Below, piece by piece: positions 1-64,000 of a DNA stretch of 64,000 nt; the stretch's first letter is position 1; every line of letters begins with the position of its first letter. The stretch spans positions 1,542-65,541 of the forward strand of contig URCA01000015.1 of the NCBI GenBank assembly GCA_900546265.1, read 5' to 3'. Position numbers and translations under genes: made by a program. The stretch comes from an uncultured Oscillospiraceae bacterium. GTDB taxonomy: Bacteria; Bacillota; Clostridia; Oscillospirales; Acutalibacteraceae. The notes beneath the pieces were generated by a model that was given only the letters and a program-made list of their open reading frames with translations, was not told the DNA's origin and did not search any database.

Positions 1-204
1 GTAGCTGCCGGTGACCAGATTTTGGCTGGCCACATCCCCCAGCTGCTCGAAGCCCTGTACGTCGTCCCCCTGCCAGCAATGCAGCGATATGGGGATTTCC
101 CGGAACTGCCGCAGCGCCTCGTCGGTATCCACGCCAAACCCACGGTAAACCCGCTTGGCCTCCTCATAGGCCTTCAAAATTTGCTCGGTATCCGTCGGAT
201 ACAT
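1..204 (-). CDS. rhaA: L-rhamnose isomerase, N-terminal 68 codons only (the gene continues past the left edge)
   Basis: ATG at 204 is preceded by GGGAGGAAAA. The translation MYPTDTEQILKAYEEAKRVYRGFGVDTDEALRQFREIPISLHCWQGDDVQGFE carries the conserved RhaA N-terminal motif (E. coli RhaA has LPVSMHCWQGDDVSGFE). Confidence 0.8.
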   Translation of the reverse strand, partial: MYPTDTEQILKAYEEAKRVYRGFGVDTDEALRQFREIPISLHCWQGDDVQGFEQLGDVASQNLVTGSY

Positions 205-268
205 CCTGGTTTTCCTCCCTTGCATCATCGATTTTATATAGGGCAGCCCTATCGCCCTTCATTTCGTG

Positions 269-1273
269 TCATGCCTCTTTTACTACTTTTGTCGCATACT
301 CCCGCAGCAAACGGAGATATATCCGGTAATTCTCCAGGCTGACATCCGGCGGGGTCTGGTGATCGACACAAGGGACATAGCAGCCGCGTTTCATTGCCGG
401 ATAGATCCGTTCAAACTCCCGCCGCATCGCTTCCTCCCCGTCTTTCATCACGGTTTTATCGAAGCCGCCGATAAACTTAAACGTGGGGTATTGCTCCGTC
501 AGACGGTTGATGTCCACGCCGGCCATGCGTTCCAGGGGCAGAATGCCATCAAAGCCGCACTCCACCAACCATGGCAGGATGCTTTCCACCATGCCGTCGC
601 TGTCGTAAATCACCGTTTGCCCCAGCGCTTTCATCTCTTTCAGGAACGCCAGGTAGTACGGTTTCAAAAATTCATCCCACATGGCCTTGCCTATCATGGG
701 GCCATGATTGTAGGACATGTCTTCCCCAAGGAGGATAAAGGCGGGAGAAGCCTGCTCCAAGAACCGCTTTACCGCCGTGATGTTGTAGGTCAGCAAATCC
801 CGGCAAATGCGGTGGTATAGCTCCGGCTGTTCATAGAAGGCGACCAAGTGGTTTTCTATTCCCAGCAGGGTGCGGGGCCACCAGAAAAAGCCGTTCAGAT
901 TCAATTCGAACAGGTAGTCCCCGCAATCGCTTTCCTCCTTGCGGGCCAGAACGAAATCCCTCACCTTTTCGAAGGGATCGGCGGGATAGATACAAGGGAG
1001 CAGCGCCTCATATTCCTCCTCGCTATAAATGACCGGAGCCCCATGAGGCGGTTCCTTCCATCCCTCTCCTCTGGGATCGATGGTGGTATACCAAAGCGGA
1101 TCCAGCCCCATGAGCGCCTGAATCCGGTCAGGCTCCAGCGCATTGTCCAGCCCTTCCGCGTACCATCTCTCCAGCGTCTGATCCCAGTAAGGCGCATATT
1201 CAATCAGGGGCATACGCTCGATATGCTTGTTATGGCGGACAAAGTATGCATCAAAGATTTCCCGCTTGTTCAT
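269..1273 (-). CDS. Uroporphyrinogen-decarboxylase (URO-D/MtaA-like) superfamily protein, function unknown in this sugar context
   Basis: 334-aa ORF with ATG at 1273, 17 nt downstream of the GH38 stop. The length and C-terminal pattern (GFDGILPLE...FIGGFDK...PCVDHQTPPDVS) fit the URO-D-fold proteins often annotated in carbohydrate loci. I did not see an H-x-C zinc motif. Confidence 0.6.
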   Translation of the reverse strand: MNKREIFDAYFVRHNKHIERMPLIEYAPYWDQTLERWYAEGLDNALEPDRIQALMGLDPLWYTTIDPRGEGWKEPPHGAPVIYSEEEYEALLPCIYPADPFEKVRDFVLARKEESDCGDYLFELNLNGFFWWPRTLLGIENHLVAFYEQPELYHRICRDLLTYNITAVKRFLEQASPAFILLGEDMSYNHGPMIGKAMWDEFLKPYYLAFLKEMKALGQTVIYDSDGMVESILPWLVECGFDGILPLERMAGVDINRLTEQYPTFKFIGGFDKTVMKDGEEAMRREFERIYPAMKRGCYVPCVDHQTPPDVSLENYRIYLRLLREYATKVVKEA

Positions 1274-1289
1274 ATGACCGCCCCACCAA

Positions 1290-3995
1290 TCAATCGGTTT
1301 CCAGCTTATCCAGCCGCAGGGTGGCCAGCTCCTTGGGCTTCAGAGAGAGGGCTATCCGGCCTTCGCCGATGTAGGTCTGTCCCTCTTCGCTCATGGTGGT
1401 CAGGCTGCCGCGGGCCGCCGCCGTCACGACCGCCGTCTGTTCGCTTTCGGAATAGTTGAGAAGCCGCAGGATAAGCCCCTGCCCATCCTCCGCTTTTTTG
1501 AAAGCGGTCACCAGAACGCCCTCCCCCGCGACCTCGACAGCCGGCGTGTTGTCCGCCACGCGCAGGGCCGCGTTGTCGTCCGGAAGATAGAACAGCTCGG
1601 ACAGGCGCGTGTCCTGTACGGCGGTCCGGCCGCCTGAGAATTTCTTGCGATCGCAGGCGGTGGCGTAGGCGAGCAGCGGATTGCGGAACCGTTTGGCAAC
1701 CTGCGGAAGCCCGGCGCGGACATAGCCGCCGGTGTAGGTATAAACGGCCAGGCGGCCCTCCAAGCGGCGCAGGCACTGGTTCTCCGGGCAGTCCCACTGG
1801 CTCCCGCCGATCTGCTCCAGCGTCTCCATGTTGCGGACAATGCTGCCCGTGGAGCGCACCATCGTGAAGGCGAGTGCCTGACGCTCATCCAAATGCTCGT
1901 ACTCATGCAGCCCCTCGGTCAGCACGGCAAAGCCCGCCTCCTCATCCTCCAGCAAGGCAAAGGACGTGTTGGGAAACACCGGGCTTTTGGTCGTCGGATA
2001 GCTGTCATGGATGGTGTGCGACACGATGTCGAAGGGGATATCCGCCGTGCTTATCTGCGAGGCGATGCCGGCGTGGAAAACCAGCCGCATCCGGTGATCC
2101 TTCGCGCGGTTGTCCAGCGTGTAGCCGACATGCAGCAGCGCGTCGCCCTTTTCGATGGACAGCGTCAGCTCAACCGTGCAGACGGCCAGCTGCTCCGCCC
2201 GCTTTTTCTGTGAAAAATCGTAGTAGGCGGGGACACACATCTCCCTCGTAATCCGGATCGCCTGCCGGTACGCGTTGTGTTCCAGCACCTCCACCGCAGC
2301 GGGGAAGTCCCGTCCCCAAAAGAAGGGCTCCCCGTTGTTCCAATACATATAGCTGTCGCCGTAATCGGCGGATTCTTCAATATCCAGAATATCCTCGTAC
2401 AGCCGCTCTGTCTTTTTATCGAGCAAATCGACGCGGCCGTCCTCGCCGACGGTTACCCGGATGCAGGCGTTTTCCATCACCGGCTCGCTTTTCTGCAGCG
2501 GCTCGAACAGCGCGGGAGTCCGCTCCGCCCGGCGGATGCGGTATCCCTTCGCCGCAAAGGGCTGCACCCCCTGCGCGTACAGATACAGCGTATACCGATC
2601 CACATCCAGAACGCCGGGGAGGTTTACGGGGGAAAACACGTCCCTTTGGGTGCACTCTTTGGAAAGCAGCGCGTATTCCACGGGGCTGCCCGCCGCGTCG
2701 GTGATGGTGAATCCCGCGAAGTCATCCGAGGCCGGAATGTCGACGACCGCTTTCAAAACGCCGGACTGCTCCGTTTCCGTGGAATTCACCGCCAGCAGAA
2801 TATAGCTGTCGGCGCTCTCCTCCGCCAGCTCCATGTGCTCCGCCAGCTCTCTCAGGCCGCGCGCGAGCATTTCATTCGTCACCTCGGACAACCGGGCGTA
2901 GTTATCCTCCATATGCCGGTGAACCTCGTCGCGGGAACAGCCGCATATGCTGTCGTGCGGGTGGTTCTTCATCAGGTTTTTCCACATGTACCGGAAATGA
3001 TCGAGCGAGTAGCTCTCCGGCGCGGCGCCATAGAGCTGCAGCATGGCGTACAGCGGCTCCAGCCGGCATTCCAGCATGTTCTGCGCGCGGACGTTGGCTG
3101 TCTTCAAGTAGCTGCGGGAGGACAGCGTCCCTTTGAGGAGCTTCAGGTCGCCGCCGTGACGCAGCTCCCCCTTATAGGTCTTCAGGGGAACCTGGTGTTC
3201 CTCAATATACGCCTGCACCTGACGGATATACGCCTCCATATGGTACTGCCGCACCGCGTAATCCTTTTGCAGCGTGTCCAGAATGGGAAGAAGGTTGTCC
3301 TGGGCCTCCAGATGATCCACACCGTTCATCAGCAGCAGGTAGGGGGTGACCGCCACCCCTTCGAACTGCTTTTCCACACAGTCCAGCAGCAGCTTCGATA
3401 CCTCGATGTCTTCGGAAAAGCGCTGGGCGTTGTTATACCAGAACGCCATATGTATCGCCAAAACCCGGCTGCCGTCGGCGCCCTCCCAGATAAACTCCGA
3501 CGGGGTGGTTTTGGTGATCACTTCCCCCTGCGGTCCCACCTCGTAATCCGCCAGCCCCCTGCCGAAAACGAAATTGTCCAGGCCGAAATTGTTCAGGATC
3601 TGCGGCAGCTGAGAGATGTTGCCGAACTGATCCGCCGCATAGCCCACCTTGCCGCAGTTTCCAAAAGACGCGGCGATGCGGCGCCCTTCCAGCAGGTTGC
3701 GGATGGTGGACTCTCCGCTCGTCAGATAAAAATCATTCTGCAGATACCAAGGCCCCACCACCAGCCGGCCCTCGGTGATGTACCGCCGCAGCGTTTCCCG
3801 GCGGGAGGGCCGGTACTCCAGATAATCCTCCAGCACCACCGTCTGCGCATCCAGGTGGAATATATACGCCGGATACTTCTCCAGAGTCGCCAGCAGGTGA
3901 TCGATGAGATCCACCAGCTTGAGCTTAAACCGTTCAAGGGGCATATACCATTCTCTGTCCCAATGGGTATGGGAAACCACACAGAAATACTTCAT
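1290..3995 (-). CDS. GH38 alpha-mannosidase, cytoplasmic
   Basis: 901 aa. The N-terminus MKYFCVVSHTHWDREWY is the GH38 signature (HTHWDREW). There is no signal peptide. RBS GAGGAG lies 8 nt upstream of ATG 3995. Confidence 0.85.
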   Translation of the reverse strand: MKYFCVVSHTHWDREWYMPLERFKLKLVDLIDHLLATLEKYPAYIFHLDAQTVVLEDYLEYRPSRRETLRRYITEGRLVVGPWYLQNDFYLTSGESTIRNLLEGRRIAASFGNCGKVGYAADQFGNISQLPQILNNFGLDNFVFGRGLADYEVGPQGEVITKTTPSEFIWEGADGSRVLAIHMAFWYNNAQRFSEDIEVSKLLLDCVEKQFEGVAVTPYLLLMNGVDHLEAQDNLLPILDTLQKDYAVRQYHMEAYIRQVQAYIEEHQVPLKTYKGELRHGGDLKLLKGTLSSRSYLKTANVRAQNMLECRLEPLYAMLQLYGAAPESYSLDHFRYMWKNLMKNHPHDSICGCSRDEVHRHMEDNYARLSEVTNEMLARGLRELAEHMELAEESADSYILLAVNSTETEQSGVLKAVVDIPASDDFAGFTITDAAGSPVEYALLSKECTQRDVFSPVNLPGVLDVDRYTLYLYAQGVQPFAAKGYRIRRAERTPALFEPLQKSEPVMENACIRVTVGEDGRVDLLDKKTERLYEDILDIEESADYGDSYMYWNNGEPFFWGRDFPAAVEVLEHNAYRQAIRITREMCVPAYYDFSQKKRAEQLAVCTVELTLSIEKGDALLHVGYTLDNRAKDHRMRLVFHAGIASQISTADIPFDIVSHTIHDSYPTTKSPVFPNTSFALLEDEEAGFAVLTEGLHEYEHLDERQALAFTMVRSTGSIVRNMETLEQIGGSQWDCPENQCLRRLEGRLAVYTYTGGYVRAGLPQVAKRFRNPLLAYATACDRKKFSGGRTAVQDTRLSELFYLPDDNAALRVADNTPAVEVAGEGVLVTAFKKAEDGQGLILRLLNYSESEQTAVVTAAARGSLTTMSEEGQTYIGEGRIALSLKPKELATLRLDKLETD

Positions 3996-4027
3996 TTGGG
4001 CGACTCCTCAACTCGAATTTTATTATG

Positions 4028-4963
4028 TCAGCCAACCAGGCCGCTTCGCTCGATGCCCTGAATGATCTTGCGCTGCAGCAGGCAGTAAAACAGCAGCAGC
4101 GGCAGCAGCGCCAGGATGGTCGCCGCGTTGGCTTTGACCATGGTGTAGTACATTTCCTTGTTCCCGATGGACACCGCATTCATGATGGCGATGACATTGG
4201 GCAGCAGCTTGACCTCGCCCATGAGCAGATTCGAATAGAAGGTATCCGTCCACTGCCAGGCAAAGGAAAGGGAGAAAATCACGACAAAAATGGATTTGGC
4301 CATGGGCACCACGATGCGGAAAAAGGTGCGGTAGGTTCCGGAACCGTCCACATGGGCCGCTTCAATGAGCTCATCCGGAATCGAGCGGTAATATTGATAG
4401 GTGAGTATCACGAAGATGCCGGCGCGGAAGCTCAGCGTCGTGGCCGCCAGGATCGCCATCGGCCAGACGGTGTTGGTCAGCTGTACAGCCGATCCGGTCA
4501 GCCCCTCTATCAGCCCGAAGAAATCGAAAAACCGAAAGGAGGAATACAGCGGCAGCGATATGGTCTGAATGGGCATCATCATGGTGAACACCACCACGCC
4601 GATCAGCAGCTTGCTGCCCGGGAAGCGAAACCGCGCCAGCCCGTAGCCCACCAGGGCGGAGGAAACGGTCGCCAGCACCGCCACCACCACCGCATACAAG
4701 GTCGTGTGATAGAAGCCCTGTACATAGTCGGGCGTCTGCAGCAGCCCCCGGTAGATATCCAGCGTCCAGTTCTTCGGGATCAGCATGACGGTGGGATCGT
4801 ACATGTCGTCCAGCGACATGAAGGAGGCGAGGATTTTAAATAAGAAGGGATACAGAATCACATATGCAAAGCCGAGCAGCATCACGAACAGGCCGCATTG
4901 CACGACCAGATGGCCGGCCTTTTTTTCGAGCCGCCGTTTCGTTTTTTGGGACAGCCACGCCAT
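4028..4963 (-). CDS. Carbohydrate ABC transporter permease (MalG-like, CUT1)
   Basis: The track ORF 4028..5236 is trimmed to Met at 4963 (MAWLSQKTKRR...), whose ATG overlaps the upstream TAA by 1 nt. It has multiple TM segments and the EAA loop IEAAHVDGSGTYRTFFRIVVPM. Confidence 0.9.
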   Translation of the reverse strand: MAWLSQKTKRRLEKKAGHLVVQCGLFVMLLGFAYVILYPFLFKILASFMSLDDMYDPTVMLIPKNWTLDIYRGLLQTPDYVQGFYHTTLYAVVVAVLATVSSALVGYGLARFRFPGSKLLIGVVVFTMMMPIQTISLPLYSSFRFFDFFGLIEGLTGSAVQLTNTVWPMAILAATTLSFRAGIFVILTYQYYRSIPDELIEAAHVDGSGTYRTFFRIVVPMAKSIFVVIFSLSFAWQWTDTFYSNLLMGEVKLLPNVIAIMNAVSIGNKEMYYTMVKANAATILALLPLLLFYCLLQRKIIQGIERSGLVG

Positions 4964-5904
4964 TATCGCCCGCCCTCCTTTCGGCTTTTGCGATAGGCCC
5001 TGGTGAAGAGCCAGAAAAGCAGCAGCAGCGCCGCCATCAGCACGGCGATACACAGGAAATGGATCCACGCCATGGCGGAGGAATATCCGTATTTTCCTTT
5101 GGTAAAGGCCACGTATTTCAAATAATCCATCAGCCGGGTATTGTCCCGGGTCAAGCTCTCGATAAAGGTATAGACGACATTGACCAGCACGTAGGGGACC
5201 ACCATCGGCAGCGTGATTTTCCAAAAGGAAGACCACGCCGACGCCCCTTCCACCTTGGCCGACTCATACACCGAAACCGGAATCGACTGGATACCGGCGA
5301 GGAAAATCAGGATCTGCACCCCGCTGCGGTTGACCACGTCGATGATATTGTTGGCGGCGCCGGTGACCCCCTGAATAAGCGCCGGGCTGAAATTGAGCTG
5401 CTGCAGAATCAGCGACGCGTTGCCGAGCGCGCCCAGCACGGTGCTGTCCTGATTGGCAGTCGCGCTGTTCATGACGCTCATGACCATGTTTTCGCTGTCC
5501 ATCATGCTGAGCAGCCCGGTGCAGGCAATGACCGGCAGAAAGAACAGCGCGCGAAACGCGGTTCTTCCCCAAACCTTGGTGTTGAGGACGACGGCGATAA
5601 AGAGGGAAAACACCAGAATGATGGGGGCCGTGGTCACCAGCGACCGCAGGTCCTCCGCCAGATACTTGACAAAGTCGGCGTCCACCCGCAGGGCATAATG
5701 AAAGTTTTCCAGGCCGGCAAAGGTGAACTGCAGACCGTTCTGAACGCTGACGTCGGAAAAGGCAAACCGGACGCCGGAGACCATCATCTGGAGAAAAACA
5801 AAAAGCAGACCGGCCAGGAGAGGGGAAACAAAGACAAGACCCGCCCATTGAACCTTCCGGCGCCTGCCGCGCTTCCCCGCGCCGGCTACAAGTTTATTGC
5901 CCAT
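4963..5904 (-). CDS. Sugar ABC transporter permease (MalF-like, CUT1)
   Basis: 313 aa. AAGGAG lies 7 nt upstream of ATG 5904. EAA loop YESAKVEGASAWSSFWKITLPM and six predicted TM stretches. Confidence 0.9.
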   Translation of the reverse strand: MGNKLVAGAGKRGRRRKVQWAGLVFVSPLLAGLLFVFLQMMVSGVRFAFSDVSVQNGLQFTFAGLENFHYALRVDADFVKYLAEDLRSLVTTAPIILVFSLFIAVVLNTKVWGRTAFRALFFLPVIACTGLLSMMDSENMVMSVMNSATANQDSTVLGALGNASLILQQLNFSPALIQGVTGAANNIIDVVNRSGVQILIFLAGIQSIPVSVYESAKVEGASAWSSFWKITLPMVVPYVLVNVVYTFIESLTRDNTRLMDYLKYVAFTKGKYGYSSAMAWIHFLCIAVLMAALLLLFWLFTRAYRKSRKEGGR

Positions 5905-8521
5905 CGGTATGCTCCTTTTGTAAAACGGTATAGCTCTGCGCTTCCACTCGTATGGCCCCCTGCGCGTAGGCCGTGCGGTTGCAGTTCACGGCGATCTCCG
6001 CCCCGTTTTCGAAGGTGGAGACGGTGACGCCGTCGGCCAGCACCTCATGCGCCACCAGACGGGAGCCCTCCGCGGCCGCCAGCGCGTCGGCCACATAGGT
6101 GTACCCCTCCAGGGCCCGCTCGCGCAGATACTCAAAATCCACCGCGTAGTAATAGCTGTAAGCCGATTGCTTGAGGCGATCCACATTCTTGTACGCCAGC
6201 AGGTAGGTCGGTGACGTGCCACTGGCAATGCAGCGGAGCAGCTCGGTCTGTTTATCCGCCTTGAGATTGATGGGGGCGCTGCTGTAAGCCACGCTGCCCG
6301 AGAGTACCATCTGCACAAAGGGGACCGCGGCGGTTTCGCCGGCATAGCCCGAATGAGTCATGCCCAAATCGGTGACAGCCGCCGCATAGGGCAGGACGTA
6401 GGCGTTGGCCCCGTCAAAGGACAGCTTCAGGCGATCCTTCTGTGCGCCGAGCAGCTGCGCGAGCCGGGCGGCCGTCTGTTCCCGGTTGATCGGCTCCTTC
6501 TGCGAGAAATCGGAATTGAGATACCGGCCCACTTCGCCCAAGACCACCTCGCCGATCTTCTGCTCGCCGCAGTCGGCGAAAAAGCGTTCAAAAAAGCGCT
6601 CATACATTCGTGGGGAGAGACAGTACCGCGGGTTTTCATATTCCAGGGTGTCGGGCTGCATCCGCGAGACGGAGGCCTGTACCCGCTGAAGTGTGCGGGA
6701 GCTGTCCCTCCTGGCGGAAAACCCGTCAAACCATCGATCCTTACCGACAAACAGCATGTTGCTGCGCACCGAGAAGCCCACGTTCTCCGCGGCGCACCAG
6801 TCGAGCAGCTCGGAAAATCCTTTGGCTCCTCCCAGCGCGCCGGATAGCCGCACCCGGTTGGCGGCGCCGCTGTCCAGCCCGTATTTTTCATACCCCAGCA
6901 GGCTTAGGTGAATATCCTCCACACCCCGCTCCTGAAAATAGCGAACCATCTCCATGTTTTCCCGGTAGGAGGTAAATTCCGCGTCCGCCCGATAGCGGAA
7001 GCCCAGCAGGGACGTGGTATAGTCGGCGGTTCCCAGTGTCTGCAGCTGGAAAACCGGGCCGGCCTCCCCCTCTTGTCGCATCCCCTTTTCCAGAAGAATC
7101 GCGCGGTAGACCGCCGCCATCCCCGAATAGGACGCCTTCTCTCCCGTCAGAGGATAAAAAGCCAGCGTCATATCCGATTGGAAGCCATTTTTGTCGCATA
7201 AGTACACCCGGCGGGTCGACCCGTTGGACGCCACCTTGGCCTCCAGCGTCACATACTCCCGGCTCGTCCAGGAAAAGGTATTGTAAACCGTATAGTACCG
7301 GCCGTTCGGCTCCCCCAGCTTGGCGGTGATCTCGCTGCCGGCATCCCCGCTCTCTATGACAGCGAACAGGGCCGTGCGGTTGTTGCGCACGATGCCGAAA
7401 ACGGGCAGATAGTACGGTTCCCCTTCTGTCGGCTCGGTCTGGCTCGCCGCCCCGTCCCGGCCGTATACCTGGCCGGTGATAAGGGGACGGCGGTTGGGGC
7501 TGGGATCCTGCAGGGACAGGATGGCGCCGGAGCCGTCGGGGATGAACAGGTATCCCTCTCCCCCCTCCTGCGGCAGATCCGCGCCGAAATACTCGAGCAC
7601 CGTAATCGAGGCGAGCTGAAAGTGCTCCTCGTCGTAAGACACCGCGTCGTGCGGGAGAGTGACCTGCAGGCCGTCCGGTGTCAGCCGATACCGGATCGTG
7701 AGCTTGAAATTGGCAAATATCTCTTCTTTCACCTCGGTGTGGAACTGCCCGGCGACGGCTTCATACTCCTCACGGGTATAGCCCGCTTCCGCCATATAGC
7801 CGTCGATTTCGTTTTTCTCCTTACGGCTGACGTTGTCGTTGCAGATGTATAACGGCTCCGTCTTCAGCGGCGGGTAGGCGGCCAGCAGCCGCTCCCGTTC
7901 CTGCTCGTCGGACACGCTGGCCAGGTCGGTCAGGGAATAGAACAGGTTCATGCGCCGCTTCGCCCGCGAGCCGAGCTGGCCGGTGATGCGTTCATAGGTT
8001 TCCACCGTAAAGGCCGCCGGTACCAGCAGCTGTTTCTGCTCTTTGCCGATGGACATCTCGAAGGCCACGCCGTCGGGATACAGCTTTGCCGTATATTGTC
8101 CCAGCGCGGCGCAGTCGGGGCCCGACCACAGGGTGGCCGTCTGATTGTTGCTGTCAATGTAATGGATCGCCACCTGAGAAACCAGGCTGCTCTGGATATC
8201 CCCGGTGAAATTGGGATCACGGGCGGCGTTATACGGATTGGAGGTGAACACGGCGCCGGTGCGCTTATCCGCCAGTGCGACGGCCAGCGACTGCGGATGG
8301 AAGTACAGGCTATAGGCCTCGTTTTCCGCCGCCGGCCGCATATCCGCCAGCATGGCCGCCTCGCTTTCGTACGCGAAGCCGGCGGTGTTTTCCGCGCCGG
8401 CAATCGTCTCCAGCGGCGTCTCCATGTCGGCCGCGGCGCCCGTGGCCGCCTGATATCCCGGCGCACCGCCAAGCAGCACGGCCGCCGCCAGCAGTCCGCC
8501 TATCCAGCCTGTTCGCTTCAT
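5894..8521 (-). CDS. Large secreted protein of unknown function (possibly the DUF5696 family, from memory only)
   Basis: Start is set at ATG 8521 (MKRTGWIGGLLAAAVLLGGAPG, signal-peptide-like) with AGGGGGA 6 nt upstream. The track start at 8548 lacks an RBS. 875 aa with no motif I can assign. It sits between the Yip1 protein gene and a permease pair. Confidence 0.5.
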   Translation of the reverse strand: MKRTGWIGGLLAAAVLLGGAPGYQAATGAAADMETPLETIAGAENTAGFAYESEAAMLADMRPAAENEAYSLYFHPQSLAVALADKRTGAVFTSNPYNAARDPNFTGDIQSSLVSQVAIHYIDSNNQTATLWSGPDCAALGQYTAKLYPDGVAFEMSIGKEQKQLLVPAAFTVETYERITGQLGSRAKRRMNLFYSLTDLASVSDEQERERLLAAYPPLKTEPLYICNDNVSRKEKNEIDGYMAEAGYTREEYEAVAGQFHTEVKEEIFANFKLTIRYRLTPDGLQVTLPHDAVSYDEEHFQLASITVLEYFGADLPQEGGEGYLFIPDGSGAILSLQDPSPNRRPLITGQVYGRDGAASQTEPTEGEPYYLPVFGIVRNNRTALFAVIESGDAGSEITAKLGEPNGRYYTVYNTFSWTSREYVTLEAKVASNGSTRRVYLCDKNGFQSDMTLAFYPLTGEKASYSGMAAVYRAILLEKGMRQEGEAGPVFQLQTLGTADYTTSLLGFRYRADAEFTSYRENMEMVRYFQERGVEDIHLSLLGYEKYGLDSGAANRVRLSGALGGAKGFSELLDWCAAENVGFSVRSNMLFVGKDRWFDGFSARRDSSRTLQRVQASVSRMQPDTLEYENPRYCLSPRMYERFFERFFADCGEQKIGEVVLGEVGRYLNSDFSQKEPINREQTAARLAQLLGAQKDRLKLSFDGANAYVLPYAAAVTDLGMTHSGYAGETAAVPFVQMVLSGSVAYSSAPINLKADKQTELLRCIASGTSPTYLLAYKNVDRLKQSAYSYYYAVDFEYLRERALEGYTYVADALAAAEGSRLVAHEVLADGVTVSTFENGAEIAVNCNRTAYAQGAIRVEAQSYTVLQKEHTDGQ

Positions 8522-8558
8522 ATGGTTTCCCCCTTCGAGTCTAAACAATATCTCCCCG

Positions 8559-10685
8559 CTATGTCCGCAGAGAAAGCTCCGTACCGACGGCGGATACCAG
8601 CGAAATCATCCGGCCGATCAGACTGACGAAAATAAACAGCAAAAACAGAATAAACGCCATGCCCAGAACGGTCAGTATCGATACCAGCACATTCTTTCCG
8701 AGCGTGTAATCATGCACCGTGATCATGGAAAAGAAAATCAGCGCCGCCATCCAGATATACGCCACATTGGTGACCATGGCCAGGATCGGAAGCTCCTCGA
8801 GAATCAGGAAATGGCTCACCACCGTACAGGGCAGCACCAGCAGCGTGACCGGGAGGGTCGAGGTGCCCACCGCCACGTACACGTCGCGGAAGGAGCCCTT
8901 GCCGTCCATGAGTGAGGTGAAGCAGGTGTTGGCTATGCACCATAGAAGCAGCGGCGCCAGCAGATTCAGCACGCCGGATCCCACCGAGGCCTCTTCGTCG
9001 CCGCTCAGGAACCCGGAGGCCGCCGCCGCTATCGCCTGTGTCAGACAGGCCAGCGCCAGCAGGATGGTGGCGGAACTCACACCGCCCCGTTTTTCCCCCT
9101 TGAGCGCCCAATAGCCGTTGAACGGATGAAAAATCACATAAAAGCCCAGCAGAAGCGCATCGCGCAGCCCGCCGCCGGCCGAAGACGCGAGCGTTTTTTG
9201 ATTGTGCACGGCGATTTTGCGGAACACCCATACCGCCAGCAGAATCAGGATCAGAACCCCGAGCAGGATCCAGAGGCCCCAGCGCTGCAGGATCTCCTGC
9301 CGGTAAAGGCCGTAAGCCTTGGAATAGTACAGCTTGTTATTGATAAGCTCGAAGTACTTCATGGCGCCGGTAAGGTCTCCCTTCTCCATCAGCGCCTTGC
9401 CGACCCCGAGGTAGGCCAAATCGAAATTGTTGTTCTCGCCCAAAAGCTCGTTCCACAGCCCTTGTGCCTTATCGTACTCCCGGTTTTCCTGATAGCCGAT
9501 GACCTCGTCCAGCAAAGCCCCATAGGCGGTCTTGCGAAAAACCGTAATGGCCCCTGTTTCCGCGTCCAGCGCCAGCAGCTCGTCGCCCCAGGCGGCAGCC
9601 GCCGACAGTCTGGAAAAGAGCCCGAGCGCCTCGCCCTTGCCGCCGAAGGCAAACAGCAGATTGCCGGAGGAATCGTATGTAAACAGCTTATTTCCGTAGG
9701 AATCCAGCAGCATGTACATCCCGTTGTCCAGCAGAATCACCTTGGAAATCTGGGAAGGGCCGACCGCCTCATCCCCGTCATAAGGGCTGAAATTGATGTC
9801 GCCCGCCGGCGGGAAAAAGCCGTTTCGGCGCAGCACGTCGGTGCCGGCCGGGTTGATTTTTTTCACAGGGGCATAGGTGCTGTCCATGCTCCGGCTGTGA
9901 ATTGTGTTGTACAGCTCAAACCGATCGATGGACGAGCAGGTGACGTATACAAAGCCCTTGTGATCGATGGTCAGGCTGCTGTACTCCACCGGGACAAACT
10001 GGACGCTGCGCGCCAGCTGCTCCTCGGTCATAAAGGCGCGCCACAGCAGCTGGGCGGCATTGGACGCCACCCGCTGCGCCCCGATGAACCCCTGAAAGCC
10101 GCCGTCCCCGTCCAAAGCCATGACGCCCATATTGCTGTTTTTTGACACCACATAGAACTGGCCCGCCGCGTTAACGGCCACCGAAATCGGGTTGTATTTA
10201 AAGTTTTCGGGCAATACCTGCGCGGGAGGGCCGTCAATCGTTCGCAGATACCGGTTATCCTTATCGAAAACGACCAGCCGCCCATGATTGGTGTCGGCGA
10301 CAACCAGCCAATCCTCTTCGGTGATGAAAACGCCGGAAGGGCTGTCGAACGTGTCCTCCGTCCCATTGGGAAGGGTGAAAGGGCCGATAGTCCCCGTCAC
10401 CTCAAAATTCCGGTTCAGCAGGACGATACGGTTATTGCCGGTGTCCGCAATGGCAATAAGGCCCCGCTCCTCGTCCACCACCATGTCGCTCGGGTTTTTC
10501 AGAAGCGTCTCTCCAAACGCCGCGATTTTTTCAGCGGGCAGGTAGGCGTTCGGCGTTATCTGGACGCTGCTGTCATACGCAAACACGTACGTTTCATAGG
10601 GGGCCTCCGCCGCCGATACCGTCATCGTCCCGCACAGCACCGCCAGAAGCAGGAGAAACAGCATCCCCATTTTCAGCTTGTTCAT
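8559..10685 (-). CDS. Signal peptide + six NHL-like beta-propeller repeats + TPR-like segment + C-terminal multi-TM Yip1-like domain
   Basis: 708 aa. AGGAGGG lies upstream of ATG 10685. Repeated blades of the type LIAIADTGNNRIVLLN / LVVADTNHGRLVVFD / YVVSKNSNMGVMALD. The TPR-like stretch is EYDKAQGLWNELL...GDLTGAMKYFE. Five hydrophobic helices follow from about aa 470. Confidence 0.7.
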   Translation of the reverse strand: MNKLKMGMLFLLLLAVLCGTMTVSAAEAPYETYVFAYDSSVQITPNAYLPAEKIAAFGETLLKNPSDMVVDEERGLIAIADTGNNRIVLLNRNFEVTGTIGPFTLPNGTEDTFDSPSGVFITEEDWLVVADTNHGRLVVFDKDNRYLRTIDGPPAQVLPENFKYNPISVAVNAAGQFYVVSKNSNMGVMALDGDGGFQGFIGAQRVASNAAQLLWRAFMTEEQLARSVQFVPVEYSSLTIDHKGFVYVTCSSIDRFELYNTIHSRSMDSTYAPVKKINPAGTDVLRRNGFFPPAGDINFSPYDGDEAVGPSQISKVILLDNGMYMLLDSYGNKLFTYDSSGNLLFAFGGKGEALGLFSRLSAAAAWGDELLALDAETGAITVFRKTAYGALLDEVIGYQENREYDKAQGLWNELLGENNNFDLAYLGVGKALMEKGDLTGAMKYFELINNKLYYSKAYGLYRQEILQRWGLWILLGVLILILLAVWVFRKIAVHNQKTLASSAGGGLRDALLLGFYVIFHPFNGYWALKGEKRGGVSSATILLALACLTQAIAAAASGFLSGDEEASVGSGVLNLLAPLLLWCIANTCFTSLMDGKGSFRDVYVAVGTSTLPVTLLVLPCTVVSHFLILEELPILAMVTNVAYIWMAALIFFSMITVHDYTLGKNVLVSILTVLGMAFILFLLFIFVSLIGRMISLVSAVGTELSLRT

Positions 10686-10694
10686 CGTGCCCTC

Positions 10695-11558
10695 CTAATC
10701 CTTCATCCCCGAGGTAGCGACCGTTTCCATCACGTTGCTCTGCGACAACAGAAAAATGATGATGGGAACGACCATCATGATCACCGTGGCGGCGGCAGCC
10801 GTTCCGGTACGGGCGATCCCGCCGGACACGATTTGGGCCAGCGCGTAATTCAGGGTTTTCAGCTGCTCGCTTTGAATAAGCACGTTGGTTCCGGTATTCC
10901 ACAGATTCTGGAAAGAGAAAATGATCAGGGTCAGCCAGGCCGGCTTGACCAGCGGCATCACCATTCTCCAGAACACCACCCATTCGTTCGCCCCGTCGAT
11001 GTGCGCCGCCTCAATAAGGGTGTCGGGAATATTGGTCTCCATAAACTGCTTCATCAGGTACAGCCCGAGCGGCGCCGCGAAGGCGGGCAGAATCAGCGAC
11101 CAGTAGCTGTTGACCAGGGACAGCCGGCACATGATCAGGAAGGTGGGCACAAGCGTCACCGTCGTATTGAACATCAGCGACAGAACGATGATGTTGAAAA
11201 TAACGGCCTGACCCGGGAACCGGTGCTTGGCCAGCGCATACGCGCACAGCGACGAGAGAATCACATGGCCGAAGGTGCCCAGCACCGAGACAAACAGCGT
11301 GTTGAACAAATACCGGGAGAACGGCACCCAGCTGTCCCCCAGCACGCCGAACAGCTCCTTGAAATTGCGCAGGGTCGGGTTTTCCACAAAAAAGCGGGGC
11401 GGAAAATACCAAAGCTCGTTGAGCGGCTTGAGGGCGCTTGATACGGAATAGACCATGGGGAGAATCATGAAAATCCCCATCAGGCTCAGCAGGACAAAGA
11501 TGGCCGCATTTCCCTTGCGGGACCGGTTGAGCATCCGTTTTTTCACTCTGACAGACAA
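10695..11558 (-). CDS. Carbohydrate ABC transporter permease (MalG-like)
   Basis: TTG start at 11558 with AGGAGGG 6 nt upstream. EAA loop IEAAHIDGANEWVVFWRMVMPL. Confidence 0.9.
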   Translation of the reverse strand: MSVRVKKRMLNRSRKGNAAIFVLLSLMGIFMILPMVYSVSSALKPLNELWYFPPRFFVENPTLRNFKELFGVLGDSWVPFSRYLFNTLFVSVLGTFGHVILSSLCAYALAKHRFPGQAVIFNIIVLSLMFNTTVTLVPTFLIMCRLSLVNSYWSLILPAFAAPLGLYLMKQFMETNIPDTLIEAAHIDGANEWVVFWRMVMPLVKPAWLTLIIFSFQNLWNTGTNVLIQSEQLKTLNYALAQIVSGGIARTGTAAAATVIMMVVPIIIFLLSQSNVMETVATSGMKD

Positions 11559-11569
11559 GACTGACCCTC

Positions 11570-12526
11570 CTATTCCCCGACCCTGGATAAAAAGTGCTTA
11601 ATCAGCAGATTGGTGCCGACCATCATGAAAAAGAGAAAAACAGCAATCGCGGAGGCGTACCCCATCTCAAAACGGATGGTGCCGTAATCGGTCAGATGGT
11701 TCATGACCGTGTGGGCGGCATAATCGGTGGTGGGGTAGCCGCACAGCGCGGTGATGACCGGCCCCACGCCAAAGGAGGACGTGATGCTCATGACCGCGCT
11801 GAACATCAGCTGCGGCTTCATCATCGGCAGCGTGATGAACCACAGCTCCTGCCACCGGTTTTTGATGCCGTCCACGGCCCCCGCCTCGTAATAGCTTTTA
11901 TCGATCCCCTGGAACGCGGCGATCAGGGACAGGAAGCCGGTGCCCAAGCTCATCCATAGCGACACCAGAATCACGATGATCAGCACCGTATTCGCGTTTT
12001 GCAGCCATTGCACCGGCTGGTATATCAAGCCGAGCTTCAGCAGCAGGCTGTTGACATAGCCATAGTCGTCCCCGCTGAACAGCACCGTCCAAATCAAATA
12101 CACGTTGCCGGAAATGGAGGGGGCGTAGAAAACCAGCGTGACGAAGGCGCGCACCTTGGGGGTCAGCTCATTGATAAACCAGGCCAGGCACAGGCTCAGC
12201 AGATAACCGCCCGGCCCCAGGATGGCGGCGAGTACAATGGTGTTCTGCAGCCCTTTAATAAAAACCGTATCCTGAAAGAACAGGGTCGAATAGTTGCTAA
12301 AGCCTACAAATTCCGGCGGCTCCAGCACATTGAAAGACGTGAAACTCAAAACCACCGCGATCAAAACCGGCAGCACCGTGAACAGGACAAACAGCAGCAG
12401 GTACGGCGCGACGAACAGATACGACACCTTATGCTTGTTTATCGCGCTGAACAGGCCCTGCGGTTTGGCGCCCGGCCTTGGCAGCGCTTTGCTCGTATTC
12501 AAAGGGCATCTCTCACCTTTCCTCAA
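11570..12526 (-). CDS. Sugar ABC transporter permease (MalF-like)
   Basis: EAA loop YEAGAVDGIKNRWQELWFITLPM. The start is uncertain: TTG at 12526 or in-frame TTG at 12502. It overlaps the end of the binding-protein gene. Confidence 0.85.
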   Translation of the reverse strand: MRKGERCPLNTSKALPRPGAKPQGLFSAINKHKVSYLFVAPYLLLFVLFTVLPVLIAVVLSFTSFNVLEPPEFVGFSNYSTLFFQDTVFIKGLQNTIVLAAILGPGGYLLSLCLAWFINELTPKVRAFVTLVFYAPSISGNVYLIWTVLFSGDDYGYVNSLLLKLGLIYQPVQWLQNANTVLIIVILVSLWMSLGTGFLSLIAAFQGIDKSYYEAGAVDGIKNRWQELWFITLPMMKPQLMFSAVMSITSSFGVGPVITALCGYPTTDYAAHTVMNHLTDYGTIRFEMGYASAIAVFLFFMMVGTNLLIKHFLSRVGE

Positions 12527-15347
12527 ATTCCGCCTGCTTACGGGCCAGCTCGAAGTTCAGCTCCGCAATATAGTCGCCGAGCACCTCCGCCGGTTCCTCC
12601 GCCATGCTCTGGGTACCGGAGGCGTTGTATACCCGGTTGAATGCGAACGTAATGATACGCGGCAGATAGTAGCTTCCCGGCACCTCGGGAACGGTTTTGA
12701 CCTTCTTCAGCTGCGTCGTCAGGGCCGTGTATTCCTCCCGGCTCCACGACATCCGGCCCATGGCCTCCCAATTGGCCGTCGCCACCTTGCCGGCCGGGCC
12801 CAGCACGCTCTCCATCTCCATGGCATAGCGGCTCTGCGTGCCGGTTTCGGTGAACCATTTCAGGAATTCCCAGCCCGCTTGCTGGTTTTGGCTCCCGCGC
12901 AGCAGCATGGCCGCCGTGCCGTTGCCCACCGAATAGCGGCGGATTTCTCCGTTTTCGCCGGGCGTGCCGGGCACCTCCACCATCTTCCAGCGCCCCTTGA
13001 TCTCCGGGGCGAAAACCGTCAGCTGGTTGTATTGGGTGTAATCCTGTACCGCGCAGGGCATCTCTCCCGAGCGGAACCGGTTAGCAAAATCAAAGGTGGG
13101 CGGCAGCCCGTACAGACTGAAAAATTCCGTCAGCTGGATGAAGGAATCGATGGCCGTGTTGGAATTCAAATTGGTCTTTTTAAAGTCCGGCGTATAGAAG
13201 CTGCCTTCGTTCTGATACAGGAACATGGCGTAGCTGTACAGGTCGTGAGGCAGCCCCACCGTCAGACCGTCCTTTTGAAGAATGGCCGCCACTTTGATGA
13301 AATCGTCCCAGGTCTCGGGCGCCGAAAGTCCATATTCCTCAAAGATATCCGTCCGGTAGAAGAACATAAGAAACGAAAAGGTCTGCGGCAGCGCATAGGT
13401 TTTTCCCTGGTAGGTATAAGGAACGCTGGCGCTGGCCGGAAACCGCTGTGCCACCTGCGCATAATCGGGGAACTGCGACACATCGGTCACCGCATTGCGT
13501 ATGGCATAGTTGATGGGCTCGCTGGACGGATTGTCCAGCACCACATCGGGCGCCAGGCCGGCGAGCACCGACTGCAGCAGGGTGCCCTGCGCCACGGTTT
13601 CCAGCTGAACGCCGGTCTGATACTGCGCCGAAAAGGACGAATCGATGAGCCCGCGCAGCACTTCGGCTTGATCGCGTCCGGCCTGTGTCCATATTTTCAG
13701 CGTCTTATCATACTGCGCGTCGCCCATTTGCCCGAGGGAGCTGTAATCCGCCGTGAACGAGTGGAAAAAGCAGGTCAGCCCGAACCAAAGGTCCTGAAAA
13801 AAGCCGTCCCGCGGCGCGGCGTAAGCGTCTTGCCCCTCGATAAAAATCTGATCCAGCAGCAGCGGCTGACTCATGGCGGACAGAAGCCAAGACCCCATCG
13901 CGCCCAGATTAGATTTGAAATTTTCAAGGGTTTTGGCGATTTCCTTCGGCTTTTTCGCCATGCGGTCGAGCTGAAAGATGATTTTCTTCAGCACGGAGGT
14001 ATAGCTGCCGTTGCTCCCGGCCGCCGTATCGATCGCATCCACCGCTTCCTGCAGCTTATCCCGCTGGACAGCCATGGCGGCGATTTCATCGGGAATCAAG
14101 CCCTCAAACCCGTAGTCCCGGTACGGGTCGGGAGAGGTGCCGGTTATCCGGACGATGCGGCGGTAGATGGTGTTGAGCTCGGACACCGAGTCTTCGATTA
14201 CGCCTACCATTTCGGCCACGTCGCCGGCCGTCGCTTCCAGCGTCAGGGTGTGTTCCCCCTCTTCCAGATAGAACAGGTAGGGGGTTCCTCCCTCTCCAAA
14301 CCGTTCCACCTGCCAGTCGGAGGAATAGGCAAAGCGGAGGCGCCCCGCCTGCTCGAACGGCAGCTCATCGTCCAGCAGCAGCTTCCGGCTGGTGAAGATG
14401 CCGTCCACAAAGCTCTGCTGGAATCGCACGCCTATCTGATACAGTCCCGAGGTCTTTACATGAAAGGTCCAGGTGACGCTGTCCCCGATCCGGGCCCAGT
14501 TGTTGCCGCCGAGCGCGTTGAGCCTCAGAACCTTTCCCGACTGCGGCGTGGTGACGGCGGAACTCCGATCGGTGACTGGCAGAATCGTCTGGGCGTTTTT
14601 GTAGCGGAGCTTCTCGGCCTCAATCACAATCGGCTCCGCGCCGCTGGCCGGAGCCGCCCCGGCCTGTCGGTGCTCTTCCAGGTAGTCCTGGTAATCGACA
14701 GGCGGCTGATACGCCGCCAGCCGGACGGAGGCGATGGCGATTTGCCCCTTGGCTCCGGTAAGCTCCAGCGTATGGCTGCCCTGGCTTAACCCGAGAAAAT
14801 ACGGGCTGGTGCGGTATCCCGAAGGATCTGCGAGGCAATAGGTTTTCCAGAGAAACGCCTCTTTCACCTCCGGCTTCTGGTCGTTGCCGGCCGCGTTCGT
14901 CGGGAAATCCTCCTGCGTCTGGGTATAGCTGCGCGGCAGCGACAGCACCGTGACATCCTCAAACGGGGTCTTTCCGTCCAGGCGGAAGGACAGCTCGAGG
15001 TTGCCGCTGCCGGCCTGGGCGGCCATGTACTGGATTTCCAGAACGTAATAGGCGTCTTCCGGCGCTTCCAACGACCAGACCGCCGTTTCGCCCTCGGACA
15101 GAAGCGCCGCCGTTTTGCCCGCATGCTGCGAAACCGTCACACCCTGCGCCGTCTCTATGGCCGGTATAATGGCCGCCTTCGCTGACGGATAGGACGCGAA
15201 CGGCTGCCAATAGGCGGCGTAGCTCTTCCCCGTCCCGGCCGGGGCGGGTTCCGCTGCGGAGGAAACCGGAAGCGTCCCCATCAGCAAAAGAGCCGCGGAA
15301 AGCGCGGAAACCAGCCTGTTTGCTTTACCTCTCAACCTCATGGTCAT
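12513..15347 (-). CDS. Very large (944 aa) extracellular solute-binding protein with N-terminal beta-sandwich (CBM-like) domains
   Basis: Signal peptide LVSALSAALLLMGTLPVSSAAEP. The N-terminal ~400 aa contain two CBM6/35-like segments (VWSLEAPEDAYYVLEIQY..., VTWTFHVKTSGLYQIGVRF...). The C-terminal ~430 aa look like a family-1 sugar-binding protein. It lies directly upstream of a permease pair. An alternative start is ATG 15341. Confidence 0.7.
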   Translation of the reverse strand: MTMRLRGKANRLVSALSAALLLMGTLPVSSAAEPAPAGTGKSYAAYWQPFASYPSAKAAIIPAIETAQGVTVSQHAGKTAALLSEGETAVWSLEAPEDAYYVLEIQYMAAQAGSGNLELSFRLDGKTPFEDVTVLSLPRSYTQTQEDFPTNAAGNDQKPEVKEAFLWKTYCLADPSGYRTSPYFLGLSQGSHTLELTGAKGQIAIASVRLAAYQPPVDYQDYLEEHRQAGAAPASGAEPIVIEAEKLRYKNAQTILPVTDRSSAVTTPQSGKVLRLNALGGNNWARIGDSVTWTFHVKTSGLYQIGVRFQQSFVDGIFTSRKLLLDDELPFEQAGRLRFAYSSDWQVERFGEGGTPYLFYLEEGEHTLTLEATAGDVAEMVGVIEDSVSELNTIYRRIVRITGTSPDPYRDYGFEGLIPDEIAAMAVQRDKLQEAVDAIDTAAGSNGSYTSVLKKIIFQLDRMAKKPKEIAKTLENFKSNLGAMGSWLLSAMSQPLLLDQIFIEGQDAYAAPRDGFFQDLWFGLTCFFHSFTADYSSLGQMGDAQYDKTLKIWTQAGRDQAEVLRGLIDSSFSAQYQTGVQLETVAQGTLLQSVLAGLAPDVVLDNPSSEPINYAIRNAVTDVSQFPDYAQVAQRFPASASVPYTYQGKTYALPQTFSFLMFFYRTDIFEEYGLSAPETWDDFIKVAAILQKDGLTVGLPHDLYSYAMFLYQNEGSFYTPDFKKTNLNSNTAIDSFIQLTEFFSLYGLPPTFDFANRFRSGEMPCAVQDYTQYNQLTVFAPEIKGRWKMVEVPGTPGENGEIRRYSVGNGTAAMLLRGSQNQQAGWEFLKWFTETGTQSRYAMEMESVLGPAGKVATANWEAMGRMSWSREEYTALTTQLKKVKTVPEVPGSYYLPRIITFAFNRVYNASGTQSMAEEPAEVLGDYIAELNFELARKQAEFEER

Positions 15348-15421
15348 TTTCCTGTGGTCCCCTCCGTTATGTTCATTCAGTGTGCGGCCGGCCCGGGTTT
15401 TCCTCCCGAGCCGGCTGGTCG

Positions 15422-16786
15422 TCAGCTCTGCCCGCTCTTTCTCCGGCGCAGGTATACCGCCAATACGGCCGCGCCGCCGCCGAGGACGACAACCGCGATG
15501 CCCACGACAATCCAGATAACCGGATGGCCGGACGGCTGGCCCACGGCCTCCTGTGTGGAGGAGGGATCTTCCCGCGAACCGGTGGTCACCGCGGCTCCGC
15601 TCGTCGTCGGTATGTCCGAGGAAGCCGGTTCCGTTTGCGGCGTCGATTCCGTGGAGGCTTGCGTCGTCGGCGCGGAAACCGGCGGCTTGACCGTCGTCCC
15701 CTTGGTGGGAGCCGTGTCGGTGGCCTTGGTGGTGGCTTTGGTGGTCGGCTCGGTTTTGTAGGTGGGCTTCACATTCGGATCGCCGCCCAGCATCCGCTGC
15801 ACCGCATAAAAGATGGGCTTCGGCTCGCCGATGGTCCCGTCCCGCGAACAGGAGACAAAGCCGAAATGCGCCTCTCTCGCTTCGATATTCTGATCATCCA
15901 GAAAATACAGCTCGTCAAGCAGCTCGTAGTAAATAAACCCGATAATCCGCTCCTCGTTGTAGCAGTAATGCATCCCGGCAAGCAGCCAGTTCCAATCGGA
16001 TAGCGGCGAATGGGTGTTGTCTTCATTCGACTGCACATTGGCCTCGCAAATCAGGAATTCGTGATGCGGGAAGGCTTTCTTCAGCGGATCCATCAGCTTT
16101 TGAAACGAGCCCATGTCCTGGTACCAGTCGGGGCCGACAATGTCCCACTCCAAGCCTCTTTCCAGCAGCGCCAACAGAAAGCCATAGTGGACATAGGAAA
16201 AGCTGACCACCGTTTTGGCATCCTTGTTGACACTGCGGATCGTGGTCAGGGCGGCGTTGAATTTCTCATACCACTCGTCAACCACCTTGGGATCGTAGTG
16301 CTCCGGCTTAGAGCCGTCGTATTTATAGGTGGTGCCGCTCTGCTCGAGCGCCACAATGTCCACCTCGCCGAATACCTGTATGTACTTGATAAAGCCGTAC
16401 TGGCTGCCTTTTTTGTAGCGGCCGGCCACGATCTTGGCCCGGTTGGCCACATCCTGCGGGGTGCCGGACGTATCGTCCATCACCAGCATGACCTCCATGC
16501 CATAGGCCTGGATTTCCGCCACCATCTTGTCCAGATAGTTGAGCATGGACATGTTGGTGGGGTTATAGTTCAGCCGGTAAATGTCGCATCCCATCTGCGC
16601 GGCAAGGCGCACCTGCTCTTTGTACGTGCGTTCCGGGTACGCGGGATAGGCGCTGTTGTGTCCGCCGATGCCCCACTCAAAATCCTCCCGATCCTTAAGC
16701 AGCGCGCCCGCCGATGCCGGAACAGCCGCAAACAGGGAGGAAACCAGCAGCAGGATCGTCAGACAAATGATACTCGCTTTTTTCAT
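15422..16786 (-). CDS. Clan-GH-A-like TIM-barrel hydrolase paralog 1: signal peptide, Thr/Pro-rich linker, C-terminal TM anchor
   Basis: 454 aa. MKKASIICLTILLLVSSLFAAVPASA. Candidate acid/base VFGEVD and nucleophile ICEAN. The tail is ...TKATTKATDTAPTKGTT...VIWIVVGIAVVVLGGGAAVLAVYLRRRK. Its ATG overlaps the upstream TGA (ATGA). Confidence 0.6.
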   Translation of the reverse strand: MKKASIICLTILLLVSSLFAAVPASAGALLKDREDFEWGIGGHNSAYPAYPERTYKEQVRLAAQMGCDIYRLNYNPTNMSMLNYLDKMVAEIQAYGMEVMLVMDDTSGTPQDVANRAKIVAGRYKKGSQYGFIKYIQVFGEVDIVALEQSGTTYKYDGSKPEHYDPKVVDEWYEKFNAALTTIRSVNKDAKTVVSFSYVHYGFLLALLERGLEWDIVGPDWYQDMGSFQKLMDPLKKAFPHHEFLICEANVQSNEDNTHSPLSDWNWLLAGMHYCYNEERIIGFIYYELLDELYFLDDQNIEAREAHFGFVSCSRDGTIGEPKPIFYAVQRMLGGDPNVKPTYKTEPTTKATTKATDTAPTKGTTVKPPVSAPTTQASTESTPQTEPASSDIPTTSGAAVTTGSREDPSSTQEAVGQPSGHPVIWIVVGIAVVVLGGGAAVLAVYLRRRKSGQS

Positions 16787-17724
16787 GCCAAACCCTCTCT
16801 GTTCGGATACTGGTCGCGGATCAGCTCCTGCACCCGATGATACACCGGCTTTTTCTCGCCGATGTGGCCTTCGGCGTCGCAGGTGACAAAGCCGAAGTAC
16901 GCTTCTCTGGGATCGCTGTATCCGCTCAAATACACCTCGTCCAGCAGCTCATAAAAGAGGAAGCCGATCACCTTGTCGTCCTGATAGCAGTCTTCCATGC
17001 CGTCGTACAGCCACTGCCACCGTTCGGCCGGCGAATCGCTCGCATCGTCCCCGGCCCGGATATTCGACTCACAAATGATGTAGTCGTATTCCGGGAACAG
17101 CTCCTTAAGCGGGTCGAGCAGCTCGGAGAACGGCCCCATGTCCTCGTACCAGTCGAGCCCCAGGATATCCCAGGTCAGCCCCCTATCCCGCATGCCGAGC
17201 AGAAAGCCGAAATGCAGATGGGCGATGCTGACCACGATGCGGCTGTCGGTGTTGACCGCCCGGATGGCGTCAATGGTGGCCTTCATCTTCTGATACCAGC
17301 GATCCAGAATCTCCGGCGTAAAGTGCTCCCGCTCCTGCCCGATAGGCGTATCCTTAGGGAAGGATTCGCAAAGCGCGCCGCAGTCCTGTTCGCCGAAAAT
17401 CCGGAAATACCGGATAAACCCATGGGGCGAATCCTTGGTATACCGCGCGGCAATCGGCCCCACCAGCGCGGCGTCCTCTTCGGGGGACAGGCTGTAATTG
17501 TCGGTGATCAGCATGACATCCATGCCCTGCGCCTGCACTTCCGCCACCATTCTGTCCAGATAGGCGAACTCGTCCTCGGTCACCGGGCAGTAGTTGAAGC
17601 AGTAGATTTTGCTTCCCAGCTCCGCAGCCAGCCGGATTTGCTCTTTATAATAGGCTTCCGGATAGGCCTTGTACGTCCGGTTATGCCCGCTGATCCCCCA
17701 CGACCATGCTTTGCTCATTTCCAT
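16783..17724 (-). CDS. Clan-GH-A-like hydrolase paralog 2, with no signal peptide (cytoplasmic)
   Basis: 313 aa, collinear with paralogs 1 and 3 (WGISGHNRTYKAYPE, IFGEQD, ICESN). The start is ATG 17724, or more likely ATG 17718 given GGAGGAA spacing. Confidence 0.6.
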   Translation of the reverse strand: MEMSKAWSWGISGHNRTYKAYPEAYYKEQIRLAAELGSKIYCFNYCPVTEDEFAYLDRMVAEVQAQGMDVMLITDNYSLSPEEDAALVGPIAARYTKDSPHGFIRYFRIFGEQDCGALCESFPKDTPIGQEREHFTPEILDRWYQKMKATIDAIRAVNTDSRIVVSIAHLHFGFLLGMRDRGLTWDILGLDWYEDMGPFSELLDPLKELFPEYDYIICESNIRAGDDASDSPAERWQWLYDGMEDCYQDDKVIGFLFYELLDEVYLSGYSDPREAYFGFVTCDAEGHIGEKKPVYHRVQELIRDQYPNREGLA

Positions 17725-17736
17725 ATTCCTCCGCGT

Positions 17737-20175
17737 TTATGAATTTGTCAGGCAGAAATTGGCCAGGATGACGTTTAACCCGGCGATGCTGGCGTCGAGG
17801 CCGCCTTCCCGATAAAACATCACATTCCGCACGGCGCTCAAATCGCCCGCGTTGTAGACATAGGCGTCTATCGGCAGAACCACATGGTTCCAGCCCATCC
17901 CTTGAATCTGGGAGGAGACACTGTATGGAACGCGCCCCTCCCATCGGTTGGCGCCCGAGGTGAAGTCGATGCGCAGATCGCCCGGGCTGTTGGTCAGAAT
18001 CGAATAATCGGATACAAACACGTCAAACTCCACGTTGTCCGCCTGGGTGAAATCCACGGCGGGAGTCATGCCCTCGAGGCAAAGCCTGTCGAAGGCATAC
18101 AAGAAGGTGGCGCCCGTCTCAAAGGTCTGGTTGATGGTCTCGCCGAAGCGCGTGACAATCCCGGTCGGCTCATCCGGAAGCGTCAGCCGGACGCCGCCCA
18201 CCTGGCGGACGCCCAGCAGCAAGCCGCTCATCTGGGCCGGTGACATGACGGCGCTCCCCTCGAAATAGCAGGACCAAGTGCTGACCGCCGACCAGTCGGG
18301 CTGCTGCCCGTTTGCACCGTTTGTAAAAAACGACTCTCTTTTTACCTCCACCGTGTTCCAGCCGGATTTGGTGATTTGATCGAGAAAACTGACGCTGGCG
18401 CGGCTGTTGGTCCGATTGCCGCTGTCCGAGCCGAGGGTAAAGCGGATGTCGCTGGCCCCTTTTCCCCCGGAAATCCGCTCGGTAAAGGTGGCATAATCGC
18501 TGACGTAAAATTCAAAGGTAATGGTGTCGCTGGTCGAAAGATCCACCGGCGGCAGGCCGCTGCCGTAAAGGGTATCCCACAGCCAGCTGTAAGCCGCTCC
18601 GTCCGGGAAGGTGTACGAGGAAAAATCTTCATCCAGCAGCGTCATGGTCAGCGGCGGATCCATGACGGCGCAGATATTGGCGCACGCCACCTCCACATCG
18701 GCCGCCGCTCCCAGCGATGTATAAATATTGGGGCCAGCGAAGCTGAGCATCCAGGAGGACACCTGGGAAGCATCCAGCGTCCCCGTCCCCACCTGGGTAA
18801 AGGCCGAAAGCGGGAGGACAATATGGTTCCATCCGCTGCCTGTAATCCGGTCAAGGAAGGGGGCTCCCTCGCGGGTGCCATACCGGTTGCCCGGCGTGGA
18901 GCCGAGGAAAAAGAAGAGATCCGTCACGCCGCCGTTCGTGTTCGCCATCGCCGCGGTAAGGGCGGGATAATCGCTGATAAAGAAGTCAAACGCAATCGCG
19001 TCCGCCGCGGTCAAATCGAGCGGGCCGACGCCGTCGTTATACACCGTATCCGCCAGGAAGTGGAACCCCGGCGCCACTCCGCCGTTGCCCAGCAGAGCGC
19101 TGTCGCCGGTTTCGTCCAGAATCGCCGCTTTCAGCGGTATCCCCAGCAGCGACGGCGCGGGCGGTCGGATAGGATACGCCGGCTGTCTCGGCCCTCCGCC
19201 AATCGCTTCCTGTATGTAGGTATAGATAGCCTTGCGCGCCGTCACGTCGCCGGTCTCGGTACCGCCCACCAGTCCGCAGTAGGCTTCGACCGGGTCGGAA
19301 ATGGCCGGCTCATCCATCAGCTCGTAAAAAATCAAGCCCTTCACACGGGGTTCGGCGTATACCGCCGCCATGCCATCCGTCAGCCAGTTCCATGTGGAAA
19401 TCGGCGCATAGGTGTTGTTCCCGGAGGGACGGATATTAGTTTCGGTGATGAGAATATCCTGGGTGAAATTGGCCTTCACGGGAGTCAGCACCCTGGAAAA
19501 CTCCCCCATATCGGCGTACCAGTCCAGCCCGATGATATCCCACTGCAGCCCCTTGTTTTTCAGAGCGGTCAGGAACCCGTAGTGCAGATAGCTGATGCTG
19601 ATCACCGTCTTCGAATCGGTGTTGACCGCCCGAATCGCCCCGAGGGCCGACTGAAACCGGCCGTACCAGTCGTTGATGACGGCGTCGCTGTAGTGGCTGG
19701 GCCGAGAGCCGTCGGGAACATCCGCCGGGTTGGAATCGAGCAGCGCCGGAATATCCGCTTCGCCGAACACCTGCAGATAGCGGATGAATCCATGGGGGCT
19801 CGAGGCCGTGTAGCGGGCCGCCGTGGCGCCGATCCGCTGCGCAATCGCCTCCGGCGTTCCCTGCGCGTCGTCCAGCACCAGCATCATATCCATGCCGTAG
19901 GCCAGCACCTCGGCCAGGACGGTGTCCAAATACGCGAAGTCCTCCTCCGTCACCGGGTTGTAGTTGAAGCGGTAAATCTTGGAACCCAGCTCGGCGGCAA
20001 GCTTCACCTGTGTTTTCAAATTCTTTTCCGGATAGGAGGCATAATGCCGGTTATGTCCGTTCACTCCCCAGGAAAAATCCGAACGGGAGACATAATTTGC
20101 CGTGGAAGCCGACGCGTGCGGCAGGACCGAGAACAGCATGCTGGCGAGAAGTACCAAACAGAGCAGCTTTTTCAA
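17737..20175 (-). CDS. Clan-GH-A-like hydrolase paralog 3: signal peptide + catalytic domain + three ~150-aa beta-sandwich (CBM-like) modules
   Basis: 812 aa. TTG start with AGGAGGGG 5 nt upstream. MKKLLCLVLLASMLFSVLPHASA. Motifs VFGEAD and ITETN. The C-terminal modules each contain F-x-F-(F/Y/V)-(I/V)-SDY ... GWN-x-V. Confidence 0.6.
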   Translation of the reverse strand: MKKLLCLVLLASMLFSVLPHASASTANYVSRSDFSWGVNGHNRHYASYPEKNLKTQVKLAAELGSKIYRFNYNPVTEEDFAYLDTVLAEVLAYGMDMMLVLDDAQGTPEAIAQRIGATAARYTASSPHGFIRYLQVFGEADIPALLDSNPADVPDGSRPSHYSDAVINDWYGRFQSALGAIRAVNTDSKTVISISYLHYGFLTALKNKGLQWDIIGLDWYADMGEFSRVLTPVKANFTQDILITETNIRPSGNNTYAPISTWNWLTDGMAAVYAEPRVKGLIFYELMDEPAISDPVEAYCGLVGGTETGDVTARKAIYTYIQEAIGGGPRQPAYPIRPPAPSLLGIPLKAAILDETGDSALLGNGGVAPGFHFLADTVYNDGVGPLDLTAADAIAFDFFISDYPALTAAMANTNGGVTDLFFFLGSTPGNRYGTREGAPFLDRITGSGWNHIVLPLSAFTQVGTGTLDASQVSSWMLSFAGPNIYTSLGAAADVEVACANICAVMDPPLTMTLLDEDFSSYTFPDGAAYSWLWDTLYGSGLPPVDLSTSDTITFEFYVSDYATFTERISGGKGASDIRFTLGSDSGNRTNSRASVSFLDQITKSGWNTVEVKRESFFTNGANGQQPDWSAVSTWSCYFEGSAVMSPAQMSGLLLGVRQVGGVRLTLPDEPTGIVTRFGETINQTFETGATFLYAFDRLCLEGMTPAVDFTQADNVEFDVFVSDYSILTNSPGDLRIDFTSGANRWEGRVPYSVSSQIQGMGWNHVVLPIDAYVYNAGDLSAVRNVMFYREGGLDASIAGLNVILANFCLTNS

Positions 20176-20229
20176 CGGGGCCCCTCCTATTCTGTCTCCG
20201 AAGGCCTTTCGTCCTTAGTCCTCCGGGCG

Positions 20230-20256
20230 GGGGGATGCCGTCTGCCGGCATCCCCC
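20230..20256 (-). promoter_or_regulatory. Intercistronic GC hairpin (11-bp stem) downstream of the binding-protein gene, with no U-tract
   Basis: GGGGGATGCCG-tctgc-CGGCATCCCCC, between stop 20277 and the next start at 20175. Confidence 0.4.
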
Positions 20257-20276
20257 ACGGAACCGTCTGTCGCTAT

Positions 20277-21896
20277 TTACTTGAATTGATTTACAACCTT
20301 CATCACATCGTTCAGCGCGGCTTCCGCCACGCCCTTGTTGGCCTGGATATACGCCTCCGGTGTGGTTTTTCCATTATACGTCTCATAAATCGCCTTAAAG
20401 GTTCCCGCGTGAATGTTCCAGTCGGCCCCGCCGCCAAAGATGGACACGGGCTCGATCTTGGCGCTGTCCAGGCTCTTGGCGAACATGTCGTACGATTCAT
20501 CGTCGCAGAAATACCGGTCGCGGTATTCCGCCTGCTGCGCCTTGATGCAGTCGTCCGCCAGATAACAGAAAGCCTGCAGGAAGGAGCCCGCGTTGGCCAG
20601 CTCCTGGCCCTTAAGGCCGCCCGACACCATCAGCACCGTACTGTTCCAGTTGCAGGAGGCGACATAGCCGCTGGCCTTGTCCCCCTTGGGGAAGGGCAGA
20701 TAGCCGTACTCGTCTTCCATATCCACGATGTTCTGGGCGTACAGAGTGGCGGCCCCCAGGAAAAGGGACTTCCCTTCCATAAACTCTTTCATCGCGTTGG
20801 CATCCTGCTCGCTGGCGCGGGAAATCCCGGATTTGGCATAGAAATCGACGGCCTCGTTGATATACTTGACAACATTGGCGTCCTGCATGTTGTACTTGAT
20901 GCCGCCTTTGCCGTCCGCCTTGAGCATATCGGCGCCGTTGGCCGACATATAATTGAGCACCGCCGAGGAAGGCCCGTCGCTCTGGATAATGCCGAAGCGG
21001 TCGGCGCTGGTCATGCCGGGCTTGCCGTCCAGATCCTTGCTCGCCTTCTTGGCGATGGTTTTCAGCTGGGAAATGGTCCATTTGTTCTGCTTGACCATGG
21101 TATACAAATCGGTGTCTTTATACCCGATTTCGTTCAGGATGCGTTTGTTGAAGAAATACCCCAGCACAGCCGGATACATGTCCTTGGTCCCCACAAACCA
21201 GACGCCCTTGCCTATGGTGGAGGCCTTGACCGCCTGCCCGCCGTTGAGATAGCTTTGCGTCAGATCCATGGTCGGCACCGTCCTGAGGTTGGTGGCCAGC
21301 CCGGAGGATATGTAGGATACGGCGTTGTATATCGGTGCCTCCATGATGTGGCCGTAGCTTTCGCCCGAAGCCACCGCCGCGAAGGCGGCCGATACCATCT
21401 GATCGGCGGGTACCACCGTCACCTGCACCTTGCACTTAATGGTATCCTGGATTTTGGTCAGCCGATCGGCATAGGCGTTGCCCGTCTGGGATTTCCCCTT
21501 CTGGGTGTTGAAAACGCCGATTTGGTCCTTGGGATAGCTGGTATACACCTTGATGGTGGCGCCCTTCAGATTCACCTTCAGCGGGTCGGTGATGATCGGC
21601 TGGGAAACCGTGGGGACGACGTTGGGAAGTCTCTTTTTGGTGGTTTTGGTATTGGGCTTCGCCGTCGTTTTACCGCCGGAGCTTCCTGTGCCTTTCCCCG
21701 TCTCCGTTGTGCCCGATCCCGCCGTCTCGGTGCTGTCGGCGGAGGGGCCGGTGTCGGCGCTGGTGGAAGCCGTGGATTCCCCTGTGCCGCCTGACACGTC
21801 TGAATTCGGTGTCGGCTCCTTGCCGCACGCCGCCATGGCCAGCATGGAAGCGGCTATCAAAAGTCCGGATAGGATACTGAGCAATCTGTTTCGCAT
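20277..21896 (-). CDS. ABC transporter solute-binding lipoprotein (sugar family)
   Basis: 539 aa. The lipobox is LAMAAC-GKE, followed by a Ser/Thr/Gly-rich linker and then the binding-protein body. There is no adjacent permease; the nearest unpaired pair is 4028-5904. Confidence 0.75.
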   Translation of the reverse strand: MRNRLLSILSGLLIAASMLAMAACGKEPTPNSDVSGGTGESTASTSADTGPSADSTETAGSGTTETGKGTGSSGGKTTAKPNTKTTKKRLPNVVPTVSQPIITDPLKVNLKGATIKVYTSYPKDQIGVFNTQKGKSQTGNAYADRLTKIQDTIKCKVQVTVVPADQMVSAAFAAVASGESYGHIMEAPIYNAVSYISSGLATNLRTVPTMDLTQSYLNGGQAVKASTIGKGVWFVGTKDMYPAVLGYFFNKRILNEIGYKDTDLYTMVKQNKWTISQLKTIAKKASKDLDGKPGMTSADRFGIIQSDGPSSAVLNYMSANGADMLKADGKGGIKYNMQDANVVKYINEAVDFYAKSGISRASEQDANAMKEFMEGKSLFLGAATLYAQNIVDMEDEYGYLPFPKGDKASGYVASCNWNSTVLMVSGGLKGQELANAGSFLQAFCYLADDCIKAQQAEYRDRYFCDDESYDMFAKSLDSAKIEPVSIFGGGADWNIHAGTFKAIYETYNGKTTPEAYIQANKGVAEAALNDVMKVVNQFK

Positions 21897-21926
21897 AAAC
21901 CCATTCCCTTCGCTCGTATTCGCTCG

Positions 21927-21956
21927 GTGTGCGGGGCCTGTCAGCCCCGCACACCT
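21927..21956 (-). promoter_or_regulatory. Intercistronic perfect 12-bp hairpin, with no U-tract
   Basis: GGTGTGCGGGGC-ctgtca-GCCCCGCACACC, between stop 21978 and start 21896. Confidence 0.4.
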
Positions 21957-21977
21957 CTGCTTGTCGATGGATTGTCG

Positions 21978-24425
21978 TTATTTCCCGCGGCGACGGCTGA
22001 CGAGCAGGGCGCCGCCAGCTGCCGCCATGACGGCGAAGGCCGCCGCGCCGGTTGCCGCGCCGGTGCCGGGATTCTCGGATTCCGAGCCGGTGGGATCGCC
22101 CGCAGCTGACGATTCATTCTCCGTCGGGCTGCTCGGATCCTCCGGGGTGCTGGGATTCGAGGGATTCGAGGGCTCCCCGGCATCCAGGCTGCCCGTCACG
22201 CGCAGGTTATCCAGGCGCACGATCAGCTCATCCCCTTCGGCAAAGGCGGAATCCTTGGCGCCGAAGACAAAGCAGCGGATTTTGGACATATCCGCGCCGT
22301 CGTCCTTCGTGAAGCCCTTGGTCACGTCGATCTCCACGCTGTTCCATCCCGGCTTCCAGCTGGTGGTGTCCACGTCCCAGCGGAAATACTTGCTGGTGCC
22401 GCGGTTATCTCCCGTAAGGGAAACCGCGAATTTGGTCTTCGCCATCAGATCCAGATCGTCCACAAACACGTCGAACTTCAGCGTCTTCACTTTGGAGAAA
22501 TCCTTTTGCTCAAATACATAGCGCATGACGTTGGAGGTGTCGGGCTGCTGCATGAACTTCTGCGAAACCGAGGCTTTTCCTTCCGTTTTATAAGTGGTGT
22601 CGATTTGCACGGTGGCAGGGTTCCAGGAATCCCCGTTTTCCTCCACCATCTTCTCGCAGTCGGACAGGTAAATGGCGTCTTTATCCGGCTTCGCGGGCTT
22701 GTCGGGATCGGGCTGCACGAGAACCGGCTTGGCGGTGGCGTAGATGTTTTTGACCGTAATCCGGACATCCCAGGCGTCGCCCACCGGAAGTCCTACGAAA
22801 TTGGGGCCGTTAAAGGAGAAGCCCCAGGTGCACGCCTGCGTCCAATCCAGCGGGCCGGAACCCATGTTTTGGAAGTCGCTCTTTTTCAGCTTCAAATGAA
22901 CCCAGCCGTCTTCGCCCACATCCGCGAGCAAGGGCCAGATCGACGCGCCCCAGCGGTTTGCATACCGATCCCCTTCTTTGGAACCGATGCAGAAAAGCAA
23001 ATCGTTCACCTTGCCGTCGGAAGCGTCCATAACCGACTTAAGGGTTTCATAATCGCTGATGTAAAGATCCAGTTCGACAAAGTCCGCATTGGAAAAGTCT
23101 TTCGCCGGCAGACCGACTTTATACAGAATATCGGAAAAATAATGGAACTGCGCATCTACCTCACCGTTGCCCAGCGTGGCGGACGTCTCTTCCGTGTCAA
23201 AGGTGACGACCGCGTTGGCCGGCGGCGTATCGGGTCCCGGGGTACCACAGATGTTGGCCACACCAAACACTAGATCGCAGGCGTCGCCCAGCGTAAAGCC
23301 CGCGAGGCCTTCCAGTCCGATCATCCAGTTGCTCACACTGCCCCGGTCAAATTCCCCGAGGGGGAAGAGATCCCCAACCGGGACTTTGACGTGGCTCCAA
23401 CCTGCATCGGTCTTCTTCAGCTGATTCTGGAAATCGTAGACCGCCCGGGCTCCATACCGGTTGGCGGGCTCAGAACCCAAGCTGAGCCGCAGTCCGACAT
23501 TCTCTTTGCCTTCAAACAGAGCCATGGTTTTGTCATAGTCGCTGACATAAAAATCGAATTCGATAAACTCCGCCTGAGAAAAGTCCGCCGCTTCCAGATT
23601 CACATTCATGAAAATATCGAATGACCACGCGCCTGTAGCGGAGGGATCGCCCTTACCGAGCGATCTGAAAAATGGCTCAAACTCCAGTACGTCAAGGGCA
23701 CTTGACGGCACGTTGGGCACCGGGCGGAAGAAGGCGGTGCGCAGGTTCTTCACGCCGATCTCCGCGTCAAAGGCGTCGCCGGCCGCGATCTTCGCGACCT
23801 TCTCGCCGAACTGCAGGTTCCAACCGGTAACCTTACCCCAGTTGAAGTTGTCATCCTGGTCCACGCGTTTTTCGTCCGCTTTTATAATGCGGACGTCGGT
23901 CACGCCGTCTCCCTTGATCTGATCGAAGAAGTCGCAGGTCACCGAGCCGCCGCCGACCGACGTGAAGACCAACTGCATGACGCCAGCCTTGGCGTCCGCC
24001 GTAACAGCCGCCGTAACCTGCTCTGTGGTGGCCGCGATGGCTTCGTCGCCCTCGACACCTTTGAGTGCCTCCTTCAATGCATCAGGCAGCTTCTTGTTCA
24101 CCTCAGCGGACACCGTCTCGTCTACCAGCGCCTCGATTTTGTCATAGCCGCTGACAGAAAGCTGAAATTCCACATAGGCCCCGCCGGTGAGATCCGTCTC
24201 CGCCAGTCCCTTTTGGCCGATGAAGAAATCGCCGAGGAGCGCCTCGGCGTTCTCGCCAACGGTGGTCTTCTTCTCTTCTGCGGACAGCATGACGGCCGTC
24301 CTGTTCACCGTTTCCGAGGTCAAATCTTCCGATAAAGACAACGCATTCGTTGATATGATCTGTGCCGAAAGCACGCTGACAAGTGCTATGGATGCTAAGA
24401 CTTTGCGCATGATCTTTGCTACCAC
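21978..24425 (-). CDS. Cell-wall-anchored surface protein built from four CBM-like modules of the same type as in 17737-20175
   Basis: Signal peptide MRKVLASIALVSVLSAQ. Module cores include EFIEFDFYVSDYDK...GWSHVKVP, DFVELDLYISDYET...GWVHLKL and TLKFDVFVDDLD...GWNSVEI. The C-terminus is ENPGTG + hydrophobic stretch + RRRGK, a sortase-type sorting signal. The start is GTG 24425 or ATG 24410; the track TTG at 24443 lies within the RBS. Confidence 0.65.
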   Translation of the reverse strand: MVAKIMRKVLASIALVSVLSAQIISTNALSLSEDLTSETVNRTAVMLSAEEKKTTVGENAEALLGDFFIGQKGLAETDLTGGAYVEFQLSVSGYDKIEALVDETVSAEVNKKLPDALKEALKGVEGDEAIAATTEQVTAAVTADAKAGVMQLVFTSVGGGSVTCDFFDQIKGDGVTDVRIIKADEKRVDQDDNFNWGKVTGWNLQFGEKVAKIAAGDAFDAEIGVKNLRTAFFRPVPNVPSSALDVLEFEPFFRSLGKGDPSATGAWSFDIFMNVNLEAADFSQAEFIEFDFYVSDYDKTMALFEGKENVGLRLSLGSEPANRYGARAVYDFQNQLKKTDAGWSHVKVPVGDLFPLGEFDRGSVSNWMIGLEGLAGFTLGDACDLVFGVANICGTPGPDTPPANAVVTFDTEETSATLGNGEVDAQFHYFSDILYKVGLPAKDFSNADFVELDLYISDYETLKSVMDASDGKVNDLLFCIGSKEGDRYANRWGASIWPLLADVGEDGWVHLKLKKSDFQNMGSGPLDWTQACTWGFSFNGPNFVGLPVGDAWDVRITVKNIYATAKPVLVQPDPDKPAKPDKDAIYLSDCEKMVEENGDSWNPATVQIDTTYKTEGKASVSQKFMQQPDTSNVMRYVFEQKDFSKVKTLKFDVFVDDLDLMAKTKFAVSLTGDNRGTSKYFRWDVDTTSWKPGWNSVEIDVTKGFTKDDGADMSKIRCFVFGAKDSAFAEGDELIVRLDNLRVTGSLDAGEPSNPSNPSTPEDPSSPTENESSAAGDPTGSESENPGTGAATGAAAFAVMAAAGGALLVSRRRGK

Positions 24426-24459
24426 AATACATTCCTCCCTCAATAAATTGAAACGGATT

Positions 24460-25566
24460 CTACCCGCGCGCGGTGGAATTTCTGGCCACGAGCCGGACGG
24501 GGGACAAAATCTGGGTCACCACCGAAGAACCGCCCGCCGCCAGATGCAGGCACATTTTCGCCGCCTCCTTTCCCATTAAATAGAAATCCTGTGATATACT
24601 TGAAAGCGGGACCTTTTGTACCTCCGAAATATCCAGATTATCGAACCCGACGATGGCGACCTGCTCCGGAACGCGTACGCCTCTTTTCAGCAGGGCGTTT
24701 TCTACCGCGATGGCCGTGATATCGTTACGCACAAACAGTCCGTCGATCGGCTCCGGAAGGGACAGTACCCGTTCCAAATACTCGTCAATGAACTCTACAA
24801 ATTGATTGGGATGATGCTCCACATAATCCATACATAAAAATTCCTGCCGGATAGGCATGGAAGCCTCCTGTAAGGCGGTCTTATACCCCAGAAAGCGATC
24901 GGAAAGGGAGCGTATCCGCTCTTCGCCGCCGCCGACATAGCCGATTCGCCTGCAGCCGATGTCGATGAGGTGCCTGGTGGCCAGATAGCCGCCCCGCAAA
25001 TTATCGCTGGAGACAAAGTTGGCGTTGACCCCCAGCGGAGAGCAGTCCGCGAATACCATCGCGCAATTCTTTTTCAGCAGCCGGAAATAGGTGACGGCAT
25101 CCATCCGGATATCCGAATTGAAGATAACGCCCTTCACCTTGTTGCCGATGAGCTCGCATACCTTGTCATAAATGTTATCGTTCTGATTGGAGACCGTATG
25201 CACGGTCAGATAGCAGCCCTGTTCGGTCAGATATTCCTCTGCCCCTTGTATAATTTGGAAGAACTGCGATATGTTCTCGCTTTCGCCCTTATCTACCTTT
25301 ATGTAGGAGATAAAATCCACCTTGCCGTTCTGTCTCCCCTTGTCTCCCAGGAAAATACCACTCCCCTGCCGCTTGTATACGACCCCTTTCAGCTCTAGAT
25401 CGCGAAACACTTTTTGTGTCGTCGTACGGCTTACCTGCAGCATTTCAGAGAGCTCTCTCTCAGTGGGAAGCTTGTCGCCGTCCACCAAATGGTTTTGCTT
25501 TATAAAATCGAAAATATATTCCGTAATCATATCTTGTTTCTTTTTTGGTACGGCCACTGTACTCAC
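24460..25566 (-). CDS. AraR-type transcriptional regulator (GntR wHTH N-terminus + LacI/PBP1 sugar-binding C-terminus)
   Basis: The wHTH is LPTERELSEMLQVSRTTTQKVFRDLELKGVVYKRQGSGIFL. The PBP1-like body contains LRGGYLATRHLIDIGCRRIGYVGG. The start is set at GTG 25566 after AAGGGGGGAGA; the track start is at 25608. Confidence 0.8.
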   Translation of the reverse strand: MSTVAVPKKKQDMITEYIFDFIKQNHLVDGDKLPTERELSEMLQVSRTTTQKVFRDLELKGVVYKRQGSGIFLGDKGRQNGKVDFISYIKVDKGESENISQFFQIIQGAEEYLTEQGCYLTVHTVSNQNDNIYDKVCELIGNKVKGVIFNSDIRMDAVTYFRLLKKNCAMVFADCSPLGVNANFVSSDNLRGGYLATRHLIDIGCRRIGYVGGGEERIRSLSDRFLGYKTALQEASMPIRQEFLCMDYVEHHPNQFVEFIDEYLERVLSLPEPIDGLFVRNDITAIAVENALLKRGVRVPEQVAIVGFDNLDISEVQKVPLSSISQDFYLMGKEAAKMCLHLAAGGSSVVTQILSPVRLVARNSTARG

Positions 25567-25624
25567 TTTGTCTCCCCCCTTATTGGTATGTTCCAATTTT
25601 TCAGCCACTTCTTAATTCACCCAT

Positions 25625-25653
25625 ATTCTAACATTGGCTTTTTTGTATGTCAA
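25625..25653 (-). promoter_or_regulatory. Sigma-70-type promoter for the regulator/operon
   Basis: On the minus strand: TTGACA (25653-25648), a 17-nt spacer, then TAGAAT (25630-25625). Confidence 0.5.
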
Positions 25654-25709
25654 GAGGTTTTTGTGATATTTTTACTATATTTTTTAAATTATTAGATTTT
25701 TTATTGTTT

Positions 25710-25744
25710 AAAAGTGTTCCAATTTGAATAATTGGAACACTTTT
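25710..25744. promoter_or_regulatory. Perfect 15-bp inverted repeat, a candidate operator (or bidirectional hairpin)
   Basis: AAAAGTGTTCCAATT-tgaat-AATTGGAACACTTTT. The 11-mer TGTTCCAATTT recurs at 25589-25599, between the promoter and the regulator start. Confidence 0.45.
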
Positions 25745-25928
25745 GGCGGGATATATTGCTATACCCCAATAATTTAAAAGGCACAACGCCAATTTCTCTG
25801 TTTGGCAAATGCCTGCCGGATGCCCGTCCCCCCCTTGTCATGCCTACTCAATACAAAGCACCACCCGGGAAACGACATCCCAATTGTATACGCCGGCGTA
25901 TGTAACACCGTCTATATACATAAAATAA

Positions 25929-25961
25929 CCGGCATCCTCCGTTTAGCACGGTGGATGCCGG
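25929..25961 (-). terminator. Possible second terminator downstream of the 5S rRNA
   Basis: CCGGCATCC-15 nt-GGATGCCGG, followed on the minus strand by TTATTTTATGT. Confidence 0.35.
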
Positions 25962-26054
25962 CATCTATTTCACCCATTTTGTTTTTGGCCTCTCACCGGG
26001 ATCCCCTTCGGCGGACTCCACACGATTCGTGCAGCATGGCCGGAAATAACACAA

Positions 26055-26082
26055 GCCCCGGAAGTCAAATGACTTCCGGGGC
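26055..26082 (-). terminator. Rho-independent terminator of the 5S rRNA
   Basis: 12-bp stem GCCCCGGAAGTC-aaat-GACTTCCGGGGC, followed on the minus strand by TTGTGTTATTT. Confidence 0.7.
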
Positions 26083-26089
26083 TTGCGAT

Positions 26090-26205
<116 letters not shown>

Positions 26206-26255
26206 TATGGGAACACCGCTTGCACGATGTTCCGTTTGGGTCTCCTTCCGGAGAC

Positions 26256-26316
26256 TGGCTCCCCCTGTTGGACTCGAACCAACGACATTTCGGTTAACAG
26301 CCGAACGCTCTACCAA
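26256..26316 (-). tRNA. 5'-truncated tRNA-Asn(GTT): D-loop through CCA is present, 5' acceptor strand and D-stem are missing
   Basis: The minus strand reads TTGGTAGAGCGTTCGGCTGTTAACCGAAATGTCGTTGGTTCGAGTCCAACAGGGGGAGCCA. It has anticodon stem-loop TTCGG-CTGTTAA-CCGAA, a T-arm and CCA. The sequence 5' of TTGGTA (gtttacgt) cannot form the TCCCCCT acceptor strand or the GCTC D-stem. Confidence 0.75.
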
Positions 26317-26423
26317 ACGTAAACAAAAACTACGGAAAGTCACGCGGCAAAAAAGTGCCACAACAATGTGAACTTCTGAAGTAGTTTTCTCCCTCATGCG
26401 CTTGTGCCATGAAACGCGGTACG

Positions 26424-27700
26424 TCAGCTGGCCGCTGCTCCGGCGGCCTCGTCTATGAATTGCTGGTAATTGATATTGAATACGATATCCAGTTCATAAC
26501 CCCTGGAAACTCTGACCTCCCGCAGCAGCTGACAGGCGATCATCTTCTTCTGCTCAACAGTGGCGCTCTCAAATTCCTCCGCCCAGCTCCGAAATTGGCT
26601 GTAATAGAAATCCAGATCTTTCATCGCGCTCTCTTTGTCGCGAAGAACCTTATCAATTTCCAGAAGCCGTCGTTCATCCTGCTGGATTTCTTTCTTGGCA
26701 TTTTCAATGGCCAAGGAAAGCATCTCCGGCGTGAACGCGCTCTCCCCCATCAACGATTTGGCAATCTCCCCGGACAATTCTACCAGCCGCCGTTTCTTCT
26801 TCTCCAGGGAAACGGCAACCCTTTTCTGCTGCTCATTTGCGGAGGTTATATCTCGCTTGTATCTTCGTTCCAGGGCTTTGTCCCTTGGAGTGACACGGAT
26901 TCTCGCCAGATAACCGCGCAGGATTTCCATGACTGCGTCGTCGACGGTGGCGGCTATATATGCCGCTTGACCGTCGCATTCTCCGCGTTTCTGCGCCTTG
27001 TTGCAGCAGATATACCGCTGCTTGCGGACGCGGTATTCCGAACCGTCGACGCGGGTATACCTGTCCACATAGCTGGTAGCCACCATTCTGGAACCACAGT
27101 GGGCACAGTACAGATTGCCGGACAACAGCGTCTTGCCTTTGGTCGTGCGAGCAATTTGCTGTTTCTCTTTTTCCGTGTTGGCCCGCTGATCGAGGATGTA
27201 TTGCGCTTGAAAGAAAAGTGGTTCTTCAATAATTTGGATGCGTTCTATATGGGGAGATTCGACGTCACCGGCGACAAAATAGCCGCAATACATCCGGTTG
27301 CGCAAAATTCGGTTTATGGTGTTGCATTGAAACTGGCTGCCGTTGTGAGTCTTGATTCCCAATCCATTGAGATAGTCAGCCATGCGGTAGGAGCCGAAAC
27401 CCTCCCGGACTGTTTTTTCAAAGTACCGGCGAGGGCATCCGACACCAGCCGCCCTCGCCAAACCGATCTGTTTTTGTCGTGCACCTATTCGCCAGCCGTT
27501 CAGAGGTTGGTTGACCCCAGGTGCAGGAATCATACGAACCGCTGCCGATTAGCAGCGTCACGGGAATTTCACCCCTCCCAGGATCTCTGCGAGCCGCCCC
27601 CATTGCTTGAATCTATGGCTGGACGGGAGTATCATTGTCCCTCTTGCTTTCATCGCCCCCAGGGAATCACCCTGCTGTATGGACTATAAGATAGAATCGC
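26424..27700 (-). pseudogene. Large serine recombinase, degraded: recombinase + zinc-ribbon + coiled-coil part is intact, catalytic N-terminal domain is lost to in-frame stops
   Basis: ORF 26424..27533 contains YRMADYLNGLGIKTHNGSQFQCNTINRILRNRMYCGY, the Cys cluster CAHCG...CCNKAQKRGECDG, and a long coiled coil. In the same frame upstream I read ...IQQGDSLGAMKARGTMILPSSHRFKQWGRLAEILGGVKFP*RC*. This faintly resembles the QKGDTL...GINF part of resolvase domains. No S-x-x-Q catalytic motif was found. Confidence 0.65.
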
Positions 27701-27889
27701 TTAGAAAAGAAACAGCGGATCCGGAATCATCATCAAGTGCATTCCTATTCGCTTGTTTTTTTCGTCATGGCGCATCCGTCCAGCTGGCTGGCCGTTCGTC
27801 GCGGCCACAAGAGTTAACGTATTCGTATGACGGAATATTCTGTTATCAAAGAGCTTGTCCATCGCTACGAGGCGGGCATAAAATTCAGT

Positions 27890-27931
27890 AAAGAATAACC
27901 CCCTCACTCTCTTAGCCGTTGAGCGAGGGGG
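27890..27931 (-). terminator. Rho-independent terminator after the sigma-like gene
   Basis: 11-bp stem with one mismatch (CCCCCTCGCTC...GAGAGTGAGGGGG on the minus strand), followed by TTATTCTTTACTGAATTTTAT. Confidence 0.55.
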
Positions 27932-27954
27932 CTGGACGGAATTATTTTACTTTT

Positions 27955-28395
27955 CTAGGAGTTTTTTAATTTTTCTAATACTCTAACCTTTTGATCATGC
28001 ATTGTCATGCGAGGAACACCTATTTCTGAGGCCCATTGTCTTTCGGTTTTCTGTTCGAAGTACAGAGCCTGAATAAGCTCGCGTTCCTGCACATCCAGTT
28101 GAGATAAAGCCTGATGCAAAGCATCGCACATAATCGCAAAACAGGCTTCGTCCTCAACATGAACAGACTTGTCGGAAAACTGTTCGCCATTATCATCCAT
28201 GAGCCTGTCCAGCGAATCCTCTCGGGCTGGAACGTATAAAACACTCTCGTTTTTCGCATCCACTCTGATCTTCCTATATTTTAATTCTTTCGCAAAATAC
28301 CGTGCCTTTCTCGCTGTCTTATGATATAGTTCGCACACTTCATCCGATACTGAAATTTGTTTGCCATGAATTAGGATATACTTTTGGACATCCAC
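27955..28395 (-). CDS. Small sigma-70 region-4 / HTH protein of the kind found next to recombinases in Tn916-family and clostridial ICEs
   Basis: 146 aa. GTG start with GGAGGT 8 nt upstream. The C-terminus is LDVQERELIQALYFEQKTERQWASEIGVPRMTMHDQKVRVLEKLK, a region-4 HTH. Confidence 0.65.
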   Translation of the reverse strand: MDVQKYILIHGKQISVSDEVCELYHKTARKARYFAKELKYRKIRVDAKNESVLYVPAREDSLDRLMDDNGEQFSDKSVHVEDEACFAIMCDALHQALSQLDVQERELIQALYFEQKTERQWASEIGVPRMTMHDQKVRVLEKLKNS

Positions 28396-28478
28396 CTTTC
28401 TTTACCTCCGATCTGTTTTGAATCAAAAACAGATCGGAACGGTGGCGATCGACAACAAGGCCGCACACCTGTATGCAA

Positions 28479-28524
28479 GCAAAAAAGGTCAAATTCGCCC
28501 TCATTTTTGAGGGTGAATTTGGCC
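28479..28524 (-). terminator. Strong rho-independent terminator closing the 46.7-to-29.0 kb minus-strand operon(s)
   Basis: 17-bp stem (two G-U pairs) GGCCAAATTCACCCTCA-aaaa-TGAGGGCGAATTTGACC on the minus strand, followed by TTTTTTGCTT. Confidence 0.7.
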
Positions 28525-28983
28525 GCGCGTTTGGGGGAGGCTCGCTATCATTGTTTTCATGGGATGTACCACCGCGACGTGTTTGCCTGGAGCGACAGCG
28601 TTTGGGTGAGTGTAAATTTTTTCTTGTGGCAAGTATATATAGGCGGTAATATGAGTCGGGTTATGGCTATACAAAGTCCTCATCTCTCCAACACGCAGTA
28701 ATCTCATCATTAAGCGCGATCAGCCACAACAGGGAGATTGCCTGCCAAATTCGCTAAGAATTTCTGAGTTTGCCTTTGTACTTGGAGGATAAAATGGTTC
28801 AGAAGTTCTTCCATAGTTTCTTTACTTGAATTAGGTTTATTACTCAATCTGGAATTAGATACTTTTGGGGGATAAGGAAACTCAAAAAGCCTTGCACCAT
28901 CCAACTTTCCGGGTATGAAAAGACGGTTAAAAATCGGTCATTCTAAAAAGAATGTTCCAAAGTTCAACCGTCGTTCATCAGTT

Positions 28984-30327
28984 CTAAAACCCCGCTACCG
29001 TTTGCAGAAGCACTTGGGCATAAACTCTCTGCATATAGTCGTTGGGATGGTTAGTATTGTTGCTCGTTATATCCTGAAACCGCTTGGTTTGCAGAAGATG
29101 CTGAAATACCGACTGCACATCCGCGTGCACCACCGCTTTTCCCTGATCCCGGAATTCCGCGGCAATGCGTTCTAGCACGGACTTGAAAGATGGCTGATAG
29201 CGGCAAATCGGCGCTCCGTCTCCCCAATTTGTGCGAATCTCCTGATTTGGCAGCATGGAGGACACCAGCACGATTTCCGTATCGGACCTGGCAGCTAGGA
29301 TCTGTTTCACAATCGCTTCAATGTTGTCGCTGAAATCCTTAGGCTCAATGCCAGTTCCGTCGTTCATGCCGAAAGCCACAAGGACGAGATCCGGTTTATA
29401 GGCCAGTAGAGACTGAAAATTAACAATCCCGTCCTCCTCAAAAAGCGGCCAACGAGTCGTCTTTCCGGCGATAGAAAAATTCCGAAGTTCAATTTTCGCC
29501 TTCTTGTATCGGTTCTGCAAACCAGTTTTGAACAGTTCAACATAGGGCGGCATATGGGGCGCTATATCCACATTCTCATACCCAGAGGCTGTCCAACCCT
29601 GCGTAATGCTGTCCCCCAGACAGGCAATCTTCAGAGTACCGGCCTTATCAGTATCGTTTAGAATACCATTTGTTCTTTTAAGGTCGGCGCTTTGATTTGC
29701 GGGAACACCGCCGTTCCACCTTGCACTATGCCGATAGGTTACGCGCACCTGCCAGCGGGTCATACCCAAGGATCGGGTTTCACCTTCCTTGATAGCCTCC
29801 GTGTAAAGCTGTGCGCCGGTCCCATAGATTTCCGGCATATTGGCCGGATTCGAGGGATCGTAAACGGGGAGATAAAACGCCTCGTGTGCGATGGCGGGGA
29901 TCGCGCCGTCCGCTGCGACCTGCAGCTTTCCGTCTTTCGTCAGGGAGTAATCCCTCCCCTCTTCATACCGGATATCCAGCCCGTAACTGTATACGGACAC
30001 AATTTGTTTAGCAGGGTACAGCAGCGAAATGGGCGCAATGCTTCCGTCTTTTTCTTGCAGAATAAACACGGTTTCACTGCGCGCGATGCCACCGTCGTCC
30101 CAAACCGGCACAATATAATCTGCCGGTCCGAATTTCGCCGCGTCGTACTGACTCAAATCCTCCGATGTTCCATCCGGCCAGTCGGGATTGCCGGCCGGCA
30201 CCGTGTCTTCTTTTTGCTCTGGCACGGAGGCGTCAGCTGCACCGCTCACTTTTTTTTCGCCGGCGCAACCCGCACAGACTCCCAGGAAAAGCAACGTGCA
30301 CATAAGGATGGAAAGCCCTCTCTTCAT
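28984..30327 (-). CDS. Lipoprotein with a C-terminal SGNH/GDSL esterase domain (probable glycan deacetylase)
   Basis: Lipobox LGVCAGC-AGE. SGNH blocks are KIACLGDSITQGW, VLVAFGMNDG and NHPNDY. The N-terminal ~200 aa are unassigned. Confidence 0.75.
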   Translation of the reverse strand: MKRGLSILMCTLLFLGVCAGCAGEKKVSGAADASVPEQKEDTVPAGNPDWPDGTSEDLSQYDAAKFGPADYIVPVWDDGGIARSETVFILQEKDGSIAPISLLYPAKQIVSVYSYGLDIRYEEGRDYSLTKDGKLQVAADGAIPAIAHEAFYLPVYDPSNPANMPEIYGTGAQLYTEAIKEGETRSLGMTRWQVRVTYRHSARWNGGVPANQSADLKRTNGILNDTDKAGTLKIACLGDSITQGWTASGYENVDIAPHMPPYVELFKTGLQNRYKKAKIELRNFSIAGKTTRWPLFEEDGIVNFQSLLAYKPDLVLVAFGMNDGTGIEPKDFSDNIEAIVKQILAARSDTEIVLVSSMLPNQEIRTNWGDGAPICRYQPSFKSVLERIAAEFRDQGKAVVHADVQSVFQHLLQTKRFQDITSNNTNHPNDYMQRVYAQVLLQTVAGF

Positions 30328-30338
30328 TGTATCCCTCC

Positions 30339-32396
30339 TTAGCTAATAAAAAACTTCGCTGTCGCACCTTTGCCGGCGTTGCGTATCAGATAGCTGACTT
30401 CTACCATTCCGTCCCAGTCCTCAGGCGCATTTTTCTTTAGCTCAAATATATAGGTACCGGAAGCACCGTCGCCCATGGGTAGGCACTCATCGGCCGCTTT
30501 TTCCGTGCCAAACGGCACTGTCATGTTGTATGTACGGCCGCCCACCGGCAGATACACACTTTTAGCAAAGCCGTTCTGAGTATGATAATCTACCCGCACC
30601 CCCAGCGCACATGAAGAACTTTCTTGCGGCTCTCCCCAAGTCTCATAGCGAAACGTCAATGTCTCCCTTGTTCCCAGTCCGCTAAGAATGGCGGATACCC
30701 CCGCCTCGCCCGTATCCTCTTCCAGCATACCGACGTAAGCGTTCATACTTTCGTTGAAAATATCGGCGTACGGCTTGCCGTCGCCCCGATCGGTATAATA
30801 GTATTGCTTCTTGACCAACGTGCCGACATCGGCGGTATTATCGGTTTCCGCTCCCTGCGCTTGACTATTAAATTCTATATAATACGCGCCCTTTACCGGG
30901 ATCCTTAGGGTCTCTTTTCCTTTGTTTCCAGGATTTTCTACATCTTTGACTATCTCCGGTGTCGTATCTGACAGTCTTTTCTGATAATAGGCGGGATCGA
31001 TTCGATAGACGGTGCAGCTCTGTGCTTCAAACGGCAGGTCACTCCAGTCGATGGTGACAGTCTGTGCCTTTTTCAGAGAACGATTATAGGCGATGACGCC
31101 GGCCCGCTGCGAATCAGCTCCGGCTATCAGCCCAACCGCTTCATTTTCGGTGGACGCAGGAACCCGATCCACCGGCAGCCTCGCATATGACCAAAGGGCG
31201 TGATAGACGGGATTGACCGCATAGTCTGTCTCATACAGCCCGAATTGCCCGGAACTCAGCCACATGGGCCAGGACACCCGCGTGATATCCGACGCCTCAT
31301 TTATACGCAGAATGGAGTCAAAGAAAGCCCAAACCTGCTCGTATGTATCATTGGGCATGGATTTACCGCCGTTAAAGTCGTTGGATACCGGATGAAATTC
31401 GGTCAAATGCTGCTGCACCCGGCGCAGATCATACTTTTTACCATTGAGTTCCGGAGCGGTACCGTTCTGGTAGGCGTTGAGAGCCTCACGCACCACATTC
31501 AGCTGATAGTTGAAATTGCCGGTCCCGCCCTCGTTGATATAATCCCCCTCCAGATCGCCATCCGAAGGGCCATAATAGTGCCAAGAGAAGCCGTCAGGTA
31601 TCGCCCTCGCCTTTTCGGATGACTCCCAGAAATACTGCCAACCGGTCTGTTGGATGCCGGCTAAGGAGTCCGGCTCCCGGATAAAGGCCAGCGGACGCGC
31701 GATGCCCGCTGAAATCACGGTGGAAAACGGGTTTGCCGCGTAATAGGCACGAGTTCCCGTGACAACCGTATCGATCCATTCCTGTTGGGAACCCAGCCAG
31801 TACACATTGCCCTCGAGATCCGGCTCGTTCCAAGTCTCCAGAATGGCGTACACGCCGCTGCGTTTCAGATAATCCGCGGTATTGTAGCAAAATTCATAAT
31901 AGCGCTTCAAATCCGGTACATTGCGGAAATCGAGATCGTCCCCCGGCTTAGTCGCATAGGATGGGGTTCCCACCATCACCAAATAGGGACTGATTTTATT
32001 GTCTTTGCATTTTTTCAGAAATTGGGACGCCAGACTCCATTCGTCCGCCGACACGCCGGTGAGGCCGCCCCGGCCTATCGGCTTCCCGATGCCGTTCTGT
32101 TCGTTTCCAAACATCATGTCGATACGGAAATTGTCTGCTTTCAGCGCGTTCACCCCAGTGAGTGTGTCCAGCGCCGCGGGATCAAACGTACCGTCCGCCT
32201 GTCCCATGAAAGTCCAGGTCGGGTTGAACATATCAACTTTTTTCAGATTTTGCGGTATGGATCCGTCTTTTTGAGAAAAATTCAGTTTCACGGTTTCTCC
32301 TTTTTCATCACCGCAGGCAGTCAGCAAACTGCACGGTGAGGCAGCCAGCAAGACGCTCAACAGGATCGACAGAAATTTCTTATTCCAGAATTTCAT
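30339..32396 (-). CDS. Lipoprotein glycoside hydrolase, clan GH-A (GH39/GH5-like) with a C-terminal beta-sandwich
   Basis: Lipobox LLTAC-GDE. ILETWNEPDLE is the clan-A acid/base NEP motif, and HLTEFHP is the candidate nucleophile. Confidence 0.6.
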   Translation of the reverse strand: MKFWNKKFLSILLSVLLAASPCSLLTACGDEKGETVKLNFSQKDGSIPQNLKKVDMFNPTWTFMGQADGTFDPAALDTLTGVNALKADNFRIDMMFGNEQNGIGKPIGRGGLTGVSADEWSLASQFLKKCKDNKISPYLVMVGTPSYATKPGDDLDFRNVPDLKRYYEFCYNTADYLKRSGVYAILETWNEPDLEGNVYWLGSQQEWIDTVVTGTRAYYAANPFSTVISAGIARPLAFIREPDSLAGIQQTGWQYFWESSEKARAIPDGFSWHYYGPSDGDLEGDYINEGGTGNFNYQLNVVREALNAYQNGTAPELNGKKYDLRRVQQHLTEFHPVSNDFNGGKSMPNDTYEQVWAFFDSILRINEASDITRVSWPMWLSSGQFGLYETDYAVNPVYHALWSYARLPVDRVPASTENEAVGLIAGADSQRAGVIAYNRSLKKAQTVTIDWSDLPFEAQSCTVYRIDPAYYQKRLSDTTPEIVKDVENPGNKGKETLRIPVKGAYYIEFNSQAQGAETDNTADVGTLVKKQYYYTDRGDGKPYADIFNESMNAYVGMLEEDTGEAGVSAILSGLGTRETLTFRYETWGEPQESSSCALGVRVDYHTQNGFAKSVYLPVGGRTYNMTVPFGTEKAADECLPMGDGASGTYIFELKKNAPEDWDGMVEVSYLIRNAGKGATAKFFIS

Positions 32397-32421
32397 TCAC
32401 TCATAGCCTCCCGACACAATA

Positions 32422-32979
32422 TCACGCAAAGGTAACGGTGATATCCACATGGGTCAAGTCGTTGTCGCTGACGTATCCGGCGTTCAGGACGAAATAGAGA
32501 AAATCTCCTTTTTTGAGCTGTACGGAGAGCTTCTCTTCTGCCGCACTCTCCTCTCCGTTGCCCGTCAGGGACATTTCCGTCAGGGCTTTGCCTGTGTCCC
32601 TGCCATAAACGCTGAAGAGCACACCATCGTCGTCTGTCCGTTGAATCTGCATGAGGTTAACCGTGCAGTGGACAGACGCTTTGCCGCTTTTCGGTGATTC
32701 AAAGCGCAGAATAATATCCTCATTCTGATGCGGCTTCCATTCCGCGCCTACCACAGAGGTAACCGTCGAATTGTAACAACCAGAGTATGCGTTGTATGTC
32801 ATGAAAGTCGGCTGAAAGTTCACTGTGCCAAATAGATAACTCCACCCCATGTGCCCCTGTTGCGCCGCATAGTCGGTCAGGTTGTTAAAAGTTTGAACCG
32901 ATTCTCCGCAACCGCCCGCCGCCAGTATCAGCAGTACACAGAGCAGCGATGCCATCATAGCCGCGCATTTTCTTCTCAT
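32422..32979 (-). CDS. Small lipoprotein, apparently a single copy of the B-type module of the upstream 825-aa protein
   Basis: 185 aa. Lipobox LAAGGC-GES. GWSYLFG...KKGDFLYFVLNAG resembles GWFYAYG...KKGDTVMFTLGTG. ATGA overlap with the upstream gene. Confidence 0.5.
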   Translation of the reverse strand: MRRKCAAMMASLLCVLLILAAGGCGESVQTFNNLTDYAAQQGHMGWSYLFGTVNFQPTFMTYNAYSGCYNSTVTSVVGAEWKPHQNEDIILRFESPKSGKASVHCTVNLMQIQRTDDDGVLFSVYGRDTGKALTEMSLTGNGEESAAEEKLSVQLKKGDFLYFVLNAGYVSDNDLTHVDITVTFA

Positions 32980-35453
32980 GTATGCTCCCTCTTTCTCCTA
33001 CGCAGGATGAGGATACCGGTAACACCACCGGCTGCAGCGCATACCGCGGCGACCGGAAGTGCTATGTACAGGATAGGTACGGTATTGTCTCGAACCGATA
33101 CCGCCATCTCGGTTGTTGACGGATCTTTCTGTATAAGCTCGGCCTCATTCTTGGCCAAACTCAAATATTTTGTTAAACCCTCATTGACCGACCGGTTCTC
33201 TACGCTCAGTTCGTAAATATTGGTGATATAGCTGACACCGTCGCCCGCTTCGCTGTATCTCTCCCCGGCACTCAAGGCAAAGATAATTGTGTCGCCTTTC
33301 TTCACCTTCAGTCGTTGTTCTGGAATCCTGTAATTCTTTTTACCCATGTAATCGCAGGTTTCTCGCCACAGGGATTGACCGTTGAAATACAGGGCCGCGA
33401 CTGCGCCGTCGCCCTCCGTGGCGGTACGGGATACATAGCCGTCCACTGCGATTTCCCCGTCGATATCCGACACCCAGATTTTTAAGTTTTCAAACCTGCC
33501 ATAAGGATGTACGGTGGTCCTGCCGATGAATTGATACGGGTAGTGACTGGCCCACTGGTTTTCTCCATACACATTGTTCCAGGTCATCAGAAGATACTTT
33601 TCCGGATGGCCATATGCATAAAACCAACCGTATTTACCCTGTTCGTTTGAATAACTGCGAATCGGCGCCTTGGAGCAGCCAAGATCCTCCGATAGTTTTG
33701 TATCCGCTGCCCCCGCCGTCCCGGTAAAATCCGCCTGAAAGAGAACAATATTACCGTCGCTGTCATTGCAGCCATTGTTGTTAACAGAAAGGGCAACTAA
33801 ATCACCCGCATGAACCTCTATGCCGCTGAGACTGAATTCCACAGGCTTGTCGTTAGTCAACTCCACATCCACGAGCGATGCATCCAGCACCTGTGCGTCC
33901 GTATAACCGTCGCCGGTAAACGACCGCTTTTCCAGTGAAAACCGAATACCATCCACATCCCGGCTGTCCGCCGCTGTAGCGTCTGTTTTCAACTGTACGC
34001 TCCCGCTCAGATTGACCACACCGTCCGCCGGCGCACGCCAGGCCTTGATGGTATCACCATAGTTGCCGGGATGCAGATTGACGGCCCCTCGGGAACCGAT
34101 CTCCACCTGGGCAAACGTGTCCGTGTCCGTATACCGCCACAGGGTATCGGAATTCTTAAACATTTGAAAATACCGTCCGGAGAAATCGCCATATAGATAA
34201 AACCATTCTCGGGACGCGGGTTCTTCCGTCTCCGGAACCTCGCCGTTCACTTTTAAGAGCTCGGCCTCATTATCCGCTAAATGCAGATACCCTTTCAAAT
34301 CGATGCCGGATCCACGGTTGTCCACGCGCACTTCGTAAATATTGGTGATGAAATCCGTACTGTCGCCCGACTCATTAAACTGCGCTCCCGTTCCTAGGGT
34401 AAACATAACCGTATCGCCTTTTTTTACAGAAAGTCGTTGTTCCGGAATTCGATAGTACTTCCGGCCCATGTAGTCACAGTTCTCTTTCCAGAGGGGTTGA
34501 CCATTGAAATAGATGCCCGCCACCGAACCGTCACCCACGGCGGAATCCCTCGCCACATAACCGTCCACCGCGATTTCTCCATCAAAATCGGATACCCATA
34601 TTTTCAAGTTATCAAACTTTCCATAAGGGTGCATTTTGGTTCGCCCGATGAACTGGAAAGGATTTTTTGAGGTCCATTGATGGTCTCCATAAACATGACC
34701 CCAGTCCATCAGCACATACTTTTCCAGCAATCCATAGGCATAAAACCAGCCGTCTTTCCCCTGCTGGTCGGAAAAACTGGGGATCGGCGCTGCCGAACAC
34801 CCCAAATCCTCCGGCAATTCTGACTCCACAGCCCCGGGCGCTTTGGTAAAGCCGACTTGAAAGGTAACAGAGTTTCCATCGCTGTCGTTGCAGCCGTTGT
34901 TATTCACAGAGAGCGCGATCAAATCGCCGGCGCACACGTCGATGTCGTCAACGGTAAAGTCCACAGGCGTTGGATCGTTCAGGAGTACGTCGTCCCAGGT
35001 CTGATCGACCGCCTGCGCAGGCCCGTAGTTTTTCCCATCAAACGTCCGCTTCAGCAGGGAAAACCGGATGCCGTTGATACTGTCGCTGCCCGCCGCGCGG
35101 GGATCCGACAGCAGTTTCACACTGCCCTTCAGGCTGACCGTTCCATCGGCCGGTGCGCGCCATGCCTTTATAGTGTTTCCGAAATTGCCCGGATGCAAAT
35201 TGACGATATTCTGCTGCCCGATTTCAACCTGAGCAAACGTATCGGCGTCAGTATACCGCCACAGCGTTTCGGATTTCGGGCTCATTTTGAAATACCGGCC
35301 GGAAAAATCCCCGTACAGGTAATACCAATCGCCGTCTGCGCGGATCCCCTCCGCCAAACCGGTGACGCTCGTCCCCCAGCTTCCCATGAGCCATGTGAAG
35401 CTCAGGGCGGCAGTAAGGGCCATCTGCAGAATCCGGCTTCCCTTTCGTTTCAT
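32976..35453 (-). CDS. Membrane-anchored extracellular protein with an internal A-B-A-B duplication, function unknown
   Basis: 825 aa. AAGGAGAG RBS. N-terminal signal/anchor. Two ~374-aa copies begin DWYYLYGDFSGRYFKM... and EWFYLYGDFSGRYFQM.... The C-terminal TM is PILYIALPVAAVCAAAGGVTGILILRRRKR. Confidence 0.55.
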   Translation of the reverse strand: MKRKGSRILQMALTAALSFTWLMGSWGTSVTGLAEGIRADGDWYYLYGDFSGRYFKMSPKSETLWRYTDADTFAQVEIGQQNIVNLHPGNFGNTIKAWRAPADGTVSLKGSVKLLSDPRAAGSDSINGIRFSLLKRTFDGKNYGPAQAVDQTWDDVLLNDPTPVDFTVDDIDVCAGDLIALSVNNNGCNDSDGNSVTFQVGFTKAPGAVESELPEDLGCSAAPIPSFSDQQGKDGWFYAYGLLEKYVLMDWGHVYGDHQWTSKNPFQFIGRTKMHPYGKFDNLKIWVSDFDGEIAVDGYVARDSAVGDGSVAGIYFNGQPLWKENCDYMGRKYYRIPEQRLSVKKGDTVMFTLGTGAQFNESGDSTDFITNIYEVRVDNRGSGIDLKGYLHLADNEAELLKVNGEVPETEEPASREWFYLYGDFSGRYFQMFKNSDTLWRYTDTDTFAQVEIGSRGAVNLHPGNYGDTIKAWRAPADGVVNLSGSVQLKTDATAADSRDVDGIRFSLEKRSFTGDGYTDAQVLDASLVDVELTNDKPVEFSLSGIEVHAGDLVALSVNNNGCNDSDGNIVLFQADFTGTAGAADTKLSEDLGCSKAPIRSYSNEQGKYGWFYAYGHPEKYLLMTWNNVYGENQWASHYPYQFIGRTTVHPYGRFENLKIWVSDIDGEIAVDGYVSRTATEGDGAVAALYFNGQSLWRETCDYMGKKNYRIPEQRLKVKKGDTIIFALSAGERYSEAGDGVSYITNIYELSVENRSVNEGLTKYLSLAKNEAELIQKDPSTTEMAVSVRDNTVPILYIALPVAAVCAAAGGVTGILILRRRKREHT
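33099..35330 (-). repeat. Tandem in-frame duplication (2 x ~1.12 kb) inside 32976-35453
   Basis: Copy 1 is about aa 42-415 and copy 2 about aa 416-785. They are collinear by eye along their whole length. Confidence 0.7.
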
Positions 35454-35497
35454 CCGTGTCTCTCCTTACTACAATCGTTAGCCCGGGAGAAAGTAAC

Positions 35498-37264
35498 TCA
35501 GTCAAAGACCAAACGGCCGTCACTGCCGATCTCGGGTGCCTTGACGAGCTGCCCGTTTTTGAGGGCCGCGTTGTAAGCGGTTGTGATGGCATCCCCTTTG
35601 TATGTCGTGTTCATGGTCTTCACATAACTACTCCAGGCACTGTTGAACGGCTCACTATACTGCTTGAACGTGTCCCACCAGGTATCGGAGGTCTTGGTGA
35701 AATCCGGCTTGGCCGAGGCATAGCTGGTATTGCGTTCCATCAGCGTAAACTCTGTCTGCATTTTGTCGCAAAGGCCCTCAAAATATTCCGTATAGGTTTT
35801 CTCAGTTAACATATAGTAATCGGGATAGCGGTTATACGTTTTGGCCTTTTCCATCGCCTCAATAATTTTGCCGCTGTTGGTCTGCATTTCGTTGTAATAG
35901 TTGGAGGTGATATTGGTGAATAGGCGCAGCGCGCTGAATGTGTCTTTCCCGTCAATCGTCCAGTTCACAGGATGCTCCCCTTCCTGTGCGCCCATCAGGC
36001 TTTCCCGGACAGTTTTCTCGTTATTTTCGCTCTTTTTATAGTGGATCCCCTCTACTCCATAGGTCAATAAATCCACAGCCTCGTCGCTGAGCAGCCAATC
36101 CATCAGTTTCAATGCATCGCCGCGTTTTTTCTCCGACATATCCGCACTCAGGCAAACCGACGTCCAAAAGTTCGGATGACCTTGAATACCGTACTCCCCG
36201 TCAATCCCCTTGGGCGGCGCAAACATGGCAATCTTCTCCGCTGCTTCTTCATAAGACCAGTTTTTTTGGGTAACAAAATAGGAGAGCACCAGGTTGAGCA
36301 TGGCCTGATTTTCGATGATACCCACTTGTCCATTGCCGAAAGCCGCCAGCTTGTCTGAGGCATCATTGGTTGCCCAGCTGGGATCCATAAATCCGTTTGT
36401 CAGTAGATTGTTGACAAAATTAACAATGTACTTATTGCCGTCACTGGTGCCGCTGAATTCATATTTGCCGTCCTTATTGTTATCCTCCATGATGCGGTAT
36501 CCGCCGCCCGCGACATACAGCCAGTTGTCGGAATACATATCCACCGTTGAGGTATAGCCATAGGTATCGTCTTTCCCATTGCCGTCCGGGTCATACAACG
36601 TGAAGGCGCGGCAGAGACGGTAAAACTCCATCAGGTCCTGCGGCACGGTGAATTTGTATGTCTCATATATTGCGTCCGTCATAGAGCTCTCGTTACTGAT
36701 GACGCCATCTTTCACCAGGATTGACGCCAGCTTTTTATTCAGATTTTCGATCCAGTCCATACGAATAAACATGGTGTGTTCCTGCGTCCAGACCGTGGGA
36801 ATCATATACATTTTACCGTTCATGAAATCAATGTTCTTGCTTAAGAACGAATATTTCTGAAGCTGCCGGTAGATGTTTGGATATTCCTTTTCCGAAACGT
36901 AGTCCGATATCGGGAGCAGCGCCTCGGCCTTAATCATCTTATTGAACAGCACCGGGGTTTCCGCCGTCCGGGAGATGAACATATCAGGGAGATTACCTGT
37001 ATTAAAATACTGCTGCAGCTTGGTGTCCGCCTGACCGCCGCCTGCAATCAGGCAGGTAAAATCCACGCCGCAAAGCTCCATGTATTTCTTATATAAATCC
37101 GATTTTCTCTTAATAGCGGTGTTGACGCCGCTGAGATCTGAATAGAACAGCGTCAGCGCTCCATCCTCGCCGGCCTCTTTCGAGCTGTTGCAGCCAGTCA
37201 GCGCCGTAAGGCACATGCCCAGCGCCAGTATGATGGCGGCGCCTTTTCTGAATAATTTTTTCAT
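35498..37264 (-). CDS. ABC transporter solute-binding lipoprotein (large LplA-like sugar-binding protein)
   Basis: 588 aa. Lipobox LTALTGC-NSS. It is followed by two permease genes. Confidence 0.8.
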   Translation of the reverse strand: MKKLFRKGAAIILALGMCLTALTGCNSSKEAGEDGALTLFYSDLSGVNTAIKRKSDLYKKYMELCGVDFTCLIAGGGQADTKLQQYFNTGNLPDMFISRTAETPVLFNKMIKAEALLPISDYVSEKEYPNIYRQLQKYSFLSKNIDFMNGKMYMIPTVWTQEHTMFIRMDWIENLNKKLASILVKDGVISNESSMTDAIYETYKFTVPQDLMEFYRLCRAFTLYDPDGNGKDDTYGYTSTVDMYSDNWLYVAGGGYRIMEDNNKDGKYEFSGTSDGNKYIVNFVNNLLTNGFMDPSWATNDASDKLAAFGNGQVGIIENQAMLNLVLSYFVTQKNWSYEEAAEKIAMFAPPKGIDGEYGIQGHPNFWTSVCLSADMSEKKRGDALKLMDWLLSDEAVDLLTYGVEGIHYKKSENNEKTVRESLMGAQEGEHPVNWTIDGKDTFSALRLFTNITSNYYNEMQTNSGKIIEAMEKAKTYNRYPDYYMLTEKTYTEYFEGLCDKMQTEFTLMERNTSYASAKPDFTKTSDTWWDTFKQYSEPFNSAWSSYVKTMNTTYKGDAITTAYNAALKNGQLVKAPEIGSDGRLVFD

Positions 37265-37284
37265 GTCGTTGCTCCTCTCAATGT

Positions 37285-38163
37285 TCAGGATTTAACAGCG
37301 CCCAGCATAACGCCCTGTACAAAATATTTTTGAAGCGCAATAAAAACGATGGCAATCGGCAGCAGGGAAATCACAATGATAGCGCCGTTTCGGCCCTCAG
37401 CGAATACCTTAGTCATATCGATGATACCGGCCTCGAGATTATCTCCTGTGGCGCTCAGTGCCATTTTCACCTGATAGGCCAGCGGGTACATACGTTCATC
37501 GCTTAACAGCACCATCGGCCAGTACCAGTCGTTCCATTTTCCCACGATAGTAAACACGGAAATGGTTGCGAGTCCCGCCTTAGACAGCGGCAGCAGGAAC
37601 TGAAAAAGGCAACGGAAATCGTTGGCACCGTCAATACGGCAGGATTCCATTACGCTGCGGGGAACCTGAGCGAAGAAGTTGCGTAGCAAAATAATGTTGA
37701 ACGCGGATATGCCGAAGGGGAGGATAAGTCCCAGATAGCTGTCGGTCAGGTGAAGCGAACGGAGGGTCAGCACCGTGGGAATCAGACCGCCTCCGAAAAA
37801 CATCGTAATCAGCAATAGCGTAAAGAAGATTTTCTTGCCCGGCAGGTTTTCCTTGATCAGGGCGTATGCGCCGAAAGACAGCAGGAGCATGGAATACAGA
37901 GTACTGGTGATTGTCACGACAATGGAAATAAGAAAAGAACGCCCGATGCTATCCTGAAACAAAATGAGCTTATACATTTCCAAGTTGAAATGGTGGGGAA
38001 ACACCAGAAACCGGGCATTCAGAAAATCGTCCCGGGAGGAAACCGACAGCAAAACCTCGTACAGCAACGGAAATAAACACGCTGCCATGAATAAAAACAG
38101 GAACAGGTAAATCAGCACTCTCCACACGGTCATGGGAGTCTTGGACAATGCTTTCTTTCTCAT
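37285..38163 (-). CDS. Carbohydrate ABC transporter permease (LplC/MalG-like)
   Basis: EAA loop MESCRIDGANDFRCLFQFLLPL. ATGA-type overlap with the upstream gene. Confidence 0.9.
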   Translation of the reverse strand: MRKKALSKTPMTVWRVLIYLFLFLFMAACLFPLLYEVLLSVSSRDDFLNARFLVFPHHFNLEMYKLILFQDSIGRSFLISIVVTITSTLYSMLLLSFGAYALIKENLPGKKIFFTLLLITMFFGGGLIPTVLTLRSLHLTDSYLGLILPFGISAFNIILLRNFFAQVPRSVMESCRIDGANDFRCLFQFLLPLSKAGLATISVFTIVGKWNDWYWPMVLLSDERMYPLAYQVKMALSATGDNLEAGIIDMTKVFAEGRNGAIIVISLLPIAIVFIALQKYFVQGVMLGAVKS

Positions 38164-39092
38164 GATTCAGCCACCTCGTACATGCCGTAACCGTTGATCT
38201 TTTTCACGACGGCATTTGCCGACAACAGCAAGACAAAATTGATCACCGACTTGAACAGGCCGATGGCCGTGCCCCGTTCATAGTACCCGTTTTCAAAGCC
38301 GGTGCGCATCACCAGCGTATCAATGACATCCGCCACACTGTAAACCGTAGGATTATATATGTTGTAGATGGCATCAAAGTTGGCGTTGAGGATATTGCCA
38401 ACCTGCATGGTAAACATGATAATGATTATCGGCATAATACAAGGCAGGGTGACGTATCGGGCCATGCCCCACCGTTTGCAGCCATCTATGGATGCCGCCT
38501 CATAGAGGGTCGGGTCGATATTAGTAATCGCCGCCGTATAGATAATTGTACCCCAACCTGCATCCTTGATGATACTGGAAATGAGCAAAACCGGATAAAA
38601 CAGGTGTTCGCTGGTGAGGAATTCCACTCGTTGCATTCCCAGAGAGGCAAGAATGTTGTTAAACGTACCTGTGGAGAAATTTAGCAGCGAATTCAGGATG
38701 CCCGCCAAAATGACCCAAGAGATAAAATTCGGGAAATAGATACAGGTTTGGATAAGTCGTTTATACGGCTTGTGGCACACCTCATTGAGTAGCAAAGCCA
38801 GCAAAATGGGGGCCGGAAAGCAAAAAATGAGGCTCAGTGTGCTGATGACGATGGTGTTACGGAACGCACGGGCAAAATCCGGCAGTGCGAATATGTCCAA
38901 AAAATGCTGGAAGCCCACCCATTCGCTGCCGAAAATCCCCTGAGCCGGCTGGTATTCCTTGAACGCCAGCACCAGACCGTACATAGGGTAGTACGAAAAC
39001 AGAAGCAACACAACCAAAACCGGCAGCATCATAAGATACACCTGCTTGTTCTGCCAAACGGACACCTTGAGCCTTTTCCAATCGGTTTTCAT
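38160..39092 (-). CDS. Sugar ABC transporter permease (LplB/MalF-like)
   Basis: EAA loop YEAASIDGCKRWGMARYVTLPC. GGGGGAGAG RBS. Confidence 0.9.
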   Translation of the reverse strand: MKTDWKRLKVSVWQNKQVYLMMLPVLVVLLLFSYYPMYGLVLAFKEYQPAQGIFGSEWVGFQHFLDIFALPDFARAFRNTIVISTLSLIFCFPAPILLALLLNEVCHKPYKRLIQTCIYFPNFISWVILAGILNSLLNFSTGTFNNILASLGMQRVEFLTSEHLFYPVLLISSIIKDAGWGTIIYTAAITNIDPTLYEAASIDGCKRWGMARYVTLPCIMPIIIIMFTMQVGNILNANFDAIYNIYNPTVYSVADVIDTLVMRTGFENGYYERGTAIGLFKSVINFVLLLSANAVVKKINGYGMYEVAES

Positions 39093-39096
39093 GTGA

Positions 39097-40008
39097 TCAC
39101 TCTCCCCCTGCGTTTATATACTTGTTCTGTGCTTTCTCTGCGGCAAACGCCTCGCGGGGATCGGTCCTGGCATATGTATCCCGGAATGCCGACGCCGTCA
39201 TACCCGTGCTTTTTTTGAAATTTCGTGCGAACAGCTTGGTATCCTCAAACCCCGACAGCCTGGCGATATCCGCCACCCTCCGGTTTGTCTGCACCAGCAA
39301 ATCGCAGGCGTTTTTAATACGGATAAAGGTCAGATATTGCTTTGGAGACATTCCCATATCCCGCTTGAATACGCGGTTTAGATAGCTTAAGCTAAGGTTC
39401 AGATTTACACAAATGTCCTCGACGGTAAAATGCGGGTTCATATAGGAGCAACCCACTAGGATCACCGTTTGGTTAACGTAATGCCCTTTATTGAAATCGT
39501 TTTCCGTCTGAAATCCCGCTTTCAAGCGATCAAATAGCAGATAGAACCAGCCCAGTATTTCATAACTGGCCCTAGGCCTCTCCAGATAGGCCCGGTTCAT
39601 CCGCCCAAACAGATCCACGATTTCCGTATGATGACCCTTGCACCGCCCATACACACGTTCCCGGCTCAAGCCGATTTCCTCCAGCATTTCATAGGCTGAC
39701 TGTCCTGCGAGAACCACCCAGTAGTAGCAAAAAGGATCCTCCTTGTCCGCCTTATAACGGATGGCTTCTTTTGGGGGAATGATAAATAAATCCCCCTTGA
39801 CCAGTTCATAACTCTGCCCGCGGTAATACAGCCGGCCTTTCCCACTGACGATGTAGTGAAGCGAGACATAGGTCCGGTTCGGATCTGCCGGCACCTCTTC
39901 TTTTTTATACGGGGAGCACATTTCCCTCAGACACTCGAGGATTTCCGGACGCGAATAGTTGTAAAGAGACCATGTATAAAATTTTTCAATGCCGTTACTC
40001 TTTTCCAT
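39097..40008 (-). CDS. AraC-family transcriptional regulator (cupin sensor + dual HTH)
   Basis: 303 aa. The C-terminal HTH is ...SLSYLNRVFKRDMGMSPKQYLTFIRIKNACDLL...IARLSGFEDTKLFARNFKKSTGMTASAFR. Confidence 0.85.
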   Translation of the reverse strand: MEKSNGIEKFYTWSLYNYSRPEILECLREMCSPYKKEEVPADPNRTYVSLHYIVSGKGRLYYRGQSYELVKGDLFIIPPKEAIRYKADKEDPFCYYWVVLAGQSAYEMLEEIGLSRERVYGRCKGHHTEIVDLFGRMNRAYLERPRASYEILGWFYLLFDRLKAGFQTENDFNKGHYVNQTVILVGCSYMNPHFTVEDICVNLNLSLSYLNRVFKRDMGMSPKQYLTFIRIKNACDLLVQTNRRVADIARLSGFEDTKLFARNFKKSTGMTASAFRDTYARTDPREAFAAEKAQNKYINAGGE

Positions 40009-40029
40009 TCTTCACCCAGCCTATGCCCG

Positions 40030-43000
40030 TTATGGCCGACGGCGCTTCTCCAAGTAAGCCAGCGGCTGCTGCACACCGCTTGAATACGCGATCCCTGTAA
40101 CTGGAAATCCGGTATCGCTCGCCCCGTTGGCGAATATACCGAACGTTTTCACCGCGTCCGCGTTCCAAACCGTCGCTTCATCGAAATCCACATTGTGAAC
40201 CACCTCTTTATAAGAGGTGCTCCGGCTGATCGCTGTCCACGTGCCATTCACGCCCACATGCAGCGTATCGCCAAGACTGACCACCGACAACGCCAGTTCC
40301 TCCTGCCAAGGGATAGCCGTCACATAATCCCGATCGGAACGGTCATCCCAGCCCGTTCCCCGCGTCAGGCGTATCTTGACCGTGTCGTCATCGGCCCGGA
40401 GCAACAGGATTTTGACTGGGCTGGAAGCGCCTTCCGTATAATAGTAAATACCGCTGGTCGATTCGCCCTGATCCATACGCTTGACCTGAAGCGTCACATA
40501 AAAGTCTTTCAGCGCCACACCCGCGAACTGCTCATAATCGTTGTTTTGCAGAATATAGTTTCCGTTCGTCGGTGCATGGCCGCTGGCAAACTTCACCTCA
40601 ATGAACCGTGGCGTTTCCGAAACAGTCAGCTGGCCATCCTTTACCGTGGCTTTAAACTGCACCGATACAAAGCGCGCGCTTTCGAGTACCAGGGTGTGCG
40701 ATCCATCCGGGAGCCGCAAGCCGAACGTTCCGTCGGAAGCCACGGCACTTGTCTCGCCCTCGAGCCATCGCACCGTAACCGCGTCTCCGTCTGCATACAG
40801 ACCTTCCGCGCAGCCATAGCTTCCGCCCACCTCGGCAAACCGAGTATACACCAAGACTTCCATAGCCTCCGCAGCCGTAAACATATAAGTGTTCTCCGCC
40901 TTCGCTGGTATCCGGCGCCCCGCATAGGTGACGATAACCTCACTCCCGGGTTCCATGCCGGAGAGCGTCAGCGTTACCGAATCCGTACCCTTGAGCGCTT
41001 TGGGTTTATCCAGAACTCCTATCACCTTTTCATCGTCGCTGCGGACGGTCAGATTCACATAGCAGGCCTCCTGCGTACCGGCCGCATATCTCACATCCGC
41101 AATAGGGAAGCCCCTATCGCTGGCACCGTTGGCGAACAGTCCAAAGGTTTTCACCGCATCTGCGTTCCATACCGTCGCTTCATCGAAATCCGTATTGTGA
41201 ACCACCTGTGTATAGGAAGTATTCCGACCGATAGCTGTCCATTGCCCCTCGACTCCTACATACAGCGTATCTCCCAAGCTGAGAACCGACAGGGTCAGTT
41301 CCTCCTGCCAAGGGATAGCTGTCGTGTAATCCCGGTCGGAACGATCGTCCCAGCCCGTACCCCGCGTCAAACGTATCTTGACTGTTCCGTCATCGGCCCG
41401 AAGCAGAAGGATTTTGACCGGGCTGGACGCGCCTTCCGTATAGTAGTAAATGCCGCCGGTCGATTCGCCCTGATCCATGCGCTTGACACGGGTCGTGGCA
41501 AAGAAGTCTTTCAGTGCTATGCCTGCGAACGCCTCATAGTCCCCGTTTTGCAGAGTGACGGCACTGTTTGACGTCTCCTTGCCGTCGGTGAATTTCAGCT
41601 CCTTGAACAGACATCTCTCTGGCACCGTGACGACGCCGCTTTCCACGGTAACCGCCAAACGAACCGGTGCAAACCGTGCGCTGGTCAGTGCGAGGCTGTG
41701 GGTGCCATCGGGGAGCCGGATATGGAATTTTCCGTCCGCCGCCGTCCCGGTGATACCCGCCGTCTCCGAGCAGATCGTAACCACGTCACCGTCCGCATAC
41801 AGGCCCGGCGCGTAGCCGTAGGTACCTGTTACCGAATAGGTGCGCGCTATGGTCACGACCACCTCACCGGATTCCGCCGCCGTAAAGGTATAGCGATTCT
41901 CCGCGTCAGGCGTCAGAATCCGTCCTGCGAATGTGACGACGGCCGCGCAACTCTCGTCCATACCGGAGAGCGTCAGCATCACCGGCTCCGTCCCTTTCAG
42001 AACTCTGGTTTTATCTAATGTCCCCGTTACGCTTTCGTCATCGCAGCGGACCGTCAAATCGGCGTAGCACGCATTTTTGATTTCCTGCGTGCCGGCATTG
42101 TAGGCAATATCTGTAATCGGGAAGCCGATCTCGCTGGCGCCGTTGGCGAACACGCCAAAGATTTTCAGCGTATTCGCGTCCCACACCGTCTTTTCATCAA
42201 ATTCCACGTTGTGGACCACCTGCGTATATGGGGTATCACGGCTGATGGCCATCCAATTGCCATCGACACCCACATACAGCGTGTCGCCGATGCTGAGCAC
42301 CGACAGAGTCATCTCCTCCCGCCAGGGAATATTCGTTGCATAATCCCGGTCGGAACGGTCGTCCCAGCCTTTTCCTCTCGTCAAACGTACTTTCACGTTG
42401 CCGTCGTCAGCCCGGAGCGGCAGGATCTTCACCGGGCTTGCCGCCCTCTCGACATAGTAATAGACGCCTCCGGTCGATTCACCCTGATCCATGCGCCGAA
42501 CACGGGCTGTGACGAAAAAGTCCGTCAAGGCTACCCCGGCGAACGGCTCGTATTGATCGTTGAGCAGTGTGACGGCGCCGTTTTTCGTCTCCAGACCGCT
42601 GCCAAACATCAGCTCTTCGAACATTGACACCTCCGGCATATTGACAGCGCCGCCGTTCACGGCAACCTCAAGGTGAACCGGTGCAAACCGTGCGCTGGTC
42701 AGTACGAGGCTGTGGGTGCCATCGGGGAGCCGGATACGGAATTTCCCGTCCGCCGCTGTCCCGATGATACCCGCCGTCTCCGAACGAATGGTAACCGTGT
42801 CGCCGTGCGCATACAGGCCCTGGGCATATATATAGCGGCCCTCCACCGGATAGACACGCGTGATGCTCACTTCAACAACACCTGACTTCGCAGCTGTAAA
42901 GGTGTAGGTGTTGTCCCCGGTTGCGGTCAGCATATGTCCGCCGAATGAGACGGTAGCCGCGCGGGTGTCATCCAAACCGGAGAGCGTCAACGTCACAGGT

Positions 43001-46000
43001 TCAGTCCCTTTGAGTACGCTGGTTTTGTCCAGATGCACCGTCACGCCTTCATCCTCGCAGCGGACCGTCAAATCGGCCATGCACGCATCCCGAGTTCCCG
43101 GTTGATATGCGATCCCGGTAATAGGGAAACCGACCGCGCTGTCACCATTGGCGAACACGCCAAAGGATTTTTCCGCGCCCGCGTTCCAAACCGTCGCCTC
43201 ATCGAAATCCACATTGTGCACCACCACTTTGTGTGGGGTGTCCGGGCCGATAGCCGTCCATTGATCGTCGATGCCCACATACAGCGTGTTACCGACGCTA
43301 AGTACCGAGAGACAGGCTTCCTCCTGCCAGGGGATTGCGGTCGTATAGTCGCGATCCGACCGGTCGTCCCAGTCCAGTCCCCTGGTCAGGCGGATTTTAA
43401 ACATATTGTTGTCCGCTTTTAGCAGAAGCACTTTCACCGGGCTGTTCCCCCCGGCGTAGTAGTAAATACCGCTGGTCGCCTCGCCCTGATCCATGCGCTG
43501 CACACGGGCCGTGGCGAAGAAATCCTTCATGGACACTCCGGCAAACAGTTCATAGCTCTTGGGGGGCAGCGTGATAGCGCTGCCTTTTGTTGTATGACCA
43601 CTGACGAATTTCAAATCTTTAAACTGCTTTTGTTCCTCTATATGGACATTGTCGGCCTTAACAACAATCTCGAATCGCACCGGCGCGAACCGCTCACTAG
43701 TCAGCACTAGGCTGTGGGTACCGTCGGGCAGCCGGATGCGGAATTTCCCGTCGCCCGCCGTCCCGTACAAAGCTGCTGTTTCCGAATAAATACCGACCTG
43801 ATCGCCCGTCGTATACAGACCTGCATCATAACCGTAGCTGCCCTCTACCAAGTAGACGCGGGTAAAAGTTATTGTCACCGTACCGGAGCGGGCGGGGATA
43901 AAGGTATATTTACCGTTCTCATCAGGCGCTATCCGCCGTCCCTCGAAAGTTACCTCAGCCATATAGCGATCATCCACGCCGTTTAGGGTCAGGGTTACCG
44001 GCTCGGTACCTTTCAGCACGTTGGCTTTGTTCAAAACGACTTTTACATTTTTGTCGGCGCAATCCACCGTCAGCGTCGCATAACAGGCGTTCTTAACCTC
44101 CTGTGTGCCAGCCTTGTAGGCGATATCCGTTACCGGAAAGCCCTCGTCGCTCTCACCGTTCGCATACAAGCCGAAAGTTTTTTCCGCTTCTGCATTCCAC
44201 ACAGTCGCTGGATCAAATGCTACGTTTTTGACTACTTCTTTATAAGGGGTGTCCCGGTTGATGGCTGTCCATTTTTCATCAATACCCACATACAGCGTGT
44301 CGCCGTAACTAAGTACCGAAAGCTTAAAAACTTCTTTCCAGGGGATTGCGGTGGCATAATCCCGGTCGGATCGATCGTCCCAGCCTACGCCTCTCATCAG
44401 GCGGATCTTTGTGTTGCCGTCATCGGCCCGAAGCAGCAACACCTTGACGGGACTGGCCCCGCCGGCGTAGAAAAAATCGCCGCTGGTCGCTTCTCCCTGA
44501 TCCATGCGCCGCACGGTGGCCGTGACGAAGAAGTTTTTCAGCGAGACACCGGAAAACAGTTCATAATCGCCGTTTCGCAGTGTATAGTTTCCCCCGTTCG
44601 GCACTTTCCCCACCGCAAACTTCACTTGGGAGAATCGCTTCATATCCGGGATGTCCACCCGGCCGCCGCGCACGGTGACATCGAAACGTATCGATTCAAA
44701 GCGGGCGCTGGTCAAGACGAGGGTATGCCGTCCATCGGGCAGGCGTATACAAAATTTGCCATCGGCCGCCGTTCCATAAATTCCGGTGGTTTGGGAGCGC
44801 ACCATGACTGTATCGCCCTTTGCGTACAGGTCGTCCGCATAGCCGTAACCGCCGGTTACGGGATAGACACGGGTAAGGGACACTTTTACACTTCCCGATT
44901 CCGCGGGTGTAAAAGTATATGTATGATTTCCGCTGGCTGGAATCTGCCGTCCCGCATAGGTGACAGTCACCATATAGCGGTCGTCCGCGCCCTTAAGCGT
45001 CAGTACTACCGGTTCGGTGCCTTTGAGAACTTTCGTCTTATTTAAAACCGCCTGAACGTCTTTATTGGAGCAATCCACCTTGAGCGTCGCATAACAGGCG
45101 TTCCTGACCTCCTGTGTACCGGCCGTGTACGCAATCTCTGTAATCGGAAATCCTACGCCGCTTTCACCGTTGGCAAATACGCCGAAGGTTTTCTCCGCTC
45201 CCGCGTTCCAAACCGTCGCCTCGTCGAAATCCGCGTTTTTGACAACTGGCGTATAGGCTGTTTTCCGATCTATGGCCAGCCAATTGTCATCAATTCCCAC
45301 ATACAGGGTGTCGTCGAAGCTGAACACCGACAGCCGGTATACCTCTTTCCATGGTACAGCGGTCGTATAATCCCGATCGGACCGATCGTCCCAGCCTTTT
45401 CCCCTCGTCAGACGGATTTTTACCGTGTCGTTCTCCGCCTTGAGCAATAGAATTTTGACCGGACTGACCGAGCCTTGCGTATAGTAGTATATGCCACTGG
45501 TGGATTCACCCTTGTCCATACGCTCGACACGCATCGTGGCATAAAAATTCTTCAGCGATACGCCTGCAAACAACTCGTAATTGCCATTTTGCAGCCGATA
45601 GCGGCCATCAGCCGGTACATTGCCGCTCTCGAACTTAATTTGGGTAAATCGGTTGTTTCCGGTCACGCGCACATCCTTTTCCCGCACCGTCACATCAAAG
45701 CCTATTGCTTCAAAACGAGCGCTGGTCAGGATCACGCTGTGCGTTCCCGCGGGCAGGCGAATACGAAACTTCCCGTTCGCTGCCGTGCCGAACAATCCCG
45801 CGGTTTTCGACTGCACCGTAACCTCATCGCCATTTGCATACAGGCCGTCCGCATAGCCGTAATTCCCCTCCACAAGATATGCACGGGTGAAAGTTATCGT
45901 CACATCCCCGGATTCTGTTGCCTTGAACGTATAGGTATTCAGACCGCTGGCGGAAATCTGCCGTCCTGCATAGGTCACCGTGGGTACTAGACTTTCCTCG

Positions 46001-46725
46001 GCCGGCGTCACCGTCAGGGTGACCTCTTGGCCCATCAGGACGGTCGTATCGCTTAAAACCGCCGTGCCGCCGTCTGCGCAGCGGATTGTCAAATTCACCT
46101 GACACTCCTTCAGTTTCTCCTCAACCTGCGCACCGCCGGTCACATTTTCATGTGTTGAGGATCCCACACCGCTGTTTCCAATGCCATATAGCTTTTCTGC
46201 TTTGGTAAAAAAATCATAGTCTCCCTCGGACGAGACCGGCGTGGTACTTCCATCAATGACTGTCCAGTGTCCGTCGATTTGCAGATAATATATGCCATTG
46301 TGGAAAAGTACCTGAATGGTCGCCTGGTGATTCGCGCCCTCAAAAGGAATTTCCGTAGCGTAGGCTCGGTTTGCTTCGCCATCCTTCGTCCGTCCCACCA
46401 TATACACAGTGGCAACTGTAGCGGTAGCGTCCGCTTTGTCGACGAACAAATACGTTTCTCCCGCATCTGTGCGGAAATATATGGTGCCGGCCCGACGTCC
46501 ACGCTCATCCGAACGATAATTCGACAGCACAGTTGTCTTCACCCAAAAATTGGCACTCGGCTCTTCGTTAAGTTGCAGATAATCCCACGCCTGCGTAAAC
46601 GAGGCCGATGCACCTTTCAATACCTTTTTTACAACCGTGGATCTGGGAGTCCCACACGCCGCTGCAAACATACAAAGCACCAGACAAGATAACGCCAGCA
46701 AGAAGTGCCGTTTATAGTTTTTCAT
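40030..46725 (-). CDS. Giant surface lipoprotein (2231 aa): N-terminal LamG-like domain + six ~337-aa repeats
   Basis: ATG 46725 lies 7 nt after GGAGGAA; the track TTG at 46740 lies in the RBS. MKNYKRHFLLALSCLVLCMFAAAC-GT is a lipobox-like signal. Each repeat has an Ig-like part (VLKGTEPVTLTL...VTYAGRQI...YTFT), a CarboxypepD_reg-like part (GTAADGKFRIRLPDGTHSLVLTSARF) and a LamG/ConA-like part (RMDQGESTSGIYYY...WDDRSDRDY...GDTLYVGVD). Confidence 0.8.
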   Translation of the reverse strand: MKNYKRHFLLALSCLVLCMFAAACGTPRSTVVKKVLKGASASFTQAWDYLQLNEEPSANFWVKTTVLSNYRSDERGRRAGTIYFRTDAGETYLFVDKADATATVATVYMVGRTKDGEANRAYATEIPFEGANHQATIQVLFHNGIYYLQIDGHWTVIDGSTTPVSSEGDYDFFTKAEKLYGIGNSGVGSSTHENVTGGAQVEEKLKECQVNLTIRCADGGTAVLSDTTVLMGQEVTLTVTPAEESLVPTVTYAGRQISASGLNTYTFKATESGDVTITFTRAYLVEGNYGYADGLYANGDEVTVQSKTAGLFGTAANGKFRIRLPAGTHSVILTSARFEAIGFDVTVREKDVRVTGNNRFTQIKFESGNVPADGRYRLQNGNYELFAGVSLKNFYATMRVERMDKGESTSGIYYYTQGSVSPVKILLLKAENDTVKIRLTRGKGWDDRSDRDYTTAVPWKEVYRLSVFSFDDTLYVGIDDNWLAIDRKTAYTPVVKNADFDEATVWNAGAEKTFGVFANGESGVGFPITEIAYTAGTQEVRNACYATLKVDCSNKDVQAVLNKTKVLKGTEPVVLTLKGADDRYMVTVTYAGRQIPASGNHTYTFTPAESGSVKVSLTRVYPVTGGYGYADDLYAKGDTVMVRSQTTGIYGTAADGKFCIRLPDGRHTLVLTSARFESIRFDVTVRGGRVDIPDMKRFSQVKFAVGKVPNGGNYTLRNGDYELFSGVSLKNFFVTATVRRMDQGEATSGDFFYAGGASPVKVLLLRADDGNTKIRLMRGVGWDDRSDRDYATAIPWKEVFKLSVLSYGDTLYVGIDEKWTAINRDTPYKEVVKNVAFDPATVWNAEAEKTFGLYANGESDEGFPVTDIAYKAGTQEVKNACYATLTVDCADKNVKVVLNKANVLKGTEPVTLTLNGVDDRYMAEVTFEGRRIAPDENGKYTFIPARSGTVTITFTRVYLVEGSYGYDAGLYTTGDQVGIYSETAALYGTAGDGKFRIRLPDGTHSLVLTSERFAPVRFEIVVKADNVHIEEQKQFKDLKFVSGHTTKGSAITLPPKSYELFAGVSMKDFFATARVQRMDQGEATSGIYYYAGGNSPVKVLLLKADNNMFKIRLTRGLDWDDRSDRDYTTAIPWQEEACLSVLSVGNTLYVGIDDQWTAIGPDTPHKVVVHNVDFDEATVWNAGAEKSFGVFANGDSAVGFPITGIAYQPGTRDACMADLTVRCEDEGVTVHLDKTSVLKGTEPVTLTLSGLDDTRAATVSFGGHMLTATGDNTYTFTAAKSGVVEVSITRVYPVEGRYIYAQGLYAHGDTVTIRSETAGIIGTAADGKFRIRLPDGTHSLVLTSARFAPVHLEVAVNGGAVNMPEVSMFEELMFGSGLETKNGAVTLLNDQYEPFAGVALTDFFVTARVRRMDQGESTGGVYYYVERAASPVKILPLRADDGNVKVRLTRGKGWDDRSDRDYATNIPWREEMTLSVLSIGDTLYVGVDGNWMAISRDTPYTQVVHNVEFDEKTVWDANTLKIFGVFANGASEIGFPITDIAYNAGTQEIKNACYADLTVRCDDESVTGTLDKTRVLKGTEPVMLTLSGMDESCAAVVTFAGRILTPDAENRYTFTAAESGEVVVTIARTYSVTGTYGYAPGLYADGDVVTICSETAGITGTAADGKFHIRLPDGTHSLALTSARFAPVRLAVTVESGVVTVPERCLFKELKFTDGKETSNSAVTLQNGDYEAFAGIALKDFFATTRVKRMDQGESTGGIYYYTEGASSPVKILLLRADDGTVKIRLTRGTGWDDRSDRDYTTAIPWQEELTLSVLSLGDTLYVGVEGQWTAIGRNTSYTQVVHNTDFDEATVWNADAVKTFGLFANGASDRGFPIADVRYAAGTQEACYVNLTVRSDDEKVIGVLDKPKALKGTDSVTLTLSGMEPGSEVIVTYAGRRIPAKAENTYMFTAAEAMEVLVYTRFAEVGGSYGCAEGLYADGDAVTVRWLEGETSAVASDGTFGLRLPDGSHTLVLESARFVSVQFKATVKDGQLTVSETPRFIEVKFASGHAPTNGNYILQNNDYEQFAGVALKDFYVTLQVKRMDQGESTSGIYYYTEGASSPVKILLLRADDDTVKIRLTRGTGWDDRSDRDYVTAIPWQEELALSVVSLGDTLHVGVNGTWTAISRSTSYKEVVHNVDFDEATVWNADAVKTFGIFANGASDTGFPVTGIAYSSGVQQPLAYLEKRRRP
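40033..46098 (-). repeat. Six tandem coding repeats, period about 1.01 kb
   Basis: Protein units start at VNLTIRC / ATLKVDC / ATLTVDC / ADLTVRC / ADLTVRC / VNLTVRS. DNA similarity is locally very high (see the finding at 41661-42820). Confidence 0.85.
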
Positions 46726-46800
46726 ACATCGTTCCTCCAATTCATATGGTAGCCTTACGAATAACTTACGTCTATTTTTACCAATGAACCTTATGTTTCA

Positions 46801-46829
46801 ATTGTATCCACTCCATTTTACCTTGTCAA
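46801..46829 (-). promoter_or_regulatory. Near-consensus sigma-70 promoter for the giant lipoprotein gene
   Basis: On the minus strand: TTGACA (46829-46824), a 17-nt spacer, then TACAAT (46806-46801), about 75 nt upstream of the ATG. Confidence 0.55.
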
Positions 46830-46997
46830 TCGACCAAGCATTGGAAGTGTTCATAAAAGTCCACCTCATTTTATTGAAATAAGTCTGGAGAATTTCCTTT
46901 TGTTTTCTGCACTAATTTTTAAAAATTTATTGAATAGCATTCATACTCTTAACGGAATCACGTCATATTCGTCCACCTATTTGCAAGCCCCAATTCG

Positions 46998-47026
46998 TTG
47001 ACAGGCCTGTTTTGCAACGGTAGTAT
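46998..47026 (+). promoter_or_regulatory. Candidate sigma-70 promoter for the divergent GH78-like/GH36 pair
   Basis: TTGACA (46998-47003), a 17-nt spacer, then TAGTAT (47021-47026). Confidence 0.4.
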
Positions 47027-47080
47027 ATTATACATAGCGGAAAACTTCCCGTCATGTAATTGCAAATAGAGGTTATGAGA

Positions 47081-49363
47081 ATGAATATGCTGTTTCCCGC
47101 CATACAGGCCGACGAGAAAAATGTAACCTACGCGTTTCGTCTGACGATCTCACTTCCTCCTGACAGCCGAATCCGCCTGGCGGCTTCCAACGCTTGTATG
47201 CTTTTTCAGGACGGTGACCTGCTGTTCCGAGGTCCCATGCGCACCGCTCATGGACACAGCCTGCTGTCTGAAATCCCACTGGCTTCCCGTAAGGATTCCA
47301 CGCTGGTTGTAGAGGTGGCCTATTACGGCATCAATGGCTTTTACTGTGTGGAAGAGCCGCCCTTTTTTATATGTACCATTCTAGTCGGAGATAAACCGAT
47401 AGCGAATACCGAAGATTTTCAGGTGTTTCGTTTGGACGACCGAGTGCGGAAAGTCCCTCGATACAGCTTTCAGCGACCCTTTTCTGAAAGCTACCGCATG
47501 GAGAATGATCGCCGCGCACTGTATGTAGGAGAGAATGTGCCCTATCCGCAGGATACTGCCGTGGAGGTTCGTGGAAACACCCTGCATACCAGCGACTTAT
47601 CTCTTCCGATTCTGAACTTAACAGAGCTAACCAATGCGGTGGAACAGGGTACGCTATGTAAAAACCAGCATCCATACCATTTTCGAGACCGCTGCATTAC
47701 GAAAATCGGTGATAAACTCAAGGGATATAGTCTGGACGAACTGGAGGAATTTCCGGTCGAGGAACTGGCGGAAATCGATTTTCATCCCTATGCAGAGGTA
47801 CTAAAAAAGGATGTGTATGAGAATGAATACCTGCTTTTAGACGCGGGTATGAATTATACATCGTTTATTGGAGCCGAACTATGTGCCGAGACCGATGTCA
47901 TTGTCTTTTTTACATTTGATGAAATCCTCTGGCATGAGGCTTTAGATGATATTCACCTACGCACTTTTTTTAACAGCAAAGCGCTTCCTCTGAGTTTTTC
48001 ACGGCTAGAATGCTGCAACGTCATCAAATATAGCCTAAAAAAAGGCGAGTACCGCCTCTGCTCCTTTGAGCCATATACATTCCGCTATTTAAAAATTGCA
48101 GTAAAGGGCCGGATACGTCTAAAACGCGTGTATCATATCCCCTATGAAAATCCCAGCATCCCAAAAGACATATTTTGTACCGATCGACCAGAGTTAAACC
48201 AAATATTCGAGGCCGGTGTGCGAACCTTTGCGCAAAATGCCATCGACGTGCTTACCGATTGCCCGTCGCGAGAACGAGCTGGCTGGCTCTGTGACAGCTT
48301 TTTTACCGCACAGGCAGAAGCATTGCTGACAGGTTGCAATCGGGTGGAAAGGAATCTCCTGGAGAGTTATCGGCTTGCCCCTCCGCTGCCTGAACTTCCT
48401 GCTTCCATGCCACCTATGTGTTACCCGGCCGATCACAACGATGGCCAGTATATTCCCAACTGGGCTATGTTTCTGATCATTGAGTTGGAGGATTACCAAA
48501 GGCGAACGGGCGACGAGGAACTGATCAACGCCTTTGGGGAAAAAATCCGAAGCCTGTTGGACTGGCTGGAGTCCTATGAAAACGAGTACGGCTTGCTGGA
48601 GAATCTGCCTGGCTGGGTATTTGTAGAGTGGAGTAAATGCGCAGACTTTGTTCAGGACGTCAATTTTCCCACTAATATGCTCTACTATCGGGCTCTGTTC
48701 TGCGCCTCTCGGCTGTACGGCGAGGAAGTCTATCGACAGCGCGCCGACAATCTCCGTGCCGTCATTCGCCGCCTGTCGTTCAACGGCCGTTTTTTTGAGG
48801 ATAATCTCCTTAGGAAGAATGGACGGCTCGTGGCGACGGGAAACATTACAGAAACTTGCCAATATTACGCATTCCGGTTTGGGATCGCAACCAAGGACGA
48901 GGATCCCGTGCTTTATCAAACCATGGTGGAACAATTCGGTCCGCTGCGTTCTTCATATGTGCATACCGATATTTTCCCATCCAACGCATTCATCGGCAAT
49001 TTTCTGCGCTATGACTGGCTCAGCCGTTCGGATGAGCGTAAAATCCTGTTAGCGGAATGCCAGGCGTATTTTCTGCGTATGGCCGATCGTACCATGACGC
49101 TGTGGGAAAACAATGAGGCGACCGCCAGCTGTGCACATGGCTTTGCGTCCTATTTGACCGTACTGCTTGCACGCGCCGTTTTTGGATATTGGGGGTTCGA
49201 TCCAGTGAGCAAAACCGTATATTTGACCGAACCCGATTCGTCCATATGCGGAACCGCACGCTTTCCCATAGCGGGACAGACGTTGGAAATTATTCTGGAG
49301 AGAGGTGTTCGCTCGATTATTCTGCCCGATGGTTACCAAACAGGCCGTCCTACCCTACCATAA
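47081..49363 (+). CDS. GH78-like (alpha/alpha)6 six-hairpin glycosidase (alpha-L-rhamnosidase family), cytoplasmic
   Basis: DCPSRERAGWLCDSFF resembles the GH78 DCPxR(D)ERxGWxGD motif. About 760 aa with no signal peptide. The start is probably ATG 47081 (AGAGG 8 nt upstream); the track start is TTG 47060. Confidence 0.6.
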   Translation: MNMLFPAIQADEKNVTYAFRLTISLPPDSRIRLAASNACMLFQDGDLLFRGPMRTAHGHSLLSEIPLASRKDSTLVVEVAYYGINGFYCVEEPPFFICTILVGDKPIANTEDFQVFRLDDRVRKVPRYSFQRPFSESYRMENDRRALYVGENVPYPQDTAVEVRGNTLHTSDLSLPILNLTELTNAVEQGTLCKNQHPYHFRDRCITKIGDKLKGYSLDELEEFPVEELAEIDFHPYAEVLKKDVYENEYLLLDAGMNYTSFIGAELCAETDVIVFFTFDEILWHEALDDIHLRTFFNSKALPLSFSRLECCNVIKYSLKKGEYRLCSFEPYTFRYLKIAVKGRIRLKRVYHIPYENPSIPKDIFCTDRPELNQIFEAGVRTFAQNAIDVLTDCPSRERAGWLCDSFFTAQAEALLTGCNRVERNLLESYRLAPPLPELPASMPPMCYPADHNDGQYIPNWAMFLIIELEDYQRRTGDEELINAFGEKIRSLLDWLESYENEYGLLENLPGWVFVEWSKCADFVQDVNFPTNMLYYRALFCASRLYGEEVYRQRADNLRAVIRRLSFNGRFFEDNLLRKNGRLVATGNITETCQYYAFRFGIATKDEDPVLYQTMVEQFGPLRSSYVHTDIFPSNAFIGNFLRYDWLSRSDERKILLAECQAYFLRMADRTMTLWENNEATASCAHGFASYLTVLLARAVFGYWGFDPVSKTVYLTEPDSSICGTARFPIAGQTLEIILERGVRSIILPDGYQTGRPTLP

Positions 49364-49378
49364 TCAAGGAGAGACGTT

Positions 49379-51571
49379 ATGTTTCAGCTTACAGATAAAC
49401 ATTTGAAGATCGATACGCCGCACACCACCCTGCTGTTTAAGGTGTGTCATAAGGAGATCCAGCCTTACTATACTTACGAGCCGTTTGAGAGCTACCTCAT
49501 GCCGATTCATTATGGCCGGAAGCTCCAGGATGGAGAAGATTTCGACATCCTGTGCAAAAACGAGGCGGGCCGTTTCGCCTCCATTTCCTGCCCTGGAAAC
49601 ACGGACGTTCGGGAACCACTTCTTCTGATTCAAAACGCGGACGGCTCTTATGTCAACGATTTCCGGTTCATGGGTATTCGTGAGGTGGGGGATTATGAAT
49701 CCGATGGTATGCCGAAAGCTCATTCCGTCGCTCAATTGCTGGAAATTCGCTACGTTGACAACCGTACCCAGACGGAATTGTATCAGTATATCGGCTGCTT
49801 TCAAGACACGGATGTCCTAACATCCGCATTCCGACTTGTGAATAAAGGTGAAAATACCATCACCGTGCGCAGATTGATGAGCCTACAATCAGATTTAGTA
49901 GGCGGAGATTACACCGCTTATACTTTCAACGGAGACTGGGGCCATGAACGGATGCGAAAAACGCATCCTCTCAGTATCGGTGTTTTTGTCAACGAATCCC
50001 TCAACGGTATGTCCTCCGCCTTGACCAATCCGTTTATCATGCTGCAACGCAGCCGATATGATGACTGGTACGCCTATAACCTTCTTTTTACCGGAAATCA
50101 CAAGGAGAGCGTGGAACTTAACTATGCCAATAAAACGCGCGTCCTGGTTGGGATGAACGACTTCGCTTTCTCCTGCGAACTGGGTGCCGGAGAGGCGTTC
50201 ACCACACCGCAAGCAGTGCAGGTGTATGCCCCCTCACGGGACGCCATTACCTGTGAGATGCACAAATTTGTTAATCGTCATATTCTGCGCGGTATGTACG
50301 CTCGGGCGGAGCGACCGGTGGTTATCAACAACTGGGAGGCAACCTACTTTGATTTTACCGTTCCAAAAATAGTGGAGCTTGCAAAAAAGGCAAAAAATAT
50401 TGGTGTCGAGCTATTCGTTTTGGATGATGGCTGGTTTTCCACACGCAACAACGATACATCCGGACTCGGTGACTGGTCAGATAACTTAGAGAAAACAGAG
50501 GGGGGCATCCAGGTTCTCGCGGAAAAGATACGAGAAATCGGATTGCAATTCGGCATATGGGTGGAACCGGAAATGGTGAATCCAAACAGTGAGTTGTACC
50601 GTCTTCATCCTGAATGGGCTGTGACTATTGACGGACGCACTCCTATTCAACTGCGCAACCAGTATATTCTCGACTTGGCCAACCCAGAGGTCGTCAACTA
50701 CCTTCTTGAGCAAATCGCAGGGGTTATCGAACGCTGCCGGGCGGACTACATCAAATGGGATTGTAATCGCTTCATGACGGAGTTCTATTCCAGGACACTC
50801 AAAAACCAGGGTATGTTCCTGTATCGCTTTATGCAAGGCTTTTATCGATTAATCGGAACCCTTACCATGCGGTATCCGCAGGTGCTCTTTGAAGGCTGCG
50901 CGGGAGGCGGCGCACGGTATGATTTGGGGCTCATGTGCTTCACTCCGCAGATTTGGACAAGCGACAATACCGACGCGCGGATGCGAACAAAAATTCAGGA
51001 GGGCAGTCTCTACGGCATTCCCCAGAGCGTGATGTCAGCTCATGTGTCCATCGTTCCCAATCATCAGACCGGTAACACCACCCCCTTGGAATCACGATTC
51101 AATGTCGCTGCGGCGGGGATCCTTGGCTACGAATATGATCTGACAAAGGCCTCGGAGGAAGAACTGGCCTGTATGAAAAAACAAATTGCCTTTTACAAGA
51201 AGCATCGTGCCCTGCTGCAATACGGCCAGTACCATTTGATCGATAGCGTTTACGATAACAATTGCGACGGCGTAACGTCTTATATCGTAGTTTCTGAAGA
51301 TAAAAGCGAGGCCATCGCGACAGTAATACAGCACACCTATGAACAGCCGATTCCCGTAAAATTCCACTTGACCGGCCTTGATGACAACTTTCTGTATCAT
51401 ATCTCTATGCGCCAGCAATGCAATATCGACTACATACAGGATTATGTTGTGCGCGGGGATGTACTGAATCACGCCCCCCTGGATTTTGCGCCGCTTGCTT
51501 GGGAACGGGAAAGAGAGCAAAATTCAAACGCCATTTTTTCACGTATGTTTTATATTAAAAAAATTGATTAA
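49379..51571 (+). CDS. GH36 alpha-galactosidase
   Basis: 730 aa with FVLDDGWF, YIKWDCNR, LFEGCAGGGARYD and IWTSDNTDA, the typical GH36 (AgaA/RafA-like) blocks. Confidence 0.9.
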   Translation: MFQLTDKHLKIDTPHTTLLFKVCHKEIQPYYTYEPFESYLMPIHYGRKLQDGEDFDILCKNEAGRFASISCPGNTDVREPLLLIQNADGSYVNDFRFMGIREVGDYESDGMPKAHSVAQLLEIRYVDNRTQTELYQYIGCFQDTDVLTSAFRLVNKGENTITVRRLMSLQSDLVGGDYTAYTFNGDWGHERMRKTHPLSIGVFVNESLNGMSSALTNPFIMLQRSRYDDWYAYNLLFTGNHKESVELNYANKTRVLVGMNDFAFSCELGAGEAFTTPQAVQVYAPSRDAITCEMHKFVNRHILRGMYARAERPVVINNWEATYFDFTVPKIVELAKKAKNIGVELFVLDDGWFSTRNNDTSGLGDWSDNLEKTEGGIQVLAEKIREIGLQFGIWVEPEMVNPNSELYRLHPEWAVTIDGRTPIQLRNQYILDLANPEVVNYLLEQIAGVIERCRADYIKWDCNRFMTEFYSRTLKNQGMFLYRFMQGFYRLIGTLTMRYPQVLFEGCAGGGARYDLGLMCFTPQIWTSDNTDARMRTKIQEGSLYGIPQSVMSAHVSIVPNHQTGNTTPLESRFNVAAAGILGYEYDLTKASEEELACMKKQIAFYKKHRALLQYGQYHLIDSVYDNNCDGVTSYIVVSEDKSEAIATVIQHTYEQPIPVKFHLTGLDDNFLYHISMRQQCNIDYIQDYVVRGDVLNHAPLDFAPLAWEREREQNSNAIFSRMFYIKKID

Positions 51572-51815
51572 TACCTTGTTGCCCTACAACATCTCCCTGA
51601 CATCTTTGGCACTGTCACCGATACCCTTGCTGATGAGCGGCGTCTCTCCGACAATATGCGCACCGTGGAATACTCGTGTGTGCATTTCTCTGACCTCTTT
51701 CAAAAAAGAGTGCGTGTAGCAATACCTATGAAGTTAAAGATGTGTTACCGTCCTATTCATTTTTCTCATCATAGCCCCGCCGTTTTAGAGGTGGCTCTTT
51801 AAAAGTCTGTTTGGG

Positions 51816-52076
51816 TCATTTCCTCAGGCAATACTGCGAGCTGCTCCTGGCTCCACTGGCCCGGTTTCGCGGGATACGTTCCACGAAGCCAGCCTGCTCC
51901 AGTTCGGCCAGCGCCCGGTAGACCGTCCGGGTGGAAATATGCAAATCAGCCGCGATGGTAGATACGGATGGATAGCACCGACCGTCTATGGAATTCCGCC
52001 GCTCCCGCAGATACATATACACCGCCACGGCCCGATGAGGCAGATCGTACTCGTAAAGCAGTCGGTTGTATGCCAT
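51816..52076 (-). CDS. Small winged-HTH protein typical of ICE/plasmid modules
   Basis: 86 aa. AGGAGGA RBS. CYPSVSTIAADLHISTRTVYRALAELEQAGFVERI. Confidence 0.6.
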   Translation of the reverse strand: MAYNRLLYEYDLPHRAVAVYMYLRERRNSIDGRCYPSVSTIAADLHISTRTVYRALAELEQAGFVERIPRNRASGARSSSQYCLRK

Positions 52077-52089
52077 CTATCTTGTCCTC

Positions 52090-53827
52090 CTAATCCGTCT
52101 TAATAACCCTTTTTATAGGAGCCCGCAGGGGATAGTCCTCTGCGGGCTCCTCGTTTGTCTGGGTATACTGCAGAATCGATTCTTCCAGATCGTTTCTATT
52201 CGCATACTCCACTTTTCGCGCCCCCTGTTCCGGCATGGTATAGGCTTTTTCAAAAGCCACGCCCCATTTAAAAAATAGCGGAAGCCGGCACCGCATGGGA
52301 TGGCAACCTGTTTTCATTACGATAAACTGACCTTTGGGCATGGCCTTTAACTCATCTGTGGTCATCAACTGTCTTTTCATCATCTGCAAAGACTGAGAAA
52401 GCGAGCCATTTCCCTGGTTCACACTGCCGGACATCACTGTCCGGCTACCCAGATTTTCGCTCATAGTATCCGCGGTGCTGCTGTTGGGCGCAAAGCCGCC
52501 GAACAGCGTTAACTGGCAGTTGTCGCCTATGATGTCCGCGCCCTCTTTTCCATAGTTGCGCTGCAGTTGGGCAAGGCTTTGGATGATCGCGACCACTGTC
52601 ACCCGGCGGCTGCGGCTGGCGCTGAACAGCATCTCCAGCCCTTGGATCGCCGGAAGTGTGCCGAGCTCATCCGCGTACAGCATCACCCGGTTGGGCAGCT
52701 TCCCGCCGTGTTCGTCCGCCACCATGAGCAATTCCCGGCAGATCTGTTGGAAAATGAGACTGACGATAAAATGCTTGGGCTGGTCTTCCTCCGGCAGCAC
52801 CAGATAGATGGCGGAGGGACGAGTGCAAAACCGTTCCACATCCACACTGGAATCAAAACACAAAACCTGCTCCAATTCTGAGTCTAAAAACCCATTAAGC
52901 CGAGATAGCGCAGTGGACAACACAGAAGCCATGGCTTGATCACTGGTATTGAGCGCAGCACCAGCCAACCAGCGTGCCTTATGCTCAGAAGGCAGCTTCT
53001 CCATCAAGAGCTGAAACTGGTTCTTCCCTTTCACAGGGGAAGGCCCCAGCATATCCTGGATGAGCTTGAAGATTGACACCATATGCCGCTGGGCCGGTTC
53101 GCAAAACTCCGCGACCAGCATCGCAACTGCCGCCAGCAGCCCCTCTGCCGCATCATAAAAAAAGCTGTTCTGCCCATGATCCGATTCCTCCGAATTCGCG
53201 GTGATGATCGTCTTGGCTACGATTTTGGCAAACTTCTCCGCTTTTGCCTTATACGGCAGTTCCCCGGTACTCAGAAACAAATCCATATACTTGTTGACAA
53301 GAAAAAAGCATATTGTAGCCATCCGACCGGGTAGGGTTACGTAGGTCGATAACCGAGCAAGAATAGCCATAATACTTTTCCGCAATGGTGGCCGTGTTTC
53401 GATATACGTCGCCTTTGCTGTCGGTGCAGACGAAGCTCATCCCTGCGGCACAGGCATATTCTATGTTGGGATACAAAAATGCAGCCGTCTTGCCCACACC
53501 GCTGGCTCCGATCATCAGGCAATGAACATCCCCATCGTCGATAAGGGCATTGGTTCGTCCGCCGCGCTGTTCACACCCCACGATCAGTCCTTGTATTTCC
53601 GGCCGGTTCTCTCCTTTTCGCCATTGAGTCGGTGTATAGAGCAGCCGCTTATACGTCTGATGGATCTCCGATTTGGTCGCCCATCGCGCCGTGCCGTGCT
53701 GCCCGTCGCCCACTACCTTGGATTTGATCCGGTTAAGGGAATAATGATGCCTGAAATACACAACAAGGCCCATTCCAAGGAACACCGCCGCACATAAGCA
53801 AAGCAGAAGAACTTGATTTTGCTGCAT
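52090..53827 (-). pseudogene. VirD4/TraG-type conjugative coupling protein, interrupted by a +1 frameshift in a T6 run
   Basis: The N-terminal ORF (start ATG 53827) has a TM segment and Walker A MIGASGVGKTAAF. It ends ...NPTRSDGYNMLF and continues in another frame as LVNKYMDLF.... Removing one A from A6 at 53302-53307 gives an uninterrupted ~579-codon frame. Confidence 0.7.
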
Positions 53828-53837
53828 AGAAATCTCC

Positions 53838-54968
53838 CTATTTCTGATATTCCTGACGCTGTTCAAACGCCTGATCCTCCAGCTGCTCCATTCGGAGCCT
53901 AGCATACAGCTTGGCCGACGCGTCGAATAAAGTTGTCAGTTTGTCGGCGGTCACCCGGTAATCCTCCGGTGAGCGGGCAGCGTGCTCCCCTAAGTCCGTC
54001 ATAACTACCCGTACCGCCCGCTCAAACGCCGTCTGCCGGGCGGTCACCGGGCTTTTGTCCCGGTAGGAGCGGTAGCCCGCCCGGTACTCCCGGCGGAACC
54101 CATCGAAGCCGTCCACACAGTCGGCGCTTACCCCCAACCGGGCGCGGATCAGGCCGACCCCCGTTGCAGCGGTTTCCGCCGTCCGCCGGACGGACTCCAA
54201 ATCACCGGTCTGGCTGTAGTCCTTGTAAAATGTCCAGATCCGCGCTCGTGTCCGTTCCAAGTTGGAACAGGGACGGCACTGCATGGCATCAAGGCTTTCC
54301 ATAAACAAATCCCTGTACACATGGGGAACCGCTGGCTTGGGCGTGCCTCCATGAAGGGCGATAAGATCCTCGTTCCAGTCCTTGCAGCGACTGCGGCCCT
54401 GCCAAATATCCATATACCCGTAATCCCACAGGATGTCCGTTAACCGCTCGGTGGCGTTTAACCCGGCCACGTCGTTGTCCATGCACAGAATCACAGTATG
54501 CAGATGGGGATATTCCTGAAGCCGGCCCAGCATGGCGTGTTCCGCCACGCCGCACAGGGCTACATAGCTATGTTCCTGCCAGTTGTCTGGGTAGAGCGTC
54601 AGATAACTCAACAGGTCAATAGGCGCCTCGAACACAAACAGCCAGCTGCTCGTCCCAATGCGGCAGAAGCTATAGGCTGGGTTGGATCCGTCCGTATTCC
54701 CTTTGTAGCCGGCACCGTAGCTGTTCAGGCTCCGTTTGTGGGCATGCCGCGGGGTTCCTTCCCTGTCCTTCCCCACAAACACCGCGTTGTGGATCTCCCT
54801 TTTCGGTTCACCAAGAAACTCCCGGCTCTCGTACAGTGTGCGCTCATGCGCAAAGTGTGTGATGACCGCCGGGGCGATATGCCGCTGCTTGATGAGGTAG
54901 GCAAACACCCGGCGCATATTGCCGTTGGCCGCCGGCAGATGAAACGCCGGCGACAGTCCATTCTCCAC
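53838..54968 (-). CDS. DUF3991/Toprim-domain protein (primase-like ICE protein)
   Basis: LFVFEAPIDLLSY (Toprim Glu) and ILCMDNDVAG (DxD). 376 aa. Confidence 0.65.
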   Translation of the reverse strand: MENGLSPAFHLPAANGNMRRVFAYLIKQRHIAPAVITHFAHERTLYESREFLGEPKREIHNAVFVGKDREGTPRHAHKRSLNSYGAGYKGNTDGSNPAYSFCRIGTSSWLFVFEAPIDLLSYLTLYPDNWQEHSYVALCGVAEHAMLGRLQEYPHLHTVILCMDNDVAGLNATERLTDILWDYGYMDIWQGRSRCKDWNEDLIALHGGTPKPAVPHVYRDLFMESLDAMQCRPCSNLERTRARIWTFYKDYSQTGDLESVRRTAETAATGVGLIRARLGVSADCVDGFDGFRREYRAGYRSYRDKSPVTARQTAFERAVRVVMTDLGEHAARSPEDYRVTADKLTTLFDASAKLYARLRMEQLEDQAFEQRQEYQK

Positions 54969-55010
54969 TGGATCCCTCCCGATAAAAAGAAAAAGCGCGG
55001 TTTCCCGCGC

Positions 55011-57605
55011 CTATAACCTCAATGACCGTTTCTGTCCTTCCCTATATCCAAGGGCCGCCCTTTTTTCCGCCATTTCCGCCAGCAGCTTGGAATCCGTGTG
55101 AATATCCATCAGCCGCAGGCTTTCCGTCTGACCATCCAACAGCCGCGCCACACCCTGAAGCAACCCCAGCACCGCCGTTTGTGGAGAAACAGACGGTTTC
55201 TTGGTATGCTCCAATAACCGGCTGGCGTATTGGTTTCCCTGTGCAGCGGAACGATGCAGCCAATACAGCGCCCGTTCTCTATCCTCCGGCACATCTATTC
55301 CAAACAGGTACAGCTTGCCAAGCGTGTACTCTGCATACTGGTTTCCCTGTGCCGCTGATCGTTCGAGATAGAATAGGGCCTTGCCCGTGTCTTTGAGCAC
55401 ATCCTCTCCCTTGAAGAACAGCTTGCCGAGCGCGTACTCCGCATACTGGTTTCCCTTTGCCGCCGACCGTTCCAGATAGGTAGTGGCTCTTGCTGTGTCT
55501 TTTGGCACACCTTCGCCCTTTAGATACAATTTGCCGAGGGAGTATTCCGCAAAATCGTGACCCGCGTCCGCCGCTTTTGCAAACCAGAAAGTCGCCTGCT
55601 GCGGATTATAGTCCACATACTCCTTTTTGAGGTAAAGTGTTCCCAAGCCATAGTAGGCATTGACGTTCTTCAGCACGGCGGACTTTCCCAGATAGGTTTT
55701 CGCCAGTTCAAAATTGACAGATGTTCCGATGCCGGACAGGTTCATCCGCCCTAGCCGGTAAGCCAAGTTTTCGTCGCCACGTTCCTGTTCCAAGGCCACA
55801 AAGCGGGTATAAGCGGCAGAATACCATCGCTTCGACTTTGCCGCATCGCGTTCTGTCCCTCTGCCATCTCTATACATACCGCCCAGTTCATACATGGCGT
55901 AGGCGTTGGGCTGTTTTTCATGTTCCGCCGCCATCGAATACAAGGAGAAAGCCTGTGCCTCGTCCTTGTCTACCCCCTGACCGCGATGGTAAAGACCGCC
56001 CAAAGCATACGCCGCAAAAGGATTGTCCTGCTTCACCGCCTTGGCATACCAGCCAGCGGCTTGAGTGTAATCCTGCTCCGTACCATAGCCGAGGGCATGC
56101 ATCTTACCGATGCGGTACTGAATATACCCCTTTTGTTCCGCCTCCATGAAACCGGAAAGCGCCAGCTGGAACCATTGTTGCGCTTCATCTGTGTCTTTCT
56201 CACAGCCATTTCCGTCCAGCCGCATTTTGCCGACGTCATAAATCGCCAGAATATTTCCCCTGCGTGCTTCCGTCAGCATGAGGCCATAAGCCTCCCCTGC
56301 CCTATCGTCACCGCCGTTGTACCAGAGTTTCCGGGCCGCCTTGTATGCATCCGACCACTTTATGGCCGGCTCGTCCGCTTCCACAAGCGGTTCACCCGCA
56401 CAGTCTGACGGAGGCAAATCGGCGTCATCCTGCTCATCTGGCCAGCCGGAATCTTCGTCCCAACCAGATTCGGGCTCTTCCATCGGTGAGTGAGAGGACA
56501 AGGAAAGCGCCGCACGTATGACCATGTTCTGAACGGGACGGAATTCCTTTCGGCTGGACAGAGGCTGAGATTCTCGTTCTGTATCGGAATAGGTTTCCAG
56601 AATCGCTCTACGCTGCTCCTGCCAAATCTTGTACAAGGCCGCGATCTGATCGTTCTCCACCAACCGGTCGACAGCCGTGTTCACCAACCGCTTTACGTCC
56701 GGCGGCAGATATTGATAAATCCGTTTTCCCGGTACATCCTGCAGCCGGTCGCGGAGTTGTGTCAGCATCGTCTCCAGCTGCTCATCTGCATAGTCACCCG
56801 CATCGATACGGTAGGTCAGATCTTTTAGCAGTCTCCCGGCCTTCTCCCGGAGGGCGTCGCGGGCATCCGTCTGCTGATCGTAAAGCTGCTTCAGCGTGTC
56901 CTGAAAAATAACCTTTGCAAAACCACCGCGCATACGTTCAATGCCGGTATTGGTCAAATACCCCTCAGCAGGATCAGAGGAATAGACAAGGAGATGAACA
57001 TGAGGGTGTGAATCCTCATTGTGGTAAGCCGCCACCCACCGCAGGTTTGCCGGATCGATTTTGTGACCCTCAGCCAGCAGGGACAGGCTGTTTCGCAGCA
57101 ATGTCTTATAAGCCGCCTGATTGTCGTAGCCCAGCCTGGCGGCATCCTCGCGCCGCAGACTCAGCACATGCGACCAAACAATACCCTGGTGGCCAGCCAC
57201 TTCGTTCACGATTTTATTCAGAGAACGCGACTTATCTGTCTGGGAAAACAAGCCATGCGCCGCCTGTTTTTCCACGCCGGGCCGCATCCCCATATACCGG
57301 ACAAACTCTCCCCTGCCGACGATTTGATCGGCATACTGTTCCATGACGGTGCTGATGAATTTCGAGGCGCTTTCTCGGTTTGGCTGCTGCTGATATTCCG
57401 CGTACTCCGGTAATGTGGCGACATCCGGCAGTTCACCGCGAAGCCGAGTAATGAGCGCCTGCTGCTTCTCTGTTGCCGGCAGTTCCGGCCACCCCGCCGG
57501 ACACAATTCCACGCCCGGCCGCGTCCCCATGTATTCAACGAGATTTGCCAGCTGGGCAATGGGTGCTTGACTCAGATATCGGCTTGTAAAGATAATCCGT
57601 GGCAT
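55011..57605 (-). CDS. Relaxase (MobL/MOBQ-like N-terminal domain) fused to a long Sel1/TPR-like repeat array
   Basis: N-terminus MPRIIFTSRYL...; histidine motif AAYHNEDSHPHVHLLVYS; acidic linker (EEPESGWDEDSGWPDEQDDAD). About ten repeats of the type AxYxLGxxYxxGxGVxxDxxxAxxWxxxAA follow. Confidence 0.7.
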   Translation of the reverse strand: MPRIIFTSRYLSQAPIAQLANLVEYMGTRPGVELCPAGWPELPATEKQQALITRLRGELPDVATLPEYAEYQQQPNRESASKFISTVMEQYADQIVGRGEFVRYMGMRPGVEKQAAHGLFSQTDKSRSLNKIVNEVAGHQGIVWSHVLSLRREDAARLGYDNQAAYKTLLRNSLSLLAEGHKIDPANLRWVAAYHNEDSHPHVHLLVYSSDPAEGYLTNTGIERMRGGFAKVIFQDTLKQLYDQQTDARDALREKAGRLLKDLTYRIDAGDYADEQLETMLTQLRDRLQDVPGKRIYQYLPPDVKRLVNTAVDRLVENDQIAALYKIWQEQRRAILETYSDTERESQPLSSRKEFRPVQNMVIRAALSLSSHSPMEEPESGWDEDSGWPDEQDDADLPPSDCAGEPLVEADEPAIKWSDAYKAARKLWYNGGDDRAGEAYGLMLTEARRGNILAIYDVGKMRLDGNGCEKDTDEAQQWFQLALSGFMEAEQKGYIQYRIGKMHALGYGTEQDYTQAAGWYAKAVKQDNPFAAYALGGLYHRGQGVDKDEAQAFSLYSMAAEHEKQPNAYAMYELGGMYRDGRGTERDAAKSKRWYSAAYTRFVALEQERGDENLAYRLGRMNLSGIGTSVNFELAKTYLGKSAVLKNVNAYYGLGTLYLKKEYVDYNPQQATFWFAKAADAGHDFAEYSLGKLYLKGEGVPKDTARATTYLERSAAKGNQYAEYALGKLFFKGEDVLKDTGKALFYLERSAAQGNQYAEYTLGKLYLFGIDVPEDRERALYWLHRSAAQGNQYASRLLEHTKKPSVSPQTAVLGLLQGVARLLDGQTESLRLMDIHTDSKLLAEMAEKRAALGYREGQKRSLRL

Positions 57606-57688
57606 ATGTTCTCTCCTGGATCTGCGATTACCCTATGAAATTTTCTTTTCTATTTAGCCCGTTCTCTTTATAGTTGACTATTCACTTT

Positions 57689-57709
57689 CCCCTGACACAG
57701 TGTCAGGGG
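57689..57709. promoter_or_regulatory. 21-bp palindrome upstream of the relaxase gene, a candidate oriT inverted repeat or operator
   Basis: CCCCTGACAC-a-GTGTCAGGGG, with a further TGACAC at 57715-57720. It lies about 85-105 nt upstream of the relaxase ATG (57605). Confidence 0.35.
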
Positions 57710-57770
57710 GACTATGACACGATAAAGATACAGCTCACCCTTGGCGGCGGGATCCCGATCTCTGAGGGCA

Positions 57771-57798
57771 TGAAAAAAGCAGAGCCCTAAAGCTCTGC
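57771..57798 (-). terminator. Rho-independent terminator overlapping the PIN gene stop
   Basis: GCAGAGC-tttagg-GCTCTGC on the minus strand, followed by TTTTTTCA. Confidence 0.65.
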
Positions 57799-58185
57799 TC
57801 CTTCGTATTCAAGAAACTGCGCCACACTCATGCATTTGGGGTGCTCCATGTCGAGACATAAAAAATCCTTATCCCCAGTTAGAATCATATCCACGTCTGA
57901 AACGATCGCGGCGTTCAGGATCGGCTGGTCTTTGGCATCCCGTATCAGCTTTTCCGCGTGGCTTACCGCCGGTATGAGCTCATAGGATAACTCTGCCAGC
58001 AGCACCTCCGCATCCGGCAAACACTGCGGCGCCTTGCGCTTCAAGACCTCTCGCAATTCCATAAGGTTTCTGTCGCACAAAACCATGTCGTGGTGCTGCG
58101 TAATATACAGCAGCGCCTTGGCCACTTTGGAGTTCGGGAAAAGGACGGTGGAAATCAGGATATTGGTATCCACTAAAATCCGCAT
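57787..58185 (-). CDS. PIN-domain (VapC-like) toxin
   Basis: 132 aa. MRILVDTNILIS (first acidic residue) and ILTGDKDF. It lies immediately downstream of the AbrB-type gene. Confidence 0.75.
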   Translation of the reverse strand: MRILVDTNILISTVLFPNSKVAKALLYITQHHDMVLCDRNLMELREVLKRKAPQCLPDAEVLLAELSYELIPAVSHAEKLIRDAKDQPILNAAIVSDVDMILTGDKDFLCLDMEHPKCMSVAQFLEYEGAEL

Positions 58186-58187
58186 AT

Positions 58188-58445
58188 TTACTTGTCCTTT
58201 CCGTACCGTACTTCATCGACAAGCGCCTGCACGTCGTCATCGGTATACACACCGATCTCCTCCGCGACGCCTTCAAAGGCTTTTTGTGCTTTATAAATCG
58301 CTTGGGCGGAAGCATTGTTGATGACAACCTCCCCATTCGGTTTCTGGAAAAACAGGATTTTGTCTCCGGATTTCAAGCCGAGGAGCCGGCGGATTTCAAC
58401 CGGGATGGTAATCTGCCCATTGGCGGATATTTTGGCTAAGTTCAT
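58188..58445 (-). CDS. AbrB/MazE/SpoVT-type antitoxin
   Basis: Trimmed to ATG 58445 (AAAGGGTG RBS). MNLAKISANGQITIPVEIRRLLGLKSGDKILF is a swapped-hairpin AbrB fold signature. 85 aa. Confidence 0.75.
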   Translation of the reverse strand: MNLAKISANGQITIPVEIRRLLGLKSGDKILFFQKPNGEVVINNASAQAIYKAQKAFEGVAEEIGVYTDDDVQALVDEVRYGKDK

Positions 58446-58494
58446 ACTATCACCCTTTCGATGGTATATATAGGTAGCGTCAGCATTCTTGAAA

Positions 58495-58521
58495 TCTAAA
58501 GAATACAAAGAATTCTTTAGA
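58495..58521. promoter_or_regulatory. Inverted repeat upstream of the antitoxin gene, a candidate autoregulatory operator
   Basis: TCTAAAGAAT-acaaaga-ATTCTTTAGA, about 50-75 nt upstream of ATG 58445. Confidence 0.4.
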
Positions 58522-58585
58522 CACTATCAGTATATCCCAAAAGGGCAGAAAAGTAAACCACTTCACCTGTAAATTTTTTGCTTCC

Positions 58586-58993
58586 TCATCCGCGCTGATA
58601 CTTGACTGCGTCCTCCAGCCGCATGATACCGTTTGTACGGCGTACCTCATCTACGCACTTGATGTGCAAACGGCGGAGGGTATCGTCGTCCAGTTCCTGC
58701 ATCACCGCCAACAGATTGGAGGTCTTAGCCTGTTCCACGGCCAACTTGAAAATATTACGAGCCAGCCGTTCTTCGCAGGCCGTCACCGCCGACTGAACGA
58801 TGCTGGTCAGAATGGGAGCCAGAGCCGTCAAGCCATCTTCGCTGGCGAGGTAGCTGAGATAGAACTTCACAGCCTTGATAATAAACTCGTTTTTTGACTG
58901 ACAGTTGTCCGATGCGCAAACGGCATCGAGCCGATCATAAAACGATACCGGAGCATTCAGCGTAAACCTCCGTTTTTTCTCTTTCAAGAGCAT
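58586..58993 (-). CDS. Ribbon-helix-helix (CopG/MobC-like) DNA-binding protein
   Basis: The start is set at ATG 58993 (AAGGAAAGG RBS). KRRFTLNAPVSFYDRLDAVCASDNCQSKNEFIIKAVKFYL fits a beta-strand plus two helices. Confidence 0.6.
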   Translation of the reverse strand: MLLKEKKRRFTLNAPVSFYDRLDAVCASDNCQSKNEFIIKAVKFYLSYLASEDGLTALAPILTSIVQSAVTACEERLARNIFKLAVEQAKTSNLLAVMQELDDDTLRRLHIKCVDEVRRTNGIMRLEDAVKYQRG

Positions 58994-59028
58994 GACACCA
59001 ACCTTTCCTTGATTTGCAGCCATTTTTC

Positions 59029-59042
59029 GCTGTCATGACAGC
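59029..59042. promoter_or_regulatory. Perfect 14-bp palindrome GCTGTCATGACAGC upstream of the RHH gene
   Basis: The core CATGACA recurs at 58991-58997 and 59066-59072. Confidence 0.4.
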
Positions 59043-59342
59043 AGCCTTTTACAATATTCTCCCATCATGACAGCAAGGGTAAATCAACCAAAAACCGCAC
59101 ACCGACTAGGTTCGGCGGGCGTTGTCCGCCGATGTGATAGCAACGCTTTAACCTGCACCCCTGACCGGCAGGGCAGGGGCCTCCCTTGGTGGAATCTCTT
59201 TGTCCAAAGCGCCTATATTCGCTGCCCCAGCCCGTTCGTGCCCACAAAGGCTCACATTTAGCCCACACGCCCTTTGGCCCATTGAATGGTACACGGATGC
59301 CACCTTCCCTTCCATCCCTCGACCTGGGGCCGACAGGAGGCG

Positions 59343-59377
59343 GAAAAGCCCGCTGCCAAAAGACAAGCGGGCTTTTC
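59343..59377 (-). terminator. Rho-independent (potentially bidirectional) terminator after 59394-59867
   Basis: GAAAAGCCCGCT-11 nt-AGCGGGCTTTTC. Confidence 0.7.
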
Positions 59378-59393
59378 AAACGCTCCTGATTTT

Positions 59394-59867
59394 TTAGGTG
59401 ATTTCCGTCATGCCTGACGGTTCCTGATCCTCCGTTTGGTTCAGCCCCAAATCCTCCCTAACATCGCGCAGACCTTTCCAGGACTGTCCACTCTCGAAAT
59501 ACTTCCACTCGCCGTCCCGGTTGAAAATATAGACGTATTCCGTCCAATTTTCCGGATCATCCAGTTCCTCCATTGTCATTATTCGCGCCGCGGCGCCTTC
59601 ATCGCCGCGATCACGGCCATAAAAGACACAGACATCCTTCTGTTGCTCATTAAAATCAAAGCCATGACGACGATCCGGAGCCGGATCGATTTTTTCGCGG
59701 AGAATTGATAAATCTCCCAGTTCCAGCAGTTTCTCCACGCGCGCCCGGTCGTTGTAGTATTCCGTCAGCATTTTACCGTTGTAATCAAGGTATCCGTCAA
59801 AATGGCAGTAGATGGTTTTGTATCGATTGTCGCCGACTTCCATGCAGATGTAGCTTCGTGTACTCAT
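59394..59867 (-). CDS. Hypothetical ICE protein (157 aa, acidic C-terminus)
   Basis: Clean ORF with RBS-like GGGGAGGAACA upstream and terminators on both sides. I recognise no motif. Confidence 0.5.
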   Translation of the reverse strand: MSTRSYICMEVGDNRYKTIYCHFDGYLDYNGKMLTEYYNDRARVEKLLELGDLSILREKIDPAPDRRHGFDFNEQQKDVCVFYGRDRGDEGAAARIMTMEELDDPENWTEYVYIFNRDGEWKYFESGQSWKGLRDVREDLGLNQTEDQEPSGMTEIT

Positions 59868-59898
59868 TGTTCCTCCCCTTTACAGAAAATTTAGGTTG

Positions 59899-59931
59899 CA
59901 AAAAAGCTCGCCTCCAACAAGAGACGAGCTT
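59899..59931 (-). terminator. Rho-independent terminator after 59947-60294
   Basis: AGCTCG-14 nt-CGAGCT on the minus strand, followed by TTTTTTG. Confidence 0.5.
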
Positions 59932-59946
59932 ATTACTATCGCGCAA

Positions 59947-60294
59947 CTATGCCATTATACTATTTTCTTCCGGCGCAACACGCGGCTCCTCTGTCAAATT
60001 CGGCTCCATCACTTCCTCGCCCCGGCTGCATTTTCTTCGCTCACCAGTGGGTCTGCGTGGAGAACTCGGACGTTCTGCTTTGTTCGAAGATAGACCATGT
60101 TTCTTTTCCAGAAAGTTCTGAACCGGAAGCGGGACATTTTTACGGAACAGTCGCTGCAGACGCTGTGCCGCCGCTTCTTCCAGTTCCTCCTCGACAGGCC
60201 TTGCGTCGCTGGGCTGATAGAGCCGCAGGGTATCCAGCTGTTCCTCATCCACCGTCAGCTTGATGATGATTTCCGTTTGATCACTCATAACCAT
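59947..60294 (-). CDS. Hypothetical ICE protein (115 aa)
   Basis: The ORF overlaps the stop of the upstream gene by 14 nt. The composition is plausible for coding sequence. No motif recognised. Confidence 0.45.
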   Translation of the reverse strand: MVMSDQTEIIIKLTVDEEQLDTLRLYQPSDARPVEEELEEAAAQRLQRLFRKNVPLPVQNFLEKKHGLSSNKAERPSSPRRPTGERRKCSRGEEVMEPNLTEEPRVAPEENSIMA

Positions 60295-60655
60295 TGCTCT
60301 CCTTCTCCGTCACATCTTCAAATTTATTTTCCCTGCAGGAGAGGCCGCTCTCCTTAAGATAGTCCGCCAATACACGGCGCATCTCCTGCTCCATGTCCGG
60401 TGCATCGATGTTGACCGGTTGCGTCAGCACGTCATACGCAATCCACTCGCTGTCTGTCGGTGCGGATTTGACATACATGTCATACCCCAGAAAACTGACG
60501 CTTCCGGTATGCTGTATAACTGCCTCCAATTTGACGCAGCCCTCAGTTAGCTGGTACACCACCGTTTCGGTATAGTCCTCGTTATTCTGAGAGAGAATAT
60601 CCCGGACTTGTTCGGAGGAGAAATACGCTATAAAGCACGGTTTACATATTCCCAT
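60281..60655 (-). CDS. Hypothetical ICE protein (124 aa)
   Basis: Trimmed to ATG 60655 with GGAGGTGG 8 nt upstream. The longer track ORF has an Arg/Cys-rich, unlikely extension. Confidence 0.5.
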   Translation of the reverse strand: MGICKPCFIAYFSSEQVRDILSQNNEDYTETVVYQLTEGCVKLEAVIQHTGSVSFLGYDMYVKSAPTDSEWIAYDVLTQPVNIDAPDMEQEMRRVLADYLKESGLSCRENKFEDVTEKESNGYE

Positions 60656-60758
60656 TATAAGACCACCTCCTCTCTGCTGGTGTGACCACACCATAGCGGA
60701 TTTCGCCGCACAGCGCAAGCGATACCAGAGAATACAATTGTAAACGTTTTGATAACGC

Positions 60759-61307
60759 CTAACCAGACGAGGGTGAGGGTGCACAAAGCTCCCGAGCCTG
60801 CCGCAGCGTATCGGCGGACACCCTGTCACCGCAAACGCGGCGCAGGGATTGGATCAGTGTATCCTCATCCGTTTGCGGTTGCACCCCACCTTCCCCATCG
60901 ACCGTGACGAAGCATTCCACAAACGAGGAGAACACTTCATCCGCCGGCTGCGGCTGCCCGAAGTAAAGCGTATAGAATACCGACCTAACCCACCGACCAT
61001 CCAGCTTGTCCGCCCCCAGCTGTTTATCTGCCGCCTCCACGGCGCTGTCCAGCTTGTCGAGGCTTGCCTGCATCTCCTGCACGAACACATTTTGGGCGAA
61101 CTCCGGCGGCACCGATGAACCGCCCCCAAATAGCCAGCCCGCCAGTGATTTGCCAATCCCCGAAACGGCATTGACAATGGTGAATAGCACACCAGTAATC
61201 AGAATGAATATACCTATTGCGAACCCGACCGCTATCTTAAGAATTTTGCGCCCCTTCTTACTTTTCAGCAGAGCAGCAGCGGCTTTCACAGCCGCTGTCA
61301 CCGACAC
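60759..61307 (-). CDS. Membrane protein of the conjugation module (one TM segment, 182 aa)
   Basis: GTG 61307 lies 6 nt after GGGAGGTGA, which contains the VirB4 stop. The TM segment is ILKIAVGFAIGIFILITGVLFTIV. Confidence 0.5.
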   Translation of the reverse strand: MSVTAAVKAAAALLKSKKGRKILKIAVGFAIGIFILITGVLFTIVNAVSGIGKSLAGWLFGGGSSVPPEFAQNVFVQEMQASLDKLDSAVEAADKQLGADKLDGRWVRSVFYTLYFGQPQPADEVFSSFVECFVTVDGEGGVQPQTDEDTLIQSLRRVCGDRVSADTLRQARELCAPSPSSG

Positions 61308-61311
61308 GCCG

Positions 61312-63769
61312 TCACCTCCCGCCGGCTGAGCCGAACAGCCGCGTCTTGTACTCCGGGAAATGCACCTGTAGGTGATACCGCTCATTACCACACTTATACA
61401 GGCAGCAGCCCCGCGCCGGATATTTGATGAGGTCATACTCGCTCTGTTCCAGCTGCAGGGAGTCCATATAGAACCGAGCGTCGGTGTTGCCGGCATTGAA
61501 CAGGAAGACATGCGTGGGAATGGCGAACAGAGGCTTGGTATATTCCCGCACACCCTCGAGATCGAAGTCCTCCAAATTCTGCGACGCGAGCAGCACGGCG
61601 CTGTCCCTTTTGCGCACCCTCTTCATAAAGTTGCGGATATATTCGATGGCGGTCAGGTTGGAGAGGAACAGGTACAGCTCATCCACCGACGCGACGGCGT
61701 TTCCTTTGGTCAGCAGCTCGTTGCTCATGTAGGACAGCACATTGAACAGCATCGCATCCTTCACACACTTGTTGGCTTCCAACAAGCCTTTAACCCCGAA
61801 GCAGATGAACATGGAATCCGTGATATTGGTGTGGCCGTTGAAGAAGCGGCTGTCGCTGCCCACGCACAGGGAGTGGAGGCCCAGCGCCAATTCCTGCAGG
61901 GTGCTTTCAGTGTACAGGTTCTTTTTCTTTTCGTCGTATTGCTTGTATTCTTGCTCAACAAGCCGGTACAGATCCGAAAGGATAGGGAAATTCCCAGAAC
62001 CGCTCCCTTCCCGCACACCGAAATCCCCATACAACCGGAGCAGCAGGATTTCCAGCGTGTCCAGATGGCGCTCCTCCCAGCCGGGTTTATACGCCTTGAA
62101 GAAATCCCGCAGGAAGCTGATATGCTGCGCCAGCCGCGTGGCGGCGGTGAACGCCGCCGGTGCCGGCTGTCCGTCCTCATCCTCAATTCCGTCCGCCCAC
62201 AGCTTGGGTTCCAGCACGTTGATGATGTGCTTCCCTTCCATAAGATCCAGATAGCAGCCGCCCAGGTTCTCCGTCAGCTCCTTATATTCCCCTTCGGGGT
62301 CAAGGGCCAGAGCACGTTTGCCTATTTGCCGAATAATCGTCAACAATCCTTTGAGCAGATACGATTTGCCCTGCCCGCTGTTGCCAAGTATGAGGAAACC
62401 ATTATTGGTTTTATCATCCTCATGTTTAAATGGGTCAAGCAGGATATGGCTTCCGCACGTTTCGCGGCCAATGGGGAAACCATGCGCATCGGTCTTGCCG
62501 GAATAATTCATTGGGAACAGGTTTGCCGCCGAGCCAGCGGGTAGCACACGCTCATACTGAATCCCCAGCGCGTTATATCCCACCGGCCCGGCAGATAAAA
62601 AGCCCTCCTTCTGTCGGAGCAGCAGACGGTCGACTTGGATTTTACACCGAGCCAGTTCGGTCTGCACCTCTGTCTGCAGTTCACGCAGCGCCTCTAGGCT
62701 CCGGGCCGCCATCTCCATATACACAGCCGTGTGTACCAGCGGCTCCTTGTCCCGGTGCATACGGGCAATGAGGGACGCCACGTCCTCCAGGTTGCTCTGC
62801 GCCACCACACTTTGCTTGAGATCATCGGTGCCGGCCACCATCCGATTCTTTTTCGTCGCGCCGGCCAATATTTTGTTTTCCTCCGCCGGCGTTATATGCC
62901 GGATATAGAGGTGCAGGGTGACGCCATCCCGTTCCCCGAGCCCTCGCAGAAGTGCCTGTTCCTTGGTCGATGTCGGATAATCGCGTACCGCCCACACACA
63001 GCGGTACGTATCGCCGCAGATGATGTGGTCGGTGTAGAACCGAATAGCAGCTGGCGTGATGAGGTCGGCAAACGACTTGACGCGGACCTCCGTTGACAAA
63101 ACAGCCAGCCTCTGTTCCGCCTCTATAGCCGGATGAATCCCTCCTTCGACATTGCCCCATGAGCCGGGAAGCGGCTGCATCGAGGCGGGCAGTCTTTTTT
63201 TCTTAAACACCGGCCACCCACCTTTCGCCGTCGATACTGTCAAGCGATCCAACCGGCTGCTGCGTGTAGTATACAGCCAGCAGTCGGCGGAGATCATCCG
63301 GCGCGGCGGCTTCGGCCTCAAAGCCCTGTTCCTTGAGTACCTTTCCCAACCTTTGCGCGTCGTTTTGTTCTCCGCCCGCCTGCTGACGCAGGACGATATA
63401 GAATTCCCGCGCCGTGGCCATGTCCCGTTGGATATCATCCAAATACTGAATGTCCTGCTCACACAATCTTTGGACAGCCGGGTTGTCCTCCTGTTGAATC
63501 CGTTCTAAAAAATATGTTTTGTTGTCCTCAAAGCTCTCAGAAGTGTTCAAACACACAATCTCCACGCTTGGAACAGCGGCCAGTACATTGGCCAGTGCCG
63601 CCTCCTTGGCTTCCATCACGGATGCCGGCAGCACTGCCACGTTTACTGGGCGGATCCGGTAAAACAGCAGTTCCGTATTCTGCCCGACCAGCACACGGTT
63701 GCCCGACACCTCTTGGATGCCGATCAGATCCTGTGCCGACCGTCTTGCTTTAGTAATTTTGGGCTTCAT
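61312..63769 (-). pseudogene. VirB4-like conjugation ATPase, apparently split by a 1-nt frameshift into 188-aa and 632-aa ORFs
   Basis: The N-terminal ORF (ATG 63769, GGAGGTGA RBS) reads MKPKITKARRSAQDLIGIQEVSGNRVLV..., which has the look of a VirB4 N-domain. The second ORF has Walker A LILGNSGQGKSYLL and Walker B-like VASVDELYLF. Deleting one T in GTTTAAG at about 63203-63207 fuses them (…WVAGVKKKRLPASMQ…) into about 820 aa. Confidence 0.55.
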
Positions 63770-63771
63770 AT

Positions 63772-64000
63772 TCACCTCCAGAAAAATAACTGCTGACCGA
63801 TTAGAAAAAAGCAAACAGAGTATCGGATGTAATCCAGGATCGTCATCTCCTCCATACGGATGGTGACGAACGCGAACACAGCCGATACCACAAAAGGAAC
63901 CAGCGTCCCCAGCTGCGCGAACGCCAGCGCCGACAGCAGAAAGCCAGCGCCGATGAACACGATATGGCGTAGTTCCCACAGCCACAGCGTCGGACGGGCT
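63772..64000 (-). CDS. PrgI-family (VirB3-like) small membrane protein, with the N-terminus off the window
   Basis: The frame is open to the window edge (…LWLWELRHIVFIGAGFLLSALAFAQLGTLVPFVVSAVFAFVTIRMEEMTILDYIRYSVCFFL…). The pattern is two TM segments followed by G/R-M-x-x-x-x-(Y/F). It lies directly upstream of the VirB4-like gene. Confidence 0.55.
   Translation of the reverse strand, partial: ARPTLWLWELRHIVFIGAGFLLSALAFAQLGTLVPFVVSAVFAFVTIRMEEMTILDYIRYSVCFFLIGQQLFFWR

Follow-up and report, generated by a model that had tools for sequence, protein, structure and literature searches.

A giant lipoprotein of six three-domain units heads a sugar-uptake operon in an uncultured gut Clostridia bacterium and may be a multivalent glycan-binding protein

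In the best-studied Gram-positive polysaccharide utilisation loci (gpPULs), substrate capture generally falls to CBMs carried by the surface enzymes. A gpPUL is defined by a trio, in which a regulator is combined with glycoside hydrolases and an ABC importer for carbohydrates (Sheridan et al. 2016, PMC5320581), and the same trio is found at the locus described here, within a 64,000-nt stretch of DNA (the window); its operon, however, is headed by a separate giant lipoprotein that appears to be non-catalytic. Precedents for non-catalytic glycan binders are the SGBPs of Bacteroides (PMC4850273) and Sas20 (PMC9112005). The Bacteroidetes SusE/SusF and the SGBP-B of the xyloglucan PUL (PMC4850273) are, like the giant protein, N-terminally lipidated, non-catalytic, multi-domain all-beta surface proteins, and Bacteroidetes SGBPs are likewise PUL-encoded and combine an Ig-like spacer with tandem glycan-binding domains, the counterparts of which in the giant protein are putative binders. 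Homology between the two was not detected, and SGBPs work with the SusC/D outer-membrane transporters of Gram-negative bacteria, whereas the partner of the giant protein is a Gram-positive ABC importer; the giant protein is also 3–5 times larger, with six or seven heads of ConA/LamG fold. Sas20 and Sas6 of Ruminococcus bromii (PMC9112005; bioRxiv 10.1101/2022.11.20.514607) are likewise non-catalytic multi-domain surface proteins of gut Firmicutes that keep polysaccharide beside surface enzymes, as proposed for the giant protein, but they are attached by dockerin–cohesin pairing rather than a lipid anchor, and carry CBM26, CBM74 or novel starch-binding domains, a different domain family, without long tandem arrays. 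Cellulosomal scaffoldins are similarly long surface proteins, built from beta-sandwich modules in tandem, and they organise the degradation of polysaccharides; the giant protein differs in having a three-domain unit as its repeat and no cohesin or dockerin modules, and docking to it is only hypothetical.

The giant-protein ORF spans window positions 40030-46740 on the minus strand. As GGAGG stands 8 nt before the ATG at 46725, the start is taken there, which plausibly gives a gene of 40030-46725 and a protein of 2231 aa. The N-terminus MKNYKRHFLLALSCLVLCMFAAAC agrees with the Gram-positive lipoprotein pattern, also matched in nine of the 13 orthologues and relatives tested; the signal peptide is the sole hydrophobic segment of the protein and LPXTG is absent from it, so that the lipoprotein assignment made in the initial annotation holds. 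The near-consensus promoter proposed there is the TTGACA-17-TACAAT site at 46829-46801, the top-scoring match within 19.5 kb; promoter-like matches overall are not enriched relative to shuffles (22 vs 18.5 +/- 4.7), and it is therefore read as a pattern match only. The features of the gene, with the unit domains called D1 to D3, are as follows.

46801..46829, minus strand: promoter-like TTGACA-17 nt-TACAAT, 11/12 consensus matches, ~75 nt 5′ of the start codon
46734-46738, minus strand: putative ribosome-binding site GGAGG, read from the sequence
46654..46725, minus strand: signal peptide and lipobox, aa 1-24, MKNYKRHFLLALSCLVLCMFAAA-C, by G+LPP pattern match
46141..46635, minus strand: D3′, degenerate N-terminal head copy, aa ~31-195, by hmmsearch with the D3 profile
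45091..46101, minus strand: Unit 1 (aa 209-545), Ig-like D1, CarboxypepD_reg-like D2, ConA-fold D3
44080..45090, minus strand: Unit 2 (aa 546-882)
43075..44079, minus strand: Unit 3 (aa 883-1217)
42061..43074, minus strand: Unit 4 (aa 1218-1555)
41059..42060, minus strand: Unit 5 (aa 1556-1889), the unit modelled with AlphaFold2 and searched with Foldseek
40030..41058, minus strand: Unit 6 (aa 1890-2231), with a short basic tail (..LEKRRRP) and the stop codon

The six tandem units, of 334-342 aa each, share 52-71% pairwise identity in protein and 60-75% in DNA. All six D3 domains match the family profile at E 1e-85 to 1e-90, which places the six-fold repeat far beyond chance, and the motif WDDRSDRDY occurs exactly six times (aa 445, 782, 1119, 1454, 1792 and 2126), as had been claimed for every unit; motif count, profile matches, Pfam, AlphaFold2 and Foldseek thus agree on the six three-domain units of ~337 aa first described. 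A second stretch said to recur in each unit, RMDQGESTSGIYYY, is conserved but not letter-identical, with the variants RMDKGE.., ..EATSGDFFY and ..STGGVYYY. The domain at the N-terminus, taken earlier as simply LamG-like, is indeed present, but by its profile match (hmmsearch, domain E 5.6e-11) it is a diverged seventh copy of D3, in which the alignment places KDGEANRAY where the units have WDDRSDRDY.

An assembly artefact, whether by collapse or expansion of repeats, is scarcely credible as the source of the six-fold repeat. Repeat-associated oddities do occur in related metagenome-derived proteins, P0028 having an in-frame unit deletion and P0003 having units 2 and 3 that are 97% identical, but the units of the giant gene differ by 25-40% in DNA, too much for mis-assembly. 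Contig L004, from another sample, is moreover colinear over the whole gene and operon in a single 21,914-nt HSP of 99.18% identity, with alignment length, query span and subject span equal and hence no net indel. A length of 2231 aa recurs in several members of the cluster that were assembled independently (one has 2234 aa), and one of these sequences is recorded on 36 contigs. The orthologue P0002, at 60% identity, also has six units, matching those of the giant protein position by position.

Domain HMMs and structure prediction recovered the Ig-like, CarboxypepD_reg-like and ConA/LamG-fold anatomy expected of one unit. In the AlphaFold2 model of Unit 5 (pLDDT 93.4, pTM 0.80), D1 covers unit residues ~1-62, D2 ~65-146 and D3 ~150-330; with Foldseek, D1 is Ig-like and D3 is a ~180-aa jelly roll of ConA/LamG fold, while D2 is CarboxypepD_reg/transthyretin-like and matches Pfam CarboxypepD_reg/PEGA. 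D3 is the most conserved part of the unit (65%, vs 50% for D1 and 56% for D2) and holds an invariant set of polar and aromatic residues, namely R-M-D-x-G-E, W-D-D-R-S-D-R-D-Y, Lys228 and Lys304; its two conserved loops may lie at opposite ends of the sandwich. WDDRSDRDY is kept in a D3 that is otherwise only ~30% identical, and is lost from the membrane-proximal D3′.

LamG domains bind glycan by way of Ca2+, which is itself bound by conserved acidic residues of their loops. D3 has a comparable invariant cluster of acidic loop residues, a putative Ca2+ site, and its best structural neighbours are glycan-binding laminin G/neurexin LG and galectin-type domains such as laminin alpha2 LG4-5 (PDB 5ik7/5ik8), at Foldseek E 4e-5 to 1e-3 and probability ~1. 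This likeness is that of a generic jelly roll (TM <= 0.53, 8-15% identity, best E 4e-5), and Pfam Laminin_G gave no match to D3 even at E<=10. The same cut-off yielded no Pfam, NCBIfam or PDB sequence match of any kind, no source checked gives the giant protein a name and literature searches found nothing on it; judged by these comparisons, the predicted lectin-like head belongs to no described family, as the initial annotation had suspected. Neither a Pfam catalytic domain nor a GH16-type ExDxxE was found in the giant protein, which agrees with the earlier report of no catalytic motif.

The giant gene is the first of a tightly packed nine-gene operon. Its neighbours are the following.

39097..40008, minus strand: AraC-family regulator, cupin sensor and HTH (Pfam AraC_binding, HTH_18)
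37285..39092, minus strand: two ABC permeases of 310 and 292 aa (BPD_transp_1)
35498..37264, minus strand: 588-aa lipoprotein solute-binding protein (SBP_bac_1; lipobox)
32976..35453, minus strand: 825-aa surface protein with signal peptide and C-terminal membrane anchor
32422..32979, minus strand: 185-aa lipoprotein with weak similarity to one subdomain of the 825-aa protein
30339..32396, minus strand: 685-aa lipoprotein, predicted divergent GH39-like clan GH-A glycosidase with C-terminal beta-sandwiches
28984..30327, minus strand: 447-aa secreted GDSL/SGNH esterase with an extra N-terminal domain (Lipase_GDSL_2; signal sequence)
47060..49363, plus strand: cytoplasmic GH78-like (alpha/alpha)6 glycosidase, divergently transcribed (Bac_rhamnosid6H, E 4e-20)
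49379..51571, plus strand: cytoplasmic GH36 alpha-galactosidase, AgaA/AgaB type (Melibiase, E 9e-130)

The importer, unknown-module proteins, clan GH-A enzyme and esterase listed for this operon at the outset are thus all present, the importer being of oligosaccharide type and the GH-A enzyme a divergent GH39-like one, and the proposed regulator of its own is confirmed by Pfam and by a gene that begins 21 nt past the giant-gene stop, a position that is the same in all related loci. The 825-aa protein consists of two ~375-aa halves that are 63% identical and has no Pfam, NCBIfam or PDB match. Although the GH39-like protein itself misses the Pfam GH39 model, PF01229 is matched by 7 of the 14 members of its family, in which the Glu191 of WNEPD and the Glu333 of TEF are invariant; the family profile finds GH39 xylosidases in PDB (E ~3e-10), and the AlphaFold2 model (pLDDT 85.8) matches GH39, iduronidase, GH30 and GH86 in Foldseek at E 1e-21 to 1e-23. 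The esterase shows weak matches to acetylxylan/glucomannan deacetylase. Both plus-strand enzymes are without a signal peptide, the GH78-like one matching RhaB 2okx (E 2.5e-13) and the GH36 one AgaA/AgaB in PDB (E ~1e-144); their genes are divergent neighbours, not members of the operon, in the window lineage. The locus adjoins conjugation genes.

Operon order is the same throughout the five close lineages, as it is in P0029, a relative with five units. Four of the five close-family lineages have the GH78-like gene beside the giant gene; on the P0002 contig that place is taken by GH36. A GH36 gene is found in four of six related locus lineages (window/L004, P0002, P0004 and P0029), the other two contigs or flanks ending before that position. 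The family is very rare, comprising ~5 protein clusters and occurring in 3 of 185,579 species genomes. Three distant same-module proteins lie in other loci, all of which encode a GH43 enzyme beside an AraC regulator; two also have an ABC importer, and individual ones have GH4 or GH123 genes. No catalytic domain was found in the six distant relatives searched.

According to the abstracts on the gum-arabic arabinogalactan-protein system of Bifidobacterium longum (PMC8367640, PMC8939339, PMC10688797), a surface GH39 GAfase and a GH36 alpha-galactosidase act there; this same pairing of a surface GH39-family enzyme with a cytoplasmic GH36 and a sugar importer is a precedent for the release and import of side-chain oligosaccharides containing alpha-Gal. 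These abstracts report no giant binding protein, and the GH39-like enzyme of the window is very divergent.

Our favoured reading, which we judge somewhat likelier to be right than wrong, is that the giant protein sits at the cell surface on a lipid anchor, has no catalytic role and binds glycan multivalently, serving as the capture component of a gpPUL in an uncultured gut Clostridia bacterium. It is unlikely that D3 is instead a new ConA-fold catalytic domain (GH or polysaccharide lyase) and the protein a six-headed, surface-tethered depolymerase: GH16, PL7 and similar enzymes are built on the ConA-like fold, these two families and a GH43 C-terminal domain are among its Foldseek matches (NXG1 GH16, E 9e-5; PL7 FlAlyA, E 7e-4), and charge is unusually prominent among its invariant residues (Arg, Asp, Glu, Lys, Tyr), as in lyase or hydrolase sites, but nothing resembling the GH16 motif is present, no enzyme family is related in sequence even at E<=10, and the conserved acidic residues lie in loops and strand starts, not along a cleft strand. 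Six catalytic domains in tandem would also be unusual, and a surface GH39-like enzyme and an esterase are already provided by the operon.

Little likelihood attaches to a scaffold whose units dock the 825-aa, 185-aa, GH39-like and esterase proteins into a surface complex, in the manner of a cohesin-bearing scaffoldin. The repetitive architecture would suit it, as would the 825-aa partner, whose doubling is confined to the two 6-unit loci (the 3-unit loci have a single form) and whose halves are similar in age to the unit duplications; P0029, however, has five units and a single-copy partner, so the stoichiometry fails to track, the partners share no common module save for the weak 185-aa/825-aa similarity, cohesin and dockerin domains were not found and the loci of distant relatives carry different partners. 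An adhesin for host mucus, epithelial glycans, other cells or a biofilm matrix, with nutrient acquisition not primary, is similarly doubtful. A large repetitive surface protein with transthyretin/Cna-B-like stalk domains and lectin-fold heads, of gut origin and beside conjugation genes, which often have adhesins among their cargo, fits such a role, but in every lineage the gene opens a conserved operon for sugar import and glycosidases that has an AraC sensor of its own, relatives likewise lie within glycosidase and ABC loci, and LPXTG, collagen-binding and other adhesin family signatures are absent. Of the two earlier suggestions, a polyvalent lectin-like binder gains support from the conserved synteny and from the loci in which distant relatives lie, while still inferred, and a host or mucus adhesin becomes less likely.

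As a capture component, the giant protein would use its D1-D2 pairs as rigid spacers, carrying the six D3 heads through and beyond the cell wall. The heads would engage recurring epitopes of one polysaccharide, gaining avidity, and may do so at a LamG-like Ca2+ and aromatic site. The polymer would be held at the surface while the esterase and the predicted clan GH-A enzyme, both encoded in the operon and the candidates for the extracellular catalysis, release oligosaccharides; these would be imported by the binding protein and ABC permeases and fully broken down in the cytoplasm by the GH36 and GH78-like enzymes, with AraC mediating induction of the operon by a breakdown product. The 825-aa and 185-aa surface proteins encoded alongside could be the true binders or partners. 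Because the enzyme set points that way, the candidate ligand probably bears alpha-galactose, and it may also carry rhamnose and ester groups. Related modular lipoproteins occur in uncultured Clostridia and in gut-metagenome assemblies and make up a wider superfamily, of which the giant protein is one member; the polysaccharide that it would capture is most likely dietary or microbial, feeding the adjacent sugar-uptake operon.

The gene for the giant lipoprotein lies in an open reading frame spanning 40030-46740 on the reverse strand, whose plausible start, an ATG at 46725 with GGAGG 8 bases 5′ of it, gives a product of 2231 aa. The motif WDDRSDRDY occurs in exactly six copies spaced 334-338 aa apart, and cutting the protein at a conserved junction yields six units of 334-342 aa, 52-71% identical to one another in protein and 60-75% in DNA, each consisting of an Ig-like domain (D1), a transthyretin-like domain (D2) and a ConA/LamG-fold head (D3). 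The units were established from motif positions and a MAFFT alignment; Tandem Repeats Finder reported nothing on the gene, because the repeat period of ~1 kb exceeds its limit. The six-unit organization put forward by the initial annotation is thus borne out, and of the two motifs that it placed in every unit, WDDRSDRDY is found in all six, while the second is conserved but not identical throughout. The N-terminal domain, described there as LamG-like, is of LamG type and can be refined to a diverged seventh copy of D3 (D3′, aa ~31-195; domain E 5.6e-11), which lacks the WDDRSDRDY cluster and carries KDGEANRAY at that place, so that the architecture reads lipobox, D3′, then (D1-D2-D3) x 6, with the degenerate D3′ as the head nearest the membrane. 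A C-x7-C pair is conserved at five of the six D3-to-D1 junctions, is kept in orthologues too, and may form a disulfide or metal site stiffening the joint between units.

Junction C-x7-C pairs of the giant protein, with window positions
~46078-46104, Cys 208/216
~45070-45096, Cys 544/552
~44059-44085, Cys 881/889
~43057-43083, Cys 1215/1223
~42043-42069, Cys 1553/1561

That this six-fold repeat is an artefact of assembly is barely credible. The units, with 60-75% DNA identity, are too divergent for collapse or expansion to be likely, and contig L004, which stems from another sample, aligns colinearly with window positions 51942-30030 in one HSP of 21,914 nt, at 99.18% identity and with no net indel. 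An exact-sequence look-up of the giant protein gave no record, and its 98% cluster representative was therefore used; several independently assembled members of that cluster are 2231 aa long and one is 2234 aa, one such sequence being present on 36 contigs. An orthologue of 2247 aa (P0002, 60% identical) likewise has six units, of which units 1, 2 and 5 best match the same-position units of the giant protein, and in each of the two proteins unit 4 is ~70% identical to unit 5. The shared six-unit form and its positional matches imply that it predates the split of the two lineages, while three other lineages hold a three-unit form of about 1230 aa. A block duplication from three units to six was considered and rejected, since identities between units 1 and 4, 2 and 5, and 3 and 6 are not raised, the 70% pair being units 4 and 5.

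The N-terminus, MKNYKRHFLLALSCLVLCMFAAAC, fits the G+LPP lipoprotein pattern, reportedly due to Sutcliffe and Harrington, with a signal peptide ending in a lipobox (MKNYKRHFLLALSCLVLCMFAAA followed by the invariant Cys) that is the sole hydrophobic segment of the whole protein. The pattern is also matched by three of the four close-family orthologues tested, the exception being P0003, which fails its strict form. By the lipobox criterion, the giant protein is a bacterial lipoprotein (Lgt/Lsp substrate), as had been proposed, and its lipidation and surface exposure are predicted. Its C-terminus (..AYLEKRRRP) has no hydrophobic segment and no LPXTG-like motif occurs in the protein, which rules out sortase anchoring and hence a sortase-anchored MSCRAMM adhesin. 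A phase-variable invertible switch was likewise dropped, as the search around the promoter found just one inverted pair of 10 nt.

Among the three domains, Pfam recognizes D2 alone, with CarboxypepD_reg, CarbopepD_reg_2 and PEGA above the gathering score (PF13715, 82.6 bits against a cut-off of 32.2; PF13620, 73 bits against 32.3); the matched stretches are the middle part of several units, the best listed being in units 2 and 4. On these profile scores, D2 is assigned to the CarboxypepD_reg-like/PEGA (transthyretin-like) domains, PF13620/PF13715/PF08308. Unit 5 was modelled with AlphaFold2 from an alignment of 20 units (pLDDT 93.4), and the model comprises three all-beta domains, D1 at ~1-62, D2 at ~65-146 and D3 at ~150-330. 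Foldseek against the PDB returned for D3 weak generic matches (E 4e-5 to 1e-3, identity 8-15%, probability about 1, TM up to 0.53 relative to the target) to laminin alpha2 LG4-5, neurexin, galectins, GH16 xyloglucanases, the C-terminal sandwich of GH43 and PL7. D3 is accordingly modelled as a ConA/LamG-type jelly roll without a close solved relative, and its predicted fold is that of the ConA-like lectins and glucanases (the LamG, galectin and GH16 superfold).

Profile and sequence comparisons place D3 apart from named families. Its profile had no match among PDB sequences at E<=10, sixteen D3 sequences matched no Pfam family at E<=10, Laminin_G included, bar two single chance matches, and NCBIfam models gave no match to D3 and nothing useful overall. 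Phmmer searches of the PDB with the giant protein, D3 and the 825-aa and 685-aa proteins of the operon returned nothing, and a literature search found no described equivalent of the giant protein. No strong homology of the unit to a characterized adhesin or enzyme family was found in the PDB, Pfam or NCBIfam. As judged from sequence, D3 is an undescribed head domain outside Pfam Laminin_G and the known lectin or CBM families, in keeping with the earlier view that the architecture belongs to no described family. D3 is also the most conserved domain within the protein (mean identity 65%, against 56% for D2 and 50% for D1); most of its invariant residues are charged or aromatic, and in the unit 5 model these residues include an R-M-D-x-G-E set in the loop between strands 186-193 and 201-208 and a W-D-D-R-S-D-R-D-Y set in a loop and strand start at 234-245.

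Eight genes follow the giant gene on the same strand, with gaps of -4 to 44 nt, and comprise the AraC regulator, ABC importer, unknown proteins, clan GH-A enzyme and esterase that had been read as its operon.

Genes following the giant gene
39097-40008, reverse strand, AraC regulator
37285-39092, reverse strand, two ABC permeases
35498-37264, reverse strand, 588-aa lipoprotein binding protein
32976-35453, reverse strand, 825-aa protein with a signal peptide, two 63%-identical halves and a C-terminal membrane anchor
32422-32979, reverse strand, 185-aa lipoprotein
30339-32396, reverse strand, 685-aa lipoprotein, GH39-like, clan GH-A
28984-30327, reverse strand, secreted GDSL esterase

Upstream lie two divergent genes for cytoplasmic exo-glycosidases, both without a signal peptide, namely a GH78-like six-hairpin protein and a classical GH36 alpha-galactosidase. 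The core order of giant gene, AraC, permeases, binding protein and three proteins of unknown family is kept in five close lineages and around P0029, a more distant five-unit relative, and is followed by the esterase in the close lineages and by GH4 instead in the P0029 locus. The GH78-like gene precedes the giant gene in four of the five close lineages, and the GH36 gene is seen in four of the six locus lineages. Three distant superfamily members occupy other loci, all three of which encode AraC and GH43 products; two of these loci also have an ABC importer, and GH4 or GH123 genes occur in individual ones. A Gram-positive polysaccharide utilization locus (gpPUL) has been defined as one in which a regulator and a carbohydrate transporter lie together with one or more enzymes that degrade polysaccharides (PMC5320581), and the window locus is one by this published definition, with its AraC, permeases and binding protein, GH39-like, GDSL, GH36 and GH78-like products. 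Its transporter is an ABC system, and no SusC/D is present.

The 685-aa lipoprotein clearly belongs to clan GH-A and may represent a divergent GH39 subfamily or a sister family. PF01229 matches seven of the 14 members of its family (best E 2.4e-8) and misses the window member itself; the family profile finds GH39 xylosidases in the PDB (E about 3e-10), the match covering half of the barrel, and Foldseek with its model (pLDDT 85.8) ranks GH39, iduronidase, GH30 and GH86 at the top (E 1e-21 to 1e-23). The WNEPD and TEF glutamates are invariant in the family. The protein defines a divergent GH39-like clade, which comprises about 15 unnamed clusters, and carries two extra C-terminal beta-sandwich domains.

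The 825-aa protein, for which no match was found in Pfam, NCBIfam or the PDB, is internally duplicated in the two six-unit loci alone (821-825 aa, with two tandem halves of ~375 aa that are 63% identical), and its counterpart is single (434-448 aa) in three-unit and five-unit loci. Judged by sequence divergence, this duplication seems to be about as old as those that gave rise to the units of the giant protein.

The 825-aa protein and its counterparts in related contigs
window 32976-35453, reverse strand, 825-aa protein
L005 18322-19626, counterpart
L008 14502-16967, counterpart
L009 18255-19601, counterpart
L010 10648-11985, counterpart

From these components, a capture system can be proposed. 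The lipid-anchored giant protein would stretch its 19 beta domains through the cell wall, with D1-D2 forming the stalk, a role known for transthyretin-like and Cna-B-like repeats in Gram-positive surface proteins. The six D3 heads would gain avidity by binding to epitopes that recur along one polysaccharide, the surface GDSL esterase would de-esterify and the GH39-like enzyme cut the bound polymer, the ABC system would take up oligosaccharides to be finished by GH36 and the GH78-like enzyme, and AraC would sense a breakdown product. The combination of GH36, GH4 (in the P0029 locus), GH39-like, GH78-like and esterase genes suggests an alpha-galactosylated glycan, so the locus may target an alpha-galactose-containing polysaccharide, which may also bear rhamnose and ester groups. 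Bifidobacterium longum uses gum-arabic side chains with a surface GH39 and a cytoplasmic GH36 (PMC8367640, PMC8939339, PMC10688797); by analogy, this pairing offers only a lead for the substrate of the window locus.

Other roles for the giant protein were weighed against glycan capture. The heads might themselves be catalytic, since the ConA-like fold hosts enzymes and the conserved D3 residues are charged; a regular-expression search of the whole protein, however, found no GH16-type ExDxxE (or ExDxE), which rules out GH16-like catalysis and agrees with the initial annotation that no catalytic motif is visible, no link to an enzyme family emerged, and surface enzymes are already present in the operon, making a catalytic D3 improbable. 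The confinement of the doubled 825-aa partner to six-unit loci would fit a protein scaffold, but the five-unit P0029 has a single-copy partner, and neither cohesin nor dockerin Pfam matches occur in the giant protein and its neighbours, nor do the partners share a module of that kind. Cohesin/dockerin scaffolding is thereby rejected, and scaffolding in general seems unlikely, as does a role as a host or cell adhesin, which is disfavoured by the conserved nutrient-operon context. The most far-reaching interpretation, itself tentative and placed somewhat short of an even chance, is that D3 founds a new carbohydrate-binding family, possibly of Ca2+-dependent lectins, and that the tandem-cassette giant lipoproteins are an undescribed, recurrent Firmicute class of surface glycan-capture proteins, which would do in Gram-positives what SGBPs do in Bacteroidetes, their heads being exchanged from locus to locus to suit different glycans.

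The close family is rare. Searching 5.8 billion proteins by word index gave five clusters, all unnamed, and three of 185,579 species-representative genomes hold a relative, all being uncultured Clostridia MAGs (human gut sources, Hadza and HGM, are indicated for two) with the three-unit form; the six-unit gene was found in none of the species-representative genomes. Among 241 million metagenome records, six loci were found. With the unit profile, HMMER run exhaustively over 1.84 billion representatives gave 331 matches at E<=1e-3, among which the WDDRSDRDY head is limited to the close family; ~20 further proteins match D1, D2 and D3, and the rest D1 or D2 only. Those ~20 relatives are large, mostly have an N-terminal lipobox, and share a D1-D2 cassette (Y-x-Y-A-x-G-L-Y-x-x-G-D-x-V-T-V) with different D3 heads; no catalytic Pfam domain was found in the six distant relatives scanned. 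Among P0029 (L010 671-6055), P0032, P0034, P0036, P0040, P0044, P0064 and P0066, D3 heads seem to have been exchanged on stalk cassettes that otherwise resemble one another. In P0029, the head differs in each of the five units and D1-D2 remain similar; in another subgroup, a conserved N-terminal region of ~450 aa (motif 'VDGKLDE..W') precedes the cassettes.

Several related sequences show repeat oddities. P0028 (781 aa) resembles P0005 except for an in-frame deletion, through which the D1 of unit 2 runs into the D3 of unit 3 at the AGVYEFTA that they share. In P0003, with which P0026 is grouped, unit 2 is 97% identical to unit 3, and P0030 (287 aa) has a xylose-isomerase-like N-terminus fused to the last D3, suggesting a chimeric contig. 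Each of these cases is either a genuine event, by recombination or by gene conversion among the repeats, or a product of assembly in the lineage concerned.

Mobile-element genes flank the sugar locus at 26424-28395 and 51942-63462. One flank has a sigma70_r4 protein and a truncated large serine recombinase, and the other a split type IV coupling protein, Toprim/DUF3991, a MobL relaxase with Sel1 repeats, a PIN protein and a VirB4-like ATPase, so that an integrative conjugative element, possibly decayed, may carry the locus as cargo. GC content falls from about 0.58-0.62 at 1-24 kb to about 0.48-0.53 in the locus, and the L004 homology ends at 51942, followed by IS21. Positions 1-24443 hold more glycan-use genes, mostly without family assignment, including those for a GH38 alpha-mannosidase, a DUF5696 protein, an NHL/Yip1 membrane protein, ABC permeases, an unusually long solute-binding protein of 944 aa, a 539-aa lipoprotein and two secreted paralogues (812 and 821 aa) with shared repeats.

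Functionally, the giant protein resembles the Bacteroidetes SGBPs (PMC4850273), as an analogue rather than a homologue or member, since no SusE/F Pfam match was found in it, and the Firmicute non-catalytic binder Sas20 (PMC9112005), with which it shares no homology. It differs from both in its anchor and transporter logic, its undescribed head domain and its six-fold cassette array, and from a cellulosomal scaffoldin, which requires cohesins and partner dockerins. The novelty is thus of a family and an architecture within a known strategy, with no new principle introduced and none overturned.

The surface seizure of polysaccharides is far less understood in Gram-positive gut bacteria than in Bacteroidetes. 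Should the giant protein prove to catch glycans multivalently, it would define a new family of binding domains, possibly a new CBM family of interest to gut-glycobiology specialists, and D3 could serve as a glycan probe. Beside D3, the locus encodes three unannotated surface protein families, and the compact operon, with at least four such families (D3 and the GH39-like, 825-aa and 185-aa proteins), would then be flagged for biochemistry, while the three-domain cassette heading AraC/ABC/glycosidase operons would be a marker for capture proteins in uncultured Clostridia.
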